The notes under the pieces: generated by a model
Told to the model about the DNA's origin: nothing
The model's input: only the letters and a program-made list of their open reading frames with translations
Database searches by the model: none
Part shown: positions 1 through 32,720 of the stretch, piece after piece
Layout: every line of letters starts with the position of its first letter
How positions within the stretch are numbered: position 1 is the stretch's first letter
DNA from: Chromatiales bacterium
GTDB lineage: Bacteria > Pseudomonadota > Gammaproteobacteria > Chromatiales > Chromatiaceae
DNA: 32,720 nt
NCBI GenBank assembly: GCA_050050175.1
Contig: JASFUT010000001.1
Span: 1 to 32,720 of the forward strand
Reading direction: 5' to 3'
Translations under genes and position numbers: made by a program

Positions 1-63
1 CCGCCGCTGCTGCACACGGTGCGCGGCATCGGCTACCAGCTCGCCGAGCCGGATGCCCGTTAG
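1..63 (+). CDS. 3' end of an OmpR/PhoB-type response regulator (partial, runs off the left edge)
   Basis: Frame 1 reads PPLLHTVRGIGYQLAEPDAR then TAG at 61-63. VRGxGYxL is the typical C-terminal winged-helix tail of OmpR-family regulators. It overlaps by 11 nt the ATG (53) of the downstream histidine kinase, a classic RR-HK operon arrangement. Confidence 0.6.
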   Translation, partial: PPLLHTVRGIGYQLAEPDAR

Positions 64-1336
64 ACACAGCCTGCGGGTGCGCGTCTCCGTCGCCTTCGCC
101 CTCTTCGGCGGGGCGGTCAGCCTGGCTCTGGCCGCCGGTATCTATCTGGTCTTTCAGGACCTGGAGCAGCGCCTGATCGACGAGACGCTGACCGCGGAGC
201 TGGAGGACTACATCGCCCGGCGTTCGCGCAACCCGCACTCCCTGCCGGAGGCGACCGCCACGATCCGCGCCTATGTGATCGCCCCGGACGGCGGAACCCG
301 CAGCGTGCCCCGCCCCCTCCTCGACCTTGAGCCGGGGCGCCACCGGGTGGTGCTCGGCGACACCGTCTACCGCGCCGCGGTCAGGCCGGTCGAGCGCCAG
401 CGGTTCGTCGTGCTCTACAATGAGAGTCGGCTGATCGAGCGCGAGCGCACCTTTCTCGCCCTTCTCGTGGGCGCCGCCGTGCTGATGGTCGGACTCTCTG
501 CGGTGGCGGGAAGCTGGCTGGCGCGGCGCATGACCGCCCCGGTTACGGATCTGGTCAAGCGGGTGGCGGGCCTGCGCCCGGAAGACGCCCCGGACTCCCT
601 GGAATCGGAATTCGAGTGGGACGAGGTGCGCGAGCTCGCCCACGACTTCGACATCTATCTGGAGCGGCTGCGCGCGTTCATCCAGCGCGAGCGGCTGTTC
701 ACGGGCGACATCAGCCATGAGCTGCGCACCCCGCTCGCGGTGAGCAGCGGGGCGGTCCAGATTCTTCTCTCCGACGACGCTCTGCCCGAGGCCGCGCGCG
801 AGCGTGTCGGGCGGATCGCCCGCGCCATGCGCGAGATGCAGGAGATCACCGACGCGCTCCTCGCCCTCGCCCGGGAGCAGGACCAAGGCACAGCCAGCGC
901 CGAGCCGTGCGACGTCGCCCAGGTGATGGAAGACGTCCTCGCCAAGCAGCGCGAGCTGTTCCGGGGCAAGCCGGTGCAAGTGGAGCTGGAGCTCGCGGCC
1001 TCCCCGGTGGTCGCGGCGGAGCGCCCTCTTCTGGCGGTGGTGCTGGGCAACCTGCTGCGCAATGCCTTCGCCTACACCGATCGGGGGCGGATCATTGTAC
1101 GGCTGGACGCCTGCTGCGTAAGCATCGAAGACAACGGGCCCGGAATCGCCCCGGAGGACCGTGAGCGGGTCTTCCGGCCCTACTATCGGGGCGCCCGAAG
1201 CTCGGGCGCAGGGCTGGGGCTGTCTCTGGTGCGCCGCATCTGCGAGCGCTACGGATGGTCGATCGACCTGGTCCCCACTGCATCCGGGGGGACCCGGGCC
1301 GAGCTGCGCTTCACCGGACGGAGGCCGCCGATTTAA
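53..1336 (+). CDS. Two-component sensor histidine kinase (2 TM segments, HAMP-like linker, HisKA, HATPase_c)
   Basis: 427-aa ORF with an N-terminal TM segment (VAFALFGGAVSLALAAGIYLV) and a second TM (FLALLVGAAVLMVGLSAV). It has the H-box FTGDISHELRTPL, an N-box LLRNAFAY, and G-boxes DNGPGI and GAGLGLSLV. Confidence 0.88.
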   Translation: MPVRHSLRVRVSVAFALFGGAVSLALAAGIYLVFQDLEQRLIDETLTAELEDYIARRSRNPHSLPEATATIRAYVIAPDGGTRSVPRPLLDLEPGRHRVVLGDTVYRAAVRPVERQRFVVLYNESRLIERERTFLALLVGAAVLMVGLSAVAGSWLARRMTAPVTDLVKRVAGLRPEDAPDSLESEFEWDEVRELAHDFDIYLERLRAFIQRERLFTGDISHELRTPLAVSSGAVQILLSDDALPEAARERVGRIARAMREMQEITDALLALAREQDQGTASAEPCDVAQVMEDVLAKQRELFRGKPVQVELELAASPVVAAERPLLAVVLGNLLRNAFAYTDRGRIIVRLDACCVSIEDNGPGIAPEDRERVFRPYYRGARSSGAGLGLSLVRRICERYGWSIDLVPTASGGTRAELRFTGRRPPI

Positions 1337-1438
1337 CGCTCGCTTGACGCCCCCTTCCCGCTGGCTTCACGTGGCCCGCCGTATGCTGTCTTACAGGTAC
1401 TTGGACCAACACCGCCTTCCCGGCGGGGAGGCCTCACC

Positions 1439-1753
1439 ATGCAGCATTGCGAGCACATCGACCAGGCCCAGTCACTCCACCGCGCGCCCTCTCTGGGGCC
1501 GCTCGCCCTGGCCGCGGGCGCCCTTGCCCTGCTTGTCCTCGCCGGACCCGGATGGGCGGTGGTCGGCGGTGTCTTCGCGGCGATGCTCCTGGCGCTTACC
1601 GAGCGCATCGCCACGCCGGCGGTCGAGCCGGAGCGCCGCGGCGCAAAGCGCGTCCTCGACGGCGGCACGGCGACGGCACGGCGCCCCGAGCCGGCCCGGA
1701 CGCCATCGGTCCTGCACACGCACGACGGGGGCAGCTTCGAGCGAGGCCTCTGA
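1439..1753 (+). CDS. Hypothetical small membrane protein (104 aa, two hydrophobic segments)
   Basis: GGGGAGG sits 7 nt upstream of the ATG. Third-position GC is very high in this frame. Hydrophobic stretch LGPLALAAGALALLVLAGPGWAVVGGVFAAMLLAL. I recognise no family. Confidence 0.45.
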   Translation: MQHCEHIDQAQSLHRAPSLGPLALAAGALALLVLAGPGWAVVGGVFAAMLLALTERIATPAVEPERRGAKRVLDGGTATARRPEPARTPSVLHTHDGGSFERGL

Positions 1754-2213
1754 GCCCGGACATCCACCCGGCGGTGCCCCGGCAACGGGAGTCCGCACGA
1801 CAGTGCCCCTCTTCCCGGCCGGGTTCGACACCATAAACGCCGCCGTGGACCGCCTCGAGAGTGACACGGCCGAGGCCCGCCCCGTGGAGGGCCGCCGGAG
1901 GGTCACGACCGGAACAGCCCCGCCCTACCCGGCGCTACGCCCCCGACATGACCGGGATGGATCGGGAGCGGGTCATCGCGGCGCGTCGGAGTGTATCCTC
2001 GGGCCGACGAACAGCAGCACACGTCCGGCTTCGGGGACTGGTCCCGGCAAAGCCGGCCCAGGGTCGGCACACCGGCGAGGCCCGGCACCGTTCGCGCGCC
2101 CCGACTGGCCGGGTAATTGACGGCCGTCCGGACCGAGCGCACTATCGGGCTCCCCGCGGCAGGGGTACTGCCGGGATCTCACCTTCTTCCGGGGTCCAGG
2201 AGGCCCCATTCCC

Positions 2214-2726
2214 ATGTCCGGTAATTCATGCTCGCGAACGCTCGCCGCGATGGCGGCGATGGTCTGTGCGTCGGGGGCGGGGACCGCAGGGGCCGACGAC
2301 GGCATGCAGGGCATAGAGCGCGGCCGGTATCTGGTGGCCATCATGGACTGCACCGGCTGCCATACGGACGGCGCGCTCCTCGGCCGGCCCGACGCCGATC
2401 GCTACCTGGCCGGGTCGGAGGTCGGCCTTGGCGGCCCGCAGGGCGTGGTCTATCCGCCCAACCTGACGCCGGATCCGGAAACCGGACTCGGCCGCTGGTC
2501 GGACGAGGAGATCATTGCGGCCTTCACCTCCGGCCACCGACCCGACGGACGCTTGCTCTCGCCCGCCATGCCCTGGCCCAGCTACGCCCACCTGACCGGC
2601 GAGGACGCCCTGGCCGTCGTCGCCTACCTGCGCTCCCTGCCGGCGGTCGATCATCGGGCGCCCTCTGCGGTCCCGGCGGGAGGGAAGCCGGTGTTTCCGT
2701 ACCTGGCGGTCAGGCCGGTGGACTGA
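2214..2726 (+). CDS. Periplasmic mono-haem c-type cytochrome
   Basis: 170 aa with a signal-like N-terminus (LAAMAAMVCASGAGTAGA) and a single CXXCH (DCTGCHTD). The downstream pattern NLTPDPETGLGRWSDEEI ... MPW ... LRSLP is typical of cytochrome c subunits of the dehydrogenase-associated class. AGGAGG lies 10 nt upstream of the ATG. Confidence 0.8.
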   Translation: MSGNSCSRTLAAMAAMVCASGAGTAGADDGMQGIERGRYLVAIMDCTGCHTDGALLGRPDADRYLAGSEVGLGGPQGVVYPPNLTPDPETGLGRWSDEEIIAAFTSGHRPDGRLLSPAMPWPSYAHLTGEDALAVVAYLRSLPAVDHRAPSAVPAGGKPVFPYLAVRPVD

Positions 2727-3186
2727 GCGCGGCACCGGCGTCCCGGACGGGGCGGTTGCCGGGGGCTGCCGGCCCGAGGCATGACTGCGCCCACGACGGC
2801 CAACCCTGTCAAGCAGGCTCAGCGGCGGCCGGCTCAGCACCGGCTCGTCCGCAGCACCTCCCTCACCCCCGATCCTCTCTCCGTCCGGGGGCGAGGCGGC
2901 GTTGCGGCAGTGTCCGGAGGCGGAGAAGAGGCGCCTGCACCGCCCTGCCCTGTTCCGCCGGTTGCGATCGCGAGAAAGGTCGTGCAGAGTCTTCCTCGGG
3001 TCGCCCGATCGCCCTCTTCCCTTCCGGGTCGAGGGGACCGGCCGGCGGCGCCCGACAGGCCGGGGACGCCCGGGGCGCCAAGGCTGGCCCATGGAGGCTG
3101 GGCGGCCCGGGTGATTGTTCGCGATCTGCGTCAGGTTGTTCTGTACGTGGGGGAGCCGTTTACTTGTCGTCGCTCGGAGGCTGGGG

Positions 3187-3426
3187 ATGTTTCGAATCAG
3201 CAAGCTTGGACCGAGGCAGGAGCCGAAGTGGAAGGTGTCGACCAGGGCGGGTGTGATGTTCCGTGAGTGCGCGCAGACCCAACGAATTCAATACCGGGAC
3301 TGCGGGACCGGTACCTGGATCGACGTCGAGGGCCCCGCCGCCCTGGCCTGGCTGATCCGCAGCGCCCAGGAGGTGTCGCGAGACGCCCCCCCATGGATTC
3401 GCAATCGGAAGGCCGAGCAGACCTGA
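3187..3426 (+). CDS. Hypothetical small protein (79 aa; alternative ATG at 3256 gives 56 aa)
   Basis: GGAGG lies 6 nt upstream of ATG 3187. Third-position GC is about 80 percent in this frame, inside an otherwise non-coding-looking 0.9-kb gap. I recognise no family (MFRISKLGPRQEPKWK...CGTGTWIDVEGPAALAWLIRS). Confidence 0.35.
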   Translation: MFRISKLGPRQEPKWKVSTRAGVMFRECAQTQRIQYRDCGTGTWIDVEGPAALAWLIRSAQEVSRDAPPWIRNRKAEQT

Positions 3427-3673
3427 GCCCGGGGGCCGGGGCTCTCGCGCAGGGCAGCGCGCCGGAGGCCCCGCGTCTGCCCCGATCGGGACCGTCGGGC
3501 GGCGGACCCGCACCCGCGCCATCCCCCACCGACAGCCCCAGCGGCCCGTGCTCTGTACGGGAATTACGGATTGACCCGACCTGTCCTGTGCTGTCCCCTG
3601 CATTAGAAGGGGATTTGCGCCGCGCGCAATGGCGTTTCCGCCCAAGCCGGGCGACGAGCCGACGAGGACGGTC

Positions 3674-5164
3674 ATGTACATCCTGACGACCCGCGACAAG
3701 CTGCTGGCCAGCCTGGGGCTGATCCTGGTCGCGGGCTTCCTCGGCGTGAACTTCGCCAATCTGCAGGTCTCCAGCGACTCGGTCCGGGAGACGCTGATCA
3801 AGAACGAGCTCCCCCTGACCAGCAACAACATCTACTCGGAGATCCAGGCGAGCCTGCTGCGCCCCATCTACATCTCGTCGCTCATGGCGAACGACACCTT
3901 CCTTAAGGACTGGATGCTCTCCGGAGAAGGGGACCCGGCCCCCGTCACCAAGTACCTGAAGGAGATCCAGCGCAAGTACGACGTGTTCTCCACCTTCGTG
4001 GTCTCGGACCTGACGAAGAACTACTACCACTTCGCGGGGATCCTCAAGCAGGTCTCACCCGAGGCCGAGAAAGACCGGTGGTTCTTCACCATGAAAGATC
4101 ATCCCGGCAATTACCGGGTGGACATCGACCGCAACGAGGCAGCCAACTGGCGGCTGACCATATTCGTCAATCACAAGATCTACGATTACGACGGCAAGTT
4201 CATGGGTGTGACCGGCCTCGGGCTGGACGCGGTCGCGGTCTCGGAGCTGATCCAGCACTACAAGGAGCGCTACGACCGCGACATCTACTTCGTGGATCGC
4301 GAGGGGATGATCAAGAGCCACGAGAACGACCGCTTCATCGACCGGATGAGCATTCGCGATCAGCCCGGCATCGCGGTGGTGGCGGACCAGGTCCTCAGCG
4401 GCGAGCGCGGCTCCCTCACCTACTCTCGGAACGGGGACAAGGTGTATCTGCGCTTCCGCTACATCCCGGAGCTCGACTGGTACCTGCTGGTGGAGCAGCC
4501 CGAGCAAGAGGCGCTGGCGGAGCTGCGTGGGGCGTTCTACCTGAACCTGGGCATCAGCATGGCGATCACCCTGCTGGTGCTGGTGATCAGCGGCTATACC
4601 GTCAACCGCTTCCAGCGCCGCCTGGAGCAGATGGCACGCACCGACAAGCTGACGGGGCTGTTCAACCGCGAGTTCTTCGAGGCCCTGTTCGAGCAGGCCG
4701 TCAACGCCACCACCCGCCACGAGGAGCCCCTGTCGCTGGTGCTGTTCGACATCGACGAGTTCAAGGACGTCAACGACCGGTACGGGCACCTGGTCGGCGA
4801 CCGGGTGATCCGCGACCTTGCTCTCGTTGCGCGCACGAAGCTGCGCAAGACCGACGTCATTTCGCGCTGGGGCGGCGACGAGTTCATCATCCTGCTCTCG
4901 GACTGCAACCGCAGAGATGCCTGGCGCATCGGCGACCAGCTGCGCCGCGACATCAGAGAGCGCGTGCGCGTTCCCGGGACCGAGCGGCCGGTGACCATCA
5001 GCGTGGGCGTCGCCACCTACCGCAAGCACGAGGACATGGAGCGCCTTCTGGAGCGGGCCGACGCCCAGCTCTACCGGGCCAAGCAGGGCGGGCGCGACCG
5101 GGTGGAGCCCGCGGAGGCGAGCGAGTCCTGGACCCGGAAGAGCGTGATCACCCTCTACCCCTGA
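3674..5164 (+). CDS. Membrane-bound diguanylate cyclase: TM, periplasmic Cache-like sensor, TM, GGDEF
   Basis: The ORF is open from 3629, but ATG 3674 has GAGGA upstream and gives the normal short N-terminus followed by a TM segment (LLASLGLILVAGFLGV). About 270 aa of periplasmic Cache-like sequence follow, then a second TM (LNLGISMAITLLVLVISGY). The C-terminus has the GGDEF signature DKLTGLFNR ... RWGGDEFIILL ... ADAQLYRAKQGGRDRV. Confidence 0.87.
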   Translation: MYILTTRDKLLASLGLILVAGFLGVNFANLQVSSDSVRETLIKNELPLTSNNIYSEIQASLLRPIYISSLMANDTFLKDWMLSGEGDPAPVTKYLKEIQRKYDVFSTFVVSDLTKNYYHFAGILKQVSPEAEKDRWFFTMKDHPGNYRVDIDRNEAANWRLTIFVNHKIYDYDGKFMGVTGLGLDAVAVSELIQHYKERYDRDIYFVDREGMIKSHENDRFIDRMSIRDQPGIAVVADQVLSGERGSLTYSRNGDKVYLRFRYIPELDWYLLVEQPEQEALAELRGAFYLNLGISMAITLLVLVISGYTVNRFQRRLEQMARTDKLTGLFNREFFEALFEQAVNATTRHEEPLSLVLFDIDEFKDVNDRYGHLVGDRVIRDLALVARTKLRKTDVISRWGGDEFIILLSDCNRRDAWRIGDQLRRDIRERVRVPGTERPVTISVGVATYRKHEDMERLLERADAQLYRAKQGGRDRVEPAEASESWTRKSVITLYP

Positions 5165-5180
5165 GCGAATCGTCCGGATG

Positions 5181-5209
5181 GGCGTCCGGACCCGGCTCGC
5201 CCGGACGCC
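5181..5209 (+). terminator. GC-rich hairpin just after the GGDEF gene (possible terminator or REP-like palindrome)
   Basis: GGCGTCCGG (5181-5189) pairs with CCGGACGCC (5201-5209) around an 11-nt loop, 17 nt after the stop codon. There is no T-tract, so intrinsic-terminator function is uncertain. Confidence 0.3.
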
Positions 5210-5278
5210 TGCACTCCCGGCAGGATCCAGCCCGAAAACCCCGGTGCTTCAAGCCCGTGCAACCGCCCGGGTGGGAGC

Positions 5279-5918
5279 ATGACAGGGGTCTACGGACCGT
5301 TCGGCCCCGTCGCCAAGGCGGCGGAGATCCTTTGCGAGCGCCGGATGGGCCCGTTGATCATGTGCGTGCCGGTCTACGGCAGCACGCACTTCGGCGAGCT
5401 CCGCCAGGCGTACCCGCGATCCCGCCGGCCCTGCTGTCCAGCGCCTGAAGGCCCCGGAGCAGGCCGGCGTGGTGGAGCGGCGCGACGACGGGGAATCAGC
5501 TTGGAGTGAGTACCTGCTCACCCGGGCCGCAAGGGATCTGCGGCCGGCGATCGAGGTGCTGGGCGTCCGGGGCAGGCGCCGGGCAGGGGGCCGGCTCGAG
5601 CCGGAGGACCTGAACCCCGGTCTGCTCATGTGGGACATCCGCCGGCGGATCGACGTCCGTGCCATACCGGCGAGGCGGACCGTGCTGCACTTCGCGCCGG
5701 CAGACGTGGCCGAACCCGTGCGTCGCTGGCGGCGGGTGGTGCTCAGGCGCCGGGAGAACCTGCTTCGCCGGGACACCGCCGTCCGACCCGGCGGCAGTCT
5801 CCTGAAGGGCCCGAAGTCCATGGTGCAGGCGTTCTCCTCGGTGCTCGGGCTCAGCCCGCTGCGATCCGGTCCGAGTGCTGGCCCCGATGGACGCCCTGGC
5901 GGAGGGGGCCGCCCTTGA
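5279..5918 (+). pseudogene. HxlR-family transcriptional regulator, apparently disrupted by two single-base frame shifts
   Basis: HxlR-like sequence is spread over three frames. Frame 2 has PVAKAAEILCERRMGPLIM..GSTHFGELRQA. Frame 1 has VPAIPPALLSSA then a stop at 5446-5448. Frame 3 has RLKAPEQAGVVERRDDGE..EYLLTRAARDLRPAIEVLG and a C-terminal extension ending LLKGPKSMVQAFSSVLGLSPL. Confidence 0.45.
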
Positions 5919-6055
5919 CCCGGCGATTCGCCGCGGCCGTCGCTTGGCGAGCACCACCCCTGACAGGCTGTTGAAGAGCGCCGGTTCTCCGGCAGCCCGA
6001 GCGCCGGACAGGGAGGTGCCGCCCTCTTCTATCGTGGTAAGCGATTGAAAATGAG

Positions 6056-6085
6056 GGAAGCCGGAACTCGCGTTCTTCGGCTTCC
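6056..6085 (-). terminator. Hairpin downstream of the nitrilase gene
   Basis: GGAAGCCG (6056-6063) pairs with CGGCTTCC (6078-6085). On the minus strand the hairpin is followed by CTCATTTTCAAT, and it lies in a locally AT-richer patch 40 nt past the nitrilase stop. Confidence 0.45.
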
Positions 6086-6125
6086 GTGTTGAAAAAGGAT
6101 ACGGAAATCCCTCTCCAACATCCTG

Positions 6126-7088
6126 CTACAGGCCTGGGCCCTCTTCGTCTCGCCCCTGGAAACGGATGGGCGACAGGGTCCGTGTGTTGACCCTCAGCTC
6201 GAAGATGTCCGGGCGGGCATAGTGACCGGCCACGTCCAGGCTTCGCCTGGCGACGCCCGCGCGGTCCGGATCGACATCGGCGTAGAGGAGGCCTTCCTCC
6301 CGATGCATGGGTCCGGCCTGGATCCCGCCGCCCGGGGCGATGACGACCGAGTCCCCGGGATTGATCCACTCGTCGGGATCCGGGTACAGGCGCTCCCTGT
6401 CGGGAAGCCCGTCGGGAATGTCCTGCGCCCGCAGTAGATTGCCGCTGCCGACGACCCAGCAGCCCCCTTCCCGCGCGATGTGCTGCAGCGTGCCGATCCA
6501 TGGGTCGCCGCTGTCATAGGTGGGCGCGATGTAGACGTCCACGCCCTGCGCGTACAGGGCGTAGCGGGCCAGCGGCATGTAGCTCTCCCAGCAGATGAGG
6601 GTGCCGATCCGCCCGCAGGGGGTGTCGACCACCCTCAGGCCGCTGGCATCGCCGAATCCCCATACCATGCGCTCGGGATTGGTAGGCATCAGCTTCCTGT
6701 GCCGGTTGTGCTGCCGTCCGTCCGTGCCTATGACCACCATGGTGTTGTAGAGCGTGCCGCGGCTGAGGATCGAGTCGCGCTCGTTCATGCCGCATACGAT
6801 CGTGACCCCGTGCCTCGATGCGGCCTCGCGGAGGGGGTCCAGGGCCGGGCCGCTCAGATCCACCGCGCTGGAGAGCAGGCGCGCGTGCAGGGCCTCCGAC
6901 AACGCCATGTCGCCGCCCGGTTTCAGGCGCCAGATCCACGCCGGATAGCCGGCCACGAACGCCTCGGGAAAGACGACCAGCTCTGCGCCCCCTTCGACGG
7001 CATCCTCGACGGCCCGCACGGCCAGGGCGACCGTCTTCTCGCGATCGAGGAGCACGGGGGCTTTCTGGACCACCGCCAGTCTGGACAT
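6126..7088 (-). CDS. Nitrilase / carbon-nitrogen hydrolase family enzyme
   Basis: The ORF is open to 7142. I prefer ATG 7088 (MSRLAVVQKAP..., G-rich SD 9 nt upstream), which matches the usual nitrilase N-terminus. The catalytic triad context is visible: VVFPEAFVAGYP (Glu), HRKLMP (Lys), LICWESYMP (Cys). Confidence 0.85.
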   Translation of the reverse strand: MSRLAVVQKAPVLLDREKTVALAVRAVEDAVEGGAELVVFPEAFVAGYPAWIWRLKPGGDMALSEALHARLLSSAVDLSGPALDPLREAASRHGVTIVCGMNERDSILSRGTLYNTMVVIGTDGRQHNRHRKLMPTNPERMVWGFGDASGLRVVDTPCGRIGTLICWESYMPLARYALYAQGVDVYIAPTYDSGDPWIGTLQHIAREGGCWVVGSGNLLRAQDIPDGLPDRERLYPDPDEWINPGDSVVIAPGGGIQAGPMHREEGLLYADVDPDRAGVARRSLDVAGHYARPDIFELRVNTRTLSPIRFQGRDEEGPGL

Positions 7089-7230
7089 GGACGCGACCCC
7101 CTCTGGTGGATCGCCCATCGGGATGCGGGCATGCCGAGCCATGGGCGAGCCTTCAGTATAGGGGGCTTGACGAGACGCGTTAAGGCCGGGCGCGCATGCC
7201 GTCGTCGTCCCGCCGGTCCGGGAACCGAAG

Positions 7231-7250
7231 AGGGGGCGCAGCGGCCCCCT
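7231..7250 (-). terminator. Short GC hairpin after the GlcG-like gene
   Basis: AGGGGGC (7231-7237) pairs with GCCCCCT (7244-7250), 25 nt past the stop at 7275. The following U-tract on the minus strand is poor (CTTCGGTTCC). Confidence 0.3.
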
Positions 7251-7274
7251 GGATCCGTCCGCCCCGGCGGTGGG

Positions 7275-7775
7275 TCACATGGCCATCTCGAGGTCCATGC
7301 GGACGGCGTCGACCCCGGCCTGGGCACACTCCTCGTCGACCGCTCCGTCGGGCGCGCCGCTCACCCCGACGCCGCCCACCAGGGAGCCACCCACTTCGAT
7401 GGGCACGCCGCCTGGCGCCATGACCAGGCCGTCGACGCGCCCGATGGGGCCGTCCGCCATATCGGCGAGTGCGGACGTGGCAGCGTTGAAGTTCGCGGCC
7501 GTGTACGCCTTCATGCGGCTGATAGACGCGGTGATGGGCGCGGCGATGGTGTCGCGCAGGGTGACCTGGACATTGCCCTCCCGGTCGACGACGGTGACAC
7601 CGATCTGGATACCCTTCTCAGTGCAGGCCGCCACCGCCCCCTGGGCGATCCGCTGGGCCATGGGCATGGACAGCCGCTTGAGGTCGACCGTGACCGGCGC
7701 GTCTGCAGCCTGGGCGGCCAGCGGCGCGCTCAGCGCGAGGCTCAGGGCGGCGACAGTGATGGCTCTTGTATTCAT
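7275..7775 (-). CDS. Secreted GlcG/HbpS-like (DUF336) haem-binding family protein
   Basis: The ORF is open to 7892, but ATG 7775 is preceded by AGGAGG and yields a signal peptide (MNTRAITVAALSLALSAPLAAQA). The conserved GlcG core is GVTVVDREGN ... SRMKAYTAA ... GGVPI ... GGVGVSGA. Confidence 0.75.
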   Translation of the reverse strand: MNTRAITVAALSLALSAPLAAQAADAPVTVDLKRLSMPMAQRIAQGAVAACTEKGIQIGVTVVDREGNVQVTLRDTIAAPITASISRMKAYTAANFNAATSALADMADGPIGRVDGLVMAPGGVPIEVGGSLVGGVGVSGAPDGAVDEECAQAGVDAVRMDLEMAM

Positions 7776-8060
7776 ATCCCCTCCTAAAGGTCTCTTGTGT
7801 TGGTGCATGGCGGGACCCCGCACCTCGATGCGTCCAGGCAGGGCGACGGCCGCCACGAACAGGATAGATGGCGGCGGACCGGGCGGATGCAAGGTGATAG
7901 CAGCGATATCGGTGTGGGAATCGCCTCGGGCAGCCGGACCGGGGCGCGCTGCTTGCGTGGGTGGACCGGAGCCAGGGAGCGAGACGATCGGGCGCGGCGG
8001 GCGCGGGTCTTGACGAAACGCGACTCGGCAGGACGATGCCGGCGGATGCCCGCAAGCGCC

Positions 8061-9284
8061 TCAGGCGCCGTAGTGGGCCCGGACGTAGTCGTCGAGGATC
8101 TGCTTGAACTCCTCGGCGATGTGATCGCCCTTGAGGGTGACGGTCTTCTCACCGTCGACGTAGACCGGGGCGGCGGGGCGCTCCCCACTGCCCGGCAGGC
8201 TGATTCCGAGGTTGGCGTGCCTGCTCTCGCCGGGACCGTTGACCACGCAGCCCATCACGGCCACGGTCATCTCCTCCACGCCGGGGTACTCGCGCTGCCA
8301 GAGGGGCATGCGACCGCGCATGTATGCCTGGATATCCTGGGCGAGCTGCTGGAAGTAGGTGCTGGTGGTGCGACCGCAGCCCGGGCAGGCCACGACCACG
8401 GGCGCGAAGGAGCGCAGACCCATCGACTGAAGGATCTCCTGGGCGACCAGCACCTCCCGGGTGCGGTCGCCGCCGGGCTCGGGCGTCAGGGAGATGCGGA
8501 TGGTGTCGCCTATGCCCTCCTGGAGCAGCACCGCGAGCGCCGCGGTGGACGCGACTATGCCCTTGGAGCCCATGCCGGCCTCGGTGAGGCCCAGGTGCAG
8601 GGCGTAGTCGCAACGCCCGGCCAGCATCCGGTAGACCCCGATCAGGTCCTGGACGCCGCTCATCTTGCAGGAGAGGATGATGCGGTCCCGCCCAAGCCCC
8701 AGCTCCTCGGCGCGGCGGGCGCTGTCCAGGGCCGAGGCGACCATGATCTCGCGGGTCATCTCGTCCGCGTCCCTCGGCTCGGGTGCGCGGGCGTTCTCGT
8801 CCATCATACGCGCCACCAGCTCCGCGTCCAGGCTGCCCCAGTTGACGCCGATGCGCACGGGCTTGCCGAAGCGGCAGGCGGTCTCGATCATGGCGGCGAA
8901 CTGGGCGTCCTTCTTGTCGCCGCGGCCCACGTTGCCGGGATTGATCCGGTATTTGGCCAGCGCCTCGGCGCACCCGGGATAGCGGGTGAGCAGCCGATGC
9001 CCGTTGTAGTGGAAGTCGCCCACCAGCGGCACGCCCACGCCCTGGCGGTCCAGGGCCTCGCGGATGGCGGGCACGGCGCGGGCCGCATCGTCGTTGTTCA
9101 CCGTGATGCGCACCAGCTCGGAGCCGGCGCGGGCCAGGTCTGCCACCTGACGCACGGTGGCGGTCGCGTCCGCGGTATCGGTGTTGGTCATGGATTGCAC
9201 GACCACGGGCGCGCCGCCGCCGACCCGGACGCCGCCGACGCCCACGCCGACGGTGGAATGACGCTGGATGGGGGTTGCCGACAT
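8061..9284 (-). CDS. ispG: 4-hydroxy-3-methylbut-2-en-1-yl diphosphate synthase (MEP pathway)
   Basis: 407 aa. Characteristic IspG/GcpE sequence: [68 protein letters not shown] (three Fe-S cysteines). Confidence 0.93.
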
Positions 9285-9361
9285 TGGGGCCGACCGGGTT
9301 GCCCAGAGGGCCCCACATCATACCCGATGCGGCGGGCCCGCGGCAGACCACCGGGGGACCC

Positions 9362-11191
9362 TCAGGCCGCGGGGACCTCCTCTTCCGCCTCCTCGGCCAC
9401 CACGGATTTGGCCATGCGCTTGGCGAAATAGTAGATCCGCCTGAAGCGCTCGATGATGTCGATCTCCAGGGTATAGGCGGCCACCCGGTTGGGCTCTTCG
9501 GCCACCAGGCGCTTGGCCTGGTGGAGCGAGGCGGAGTCGGTGAGCTCGCCGATGGTTCGTTTCATGGCGATCACCGCTCTCGCCTGCTCCTCGTCGTTCT
9601 GGGCCACGGAATGGACGGCGGCGTGGACGCTCTCGATCACCTGCTCGTGGAACCGGCGCAGGACGTCCCGCGTGCCCTGGCTGATGCGGATGCCATGATC
9701 CAGCCGTTCCTCGCCCAGCACCACCAGGTTGGTCTCGATGACGTCCCCGATGTTCTCGAGGTCGTTGACCACCTCCATGAGCCGGATGAGCCGCTGGGTC
9801 TGGATCTCGGTGAGCGCCTGCTTGCTGACCTTGCCCAGGTACTCGATGGTGTGCGCGTGCAGCGTGTCGACCTCGTCGTCCATGCGCGCGATCCGGCGAA
9901 GCTCCGTGCGGGTGCCGCTGAAGATCGCCGGGAGGATCAGCCTGAGCATCTCGTCGATCCGCTCGCCCATGTGCTCCACCTCGAGACGAACGCGGTCCAG
10001 GGCCAGGGAAGGCGTGGACAGAAGCTCGGCGTCCAGGTACCTGGGCCGCACCACCATTCCCTCCTCGTCCAGAGGGCGGTCCGGCACCAGCCACTCCACC
10101 AGACGCGCCAGCTGGCTCGTAAGCCCTATGAAGATGAGGGTGTTTGCGACGTTGAAGATCGTGTGGGCGTTGGCGATCTGCCGCGGTGCGGCCGCGGCGA
10201 TGCGATCCATGCCGCTGAGCTCGGGATAGGCGGGGGATATCCAGCGCACGAACTGGGCCAGCTGGTCGATCAGGCCCACCCAGATGACCACGCCGGCCAC
10301 GTTGAAGAGCACGTGCACGATGGCCGCCCGGACCGCCTCCCGCGGCTTGCCGATGGCCGCCAGCATGGCGGTCACGCAGGTGCCGATGTTGGCGCCGAAC
10401 GCCAGGGCGATGCCGGCCGGCAGGGTGACGAACCCCTGGCTCGCCATGACGATGACGATGCCCGTAGTGGCCGCCGAGGACTGGATGAGCGCGGTGAAGC
10501 CGGCAGCCACCAGGATGGCCAGCAGGGGATTCTCGAGATGCACCATGACGTCGAGGAAAGGCGGATAAGAGCGCAGGGGATCCATCGCGTCGCTCATGAC
10601 GCTCATGCCGAAGAAGATCATGCCCATGCCCATCAGGATGGCGCCGTAGTGGCGGATGCGCTCCTGCCGGGAGACGAACAGCATGGAGAAGCCGGCCCCG
10701 ATCATCAGGAGCGCGGCCTTGGTGACCTTGAACGCGATCAGCTGGGCGGTGAACGTGGAGCCTATGTTCGCGCCCATGATCACGCCGATGGACTGGGAGA
10801 ATGACATCAACCCGGCGGTAATGAATCCCACCAACAGGACCGTGGTGACGGAGGAGGACTGGATGATCCCTGTGACGATGGCCCCGGATATGGCGCCGGT
10901 AAACCGGTTGGTGGTCAGGCGGGCCAGGATGTCGCGCATGCGCTCGCCGGCCACCGCCTTGAGGGCGTCGGCCATCTGCTCCATGCCGAAGAGGAAGAGC
11001 GCGAGCCCGCCGAACAGCGACATGCCCATGGTGCCCCAGCTCATCCCGTCGACGGCGACCCCGCCGGCCGCGGCGGCCAGGACCGGCAGACCGCCCGCCA
11101 ACGCAGCCGCAGCGCCGAGCGGGGCAAGCCGGGCCGCCGGCAGGGCGGGCCCGCGCCCCCGCCGGGTGTGCGGTTGCCCGCGGACGTGCAT
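9362..11191 (-). CDS. Na+/phosphate cotransporter family protein with C-terminal PhoU-like repeats (NptA/YjbB type)
   Basis: About 609 aa. The Na_Pi_cotrans repeats are visible (LFGMEQM...TGIIQSSSVTTV and ALIQSSAATTG), followed by a long helical PhoU-like tail. ATG 11191 overlaps the uspA stop by 1 nt (TGATG); GTG 11194 is an alternative start. A shorter start (MSWGTMGMSLFGG) is also possible. Confidence 0.85.
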   Translation of the reverse strand: MHVRGQPHTRRGRGPALPAARLAPLGAAAALAGGLPVLAAAAGGVAVDGMSWGTMGMSLFGGLALFLFGMEQMADALKAVAGERMRDILARLTTNRFTGAISGAIVTGIIQSSSVTTVLLVGFITAGLMSFSQSIGVIMGANIGSTFTAQLIAFKVTKAALLMIGAGFSMLFVSRQERIRHYGAILMGMGMIFFGMSVMSDAMDPLRSYPPFLDVMVHLENPLLAILVAAGFTALIQSSAATTGIVIVMASQGFVTLPAGIALAFGANIGTCVTAMLAAIGKPREAVRAAIVHVLFNVAGVVIWVGLIDQLAQFVRWISPAYPELSGMDRIAAAAPRQIANAHTIFNVANTLIFIGLTSQLARLVEWLVPDRPLDEEGMVVRPRYLDAELLSTPSLALDRVRLEVEHMGERIDEMLRLILPAIFSGTRTELRRIARMDDEVDTLHAHTIEYLGKVSKQALTEIQTQRLIRLMEVVNDLENIGDVIETNLVVLGEERLDHGIRISQGTRDVLRRFHEQVIESVHAAVHSVAQNDEEQARAVIAMKRTIGELTDSASLHQAKRLVAEEPNRVAAYTLEIDIIERFRRIYYFAKRMAKSVVAEEAEEEVPAA

Positions 11192-11664
11192 CACCCCTTC
11201 ACCGCCTTGACCACAGTCACGGGGATGGGGCTGAGACGCACGACATGCTCGGAGACCGAGCCCAGCATCAGGTGCTTGAGGCCGGTGCTGCCCTTGCTGC
11301 CCATGACGATGGCCGAGGCCTTCATCTTCTCCGCCACCTCCAGGATGCGCGTGGTGGGCAGGCCGAGGACGAGCAGAGGCTCCAGGTCCTGCAGGGCCTT
11401 CACACTCGGGTGGCTCGCTGCCACCCCGGCGAGGAACCCGTCCAGCATTTCGCGGGCGACGTCCTCGATCCGCCCGAGGCGCTTCTTCTTGAAGGCCTGG
11501 GAGTAATAGCCGGGCATGTCCGCCGGGTCATGGACTACGTGCAGCACGCGCACCGGGGCCTTGGTGCATCGGGCCAGCCGGCATGCATAGAGCAGAGCCG
11601 CCTCCGAGTATTTAGAGAAGTCGACTGGCACCAGAACCGGCGCTTCCTCCGTCTTGGCTCCCAT
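11191..11664 (-). CDS. Universal stress protein (UspA family)
   Basis: 157 aa: VLVPVDFSKYSEAAL ... VLHVV ... ASAIVMGSKGSTGLKHLMLGSVSEHVVRLSPIPVTVV, the canonical Usp ATP-binding G-2x-G-9x-G(S/T) region. It is translationally coupled to the Na/Pi transporter gene. Confidence 0.82.
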   Translation of the reverse strand: MGAKTEEAPVLVPVDFSKYSEAALLYACRLARCTKAPVRVLHVVHDPADMPGYYSQAFKKKRLGRIEDVAREMLDGFLAGVAASHPSVKALQDLEPLLVLGLPTTRILEVAEKMKASAIVMGSKGSTGLKHLMLGSVSEHVVRLSPIPVTVVKAVKG

Positions 11665-11800
11665 GATGGCGCGGCCTTATTGTTACAAAATTATGACGGA
11701 GTATAACGAAATCCCGGGCGCGGTCGCGGCTCCCGAATCGCGCCGCGCTGCATCCGGACCCGGGCAATTGTGGGAGTTCGGCGCCGCGCCAACAGAGAAC

Positions 11801-11819
11801 GCCCGGCGGAAGGCCGGGC
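11801..11819 (-). terminator. Hairpin after sqr
   Basis: GCCCGGC (11801-11807) pairs with GCCGGGC (11813-11819) around a 5-nt loop, 32 nt past the sqr stop. On the minus strand it is followed by GTTCTCTGTTGG. Confidence 0.4.
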
Positions 11820-11850
11820 GCTCTTGTGGTCCCGCGTCGGGCAGCAGCGG

Positions 11851-13122
<1,272 letters not shown>

Positions 13123-13398
13123 TCAGTCCTCCATTGCCTGGGGATGTTGTCGTTGTATCCATCTGCGGCGCCCCGGCGTGGGGCGGCCGGGGCTGTAAGA
13201 GCGCCCGGTCTCTTTGGCAGAGGTCGTCGAATGTCAGCTTGCGGACGGTCGGACAGCGCGCCGTTCGTGCTCGGCCTGGGCCCATTTTCGCCGATTTCGG
13301 GCGCCAATGCCTGCTCTGGCGCATACGACGGACATTCTTCAGGGTCCGGGACCCGATGACAAGCCTGGCGGACACAGAGGGCCGGGCTCCCCGGGCTG

Positions 13399-16300
13399 TC
13401 ACCGGAAGTCCCGGGAGCGGGTCGGAAGCCGGCCCAGCAGGTCGCTGTGGTCCAGCAGCCGTCTGGCCACCACGTGCAGGACGCCGCCCTCGCGCTGCAC
13501 ATCCCCGACCACACCAAGCAGACGGGCGTTGAGCATGACCAGGCGCTGGCGATCCGCCACCTGCCGCCAGATCACCAGATTGATCTGCCCCGTCTCGTCC
13601 TCCAGAGTCACAAAGGTGACGTTGTTGGCGGAGGCCGGGCGCTGGCGGTTGATCACCAGCCCCCCGGTGCGCACCCGATCCCCGTGGCGCAGCCCGTCGA
13701 GGTCCCGGGCGCAGAGCAGCCCGCGCCGGCTCAGCTGCCGCCGCAGCAAGGCCAGGGGATGGCGCCTCAGGGTCAGCCCCAGGCTGGCGTAGTCGGCGAG
13801 AATCGCCTGTCCTTCGGTGGGCGCGGGCAGATCGGGCACCTGCCCCGCATCGGTGGGCCGCCCCGGTGGCGCCGCGTCCGTCGGCAGGTCGAACAGCGGA
13901 AGCGGCGTCTGAACGCCCGTGACCTCCCAGGCGGCGCGGTGGCGGTCGCCGGCCAGCCCCGCCAGGGCGTCGGCGGCGGCCAGCGACTCCAGATCCCGCC
14001 GGTCGAGACGTGCCCGCCGGGCCAGGTCCTGCACGTCCCGGAACCGCCGCTGCGCCCGGGCCGCCAGCAGCCGCGCGGCGCCGGCGCGGGACAGGCCTTT
14101 GACCATCAGCAGGCCCAGCCTCATCGCCGGCGGGGACGCCGCCCCAGCGCGGGACGGCTCCAGGGTGCAGTCTCCGTCGCTCGTGTGCACGTCCACCGCA
14201 AGGACCTCCACGCCGGCGCGCCGGGCCGCCTGCACCAGCTGGGCGGGGGCGTAGAAGCCCATGGGCTGGCTGTTGAGCAGGGCGGCGAAGAAGGCCGCCG
14301 GCTCATGACACTTGAGCCAGGCGGAGACGTAGACCAGCAGGGCGAAGCTGGCGGCGTGGGACTCGGGGAAGCCGTACTCCCCGAAGCCCAGGATCTGCTG
14401 ATAGATCCGGCGGGCGAAGGCCTCGTCGTAGCCGCGCTCCGTCATGCCCCGGATCAGTCGGTCCTCGAACTGCTCCAGGGTGCCCCGGCGGCGCCAGGCG
14501 GCGATGGAGCGCCGGAGCCGGTCCGCCTCGCCGGGGCTGAAGCCCGCCGCCACCATGGCGACCTTGATCACCTGCTCCTGGAAGATGGGCACGCCGAGGG
14601 TGCGGCCCAGCACCTCCCGGACCGCCTCCGAGGGATAGGTCACCTCCTCCAGCCCCTGGCGGCGCTTGAGATAGGGGTGGACCATGTCCCCTTGGATAGG
14701 TCCCGGACGGACGATGGCCACCTCGATCACCAGGTCGTAGAAGCGCTCGGGGCGCAGACGCGGCAGCATAGCCATCTGGGCGCGGGACTCGATCTGGAAC
14801 ACGCCCAGGGTGTCGGCGCGCCGGATCATCGCATAGACGGCCGGATCCTCCGGGGGGACGTTGTGCAGGCCCAGGGGGTTGCCCGGGCCGGGCGGATTCT
14901 TGCTGCCGGGCTGGAGACCATCGGGCTCGCGGCTGGCAGCCGCTCCTACCGTGCCCGCGCCTCCCGCAGGGGCGCTCGCTGAGCGCGAACCTCCGTGGCC
15001 CGAAGCACCCGTCCCGGGCCCGGGTCCGCCGGGCTCGCGGCTGGCAGCCGCTCCTACGGCGCCCGCGCCTCCCGTAGGAGCGCTCGCTGAGCGCGAACCT
15101 CCGTGGCCCGAAGCACCCGTCCCGGGCCCGGGTCCGCCGGGCTCGCGGCTGACAGCCGCTCCTACGGCGCCCGCGCCTCCCGTAGGAGCGCTCGCTGAGC
15201 GCGAACCTCCGTGGCCCGAAGCACCCGTCCCGGGCCCGGGTCCGCCGGGCTCGCGGCTGACAGCCGCTCCTACCGTGCCCGCGCCCCCCGCAGGAGCGCT
15301 CGCTGAGCGCGAATCCATTTGCGCCTCTGTGTCTCTGCGGCTCGGTCTTTCACTCCACCCGCGATAGGCATTGATCAGATCGAAGGCGCGGCGCACGGCC
15401 GAGAGCATGCCGAGCGCCAGGCAGTCCACCTTGAGCAGCCCCAGGGCCTCCAGGTCGTCCTTGTCCCACTGGATCACCGTGCGCTCGGCCATCGCGGCGT
15501 TCTCGATGGGCACCAGCCGGGAGAGAGGCCCGCGGGAGATGACGAAGCCCCCCACGTGCTGGGACAGGTGGCGCGGGAATCCCAGGATCTCCCGGCTCAT
15601 GACCAGCACCCGACGCAGCAGGGGGTTGCCGGGATCCAGACCCGCCTCGCGCACCCGCTCGGGGTCGATGGTGCCGCCGTCCCACCAGGTGAGGTTGTGG
15701 GCCAGCCGGTCCACCTGGTCCAGGTCGAGCCCGAGGGCCTTGCCCACGTCGCGCACCGCGCTCTTGGGCCGATAGCTGATCACCGTGGCCGCCAGCGCCG
15801 CCCGGTCCCGGCCGTACCTGGCGTACACGTACTGGATCACCTCCTCGCGGCGCTGGTGCTCGAAGTCCACGTCGATGTCCGGCGGCTCGTCGCGCTCCCG
15901 GGAGATGAAGCGCTCGAACAGCAGCTCCATACGCGCCGGGTCCACCTCGGTGATGCCGAGCGCATAGCAGACCGCCGAGTTGGCCGCCGAGCCCCGGCCC
16001 TGGCAGAGGATGCCGCGGCTGCGGGCGAAGCGCACGATGTCGTGGACCGTGAGGAAATAGGGCTCGTAGCGCAGCTCGGCGATGAGCGACAGCTCATGCT
16101 CGACCAGGCGGCGCACCTTCGCCGGCTCTCCCCCCGGCCAGCGCCGTTGCAGCCCCTGCTCGGTCAGCTCGCGCAGCCGGGCGCCGGGGTCCCGTCCCGG
16201 GGGCACCAGCTCGTCCGGGTACTCGTAGCGCAGCTCCTCCAGGGAGAAGGTGCAGCGCCGCGCCACCTCCAGGGTCTCGGCCAGCAGCTCCGAAGGATAG

Positions 16301-16995
16301 AGCCGGGCCAGCCCGGCCCTGCCGCGCAGGTGACGCTCGGCGTTGGGCTGCAGGGCATGGCCGGCCTCGGCGAGGGGCACTCCCAGGCGGACGGCGGTGA
16401 GCGTGTCCTGCAGGGCACGGCGCCCGCGCTCGTGCATCAGCGCCCCGCCGCAGGCGACCAGTGGCAAGCCGCACTGCGCCGAAAGCCCGCTCAGGGTCTC
16501 CAGCCAGGCCCGGTCCCGGCCGCTGCGGTGCAGCTCCACGCCGATCCAGGCCCGGCCCGGAAAGCGCTCCGCCAGCCAGCCACCGTCGGCCGGGTCCGGA
16601 TCCCCGGAGGGCAGCCACAGCGCCAGGCATCCTTCGAAGCCCGCGGTCAGATCCGCGCGCGCCAGCTCGCAGGCGCCCTTCCCCGCCCGCCGCCGGCCGC
16701 GGGTGATGAGCTCGGAGAGGTCGCCGTAGCCCTCCCGGTCCGCGGCCAGCACCACCAGCCGGGGCCCGTCGGTCAGACGGATATCGCTGCCCGGGATAAG
16801 GGCCAGACCGCAGTCCCGGGCCTCCACGTGGGCCCGCACCACACCGGCCAGGGAGCACTCGTCGGTCAGCGCCAGCGCCGCGTAGCCCAGCTCGTGGGCG
16901 CGGCGGACCAGCTCCTGCGGATGGGAGGCGCCGGTCAGAAAGCTGAAGTTGGACAGGCAATGCAGCTCGGCATAGCCCGGAGCGGTGCTGGGCAT
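13399..16995 (-). CDS. dnaE2: Error-prone DNA polymerase DnaE2 (ImuC), with a ~130-aa low-complexity repeat insertion
   Basis: 1198 aa. The N-terminus [23 protein letters not shown] is diagnostic of DnaE2 rather than DnaE1. PHP, palm and fingers motifs are present ([42 protein letters not shown]), with an OB-fold tail. A LexA box lies immediately upstream. Confidence 0.92.
14923..15312 (-). repeat. In-frame 108-bp tandem repeat (about 3.6 copies) inside dnaE2
   Basis: Unit starts fall at 14941, 15049, 15157 and 15265 (period exactly 108 bp, 36 codons). Copies 2 and 3 are identical, and copies 1 and 4 differ at a handful of positions. The unit encodes SRSASAP(T/A)GGAG(A/T)VGAA(V/A)[18 protein letters not shown]. 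Confidence 0.95.
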
Positions 16996-17013
16996 GGGGT
17001 CCGCGACTCCTGA

Positions 17014-17033
17014 TACTGTACTTACATACAGTA
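17014..17033 (-). promoter_or_regulatory. LexA (SOS) box upstream of dnaE2
   Basis: TACTGTACTTACATACAGTA is a perfect CTGT-N8-ACAG with the flanking TA..TA of the gamma/beta-proteobacterial consensus. It lies 19 nt upstream of the dnaE2 ATG, in the only AT-rich patch of that intergenic region. Confidence 0.85.
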
Positions 17034-17136
17034 TCTAGCACGGAACGCGTAGCGTGCCAGCCGCGAGGCTGCCCGGCCGAGACCGGATTCGTGTGGGGGT
17101 CAGGGACCGGAGGGATCTGTCGGGCTGAAGCCGGAC

Positions 17137-17697
17137 CTAACCCTGACTACCGCCGCCGGACTTCGCGAGATACCGGTAGAGCATCCGGTAATGGTCCTTG
17201 ACCCGGTCGTCGAACAGGGGATCGTCGGGCGACGGCAGCTGCGACTCCAGTGAGTCGAGCAGCTCGTCGGTGACGGACTCCTCGAGCACCGGCAAGATAT
17301 CCCGCTCCTCGGCCTCCATGTGGCGCCGCTGGAGGTCGAGGTACTCGCGCCCGAGCCGCTCCACCTCGTCCCGGCGCTGTACCGACCCCTGAACTATGCC
17401 CTCCAGCGCGTGGCGGAAGGTCCGGGTCATCTCGCTGAGCCGGGTATGCTGGGCCTCCAGCTCTTCGATCACCGCCCGATGGCCGGGATGCTCGGCGTCG
17501 AACGCATCGAAGATAAGGTCCTCCGCCCGGTGATGCACGCAGTCCGCGTAGTTCTCCAGGTAGTCCAGCATGTCGATCAGCAGATCGAGCTCCGGCTCGT
17601 CGCCCGCATGGAACAGGTCGAGCTGATGCTCCATGAGGTCGAGGAGCTGGGCGAGTCGCAGGTGATCCCGGTGCAGGTGCTGCAGGATGCGGTGCAT
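17137..17697 (-). CDS. Hemerythrin-like (HHE cation-binding) domain protein
   Basis: 186 aa. Spaced His/Glu/Asp ligand-like residues sit in a four-helix pattern (HLHRDHLRL, ADCVHHRAEDLIF, RHMEAEERDILP). GGAGG lies 7 nt upstream of the ATG. Confidence 0.72.
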   Translation of the reverse strand: MHRILQHLHRDHLRLAQLLDLMEHQLDLFHAGDEPELDLLIDMLDYLENYADCVHHRAEDLIFDAFDAEHPGHRAVIEELEAQHTRLSEMTRTFRHALEGIVQGSVQRRDEVERLGREYLDLQRRHMEAEERDILPVLEESVTDELLDSLESQLPSPDDPLFDDRVKDHYRMLYRYLAKSGGGSQG

Positions 17698-17739
17698 GAG
17701 TCGCCTCCTTCGCAGGCCGAGGGGTGATTTCCAAGTCTA

Positions 17740-19452
17740 CTATGAATCGCCGCGAGGCCGGCCCGGCGCGAGCACTCGCCAGATGAACCCCTCGGGGCGG
17801 TGCTCGCCCGTCAGGATGTAGTCCAGCGCATTGCGGTTCTGCAGGGTCCAGTCCATGCGCTCCCTGGCGTGAGGCCGCCCGCAGAACAGCAGGCGGTCGC
17901 CCCGGCGCAGCACGGTGTCCTCTTCGGGGAGCAGCACCCGCTCGCCGCTGCGCACCAGCAGCAGGGGAATGACAACGAGCGGCTTCTCGCGCTCCAGCGA
18001 GTCGGCCAGCAGGTCGCCCAGCACCACCCGCCGCCCCGCGACGAGGGCGCCGTGCACCGCGTAGGCATGCCCTTCGTCGAGGGTGATCTCCCAGATCTCC
18101 GGAACGCTCGAGCTCACCAGGGCCGTGATCCGACTGATCAGCTGGCAGGCCCAGGGATCGGGCTGGTAGCCGGCCAGCTGCTCGAACTCGTAGAGCAGCG
18201 GGGTGGCCAGCAGCACCCGGATCTTGTCGGCGATGATGATCGAAGGGTGCATCACCATGTCCGCGTGCACGGCCTCGACGATCGCTTCGTTCTCGCGCAG
18301 ATTCTGGCGCACGACGACGAAGAGGTCGGGATTCAGCGCCCTGGCGGTCATCGCGATGGAGAGGTTGTTCGCGTCGTCGTCCGTGCCGGCCACCAGGCCC
18401 ACCGCCCGGCCGATCTCCGCCTCCCTCAGGGTCTCTGCCTCGGTCCCGCGGCCGACCACGCACCCCCCCTCCGGCGTTCCGGTCCTCTCCGGGGTGGCCT
18501 CCACCACCAGGGTCTCGATCCCCTGGGCGTTGAGCCGCTCGACCACCGCCTTGCCGAACCGCCCATAGCCGCACACCAGCCAGGGTCCGTCGCCGGGCGG
18601 GTAGATGGGCTCCTTGAGCGCGTCCCCCTTGCGGCCGGTGAGCCATTCGTGGAGCAGATGGAGGCAGGGCGCCTGCAGCGCGACCGACAGATGGCCCACG
18701 AAGGTATCGAAGGGGTCGATGATGTACTCGGTGCCGAACGAGGCCATGTTGGCCTCGACGTCGCGCGAATCGGCCCGGCAGATGACCGTCACATCCGGGC
18801 TCAGCAGCTTGCCGGTGATGGCGATCTTGAGATTCACCTCGTTGCGGTTGGTCAGCGCCGCCACCCCCGCGCACAGGGGGTGCTTCAGGCCCGCCTCGAG
18901 CAGATGCAGGGGGCGGGCCGCGTCGCCGCACAGGGCCGGCACGTACTGGCGCACGTTCTGAAGCTGCAGATAGCTCACCCGATCGGGGTCGATCTCCACC
19001 ACCACGGCGTGCTGGTCCCGCTCCGCCAGTGCCTCGACCAGTGCGCTGCCGGTCTCGCCGTAGCCGCAGACCAGGTAGAAGCGCTCGGTCATGCGCCGGA
19101 TCCGCCGTGTGAACCGGCGCTCGGTGACGGCCTGCTGGAACGTCTGGTCCTGGAACAGGGCGATCAGCGTCCCGATGGAGTAGACCCAGACGATGACCGT
19201 GAGGTAGATGGTGAAGACGACCCACATGCGCTGGGCGTCGCTGAACTCGTGGGGTATCTCGCCGAAGCCGATGGTGGTCGCCATGTAGCTGACGAAGTAG
19301 AGGGCATGGAACAGGCTCATGTGCCAGGGCTCGCCCGCGGCGTCGCGCCCCGGAATCAGCATCAGGCCGAGCACGGCCAGCGAGTAGCTGCAGATGAGCG
19401 CGAGCAGCGGCGCACGCATGCGCCGGAAGACGATGAAGATGATGTTCTCCAT
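17740..19452 (-). CDS. Potassium channel: 2-TM pore domain plus two RCK/TrkA-N domains
   Basis: 570 aa. The pore helix and selectivity filter read YFVSYMATTIGFGEIP. Two Rossmann-type RCK starts are present (YLVCGYGETGSAL and WLVCGYGRFGKAV), plus a C-terminal TrkA-C-like region. Confidence 0.86.
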   Translation of the reverse strand: MENIIFIVFRRMRAPLLALICSYSLAVLGLMLIPGRDAAGEPWHMSLFHALYFVSYMATTIGFGEIPHEFSDAQRMWVVFTIYLTVIVWVYSIGTLIALFQDQTFQQAVTERRFTRRIRRMTERFYLVCGYGETGSALVEALAERDQHAVVVEIDPDRVSYLQLQNVRQYVPALCGDAARPLHLLEAGLKHPLCAGVAALTNRNEVNLKIAITGKLLSPDVTVICRADSRDVEANMASFGTEYIIDPFDTFVGHLSVALQAPCLHLLHEWLTGRKGDALKEPIYPPGDGPWLVCGYGRFGKAVVERLNAQGIETLVVEATPERTGTPEGGCVVGRGTEAETLREAEIGRAVGLVAGTDDDANNLSIAMTARALNPDLFVVVRQNLRENEAIVEAVHADMVMHPSIIIADKIRVLLATPLLYEFEQLAGYQPDPWACQLISRITALVSSSVPEIWEITLDEGHAYAVHGALVAGRRVVLGDLLADSLEREKPLVVIPLLLVRSGERVLLPEEDTVLRRGDRLLFCGRPHARERMDWTLQNRNALDYILTGEHRPEGFIWRVLAPGRPRGDS

Positions 19453-19467
19453 GTCCCCGGGGCGCTC

Positions 19468-19851
19468 TCAGCGGCGGAGCATCACCGTCTCGATGACAAG
19501 CAGGACCACGGAGACCACGTTGGCCAGCATGGCCCCGCCCGTGAGGGACACGATGCTCGCCATCACCGAAGCCGTGAGCCCGGTCTCGGTGACGTGCACG
19601 GCGACGGCCCAGATTACGGCGGCCACCAGCAGCTGAAGCACGGCGACCAGGCTGGTGGCGAGCAGCACGGCACCCATCTGGGTGCGGTCTCCGAACTTGA
19701 GCACCGTGGCGATCAGGTTCACGACGACCACGGCGAACAGCTCGTAGACGTGATGGTGATTCGGGTCGTCGATCTCGCCGACGAAGAACCCGAAATTCAG
19801 CGTCAGTGCGAGGACGATGAAGAAACCGAAGACGACCTTCTCAGGGTTCAT
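19468..19851 (-). CDS. Hypothetical 4-TM membrane protein, probably co-transcribed with the K+ channel gene
   Basis: The ORF is open to 20019, but ATG 19851 has GGGGGAGG upstream and begins directly with hydrophobic sequence (MNPEKVVFGFFIVLALTLNFGFF). It is 127 aa with four hydrophobic segments. Its stop is 15 nt before the channel ATG. Confidence 0.6.
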   Translation of the reverse strand: MNPEKVVFGFFIVLALTLNFGFFVGEIDDPNHHHVYELFAVVVVNLIATVLKFGDRTQMGAVLLATSLVAVLQLLVAAVIWAVAVHVTETGLTASVMASIVSLTGGAMLANVVSVVLLVIETVMLRR

Positions 19852-20142
19852 GCGCGCCTCCCCCGTTCTTGTTGCTGATCCGCCGCCGGCGGGCCTTGCC
19901 CTCCCCCTAATCATATCTGACCGGGAGCGGGGTTCAGGCTGCCGGCGTGATACGCTGCGCTTGCCCGAACCGCGGGCTGGTTGGTCCCATCGTTGGCGGC
20001 TGGCGGCCGCTCGCACCAATCCATCAGCCAGCGCCCGCCCGGTTGTCCCTGCCGACTGTCTACCGTCTCCCCTCTACATGACCCTCCCTTCGACCCGGGG
20101 ACCCGATCATTGGCGGCGGCTTCGCCGCCGGGCCCCTTCGGT

Positions 20143-20159
20143 TGTTACCTTTGGTAACG
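20143..20159. promoter_or_regulatory. TGTTAC-N5-GTAAC inverted repeat upstream of the sensor-kinase operon
   Basis: TGTTAC ctttg GTAACG. It has the same half-sites and the same 5-nt spacing as the palindromes at 25989-26026, and lies about 20 nt upstream of the mini-ORF ATG at 20178. Confidence 0.4.
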
Positions 20160-20177
20160 GCTGATACGCTCAATCGG

Positions 20178-20369
20178 ATGGCGCGTCCGCCCGCAACCGA
20201 CCGGCAGCTCGACGTGGTGCTCCTGCTGGGGCTGTTCGCGTTGCTGTTGTTCGCCTCCCCCATGACCGAGTGGTGGGCCGCTCCAGGCAAGCCCTGGTAT
20301 CTGCCCTACCTGTTCTGGGCCCTGATCATCGGCCTCGGCGGCTGGCTGCAGCGCCGACGCGGCGACTGA
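20178..20369 (+). CDS. Small 2-TM membrane protein, translationally coupled to the SSS-domain kinase (same position as cbrX in Pseudomonas)
   Basis: 63 aa from ATG 20178 (the ORF track starts at a TTG at 20142). Third-position GC is about 90 percent. Hydrophobic segments are VVLLLGLFALLLFASP and YLPYLFWALIIGLGGWL. The stop TGA (20367-20369) overlaps the kinase ATG (20369) as TGATG. No clear SD is visible. Confidence 0.55.
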   Translation: MARPPATDRQLDVVLLLGLFALLLFASPMTEWWAAPGKPWYLPYLFWALIIGLGGWLQRRRGD

Positions 20370-23309
20370 TGCCTCACGAGCTTCCGGTCCTGTTCGGGGC
20401 GGGCATCGCCTACCTGATGGTGCTGTTCCTCATCGCCTACGCCACGGACCGGTCGTGGATGCCGGAGCGCTGGGTACGCCACCCGGCGGTCTACGTCCTC
20501 TCCCTCGGGGTCTACGCCAGCTCCTGGAGCTACTACGGCAGCGTGGGATTCGCCCGGTCCGAGGGCTTCCAGTTCCTCACCATCTATCTCGGGGTGACCA
20601 TCGCCTTCCTGATGAGCCCCGTGCTGCTGCGCCCCCTGCTGCGGCTCACCCGCGAGTACCAGCTGACCTCGCTCGCGGACCTGTTCGCGTTCCGCTACCG
20701 CAGCCAGACCGCCGGGGTCCTTGTGACCCTGTTCATGCTGGTGGGCTCGCTGCCGTACATCGCGCTGCAGATCCGGGCGGTGACCGAGTCCCTGCGCGTG
20801 CTCACCCAGGAGGCGACGCCGCAGGCCCTGGCCCTGGGCTTCTGCGCGATCCTGATCCTGTTCGCCATCCTGTTCGGGGCCCGGCACATCTCCCCCCGCG
20901 AGAAGCATCGGGGGCTGGTGGTGGCCATCGCCTTCGAGTCGCTGGTGAAGCTGGTGGCCCTGCTGAGCGTCGGGCTGCTCGCGGTGTTCGGCGTGTTCGA
21001 CGGGCCGGTCGACCTGGGCCGATGGCTGTCGGAGAACCCGGAGGCGGTGGATGCGCTCTACCGACCGGTCCAGGAGGGGCCCTGGGGCACACTGCTGTTT
21101 CTCGCCTTCGCCGCCGCCTTCCTGCTGCCCCGGCAGTTCCACATGACCTTCACCGAGAACCCGGGGCCGGGCTCGCTCGGGGCGGCGAGCTGGGGCTTCC
21201 CCCTGTTCCTGCTGCTGCTCAACCTCGCCATCCCGCCGGTCCTCTGGGCGGGGACGCGGCTGGGTCTGGAGATGGACGCCGACTACTACGTGCTCGGCAT
21301 CACCCTGCACCAGGGTCCCGCCTGGCTGCCGGTGGTCGCCTTCCTGGGCGGGGTCTCGGCGGCCAGCGCGATGGTGATCGTCAGCACGCTGGCGCTCTCG
21401 GCCATGAGCCTCAACCACCTCCTGCTGCCCGCAAGCTATCCCGACCCGCGCGTGGATCTCTACCGCTGGCTGCTCTGGGGCCGAAGGCTGCTCATCACCA
21501 TGATCATCATGGCGGGCTACGGCTTCTACGAACTGCTCGAGCACAACGAGGGTCTGGTCCAGCTGGGCCTGATCTCCTTCGTGGCGGTGGCCCAATTCGT
21601 GCCCGGCGTGGTCGGCGTCCTGTACTGGCGGCGTGCCAACCGTGCCGGGTTCATCGCCGGCCTGCTGGCCGGCATCGGCTTGTGGACGCTGACCCTGCTG
21701 CTGCCGCTGCTGGAGGCCTCGGGGCTGGCCCACACTGAGCTGAACCTGTCCGCCCTTCGAAGCTCGACGGGTCTGGGCCATTGGCAGTTCGCCACCTTTC
21801 TGTCGCTGGCGTTCAACACCGCCCTGTTCGTCCTGGTATCGCTGATCTCCCGCCAGTCGGCCATGGAGGAAGACGCGGCGCGGGCCTGTTGCACGGAGGC
21901 CTTCACGCCGCTCAAGGGTGTGGTGGCGGCGGGATCCACGCCCGAGTTCACCGCTGCGCTCGCGGACATCGTGGGCGCGGAGACGGCGGAGAAGGAGGTG
22001 CGCCAGGCACTGGAGGACCTGGGCATGTCCGCCGGGGAGACCCGACCCTCGGAGCTGCGCCGGCTGCGCGAGCGCATCGAGCGCAACCTCTCGGGTCTGA
22101 TCGGTCCGCAGATGGCCCATATGATCATCAACCGCCGCCTGGTTCTGGACGAGCGCTCCAGGACCGCACTGGCCGACTCCATGCGCTACGTCGAGGAGCG
22201 CCTGCAGGACTCACGCTCCCGCCTGCAGGGCCTGAGCGCGGCACTGGACAGCCTGCGGCGCTATCATCGGCAGATCCTGATCGACCTGCCGCTCGGGGTG
22301 TGCGCGACAGGTCCCGATGACACCGTGCTGATCTGGAACCTGGCGATGGAGAGGATGACGGGCCTGAGGGGATCGGAGGCGACTGCACGGCCGCTGCAGA
22401 ACCTGCGCGCGCCCTGGGGCCAGACCCTGGCCGGTTTCGCGCGCGTCGAGGACCGCTACATCCACCATCTCGAGGTCAGGCTCGGCGGCCGCGCCCATTG
22501 GTTCAACCTGCACAAGGCCACCACCCTGGACCCGGACCTGAGCCCCGAAGAGCCCGCATCGCGCGCGGGCCTGGTCATCCTGCTGGAGGACCTTACCAGC
22601 CTTGAGAACCTCGAGGCGGAGCTGGCGCACAGCGACCGCCTGGCCTCCATCGGTCGTCTCGCCGCCGGGGTGGCCCACGAGATCGGCAATCCGGTGACCG
22701 GAATCGCCTCGCTCACCCAGAACCTGCGGGAGGAGTCCGCCGATCCCGGAGTGCGCGAGGCCTGCGACCAGATCCTGACACAGACGCGGCGGATCTCGGG
22801 CATCCTGCAGTCGCTCATGGGCTTCAGCCACAGCGGTGCGGTGAGCCGCGCCCCCGAGGAGCTGGCACTGAGGGCGGTGATCGAGGAGGCCGTCGGACTG
22901 GTGCGCCTGACCCATGCGGGCAAGCAGGTGAGCTGCGAGCTGAGCTGCCCGGAGGGGATCAGGGTCGCGGGCGACCGCCAGCGCCTCTCCCAGGTCCTTG
23001 TCAACCTGTTCACCAACGCCTGCGACGCCTCCGGGCCCGGCGACCGGGTGGACGTATACGCCTGGGAGGACGGAGACCGGGTCCGGATCGAGGTCCTCGA
23101 CCAGGGCGAAGGCATTCCGGACAACATTCGCGACGCCGTCTTCGACCCCTTCTTCACCACCAAGGCGCCCGGGGAGGGCACGGGCCTGGGACTGCCCATG
23201 GCCCATCGGATCATCCAGGAGCACCACGGCAGCATCGAGATCGCGGCCCGCCCGGGCGGCGGAACCCGCGTCGTGGTCTCACTGCCCAGGCCGCCCGAGC
23301 GACCCGTCC

Positions 23310-23332
<23 letters not shown>
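20369..23332 (+). CDS. CbrA-like sensor histidine kinase: N-terminal sodium:solute-symporter (SLC5) domain, linker, PAS, HisKA, HATPase_c
   Basis: 987 aa from ATG 20369 (the ORF track starts upstream, inside the mini-ORF). About 490 aa form a multi-TM SSS-like sequence, followed by a soluble helical linker where CbrA carries its STAC domain. Then come PAS ([26 protein letters not shown]), an H-box ([12 protein letters not shown]), an N-box ([11 protein letters not shown]), and G-boxes ([15 protein letters not shown]). Confidence 0.86.
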
Positions 23333-24653
<1,321 letters not shown>

Positions 24654-24795
24654 GAAAGCCCCCGCCCGCGACCCGGGATCGACCGGGGCGAGCCCTTGCG
24701 GCGCCAACCATGCCACCGCCGGTCTCGTCCCCGTCTTGCGCCCGCTGCCTCGTGTCTGCCGGAAGACCCTCAACGCAATGCAGCGGGCAGGCCGC

Positions 24796-25518
24796 TCAGC
24801 CCGTCAGCCAGCCCCAGATCACCGGCAGCAGAACGGTGGTGGCCAGACCGTTGAGACCCATGGCCAGACCGGAGAAGGCCGCCGCCACCTCACCCATGTG
24901 CACCGCACGGCCGGTCCCGATGCCGTGGGCGGCCACACCCATCGCCAGCCCCTGCGCCATGGGGCTGCGTACCCGCAGCCGCTCCAGCAGCCAGGGTCCC
25001 AGGGCTGCGCCGAGGATGCCGGTCAGGATCACCAGCACGGCGGTCAGGGAGGGCAGGCCGCCGAGGCGCTCGGAGATGCCCATGGCCACCGGGGTGGTCA
25101 CCGACTTGGGCGCGATCGAGACGAGCGCCTGTGTACTGGCACCGGCCAGCTTCGCGATGGCCAGCGCCGACAGCACCGCGGTAAGCGAGCCGCTGACCAA
25201 CGACACGAGCAACGCCAACGGGTGGCGCCTGAGCAGCGCCAGCTGACGGTACAAGGGCACCGCCAGCGCCACCGTCGCCGGACCGAGGAGAAAGTGCACG
25301 AACTGCGCGCCCTGGAAGTAGTGCTCGTAGGGGACATCGGTCAGTGTCAGCACGGCCACCAGCACCAGCACGGTGAGCAGCACCGGGTTGAGCCAGGCCC
25401 TGCGCCCCAGCCTCCGGTACAGCCAGCGGGCCAGCACGAACACCGACACCGTCAGCGTCAGGTGCAGCAGCGGGCTGGCGCTGAGATAGACCCAGAGCGC
25501 GGCGACCCCGTCGGTCAT
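24796..25518 (-). CDS. lrgB: LrgB/CidB-family membrane protein
   Basis: 240 aa from ATG 25518 (the ORF is open to 25617). Typical LrgB sequence: LNPVLL ... LLGPATVALAVPLY ... APKSVTTPVAMGISE ... GVAAHGIGT. Confidence 0.85.
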   Translation of the reverse strand: MTDGVAALWVYLSASPLLHLTLTVSVFVLARWLYRRLGRRAWLNPVLLTVLVLVAVLTLTDVPYEHYFQGAQFVHFLLGPATVALAVPLYRQLALLRRHPLALLVSLVSGSLTAVLSALAIAKLAGASTQALVSIAPKSVTTPVAMGISERLGGLPSLTAVLVILTGILGAALGPWLLERLRVRSPMAQGLAMGVAAHGIGTGRAVHMGEVAAAFSGLAMGLNGLATTVLLPVIWGWLTG

Positions 25519-25862
25519 CACTCGTCCCCGACCCCGCTGAGGCGCTGCATGAGCCAGCCCGTGACCGCGATGGTGAGCAGCGTGCTGACCAGCAGCGACG
25601 CGGTCAGCGGCAGCCACTGGTCGCCGAGCAGCCTCAGGTGGGTCATCACTCCGACACCGGCCGGAACGAACAGCAGCGACAGCTGCGCCAGAAGGCCGTT
25701 GGCGGTATCCGCCAACGGCTGCGGGACGCCTCCCCGGATCACCAGTCCCAGGAACAACAGTGCCATGCCGACCACCGGCCCGGGGACCGGCCAGCCCAGC
25801 ACGACCACCATCAGCTCACCTGCCAGCTGGCAGAGCAGCAGTACCGCAAGAGACTCGAGCAC
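25518..25862 (-). CDS. lrgA: LrgA/CidA-family (holin-like) small membrane protein
   Basis: 114 aa from GTG 25862, with GAGGAA 6 nt upstream. Upstream of that, the long ORF loses coding character. It has four hydrophobic segments (LLLCQLAGELMV, VVGMALLFLGLV, LSLLFVPAGVGVM, LVSTLLTIAVTGWL). The stop overlaps the lrgB ATG (TGATG). Confidence 0.7.
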   Translation of the reverse strand: MLESLAVLLLCQLAGELMVVVLGWPVPGPVVGMALLFLGLVIRGGVPQPLADTANGLLAQLSLLFVPAGVGVMTHLRLLGDQWLPLTASLLVSTLLTIAVTGWLMQRLSGVGDE

Positions 25863-25988
25863 GCCGTATTCCTCGGGTCTTCCAATCTCGATCGCCCGGC
25901 GCCCCGGGTCCGGCACCGCCGGAAAGGCCTGCGGGGTGAGGAGCGGCGATCCGTCGGCGTCCCGGCGGGGTCCGGCGCACGACCGGCC

Positions 25989-26035
25989 GTTACCTCCCGT
26001 AACACCAGACGTTACTTTGGGTAACAAGAGTAACA
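25989..26035. promoter_or_regulatory. Cluster of five GTTAC/GTAACA half-sites (putative enhancer/UAS for the adjacent sigma-54 activator)
   Basis: GTTAC(25989)-ctccc-GTAACA(25999)-ccagac-GTTAC(26011)-tttgg-GTAACA(26021)-aga-GTAACA(26030). The two N5 palindromes have centres 22 bp apart. GTTAC(26011)-N14-GTAACA(26030) fits the TGTTAC-N14-GTAACA arrangement I recall for Pseudomonas CbrB. Confidence 0.55.
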
Positions 26036-26089
26036 CCCCACTCGCGCCCAAGCCCGGACAAGTCACTGACAACAAAGGACTATACCATC

Positions 26090-26105
26090 CGGCATGCTTT
26101 TCGCT
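26090..26105 (+). promoter_or_regulatory. Candidate sigma-54 (-24/-12) promoter for the SSS transporter gene
   Basis: cGGCATG-cttt-TCGCT compared with the consensus TGGCACG-N4-TTGCW. The GG and GC dinucleotides are at the exact canonical spacing. It lies 56 bp downstream of the half-site array and about 112 bp upstream of the ATG at 26218. Confidence 0.5.
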
Positions 26106-26217
26106 TGCCGCTGTTGGGTGACCCGACAGGCGGGTACGGCAGCGGCCGGAGCAGGCGGCTCGCACGGATAAGAAAGCAGTATCGAAATCACGAGCTCACC
26201 AAAGGGGGTCCGAACCC

Positions 26218-28188
26218 ATGGACGCGAAAGTAGTCTGGCTCTTCGTGTTCGTTGCGTTGTACTGGTCCTACTGCATCTTCTGGGGCATCAAAGGCGCACT
26301 GTCGTCCAGGACGGCCAGCGATTACTTCGTCGCAGGGCGGAAGATATCGCTCTGGGTGTTCATCCTGGCGGCAACCGCGACCTCGTTCTCCGGCTGGACC
26401 TTCATGGGCCACCCCGGCCTGCTCTACCGGGACGGTTTCCAGTACGCCTACGCCTCTTTCTATGCGATCACCATACCCTTCACGGGCGTGATCTTTCTCA
26501 AGCGCCAGTGGATGCTGGGCAAGCGCTTCGGGTTCATCACCCCCGGCGAGATGTTGTCCTACTACTTCAAGTCGGACACCGTGAGAATGCTCGTGGTGCT
26601 GGTCGCCCTGATCTTCTCGGTCCCCTACCTGGGCATACAGCTGCGGGCCTCCGGCTTTCTCTTCAACGTCCTCACCGACGGGCTGCTTAATGTCGACGTC
26701 GGCATGTGGCTCCTCTCGGCCGTGGTCATCATCTACGTCGCATCGGGCGGCCTCAGAGCCGTGGCCTATGTGGACACGGCCCAGGCGGTGCTGCTCGCGC
26801 TGGGGATAATCGCAATCGGCATCATCGCTTACGCCAATCTCCCGGAGGGTAGAACCTGGGCCGAGCTGCTGGGCGGGCTCGCGGCGTTCGATCAGGTGCG
26901 CACTCCCGACGGCTACAGCCACTACATCGCCATTCCCGGCGTCATCCAGTTCGGCGCGGGCCTGGGCACCGACTCAGCGCCGGTCGGCGGCGCCTGGACC
27001 GGGATCATGGTGCTGACCTACATGTTCGCGCTGATGGGCATACAGTCGGCGCCTGCCTTCTCCATGTGGGCCTTCGGGAACAAGAGCCCGCAGCCGTTCG
27101 CCCCCCAGCAGGTATGGGCCTCGTCGTTCGGCATCGGGCTGATCCTCATGGTGTTCACGGCCATGCAGGGTCTCGGTGCGCACTTCCTCGGGGCCAACGC
27201 GGCGTTCATGGCAGCCAACCCGGACCTGGTCAATCCGGTCATGCAGGAGGGGCTGCAGAAGATCGGTGTCAACGACCTGATGGCGGCCGAGGGCAAGCAG
27301 GGCATGCTGGTACCCCAGCTCATCTACCTGCTCTCCGACGCGGCCCCCTGGCTGGTGGGCCTGCTCTCGGTGTGTGCCCTGGCCGCCATGCAGTCCACGG
27401 GAGCGGCCTACATGTCCACCGCCGGCGGCATGCTGACCCGCGACATCATCAAGCGCTACATCCTGCCCCAGGCCTCGCACGTGCAGCAGAAGCTCTGGGG
27501 GCGGATCGGGGTGCTGGTGATCGTGCTGGCGGCCCTGCTGGTGGCGACCCACGCAACCGACGCGCTGGTGCTCCTCGGTGGCCTGGCCGTGGCCTACGGG
27601 TTCCAGATGTGGCCCGCGCTGATCGCCGTGTGCTGGTGGCCCTTCCTCACCCGGCAGGGGATCATCATCGGTCTGATCGCGGGGCTGATCGCCGTGACCC
27701 TGACCGAGAAGATCGGGGCCCAATTCATGCCCTGGGGCCGCTGGCCCATGACCATCCACTCCGCGGGCTGGGGCATCCTGTTCAACCTGGGGCTGGCGGT
27801 AATCGTCTCCGCCGTCACCCAGAACCGGCAGGACATGGAGCACCGAATGACCTTCCACAACTTCCTGCGCGAGCACGCCACGCTCACGGCCGGCAAGCGC
27901 AAGCTGATCCCGGTCGCATGGATCATCACCCTGGCGTGGTTCTTCTTCGGCATCGGCCCCGGCGCGGTCATCGGCAACACCATCTTCGGCAACCCGAACG
28001 ACGCCGCCACCTGGATCTTCGGCATCCCGTCCATCTGGGCCTGGCAGCTGCTCTGGTGGGCCCTGGGCGTCTTCATGATGTGGTTCCTGGCCTACAAGAT
28101 GGAGATGTCCCGGGTGCCTACGAAGGAGGTCGAGGCCCTGCAGGAGGACATCGGCGACATCCAGCTCGACGTGGAACGCCCGGGGTGA
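26218..28188 (+). CDS. Sodium:solute symporter (SSS/SLC5) family transporter, substrate unknown
   Basis: 656 aa with about 14 hydrophobic segments. The SSS signature region near the N-terminus is SDYFVAGRKISLWVFILAATATSFSGWTFMGHPG. AAGGGGG lies 10 nt upstream of the ATG. No DUF485/yjcH-like partner gene lies upstream. Confidence 0.9.
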   Translation: MDAKVVWLFVFVALYWSYCIFWGIKGALSSRTASDYFVAGRKISLWVFILAATATSFSGWTFMGHPGLLYRDGFQYAYASFYAITIPFTGVIFLKRQWMLGKRFGFITPGEMLSYYFKSDTVRMLVVLVALIFSVPYLGIQLRASGFLFNVLTDGLLNVDVGMWLLSAVVIIYVASGGLRAVAYVDTAQAVLLALGIIAIGIIAYANLPEGRTWAELLGGLAAFDQVRTPDGYSHYIAIPGVIQFGAGLGTDSAPVGGAWTGIMVLTYMFALMGIQSAPAFSMWAFGNKSPQPFAPQQVWASSFGIGLILMVFTAMQGLGAHFLGANAAFMAANPDLVNPVMQEGLQKIGVNDLMAAEGKQGMLVPQLIYLLSDAAPWLVGLLSVCALAAMQSTGAAYMSTAGGMLTRDIIKRYILPQASHVQQKLWGRIGVLVIVLAALLVATHATDALVLLGGLAVAYGFQMWPALIAVCWWPFLTRQGIIIGLIAGLIAVTLTEKIGAQFMPWGRWPMTIHSAGWGILFNLGLAVIVSAVTQNRQDMEHRMTFHNFLREHATLTAGKRKLIPVAWIITLAWFFFGIGPGAVIGNTIFGNPNDAATWIFGIPSIWAWQLLWWALGVFMMWFLAYKMEMSRVPTKEVEALQEDIGDIQLDVERPG

Positions 28189-28193
28189 GCCGC

Positions 28194-28251
28194 GACCGTT
28201 GGTCCGGTGGACCAACGCAGCGCGGCGAACGACCCGCCATGGACGGCGGGG
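28194..28251 (+). repeat. 58-nt double-hairpin repeat, copy A
   Basis: GACCGTTGGTCCGGTGGACCAACGCAGCGCGGCGAACGACCCGCCATGGACGGCGGGG. Hairpin 1 is CGTTGGTCC-ggt-GGACCAACG and hairpin 2 is CCCGCC-atggac-GGCGGG. Copy A starts 6 nt after the SSS stop codon. Confidence 0.85.
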
Positions 28252-28322
28252 CCGGGGTCAGACGGAGGCGACGAGGCCGCGGCACGGACGCCTGCTGCAG
28301 CTTGCGAGAAGGCACCGGTCCG

Positions 28323-28380
28323 GACCGTTGGTCCGGTGGACCAACGCAGCGCGGCGAACGACCCGCCATGGATGGCGGGG
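28323..28380 (+). repeat. 58-nt double-hairpin repeat, copy B
   Basis: Identical to copy A except for one base in the loop of hairpin 2 (ATGGAT instead of ATGGAC). It lies 129 nt downstream of copy A in the same orientation. Confidence 0.85.
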
Positions 28381-28678
28381 GCGGAAACGCATAGCCGACA
28401 GGTCCGGGAGCTGGATTCGGCCGCCCCGGGAGGCCGGCCCCGGAAGGGATCGCGAGTGACGCCGAAAGAGGGGTTTTCGGACGCCGGGCGTCCGGTTGGC
28501 ACGGCGGGGCATGAGATCGCAGTTCTCTCTCCGCCACCTGGGCCGGCACCGAATGGAGGGGCGAGGGAATACGCCCTGTCCTGCCGGGGGATCCCAAGCC
28601 GGGATTCGAGCCGGTCCGCACGGGAATGCCGGACGGGGGCCTGGCCTCGTCCGGCCTTCCTTCCCTGAGTGAGCCTTA

Positions 28679-28708
28679 GGGGGAGGCAGACGGCCTCCCC
28701 CTTTTTCT
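28679..28708 (+). terminator. Rho-independent terminator (plus-strand orientation)
   Basis: GGGGGAGGC (28679-28687), loop AGACG, GCCTCCCCC (28693-28701), followed directly by TTTTTCT. This is the cleanest intrinsic terminator in the window. It lies about 490 nt after the SSS stop and 145 nt before the next start codon. Confidence 0.75.
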
Positions 28709-28852
28709 ATACTCAATGCCAGAACAGGTGGCCTGGGCCGGGCGCGAGCCCGTCTTTCACCCGTGCGCCGGCCCGCGTGCCGACGACGCGGATCACATCC
28801 GGACATCAGCCCAAGTGAGCTCCACAGTGCCGAGCCTCCGAGTCGAACCCCG

Positions 28853-29086
28853 GTGAGCGCCTATTTCTATTCCTCGGTTGCCGTGCTCGCCCTGATGCTC
28901 TTCTTCCCGGTGAGGCAGATGATCTGGGTACTGAGCGTGCGGCGGATCCAGCGCCGCCAGGGCCGCGAGCTCACGGACGCCGAGATCCAGGGCCAGCGCG
29001 GACGCGCCGCCTTCGTCGCAGTCCTGGTGGCGGTGGTATTCTCCTGGCTGTTCAACCTCCAGGTGCTCGGCATGCTCCATGGATGA
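28853..29086 (+). CDS. Hypothetical small membrane protein (77 aa, 2 TM)
   Basis: The GTG 28853 start is inferred because third-position GC rises sharply there; upstream of it the long ORF is rich in A/T-ending codons. Hydrophobic segments are YFYSSVAVLALMLFFPV and AAFVAVLVAVVFSWLF. The 3' end overlaps the next ATG by 8 nt (ATGGATGA). Confidence 0.5.
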   Translation: MSAYFYSSVAVLALMLFFPVRQMIWVLSVRRIQRRQGRELTDAEIQGQRGRAAFVAVLVAVVFSWLFNLQVLGMLHG

Positions 29087-29771
29087 CGGCGGCTACAGGC
29101 TCCTCGTGCGCGTCGCCGTGGTGCTGACCGCGGCCTGGGTGCTGTGGATGCTCTACGACAGCCTTCTCACCCCTCAACGTCTGGAGAGCATGCCCATGGA
29201 GGCCGCCTTCCGCTACCTCGAAGACGAGCAGTACGAGGCCGCCCTGCGCGAGTACGACGCCATGCTCGAGCGGGACCCCCGGCTGGTACCGGCCCTGCGT
29301 GGGCGCGCCCAGGCGCTCATGCAGCTGGGCGCCCGCAGCGCCGTCCGGGCCGACGCCCTGGACGATGAAGGCCGGACGGCGGATGCCTACGCGTCGCGGT
29401 ATGAGGCAGACCGCTACTACGAGGACGCGCTTGCGGCCTATGACGAGGCCATCCGTCTGGAGAAGGCCGGCGGCGTTGACGAATCGAGGCGGACTGCACT
29501 GGGCGTAAGCTACGCGAACCGCGGCATCCTGAAAGACCGCATGGGAGACTATCGTGGGGCCCTGGCGGACTACGAGCGCTCCATTGCGCTGGAGCCCGAA
29601 GTGGCCGAAGGACCGGGCTTCCTGACCCGCTTCCTTCGCAACCAGCCGGAGAAACCCCCGGCCGTCGACGACCGGGCCGCCTACCTGCGTGAGCAGCTGG
29701 CCAAGCCGGAGTCGGAGCGGGTCCTGCGGCGGTCCGAAGAGGATGCCCGCCAGAGGGCTTACAAGCTTTGA
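29079..29771 (+). CDS. Membrane-anchored TPR-repeat protein
   Basis: 230 aa with an N-terminal TM segment (LLVRVAVVLTAAWVLWMLY). TPR-like repeats follow (YEAALREYDAMLERDPRLVPAL; YEDALAAYDEAIRLE; YRGALADYERSIALEPE). Confidence 0.75.
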   Translation: MDDGGYRLLVRVAVVLTAAWVLWMLYDSLLTPQRLESMPMEAAFRYLEDEQYEAALREYDAMLERDPRLVPALRGRAQALMQLGARSAVRADALDDEGRTADAYASRYEADRYYEDALAAYDEAIRLEKAGGVDESRRTALGVSYANRGILKDRMGDYRGALADYERSIALEPEVAEGPGFLTRFLRNQPEKPPAVDDRAAYLREQLAKPESERVLRRSEEDARQRAYKL

Positions 29772-29775
29772 GCCA

Positions 29776-29940
29776 TCACCAGACCCGCAGGATGTCGACG
29801 AAGAGCACGCGCAGGAAGAACAACAGGGCGATCGACCCGAACAGGAGGTGTCCGATGTCATTCTCGCCGTCGGGGTTTCGGAAGGTCAGCCCGTGGTAGG
29901 CGATGAAACCGGTGACCAGTAGAAATATCCAGTCGATCAC
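29776..29940 (-). CDS. Hypothetical very small membrane protein (about 54 aa)
   Basis: Two hydrophobic segments (IDWIFLLVTGFIAY and LLFGSIALLFFLRVLFV). Codon bias looks coding only from about GTG 29940 onward; the ORF track start at 30048 would overlap the upstream gene. The start is uncertain. Confidence 0.4.
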   Translation of the reverse strand: MIDWIFLLVTGFIAYHGLTFRNPDGENDIGHLLFGSIALLFFLRVLFVDILRVW

Positions 29941-29995
29941 TGCGATCCCCGGCGCGGGCCGGCACGGCCCCTCCCGGCCCGCCCGGGAGGCGGGC

Positions 29996-30352
29996 TCAGT
30001 AGCACGGCGGAAAATAGCAGCTCTCCACCGCCGGCCACAAGCGGGCATCGAAGAACGCGCCGAGGACCAGCGCGAGCACCCCGAGGAGCATCAGGACAAC
30101 GAGGGCCCTCGGGACGGGGCGCGGCGGCGATGTTGCACCGCCTGGCCGCCCGCTGGGCGCAGGCGCGGGGCGGTGACCGGCGAGGATCTCGCGGGCGTGG
30201 AACCGTGCCCAGTGGGGGACGACGCAGCCGAGCATGTAGGCGGCAAACACCCGCTCCATGAGCACTTCACCCGCGTCCCGGCCGTACCAGCGCCGGTAGG
30301 CGAGGCACAGCAGGTCGTATTCGCTGATGTCCAGCAGGGCGGCGGCGTCCAT
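29996..30352 (-). CDS. Hypothetical protein with a C-terminal TM anchor (118 aa)
   Basis: ATG 30352 is preceded by GGGAGG. The soluble N-terminal part is MDAAALLDISEYDLLCLAYRRWYGRD...VPHWARFHAREIL, followed by a Pro-rich linker, a TM segment (ALVVLMLLGVLALVLGAFF) and a Cys-containing tail CYFPPCY. I recognise no family. Confidence 0.55.
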   Translation of the reverse strand: MDAAALLDISEYDLLCLAYRRWYGRDAGEVLMERVFAAYMLGCVVPHWARFHAREILAGHRPAPAPSGRPGGATSPPRPVPRALVVLMLLGVLALVLGAFFDARLWPAVESCYFPPCY

Positions 30353-30444
30353 CACCTCCCGCTCGCCTTCGTTCGGTGCACCGCTGCGCATGCCTGGGAC
30401 CCGGGTAGGCTCTCGGCGCAAGTATAGATCCCGCGGCAACCGCC

Positions 30445-32331
30445 ATGACCGCAGAGAGAAAGTCCCAGGAGGAGGTCGCCCGACTGCTGTGCGGAACGCG
30501 CAGCTTCAAGGGCGTGGGCATGGAGGCGCTTGGGCTGGTGGTCGGCAGCGCTGCGCTGCGGCCAATCCAGGCGGGAGAGGCATTGTTCCGGCCCGGTGAC
30601 CCCTACAAGCACAAGGTCTTCATACCCCTCGCGGACCACCTGCTGATCCGACGGCGCTTCAACCGGGACGACAGCGTGCTGGCCGGCGACCTCGTGGGTC
30701 TCGCCAACTATCTGGACAACGCCCCGTACGCCTCCGCGGCCCTGGCGGTGCAGGACGGGGATGTGCTGGAAGTGCCGGCCGAGCGCCTTCGCGAGCTCGA
30801 GCAGACCCAGCCTGACCTGTTCAACGTGATCAACCGGGTGATCGCGACCAAGCTGCGCCAGCGCGCCCCGGACCGGGGCATCAGCACGGGCGTGCTCGCA
30901 CGGCCGGTCACGGCCGTGATGAAGACGCCCGTGGCTTCCTGCGGCCCGGACCTGAGTCTGCGGCAGGCGTTCGGGAGGATGCAGGAGCGGCGCATCGGCA
31001 GCATGGTGGTAGCCGACGATGCCGGCGACCTGATCGGGGTTCTCACCTGCGCGGGCCTGTCCGAGGCCGCCCTGCTGAAGGATGCGTCGCCCGACGACAG
31101 CATCATGGATGCGGCCTGTCAGCACGCGAGGACGGTGGCACCCGACACGCCGCTGTGGGAGGCCGAGGAGATCCAGGAGCGCGAAGGCATCAAGTACCTG
31201 ATCGTGGCCGAGGGCGACAAGGCCATCGGCATGGTCTCCCAGACCGATATTCTGAGGGCCCTGGTCTCCCAGTCCAGCGCAATCACCACTCAGATCCCTC
31301 AGGCCCGCAGCGTCGGCGAGCTGCGGGTGCTGTTCAACCGCATGGCCGAGGTGGCCGCGGAGGCGCGCGAGACCAACCGCCGCCCGAGCACGGCGGTACG
31401 CATCCTGAGCGAGCAGCACCTTGCCGTCCAGCGCCGCGTGGTCGAGCTGACCCTGGAGTGGATGCGGGCGGAAGGCCGGGGCGCGGCGCCCACCGGCTTC
31501 GCGGTGCTCATCATGGGCTCCGGCGGGCGCAAGGAGATGCTCATGCGCCCGGACCAGGACAACGGGCTGATCATCCAGGACGGTCCCCTGGCCGGCCGCC
31601 CGGAGAGCCGCGAATGGTTCGAGCAGTTCGCCCAACGGCTCAACAGGAGCCTCGACGAGGCGGGATACATCCTCTGCCCCGGGGAGATCATGGCGCGCAA
31701 CCCCATGTACCGCAAGAGCCTCGAGGAGTGGAAGCGCCAGATCGAGCACCTCGTGGAGCAGCCCAACGAGAAGGCGGCGGTATGGTCGAACATCGTCTTC
31801 GACTTCGACACCCTGTACGGCGACGACCGGCTCACCGCGGAGCTTCGCCGTCACCTGCTGACCCGGATACAGGCCAAGCCCCGGCTGCTCAGCCTCATGG
31901 TCGAGCACGATGCCGAGGGACGCCCGGCGATCGGCTGGTTCAACCGGCTGATCACCACGACGCGGAGCGACGAAGGCGGGCGGATCGACCTCAAGCGCAA
32001 CGGCCTGCGCATCATCGCGGACGCCGCGCGGGTATTCGCCCTGCAGAACGGGATCGCCGTGCAGAACACCACGGACCGCCTCGCCGCCCTGGTGCGCACG
32101 GGCAAGTTCTCGGACGACTTCGCGACCTCCGTCGGGGTGGCCTACGACGAGCTGCTTGACCTGCTGCTCGAGCACCAGATCGAGCAGCTCCGACGGGACA
32201 CCGAGCCCGACAAGCTCGTCGATCCCGACCGTCTCAACAGCCAGCAGCACGGCGCGCTGAGGATGGCCATGCGTGCGGTGAAGCGTTTCCAGGACCGGCT
32301 CCAGGGCGAGCTGGGAACGGAGGCCTTCTGA
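30445..32331 (+). CDS. cNMP-binding, tandem CBS, DUF294 nucleotidyltransferase-type signalling protein
   Basis: 628 aa. It has an N-terminal cyclic-nucleotide-binding-like fold (IQAGEALFRPGD), two CBS motifs (VMKTPVASCGPDLSLRQAF...IGSMVV; IMDAACQHARTVAPDTPLWEA...IKYLIV), a nucleotidyltransferase core (FAVLIMGSGGRKEMLMRPDQDNGLI) and the DUF294 C-terminal helical domain. Confidence 0.85.
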   Translation: MTAERKSQEEVARLLCGTRSFKGVGMEALGLVVGSAALRPIQAGEALFRPGDPYKHKVFIPLADHLLIRRRFNRDDSVLAGDLVGLANYLDNAPYASAALAVQDGDVLEVPAERLRELEQTQPDLFNVINRVIATKLRQRAPDRGISTGVLARPVTAVMKTPVASCGPDLSLRQAFGRMQERRIGSMVVADDAGDLIGVLTCAGLSEAALLKDASPDDSIMDAACQHARTVAPDTPLWEAEEIQEREGIKYLIVAEGDKAIGMVSQTDILRALVSQSSAITTQIPQARSVGELRVLFNRMAEVAAEARETNRRPSTAVRILSEQHLAVQRRVVELTLEWMRAEGRGAAPTGFAVLIMGSGGRKEMLMRPDQDNGLIIQDGPLAGRPESREWFEQFAQRLNRSLDEAGYILCPGEIMARNPMYRKSLEEWKRQIEHLVEQPNEKAAVWSNIVFDFDTLYGDDRLTAELRRHLLTRIQAKPRLLSLMVEHDAEGRPAIGWFNRLITTTRSDEGGRIDLKRNGLRIIADAARVFALQNGIAVQNTTDRLAALVRTGKFSDDFATSVGVAYDELLDLLLEHQIEQLRRDTEPDKLVDPDRLNSQQHGALRMAMRAVKRFQDRLQGELGTEAF

Positions 32332-32720
32332 TGCCGAGCGAGCAGCTCGGGGAGATCTTCGCGCGTATCCGGGCCGGTCTGCGGCGCAAGCTGGCCAAGG
32401 GGGCCCTGCTCGATCAGCCGGAGATGCACGTGCTGCACGAGCGCCTCCTGTCTCTCGACCCCAAGGCCATGGTCGACGTCCCCGTACAGGACGCGCGCTT
32501 CGTGGTGATCGACACCGAGACCACGGGCTTTCACGCGTACGCGGGCGACGAGATCTGCTCCATCTCCCTGCTCGAAATGAACGGCCTCAACGCCACGGGC
32601 CGGGAGCTCAACACCCTGGTCAACCCCGGGCGTCCCATTCCCCCCGAGTCGACCGACATACACCACATCACCGACCGGGACGTCAGCGAAGCGCCGGTGA
32701 TCGAAGAGGTCCTGGGGGAC
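32331..32720 (+). CDS. DnaQ-like 3'-5' exonuclease (DEDD family), 5' part only, runs off the right edge
   Basis: ATG 32331 overlaps the upstream TGA (TGATG). The frame stays open to the window end (130 codons), so it is absent from the ORF track. The Exo I motif is FVVIDTETTGF, followed by LVNPGRPIPPESTDIHHITDRDV, typical of Pol III epsilon-like exonucleases. Confidence 0.82.
   Translation, partial: MPSEQLGEIFARIRAGLRRKLAKGALLDQPEMHVLHERLLSLDPKAMVDVPVQDARFVVIDTETTGFHAYAGDEICSISLLEMNGLNATGRELNTLVNPGRPIPPESTDIHHITDRDVSEAPVIEEVLGD

Follow-up and report, generated by a model that had tools for sequence, protein, structure and literature searches.

In the BIMEs of Escherichia coli and in the REP clusters and REPINs of Pseudomonas, REP elements of two subtypes, each a hairpin preceded by a GTAG tag, are arranged in alternating orientation as head-to-head and tail-to-tail dimers and in tandem clusters. 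By definition, BIMEs, REP clusters and REPINs are extragenic.

Tagged palindromes have also been described inside genes. Di Nocera, De Gregorio and Rocco (2013, BMC Genomics 14:522; PMC3733652) reported REP-tagged dnaE2 genes, in which GTAG- or CGTC-tagged palindromes lie in frame. In their survey, dnaE2 is often the sole REP-tagged ORF of a genome, and doublets or grouped elements are amplified together with flanking DNA. The REP-encoded segments are 43–82 aa long, at most 81–82 aa in the dnaE2 cases, with sites at 934–971 in Opitutus terrae, 166–246 in Sphingomonas wittichii, 128–157 in Rhodopseudomonas palustris, and 175–203 in Erythrobacter litoralis. The tags are over-represented among repair genes, and the authors speculate that they modify repair proteins. 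A second group consists of the Rickettsia palindromic elements (RPEs; Ogata et al. 2000, Science 290:347), which, as summarized in PMC3184786 and PMC3733652, are selfish palindromes that lie in frame in conserved protein genes and are tolerated as surface segments. According to the same summaries, RPEs are 105–146 bp long, carry CGTC tags, and occur in AT-rich, obligate intracellular bacteria.

Here, we describe an in-frame REP array in the dnaE2 gene of a Chromatiales bacterium. The whole stretch of DNA analysed, which we refer to as the window, comprises 32,720 nt (contig JASFUT010000001.1 of GCA_050050175.1) from a short-read MAG of 417 contigs that is 83% complete, has 70% G+C, and has many contigs ending in REPs. 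The array belongs to a known kind, of which it is a large new case at a previously unreported DnaE2 site. As in the dnaE2 cases of PMC3733652, tagged palindromes lie in frame, and grouped elements are amplified with flanking DNA; by contrast, the array lies in the palm/fingers loop (~550–705), encodes ~130 aa, is a near-perfect 108-bp tandem, and has counterparts in several related lineages. At ~130 aa, compared with 43–82 aa in PMC3733652, it is the largest REP-encoded segment that we found on record. With the RPEs, as the sources above portray them, the array shares in-frame selfish palindromes tolerated as a surface segment, a resemblance that is functional only: here, the elements are 24-nt, GTAG-tagged REPs, amplified in tandem, in a free-living gammaproteobacterium with 70% G+C. 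RPE membership was rejected for these units, which are 24 nt long and GTAG-tagged rather than 105–146 bp and CGTC-tagged.

With BIMEs, REP clusters and REPINs, the MAG shares the alternating dimers of two subtypes, the clusters, and the GTAG tag with its hairpin; its consensus, GTAGGAGCG...CGCGAA, resembles the GTAG-1 type of Pseudomonas closely. The dnaE2 cluster differs from them in that, judging from its open frame, it is probably translated, and in that no flanked RAYT was found in the 83%-complete MAG.

The gene that carries the array matches the NCBIfam model NF004225 (“error-prone DNA polymerase”) with 1449.9 bits (cut-off, 939); on the same protein, the DnaE1 model, NF004226, gives 572.6, under its cut-off of 1002. 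The Pfam domains follow the order PHP, DNA_pol3_alpha (273–527), DNA_pol3_finger (708–855), HHH_6, and OB. All invariant columns of a 50-sequence DnaE2 alignment are retained (~190 columns common with 49 orthologues), among them D373, D375, D377, and D524, which, from an alignment with E. coli alpha, we take to be the counterpart of E. coli D401/D403/D555. The putative LexA box upstream of the gene is the sole match to CTGT-N8-ACAG in the window, with 0.28 matches expected by chance, and dnaE2 thus looks to be under SOS control. Apart from the array, the gene looks like a working, LexA-controlled dnaE2. Neither imuA nor imuB adjoins it, the upstream genes encoding a hemerythrin and a TrkA-type channel. 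Contig C130 carries lexA, a 260-aa ORF, and an IMS-like ORF, i.e., a candidate lexA-imuA-imuB cassette; because this candidate is on another contig, the imu genes would be unlinked to dnaE2.

Table 1. Features of the window discussed in the text (positions on the forward strand)
Feature	Position	Strand	Description and basis
dnaE2 (error-prone DNA polymerase, ImuC) CDS	13399..16995	-	1198 aa, intact ORF; NCBIfam NF004225 and Pfam
In-frame REP array	14922..15313	-	4 head-to-head REP doublets and 3 linkers of 42 nt; ~130 aa, residues ~561–692
REP doublet 1	14926..14989		B 14926–14949 (right-end tag), 16 nt, A 14966–14989; fuzzy REP census and sequence
REP doublet 2	15034..15097		B 15034–15057, A 15074–15097; exact GTAGGAGCG...CGCGAA at 15074–15097
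REP doublet 3	15142..15205		B 15142–15165, A 15182–15205; long hairpin as ssDNA (predicted)
REP doublet 4	15250..15313		B 15250–15273, A 15290–15313, the latter with tag degenerated to GCAG
42-nt linker, 3 copies	14992..15033, 15100–15141, 15208–15249		blastn-short against whole MAG
LexA (SOS) box CTGT-N8-ACAG	17016..17031		~20 nt upstream of dnaE2 ATG; perfect match
Solo REP, subtype B	19993..20016	-	between K+ channel and histidine kinase genes; REP census

The original prediction, made from the letters of the window, described a tandem repeat of about 3.6 copies with an exact 108-bp period, in frame, adding ~130 aa between two conserved motifs. TRF agrees in each respect (14922–15313, period 108, 3.6 copies, 96% matches, 0% indels, score 714), and the frame and the flanking motifs are as described. 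In register, copies 2 and 3 differ by a single G/A at unit position 15, and shifting the register by 15 nt yields two full 108-nt units that are identical, which is how the predicted identity of two copies holds. Each unit consists of a 42-nt linker and two GTAG-tagged REP hairpins placed head to head as a doublet; one hairpin is of subtype A (GTAGGAGCGCTCGCTGAGCGCGAA) and the other of subtype B (GTAGGAGCGGCTGCCAGCCGCGAA), with a 16-nt spacer between them. The 24-nt REPs have the layout GTAGGAGCG-stem/loop-CGCGAA, and the tag is degenerated to GCAG in two of the eight REPs of the array. A blastn-short search of the whole MAG with the linker returned three exact copies, all within the array, and none elsewhere; this confinement of the linker to the array shows local tandem amplification. 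The amplification was recent, as had been predicted.

In the protein, the insert separates an upstream conserved motif from LGVFQIES. The two motifs lie 208 aa apart in the DnaE2 of the window, whereas a distance of 49 aa is found in 66 of 94 orthologous loci and 70 of 118 related protein clusters; in one relative (P0007), the loop has a 63-aa form. The insert thus exists, and its length is out of the ordinary. Most orthologues thus have the 49-aa loop, rather than commonly carrying a conserved, non-repetitive insert. When aligned with E. coli alpha, the insert falls between G580 and P582, i.e., in the loop at the palm/fingers junction, which bears out the predicted position at the start of the fingers; it adds 130–159 residues ~25 residues past the third catalytic Asp (D524). 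An AlphaFold2 model (mean pLDDT 81.3, pTM 0.81) is confident for the remainder of the polymerase and has pLDDT <50 and no secondary structure at residues 561–700, consistent with the disordered surface loop that had been proposed. The original description of such an insert in an error-prone polymerase as unusual was overstated, given that REP-tagged dnaE2 genes are published (PMC3733652). An intein or other self-removing insert was considered and rejected: residues 548–705 match no Pfam family, and the predicted segment has pLDDT 25–36 without secondary structure.

The loop is also a frequent site of expansion in relatives. Of 26 large length expansions among the 118 related protein clusters, 12 are in the 49-aa loop, and 11 other intact orthologues carry inserts of 30–195 aa there. 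A scan of genome contigs covered relatives outside the genus of the window, the nearest named being Chromatiaceae, Thiodictyon, and Lamprocystis MAGs, which makes Chromatiaceae the probable family of the bacterium. DNA sequences confirmed no fewer than four different REP types in the loop. The relatives show repeated colonization of the loop, in each case by the species' own REP type. Tandem repeats were sought in two very long DnaE2 proteins (L064 and L060), and none were found.

Part of the 108-bp unit matches ~60 other places in the MAG. The origin within the gene that the original prediction implied therefore fails; its description of a tandem, Gly/Ala/Pro/Ser-rich loop stands, with units that are not de novo low-complexity sequence but REP palindromes of a dispersed family of ~160 copies. 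A fuzzy census (≤4 mismatches in 24) counted 161 REPs in 70 clusters across the MAG and one in the reversed genome used as a control; exact GTAGGAGCG-N-CGCGAA matches numbered 80 and 0, respectively. Nearly all REP copies have GTAGGAGCG at their head. Neighboring pairs in the census are 47 head-to-head, 36 tail-to-tail, and 8 in the same orientation. A/B doublets with gaps of 14–24 nt make up 33 of the 47 head-to-head pairs, and four of these 33 are in dnaE2; the head-to-head doublet with a 16–17-nt spacer is found again at many extragenic sites. There are further tandem REP arrays in the MAG, e.g., C88, with a period of 91. The solo REP of the window (Table 1) illustrates the ordinary extragenic habit of the family.

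The predicted folds are those of REP elements. Single REPs fold at −7.3 and −6.4 kcal/mol (z −3.47 and −1.99) into a 3-nt loop closed by a 6-bp stem, leaving the GTAGGA tag unpaired, and the doublet as ssDNA forms a long hairpin, as required of a REPIN (−22.9 kcal/mol, z −2.59); the two REPs of a doublet pair only in part, since the stems of subtypes A and B are not the same. By their palindrome, tag, dispersal, and arrangement, all read from DNA sequence, the units of the dnaE2 array are GTAG-tagged REP elements. Folded as RNA, the complete array is no more stable than shuffled sequence (z −1.14), and we therefore make no claim of a structured RNA. As for REPIN mobility, only differences in array copy number were seen, which may be due to recombination or assembly collapse. 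A search for RAYTs (PF01797, NF047646) in the MAG, which is 83% complete with contigs often breaking at REPs, returned no canonical RAYT. The strongest Y1 transposase match was an IS200 (149 bits), and two RAYT-like ORFs scored 79.6 and 78.5 bits against NF047646 (cut-off 80), with no REP flanks in the assembled DNA.

Among the long ORFs with a REP cluster that were scanned, dnaE2 alone has its cluster flanked by Pfam domains on either side. Of the eight others, four have domains solely downstream, the REP therefore probably being in the 5′ leader, and four have no Pfam family and, in a high-GC genome, are therefore probably spurious. By this approximate reckoning, the REP family is predominantly extragenic.

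We consider it highly probable (roughly 85%) that the array consists of the genome's own GTAG-tagged REP doublets, located in frame in a DnaE2 loop, amplified in place, and translated as a tolerated, structureless loop of ~130 residues. A head-to-head doublet sits in frame in the palm/fingers surface loop, where it presumably arrived through a REP-mobilizing (RAYT-type) process. The doublet and 42 nt of adjoining unique DNA were then amplified in place to four doublets, probably by unequal recombination or slippage between repeats. The gene stays open at any copy number, because the lengths of the doublet (66 nt) and the linker (42 nt) are divisible by three and the TAG of the GTAG tag is out of phase with the reading frame. 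The product would be a Gly/Ala/Pro/Ser-rich segment without structure that the polymerase fold tolerates, with little or no effect on the enzyme; REPs would have arrived repeatedly because the loop is permissive. What seemed an odd disordered insert is thereby reassigned to a known process, the colonization of repair genes by selfish REP palindromes.

Two alternatives concern the origin and reality of the array. A home-grown, low-complexity tandem repeat, arising by replication slippage in the gene with no tie to a mobile or dispersed element, would fit the exact 108-bp period without indels and the exclusiveness of the linker to the array, as well as the loop of a close syntenic relative that lacks the array (…TGGAGSHG…), which resembles the linker and right flank. 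However, two REP hairpins account for 66 of each 108 nt, and ~150 other copies in the genome match them exactly or almost exactly; the same doublet, with its 16–17-nt spacer, recurs extragenically. In practice, these dispersed copies refute slippage alone. An assembly artefact, whether a chimeric join of the array into dnaE2 or an erroneous copy number (3.6), is a very unlikely explanation, although the MAG is built from short reads into many contigs ending in REPs. Three assemblies, 100% identical apart from the array, have 1.6, 2.6, and 3.6 copies; the locus is therefore copy-number-variable, an assembly hazard, or both, as the original prediction had proposed, and the shorter forms are what collapse of near-identical inner units would produce. 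Against an artefact, the array is at the same codon in all three assemblies, and REP clusters are in the same loop of a congener and several relatives. Independent data came from Logan k=31 unitigs and contigs of four wetland runs. No Logan contig bridges the array, and no read or contig spans it, but unitigs of all four runs extend from either unique flank into the outermost REPs, and the ratios of linker depth to flank depth (2.7, 3.15, 2.5, and 3.2) are ~3, fitting three linkers and hence 3.6 copies. Other unitig “joints” were discarded as evidence, having short sides (20–27 nt) derived from REP copies elsewhere, and linker depth alone was used. For one and the same gene, short-read assemblies thus give differing protein lengths at this locus.

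Two further alternatives concern consequences for the enzyme. The array might disable or cripple DnaE2, turning the gene into a pseudogene or lowering mutasome activity; the added residues begin soon after D524, imuA and imuB are not neighbors, and Di Nocera et al. speculate about the modification of repair proteins by REP tags. We regard this as unlikely, because the frame is open over 1198 codons, the invariant residues of 50 orthologues are all kept, the predicted LexA box is intact, 11 other intact orthologues bear inserts in the same loop, and a candidate lexA-imuA-imuB cassette lies elsewhere in the genome. Alternatively, the array could be an adaptive copy-number switch (a contingency locus) or a DNA/RNA regulator (an attenuator, mRNA stabilizer, or gyrase/IHF site) that tunes SOS mutagenesis. 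Copy number does vary among assemblies of one population, REPs recur in the loop across lineages, and repair genes are enriched for REP tags according to PMC3733652. Nevertheless, a tuning role seems decidedly improbable: all copy numbers are in frame, precluding on/off switching, the RNA fold is unexceptional, and the copy-number differences may be assembly collapse. A disordered loop that is permissive, in a gene seldom expressed, accounts for the recurrence just as well.

The REP array also has a counterpart within the genus. One congener carries a 108-bp array of 3.3 copies in the same DnaE2 loop. In the tree of congeners, (G000,(G001,G002)), the array-bearers, G000 and G001, are not sisters. 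Their arrays differ in REP family, in flanks, and in spacers (16/42 nt in G000 versus 28/28–30 nt in G001); despite the identical 108-bp period, these differences in sequence favor independent colonization over orthology. It is conceivable, if rather doubtful, that the loop is a preferred landing site for REPs in Chromatiaceae-like gammaproteobacteria, rather than merely a permissive one, with each lineage receiving its own REPs, and that a loop of variable copy number might tune mutasome activity. If true, a preferred site would link selfish-repeat dynamics to SOS mutagenesis. More broadly, the loop expansions form a concrete data set with which to ask if the REP tags of repair polymerases are neutral hitch-hikers or have consequences for mutagenesis. 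Separately, inspection by eye suggests a possible decayed solo REP in the 56-aa loop of G002.

A tandem array with a period of 108 bp (3.6 copies, 96% matches, 0 indels, and a score of 714 in Tandem Repeats Finder) lies in frame within a gene that profile scores assign to dnaE2. The encoded protein scores 1449.9 bits against NCBIfam NF004225, “error-prone DNA polymerase” (cut-off 939), falls under the cut-off of the replicative DnaE model, and contains the Pfam domains PHP, DNA_pol3_alpha, DNA_pol3_finger, HHH_6, and OB. The original prediction was correct on where the array lies, on its period, copy number, and frame, and on the motifs that flank it. Its interpretation, a 36-codon tandem repeat expanding a DnaE2 loop, is partly supported: the repeat is an in-frame tandem in a predicted disordered loop, but its unit consists of dispersed REPs and a unique linker. 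We consider it about 85% probable that the genome’s own GTAG-tagged REPs form this cluster, in frame and amplified locally, and that it is translated into a disordered loop at the protein surface.

Locations of the array, its host gene, and related features (C, contig; L, locus; G, genome)
Feature	Location	Strand	Detail
108-bp array	window 14922-15313		residues ~561-692
dnaE2 ORF	window 13399-16995	minus	1198 aa
DNA_pol3_alpha	residues 273-527		
DNA_pol3_finger	residues 708-855		
LexA/SOS box	window 17016-17031		CTGT-N8-ACAG
Extragenic REP array	C354:1920-2337		period ~84 bp
Extragenic REP array	C131:1281-1907		period ~192 bp
Extragenic REP array	C88:7766-8044		period 91 bp
REPs near contig ends	C88:40, C126:9, C198:54, C304:72, C360:27		
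Y1 transposase	C20:20243-20599 (L041:1456-1887)		near contig end
lexA gene set	C130 (L136:51-2553)		
Solo REP	C130:6022		close upstream of lexA set
P0081 loop	L138:8342-9094		244 aa
G004 loop	L019:1459-1489		93 aa
HhH-OB linker REPs	G001:C38:387091-387121; L137:12930-13035		

On the coding strand, the unit runs from an inverted subtype-A REP (TTCGCGCTCAGCGAGCGCTCCTAC) through a 16-nt spacer to a subtype-B REP (GTAGGAGCGGCTGYCAGCCGCGAG) and ends with a 42-nt linker, A and B being two forms of a 24-nt palindrome. Counted this way, the “3.6 copies” come to four full head-to-head REP doublets with three linkers. Folded as single-stranded DNA, a single REP forms a 6-bp stem and 3-nt loop with an unpaired GTAGGA tag ahead (z −3.5 and −2.0), and a doublet forms one long hairpin (−22.9 kcal/mol, z −2.6). 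This anatomy is that of GTAG-tagged REPs, BIME-like clusters, and REPIN-like doublets. The linker is present in three copies, all inside the array, and has no other match in the metagenome-assembled genome (MAG); the array therefore grew through tandem duplication, in place, of a doublet plus the unique DNA next to it rather than through successive insertions. Both the 66-nt doublet and the linker are multiples of three in length, and the frame reads the tag as GTA-GGA-GCG, avoiding its TAG; the array is thus in frame at any copy number.

When the window’s own MAG (83% complete, 417 contigs, 70% G+C) was searched with the array, ~60 other places matched, through its REP parts. With ≤4 mismatches allowed in 24, 70 clusters hold a total of 161 REPs (82 A, 79 B), versus one match in the reversed genome; the exact pattern GTAGGAGCG-N8-11-CGCGAA occurs 80 times, versus 0 in the control. 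Pairs of adjacent REPs are head-to-head in 47 cases and tail-to-tail in 36, and just four of the 33 A/B head-to-head doublets with 14- to 24-nt gaps are in dnaE2. Further tandem REP arrays exist, e.g., on contig C88; three large extragenic arrays have 7–9 REPs, with A/B subtypes as in dnaE2. Many contigs start or stop within ~100 nt of a REP, which makes this family a main cause of assembly breaks in the MAG; it probably has more than 161 copies in reality. The original insertion may have been transposase-mediated. Transposase profile searches of the 83%-complete MAG found no convincing REP-associated tyrosine transposase; a candidate on C20 belongs to the IS200/IS605 family (NF033573, 149 bits) and so is not of this type.

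Several other REP clusters fall in long ORFs, as such frames abound at 70% G+C. In eight such ORFs scanned, Pfam domains lie solely downstream of the REP (four ORFs) or are absent (four); dnaE2 has the sole REP cluster flanked by conserved domains on both sides. Aligned with E. coli Pol III alpha, the insert takes the place of a single residue between G580 and P582, directly after the palm helix downstream of the third catalytic Asp. Across 50 aligned DnaE2 sequences, every invariant column is kept in the window’s protein, including D373, D375, D377, and D524. An AlphaFold2 model built from this alignment (mean pLDDT 81.3, pTM 0.81) is confident except at residues 561–700, where pLDDT is <50 and secondary structure is lacking. 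The REP-encoded loop would be neutral for polymerase function.

About 20 nt ahead of the dnaE2 start codon is a perfect LexA/SOS box within a longer palindrome, the single match in the window. Thus, dnaE2 has its own predicted SOS operator, although imuA and imuB do not adjoin it; its upstream neighbors encode a hemerythrin and a TrkA-type channel. On contig C130, lexA (TIGR00498, 230 bits), a 260-aa ORF, and an IMS-like ORF running off the contig end probably represent a lexA-imuA-imuB cassette that is not linked to dnaE2. Close upstream of this set is a solo REP.

Other assemblies contribute a 1126-aa form and a 785-aa fragment to the window’s DnaE2 protein cluster; outside the array, each is 100% identical to the window’s protein. 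These have 1.6 and 2.6 copies, respectively; the units they lack are the two near-identical inner ones, a loss expected from unequal recombination and from assembly collapse alike. In four wetland-metagenome runs, no Logan contig bridges the array. Relative to the flanks, the array-specific linker unitig is 2.7, 3.15, 2.5, and 3.2 times as deep, a range (2.5–3.2) that fits three linkers and hence 3.6 copies. Unitigs in these runs also link both unique flanks to terminal REPs, and together with linker depth this makes the presence of the array in dnaE2 well supported.

The loop measures 49 aa from motif to motif in 66 of 94 orthologous loci and 70 of 118 related protein clusters. Of these 118 clusters, 12 are expanded by ≥30 aa in this loop, 11 in the 457-aa C-terminal part, and three in the 522-aa N-terminal part. 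Within the genus, a maximum-likelihood tree places the window’s genome (G000) outside two congeners, (G000,(G001,G002)), with 100/100 support. The G002 loop is 56 aa without REPs, and a syntenic relative with 80% identity (P0007, L139) has a 63-aa loop, also without REPs, that resembles the array’s linker and right flank. The G001 loop holds a second 108-bp array (3.3 copies, 97% identity) built from that genome’s own dominant REP type (GTGGGAGCG...CGCGAT; 116 copies in G001, 1 in G000), with spacers of 28 and 28–30 nt, unlike those of the window’s array; the G000 type is found 80 times in G000 and 36 times in G001. At the DNA level, the loops of P0009 (L137) and P0012 (L141) contain GTAGGAGCG-CCGTCCACGG/CCATTCCTGG-CGCGAT REPs, present too in their intergenic flanks, and that of P0081 (L138) contains an E. 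coli-like GTAGGCCGGATAAGCG doublet. These expansions and REP clusters mark the palm/fingers loop as a recurrent site of REP colonization. The period shared by the non-sister congeners G000 and G001 is possibly a coincidence, since in-frame periods of 84–192 bp occur elsewhere.

Di Nocera, De Gregorio, and Rocco (BMC Genomics 2013, PMC3733652) defined the GTAG- and CGTC-tagged REP superfamilies and described intragenic REPs, many in replication and repair genes, the tagged ORF often being a species’ one REP-tagged coding sequence. They tabulated dnaE2 cases in O. terrae (934–971), S. wittichii (166–246, 81 aa), R. palustris (128–157), and E. litoralis (175–203), with the largest REP-encoded stretches at 43–82 aa. 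None of these dnaE2 cases is at the palm/fingers loop, whereas the window’s array is, and it is larger; the locus is a new, larger example, at a new site, of a known phenomenon. In-frame palindromic elements in Rickettsia (Ogata 2000) are the older analogue. The main interest lies in the repeated targeting of one loop and in the copy-number ambiguity.

Other features accompany the relatives’ genes. The loop of P0081, a Chromatiaceae-like DnaE2, also contains a separate palindrome with a 10-bp stem (CCCCTCTCCC...GGGAGAGGGG), found too in P0089 (L140). In another genus (G004), the loop has no REPs and includes a 9-bp repeat (3.4 copies, HLRHLRHLR), with a right flank resembling the window’s. A second REP insertion site, in the HhH-OB linker of relatives’ dnaE2, matches a low-pLDDT stretch at ~1044–1049 of the window’s DnaE2.

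Follow-up and report, generated by a model that had tools for sequence, protein, structure and literature searches.

In a Chromatiales genome, an array of GTTAC/GTAACA half-sites in front of a gene for a sodium:solute symporter (SSS) family transporter is well supported, on sequence grounds, as a real and conserved docking site for the sigma-54 activator encoded in its neighbourhood. Together with a predicted -24/-12 promoter, the array and the transporter gene make a well-supported candidate for a sigma-54 enhancer-promoter circuit of the CbrXAB type outside the Pseudomonadaceae. In Pseudomonas, CbrAB stands at the top of carbon catabolite control, and both the signal of this system and the mode of DNA binding by CbrB are still debated. 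The mechanism predicted here is that of a standard bacterial enhancer. A CbrXAB homologue in sulfur-oxidisers, with a local target and palindromic sites, would provide a simpler comparative system for studying the signal sensed by CbrA, the contacts between CbrB and DNA and the possible evolution of the small-RNA cascade of Pseudomonas. It also leads to the testable prediction that in these bacteria, which are largely autotrophic or mixotrophic, the uptake of organic acids is under sigma-54 control, and TGTTAC-N5-GTAACA followed by GG-N10-GC can be used as a search pattern for the regulon.

The half-site array, the predicted promoter and the target gene

In the window, the whole stretch of 32.7 kb that was analysed, the array is composed of GTTAC starting at 25989 and 26011 and of GTAACA starting at 25999, 26021 and 26030. 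The initial annotation had described five half-sites within 47 bp, forming two perfect GTTAC-N5-GTAACA palindromes 22 bp apart and one GTTAC-N14-GTAACA combination. All of these were recovered: the half-sites occupy 25989-26035, the palindromes are centred at 25996 and 26018, and the N14 combination is formed by the GTTAC at 26011 and the GTAACA at 26030. The first palindrome, designated site A (GTTACctcccGTAAC, 25989-26003), is centred at about -120 relative to the predicted transcription start, and the second, site B (GTTACtttggGTAAC, 26011-26025), at about -98. Half-site C (GTAACA, 26030-26035) follows 4 bp past site B, with its centre at about -83; none of the three was assigned to a strand. 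Since the starts are 9-12 bp apart, all five half-sites should be on the same side of the helix.

The window has a GC content of 69%, and about 15 copies each of GTTAC and GTAAC are expected from its composition, but only five and four, respectively, were identified. Seven of these nine pentamers are contained in three GTTAC-N5-GTAAC palindromes. All three copies are perfect, whereas 0.05 copies were expected with up to one mismatch allowed, and none of 100 shuffles attained three matches. The doubt raised with the first description of the array, that its half-sites might be no denser than chance, is thus settled for the palindromes, which are found far above expectation.

For comparison, 80 orthologous SSS loci (1.2 Mb) were used, which derive from Sedimenticola, Chromatiales, Thiotrichales-like and other gammaproteobacterial genomes and MAGs. 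They contain 47 perfect palindromes compared to about one expected, and a chance origin of the palindromes was ruled out both by this count and by the shuffling. Forty of the 47 are located at two positions: 23 precede the SSS gene by no more than 420 bp, and 17 lie shortly before cbrX. In about 40 loci the intergenic region shows the same layout, so that the conservation for which the initial annotation had proposed to look is present: site A is followed after 21-24 bp by site B, an optional GTAACA, an IHF-like element, the -24/-12 element and the SSS gene. The position of site A is kept in these loci, with its right half often degenerate. Site B is the best-conserved site among the orthologous loci, and with a PWM score of 26.6 it ranks in the top three of the window. 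The half-site profile of 95 distinct sites reads T(59%)-GTTAC ... GTAAC-A(59%), with the T at -1 and the A at +15; it matches the hexamers TGTTAC and GTAACA of CbrB, and binding to these sites is predicted. In the closest relative (L083), which has a 91% identical regulator, the five half-sites, the core of the IHF-like element and the -24/-12 element are kept, while spacers and flanks have diverged.

The predicted sigma-54 element CGGCATGcttttCGCT is located at 26090-26105 on the plus strand and begins 54 nt past half-site C, with GG at 26091-92 and GC at 26103-04. The canonical -24/-12 spacing that had been claimed for this GG/GC pair was found in cGGCATGcttttCGCT at 26090-26105. This places the predicted start of the SSS transcript at about 26116, with a 5' UTR of about 100 nt. 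The match is a moderate one (CGGCAT...TCGCT): 38 sites of the window, counted on both strands, reach or exceed its weighted consensus score, and by itself it is no rarer than chance in this GC-rich window. The element is supported because it is conserved in the orthologous loci. In the approximately 40 loci carrying the array, (C/T)GGCA(C/T)-N5-T(C/T)GC(A/T) is present at the equivalent position; it is missing where the array is missing, and loci without array have a -24/-12 score below 12. A sigma-70 consensus scan of 24600-26300 identified no alternative promoter for the SSS gene or lrgA, and an Rfam scan of the whole window gave no match to a riboswitch or CrcZ-like RNA in the leader. The window contains no rpoN gene.

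Between array and promoter, an IHF-like element was identified at 26059-26071 on the minus strand, centred at about -51 (CAAGTCACTGACA on the plus strand, corresponding to TGTCAGTGACTTG on the minus strand; consensus WATCAANNNNTTR). It is kept in the pairwise alignment with the closest relative. In 15 of 39 loci, YAANNNNYTGA precedes the -24 element at a constant distance of 30-31 bp, with 0.02 occurrences per 75 bp expected. The distances of the activator sites fit those of sigma-54 enhancers, which are placed some 80-150 bp ahead of the start and are often separated from the promoter by an IHF site.

The predicted target gene (26218-28188, plus strand; Pfam SSF) codes for an SSS family protein of 656 aa with weak NCBIfam matches to the PutP, VC_2705 and MctP families and with orthologues of 73-83% identity in the 80 genomes. 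Acetate or another monocarboxylate is the suspected substrate. The end of the transcription unit is probably marked by a terminator-like hairpin at 28678-28702 on the plus strand, consisting of a 10-bp GC-rich stem and a subsequent T run. Two open reading frames, 28207-28668 and 29903-30427, gave no family matches, and the former is not conserved in the other loci. The conserved synteny among the orthologous loci consists of cbrXAB followed by the genes for SSS, TPR and DUF294 proteins. In two loci (L081 and L065), the same module of sites and promoter was also identified in front of acs, coding for acetyl-CoA synthetase. The module in front of the SSS gene is also carried by the cultured species Sedimenticola selenatireducens and S. 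hydrogenitrophicus (L056 and L038).

The neighbouring two-component system

Sequence comparison assigns the two-component system encoded next to the array to the nutrient-sensing CbrXAB type. Its first gene (20178-20369, plus strand) codes for a cbrX-like small membrane peptide of 63 aa, which matched chain X (CbrX) of PDB 10ED in a phmmer search (E 3.2e-6) and has the motif WW..P..WY.PYL.W in common with CbrX. The stop codon of this gene and the start codon of the kinase gene overlap as ATGA, a candidate for translational coupling. The second gene (20369-23332, plus strand) codes for a cbrA-like transceptor histidine kinase with an SLC5 transporter domain followed by STAC, PAS, HisKA and HATPase domains; HisKA and HATPase_c were identified with Pfam, and a receiver domain is absent. 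No match to SSF at E < 0.01 was obtained for the kinase N-terminus with Pfam or NCBIfam, and the relationship to CbrA emerged only from a search of solved structures. Here, residues 9-588 aligned with chain A of PDB 10ED (P. putida CbrA SLC5-STAC) with an E value of 6e-178 and 297 of 575 residues identical (52%). PDB 10ED is the structure of CbrA/CbrX (PMC13488458). Among the residues of the His pocket, Y51, S53, W55, F71, Y75, K196 and F406 are kept, while A56 is replaced by S and F248 by A.

The third gene (23310-24653, plus strand) codes for a cbrB-like response regulator with REC, a sigma-54 AAA+ domain (Sigma54_activat) and a Fis-type HTH (HTH_8), as identified with Pfam and NCBIfam. The gene ends 1.3 kb upstream of the array, the distance that had been given for the activator gene. 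The label CbrB-like is based on the domain architecture and on the NCBI name of a 70% identical orthologue, 'two-component system response regulator CbrB'; a protein search with the C-terminal DNA-binding segment returned only short unnamed fragments and no named Pseudomonas CbrB. The initial annotation had pointed to CbrB on the basis of the half-sites, which proved useful: both the kinase and the short open reading frame are clearly homologous to P. putida CbrA and CbrX, and the proposal also fits the name of the orthologue and the TGTTAC/GTAACA subsites of Pseudomonas.

The HTH segment TETELA.RLGISRK.LWERRQR is nearly invariant among 31 orthologues. The link of the array to CbrXAB can be lost, since two loci (L032 and L047) keep the CbrXAB genes without GTTAC sites; here, a sigma-70-like promoter precedes the SSS gene. 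A changed recognition helix was not found in these two loci, and because the HTH is nearly invariant everywhere, its co-variation with the loss of GTTAC is uninformative.

For the operon itself, a putative sigma-70-type promoter was identified at 20142-20170 on the plus strand, with a -35-like TTGTTA (20142-47), a 17-bp spacer and the extended -10 element TGaTACGCT (20162-70). With the ATG at 20178 just 7 nt past the -10 element, an operon transcript with little or no leader is predicted. About 20 orthologous loci keep the TG-n-TAcyCT element at this distance from the ATG. The third palindrome of the window (TGTTACCTTTGGTAAC, 20144-20158, likewise without strand) overlaps the -35 element and the spacer of this promoter; it was missing from the initial annotation. 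It is perfect and located at the same position in 17 of the 80 loci. This palindrome is presumed to be an autoregulatory, repressing site, and repression at the cbrX promoter is what we purely infer as the most likely effect.

The proposed circuit and competing explanations

The array very probably serves as the enhancer, or upstream activating sequence, of the sigma-54 promoter. This is the role that had been predicted for it in a circuit of enhancer, promoter and target, and it is supported by conservation, as is the SSS gene as target. The nearby NtrC-family regulator is the likely binder of the palindromes, and the array appears to switch on the adjacent SSS gene directly.

The steps of the mechanism are derived from the sequence and from the known working of NtrC-family activators. 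The CbrA-like transporter-kinase, paired with the CbrX-like peptide, would phosphorylate the CbrB-like regulator, dimers of which would bind the two TGTTAC-N5-GTAACA-type palindromes; with 22 bp between their centres, these should face the same side of the helix. More subunits may be recruited with the help of the extra GTAACA half-site. The bound dimers would assemble into an active AAA+ ring, a DNA bend at the IHF-like element would bring this ring to the sigma-54 RNA polymerase at the -24/-12 element, and ATP hydrolysis would open the promoter for transcription of the SSS gene. At the promoter of the cbrX-cbrA-cbrB-like operon, the single palindrome would most likely result in negative autoregulation. 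Because the same module precedes acetyl-CoA synthetase genes in related genomes, acetate or another small organic acid like it is probably taken up and activated under the control of this circuit.

A different functional unit is conceivable at the same DNA, namely the non-palindromic TGTTAC-N12-14-GTAACA(-N15-19-GTAACA) of the Pseudomonas type, with one monomer bound per subsite and the N5 palindromes being incidental. Such a spacing is part of the published CbrB consensus (PMC6296734; PMC8871633), an N14 combination is present in the window as well as in the closest relative, and, read from the coordinates, the outermost half-sites (25989 forward and 26030 reverse) span approximately the F1...R2 footprint of Pseudomonas. 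However, a third half-site 4 bp after site B was found only in these two loci. The roughly 38 others, of the Sedimenticola type, have the extra GTAACA 7-9 bp after site B, which corresponds to N17-19, and keep the N5 palindrome. In addition, the window contains no second GTAACA 15-19 bp beyond half-site C, and the site before cbrX is a lone N5 copy without an N14 partner. We therefore regard this reading as improbable. Since the N14 spacing is kept only in the closest relative, the N5 palindrome is the conserved unit, and the N14 combination, which the initial annotation had put forward as the recognition sequence, is not upheld in this role. The annotation had placed the N5 palindromes outside the description of CbrB, but paired N5 palindromes are what is conserved in about 40 loci.

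The preferred reading, an enhancer of paired palindromes, concerns the SSS gene alone. The array had been described as shared with a divergent lrgAB pair located between the regulator gene and the array. The lrgB-like gene (24796-25518, minus strand; Pfam LrgB, E 3e-84) starts with an ATG at 25518 that overlaps the stop codon of the lrgA-like gene (25518-25862, minus strand; Pfam LrgA, E 4e-27), which has a GTG start at 25862 and the ribosome-binding site GAGGA. Enhancers of sigma-54 promoters can work in both orientations, and the array precedes the lrgA start codon by 127 bp within a divergent intergenic region of 355 bp, a position from which it could activate both sides. In a minus-strand search, however, no -24/-12 element directed toward lrgA was found within 25863-25988; the best match, 26110-26095, lies beyond the array and is a mirror reading of the SSS promoter. 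Moreover, lrgAB is absent from all 80 orthologous loci, and in the closest relative the pair has decayed to a remnant of about 30 codons, with lrgA left as a short piece, while array, promoter and SSS gene are intact. By this comparison, lrgAB was inserted between cbrB and the enhancer in a lineage-specific manner; since no -24/-12 element is directed toward it either, there is no support for a shared enhancer. A bidirectional role of the array is hence quite unlikely, and lrgAB is probably outside the circuit.

In a metagenome scan by DNA pattern alone, 12 loci adjoining CbrAB-like or DUF294 genes were identified, and in each of them a strong -24/-12 element (score 13-15) follows 50-117 bp beyond the palindromes. 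Tandem GTTAC-N5-GTAAC pairs were also found in many unrelated contexts, for example a rumen contig family; such contexts account for 108 of the 120 metagenome loci, and the motif alone does not identify CbrB. These pairs, and some array loci without a regulator gene within 8 kb, would suit palindromes that are operators of another transcription factor, for example a repressor encoded elsewhere, with the activator gene nearby by coincidence, but this is highly improbable: the half-site is the experimentally defined CbrB subsite (PMC6296734; PMC8871633), the operon that includes the regulator gene has the same palindrome at its promoter, the array lies 50-117 bp from the -24/-12 element in every CbrAB-linked case, a usual distance for an enhancer, and the surroundings contain no further conserved regulator gene.

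Comparison with known systems

The arrangement of the sites resembles that of NtrC at the enteric glnAp2 promoter, where palindromic dimer sites with half-sites about one helical turn apart are also found. For NtrC, two adjacent sites nucleate the active oligomer and activation proceeds by DNA looping, while a single site over the promoter of the regulator operon, as at glnL, leads to autorepression. Here, also, paired adjacent sites precede the sigma-54 promoter and a single site is located on the promoter of the regulator operon. In contrast, the recognition sequence of NtrC is TGCACC-N5-GGTGCA, and sensor, signal and regulon differ as well.

Two further systems are comparable in sensor and target. 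CrbS/CrbR, the acetate switch of Vibrio and Pseudomonas, also has an SLC5/STAC-type sensor kinase, and its acetate regulon includes an SSS-family permease, acs and a DUF294-type nucleotidyltransferase, the DUF294-type protein also being part of the Pseudomonas regulon (PMC5715377). However, CrbR is of the LuxR type and acts at sigma-70 promoters with an ACTU inverted repeat (PMC5715377), CrbS is a hybrid kinase, and CbrX, sigma-54 and GTTAC sites are absent from this system. A CrbS/R-like identity was ruled out for the system described here, which has an NtrC-type regulator, a kinase without receiver and GTTAC palindromes upstream of a -24/-12 element. In a literature search for GTTAC/GTAAC enhancer sites tied to acetate, only papers on CbrB were retrieved. 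For RpuS/RpuR of Sinorhizobium fredii, an SLC5/STAC kinase and its partner regulator activate the neighbouring mctP gene, in a pyruvate symporter operon, for an SSS-family monocarboxylate symporter (PMC9100948); in this case, a sigma-70 -10 box and an imperfect direct repeat from -80 to -43 are used instead of a sigma-54 enhancer. An RpuS/R-like identity was ruled out on the type of regulator and the type of site.

The closest counterpart is CbrXAB of Pseudomonas, with the promoters PcrcZ, PcrcY and PP2810. In both systems, cbrX overlaps the start of the gene for the SLC5-STAC-PAS kinase and an NtrC-family regulator follows. The recognition hexamers are also the same, since CbrB of Pseudomonas uses TGTTAC and GTAACA as subsites at IHF-assisted sigma-54 promoters (PMC6296734; PMC8871633), and here an IHF-like site likewise lies between enhancer and promoter. 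In most orthologous loci, the enhancer-promoter module is located immediately 3' of cbrB, where Pseudomonas has crcZ. The sites, however, are arranged differently. In Pseudomonas there are three non-palindromic subsites with 20-25 bp from centre to centre, each presumably bound by a monomer, while tandem N5 palindromes 21-24 bp apart are conserved here; of the TGTTAC-N12-14-GTAACA-N15-19-GTAACA arrangement, only one F-N14-R pair is present, without R2. A palindrome on the cbrX promoter is a further difference, and no mention of autoregulation was found in the 2022 review of CbrAB. The target also differs, being a transporter gene here, and acs in relatives, instead of a small RNA that sequesters Crc/Hfq: the promoter past cbrB precedes the SSS gene, and no Rfam match was obtained, CrcZ included, so that the cbrA-cbrB-crcZ synteny is not found. 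Here, the system occurs in sulfur-oxidising Gammaproteobacteria (Sedimenticola, Chromatiales and others), and while reviews describe CbrAB as unique to the Pseudomonadaceae, the orthologous loci belong to other gammaproteobacterial genomes and MAGs. A tentative scenario, for which we see somewhat less than an even chance, is that CbrXAB is an older gammaproteobacterial system, the ancestral job of which was the direct sigma-54 activation of an adjacent module for organic-acid uptake and activation (SSS, DUF294, acs) via canonical palindromic dimer sites, while its own promoter, of the leaderless type, was autorepressed. The crcZ promoter of Pseudomonas would then descend from the ancestral target promoter, and the non-palindromic CbrB subsites would be derived, as a degenerate form of a tandem-palindrome enhancer.

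The CbrXAB-like genes beside the array

The gene layout was derived from Pfam and NCBIfam. On the forward strand, a cbrX-like 63-aa membrane ORF (20178-20369), whose stop overlaps the kinase start, is followed by the genes for a cbrA-like 987-aa histidine kinase (20369-23332) and an NtrC-family response regulator with REC, sigma-54 AAA+ and Fis-type HTH domains (23310-24653). On the reverse strand lie lrgB (24796-25518) and lrgA (25518-25862), and an intergenic region of 355 bp containing the array separates lrgA from the forward-strand gene for a 656-aa transporter of the sodium:solute symporter (SSS) family (26218-28188). A terminator-like hairpin (28678-28702) is present downstream of the SSS gene, followed on the forward strand by genes for a TPR protein and a DUF294/CBS/cNMP nucleotidyltransferase. 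Two ORFs without family matches, 28207-28668 (153 aa) and 29903-30427 (174 aa), flank the TPR gene; the first, which follows the SSS stop codon and precedes the hairpin, had no match in the other loci over half or more of its length. Long forward-strand ORFs in series at 6480-13359 (435, 544, 509 and 529 aa) had no Pfam matches except a very weak one to phage Mu Gp36.

Pfam gave no match to the first 650 residues of the kinase. In a search of solved structures, kinase residues 9-588 matched chain A of PDB 10ED (E 6e-178, identity at 297 of 575 positions), and the 63-aa ORF matched chain X, CbrX (E 3.2e-6). This entry is the P. putida CbrX-CbrA SLC5-STAC complex, solved by cryo-EM (PMC13488458). 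Because of these matches, and because NCBI applies the name "two-component system response regulator CbrB" to an orthologue that is 70% identical to the regulator, the two-component system is assigned by homology as a CbrXAB homologue. The CbrB recognition sequence named in the initial annotation was thus a sound lead. Of the nine residues that line the histidine pocket in P. putida CbrA, the kinase keeps seven (Y51, S53, W55, F71, Y75, K196 and F406), with A56 changed to S and F248 to A in the SLC5 domain (20369-22100); histidine or a related compound is a possible ligand.

The array and its predicted promoter element

The sequence agrees with the array as first described, with GTTAC at 25989 and 26011 and GTAACA at 25999, 26021 and 26030. 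These half-sites form two perfect GTTAC-N5-GTAACA palindromes, site A and site B, with centres at 25996 and 26018, spaced by 22 bp, and the fifth half-site is located 4 bp past site B. The five starts are spaced 10, 12, 10 and 9 bp, which places all half-sites on one helix face. The -24/-12 element cGGCATGcttttCGCT was likewise found at 26090-26105, with canonically spaced GG and GC.

In the window, which has a G+C content of 69%, 5 GTTAC and 4 GTAAC pentamers were observed versus about 15 of each expected from composition, and 7 of these 9 are held by three GTTAC-N5-GTAAC palindromes. The third palindrome (20144-20158), absent from the initial annotation, lies just upstream of the regulator operon. 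Three palindromes with at most one mismatch compare with 0.05 expected, and none of 100 shuffles gave three; the array is confirmed as far above chance. The -24/-12 element alone is statistically ordinary, as 38 sites on both strands of the window reach at least its weighted consensus score. The region 26090-26110 (CGGCATGCTTTTCGCTTGCCG) is quasi-palindromic, and its minus-strand reading (26110-26095, CGGCAAGCGAAAAGCA) also contains GG-N10-GC, with a nearly equal score, and would face the enhancer and lrgA.

Conservation in orthologous loci

An SSS protein search with one genome per species yielded 80 loci (73-83% identity), from sources including Sedimenticola, Thiohalophilus, Chromatiales, Beggiatoa-like and Arenicellales genomes and MAGs. 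By tblastn synteny, 29 of the 80 have the regulator gene in the 8 kb preceding the SSS gene; most of these have the order TrkA and DUF6394 (reverse strand), cbrX-cbrA-cbrB, SSS, TPR, DUF294, and in the syntenic loci the array is located directly 3' of the regulator stop codon. The array was found to be conserved in the orthologous intergenic regions of about 40 loci, together with a -24/-12 element before the SSS gene, and alignment of about 40 loci on the best -24/-12 match revealed one common architecture. Site A reads (T)GTTACC-N4-yACAC, with an often degenerate right half, site B reads GyTAC-N5-GTAAC(A) at 21-24 bp from site A (centre to centre), and an extra GTAACA is frequent 7-9 bp past site B. 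The -24/-12 element, (C/T)GGCA(C/T)-N5-T(C/T)GC(A/T), is separated from the ATG by 90-250 bp. YAANNNNYTGA, which resembles the IHF consensus, occupies a constant position 30-31 bp ahead of the -24 element in 15 of 39 loci, versus 0.02 expected per 75 bp. In array-less loci (Thiohalophilus, Beggiatoa-like, Arenicellales), no convincing -24/-12 element was identified.

The closest relative found, locus L083 (regulator 91% identical), carries GTTACtttggGTAAC-N8-GTTACgtccgGTAAC-N4-GTAACA followed by CGGCACGgttcTCGCT, and these five half-sites contain the sole GTTAC/GTAAC pentamers of its 2.8 kb. Aligned pairwise, L083 and the window agree fully at the half-sites, the IHF-like core and the -24/-12 element and differ in spacers and flanks, which reads as a clear phylogenetic footprint.

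Perfect palindromes number 47 in the 80 loci (1.2 Mb), versus about 1 expected. Of these, 23 are found in the 420 bp preceding the SSS gene and 17 immediately before cbrX; a third conserved position accounts for 4 of the remaining 7. A conserved ACTG-G-TAcyCT (TG-n-TAcyCT) comes after the cbrX palindrome in the window and in about 20 loci, with the ATG 6-8 nt further on. The putative forward-strand cbrX promoter of the window (20142-20180) consists of a -35-like TTGTTA (20142-47), a 17-bp spacer and an extended -10 TGaTACGCT (20162-70), with the ATG at 20178, 7 nt past the -10; no Shine-Dalgarno sequence was found in this region. The promoter appears to be of the sigma-70 type, and the mRNA leaderless or nearly so. 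Since the palindrome covers the -35 and spacer, we infer, on the model of NtrC at its own operon promoter, that the regulator might exert negative autoregulation on the cbrX operon.

The N14 pair, initially taken as the CbrB recognition sequence, recurs in L083 only; elsewhere the extra half-site gives N17-19, and the lone palindrome before cbrX has no N14 partner. For these reasons the conserved unit is, by sequence comparison, the N5 palindrome and not the N14 combination.

As an independent check, metagenome contigs were scanned by DNA pattern alone, for two perfect palindromes 6-9 bp apart, which yielded at least 120 loci. Among the matches listed, 12 adjoin CbrA/CbrB-like or DUF294 genes; all 12 have a -24/-12 element (score 13-15 of 15) 50-117 bp beyond the palindromes, pointing away from cbrB. 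The corresponding distance in the window is 64 bp. The remaining matches listed include unrelated families, such as rumen contigs with GTTACTGACAGTAAC-CACGTGG-GTTACTGTCAGTAAC, and the motif alone is therefore not diagnostic of CbrB. The rumen family (within L085-L203; e.g. L092, L109, L148, L157) has half-sites and N5 spacing as in the window and no CbrAB context; because of this unrelated context, its palindrome pair is presumably the operator of another regulator.

Two loci, L032 and L047, keep CbrXAB beside the SSS gene and have lost the GTTAC sites, with no -24/-12 element (7700-8000 of each); the palindrome before cbrX is degenerate or missing, and the regulator HTH is unchanged. They share a sigma-70-like promoter region before the SSS gene, ATAAGGTTATGATTCTAAATTA...TATAAT. 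SSS leaders of loci without CbrXAB and enhancer (L004, L005, L009, L013, L016-L018, L022, L026) contain AACAACAACAA or AAnAAnAA-like tracts in the last ~60 nt before the start codon, just before the ribosome-binding site, resembling the Hfq/Crc 'CA motifs' of Pseudomonas catabolite repression.

The proposal that the enhancer is shared with lrgAB was not upheld: no -24/-12 element faces lrgA between 25863 and 25988, and lrgAB is present in 0 of 80 orthologous loci. A search for a sigma-70 consensus before lrgA found none. Because the window alone has lrgAB between cbrB and the enhancer, and L083 retains a remnant of about 30 lrgA codons, the pair was probably inserted in a recent common ancestor of both lineages and is decaying in one, with enhancer, promoter and SSS gene intact. 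At about 2000-2070, the same place in L083 (1540-2180) contains a tandem repeat with a unit of 8 bp, (CCCTACCG)x8.

Of the enhancer-promoter-target circuit proposed in the initial annotation, the N14 unit and the sharing with lrgAB were not retained. Conservation, together with homology to an experimentally characterised system, gives good support to the predicted circuit in front of the SSS gene, which is classed as a CbrXAB-type sigma-54 circuit.

Predicted targets and comparison with known systems

In locus L065, the third-position palindrome precedes an acetyl-CoA synthetase gene (acs) and is accompanied by a separate IHF-like element and a near-perfect TGGCGCGaaatTTGCA; in this module (L065:12071-12180), a small unannotated ORF comes first, then acs. 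Locus L081, from a second relative (78% identical), retains the palindrome before cbrX. Its downstream genes are DUF4212, SSS, DUF294, RNase T and acs, the last of which is preceded by two tandem sites and CGGCACG-N4-TTGTG (L081:15130-15250). The -12 element there is TTGT, not TTGC. Across relatives, the predicted regulon comprises the SSS transporter, the DUF294 nucleotidyltransferase and acs. Because this parallels the Pseudomonas CrbS/R acetate regulon of a DUF294-type protein, acs and the permease ActP (PMC5715377), the circuit is suspected to control how acetate or a similar small acid is taken up and activated.

The CbrB site of P. putida and P. aeruginosa, TGTTAC-N12-14-GTAACA-N15-19-GTAACA, consists of three non-palindromic subsites, and the sigma-54 promoters are assisted by IHF (PMC6296734; PMC8871633). 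The Pseudomonas F1...R2 footprint is about equal in length to the outer half-site pair of the window, which may or may not be meaningful. NtrC sites share with the N5 palindromes half-sites one helical turn apart. CbrAB has been described as unique to Pseudomonadaceae (PMC6296734; PMC8871633); what is notable here is a predicted CbrXAB-type circuit outside this family, with palindromic sites and a protein-coding target gene.
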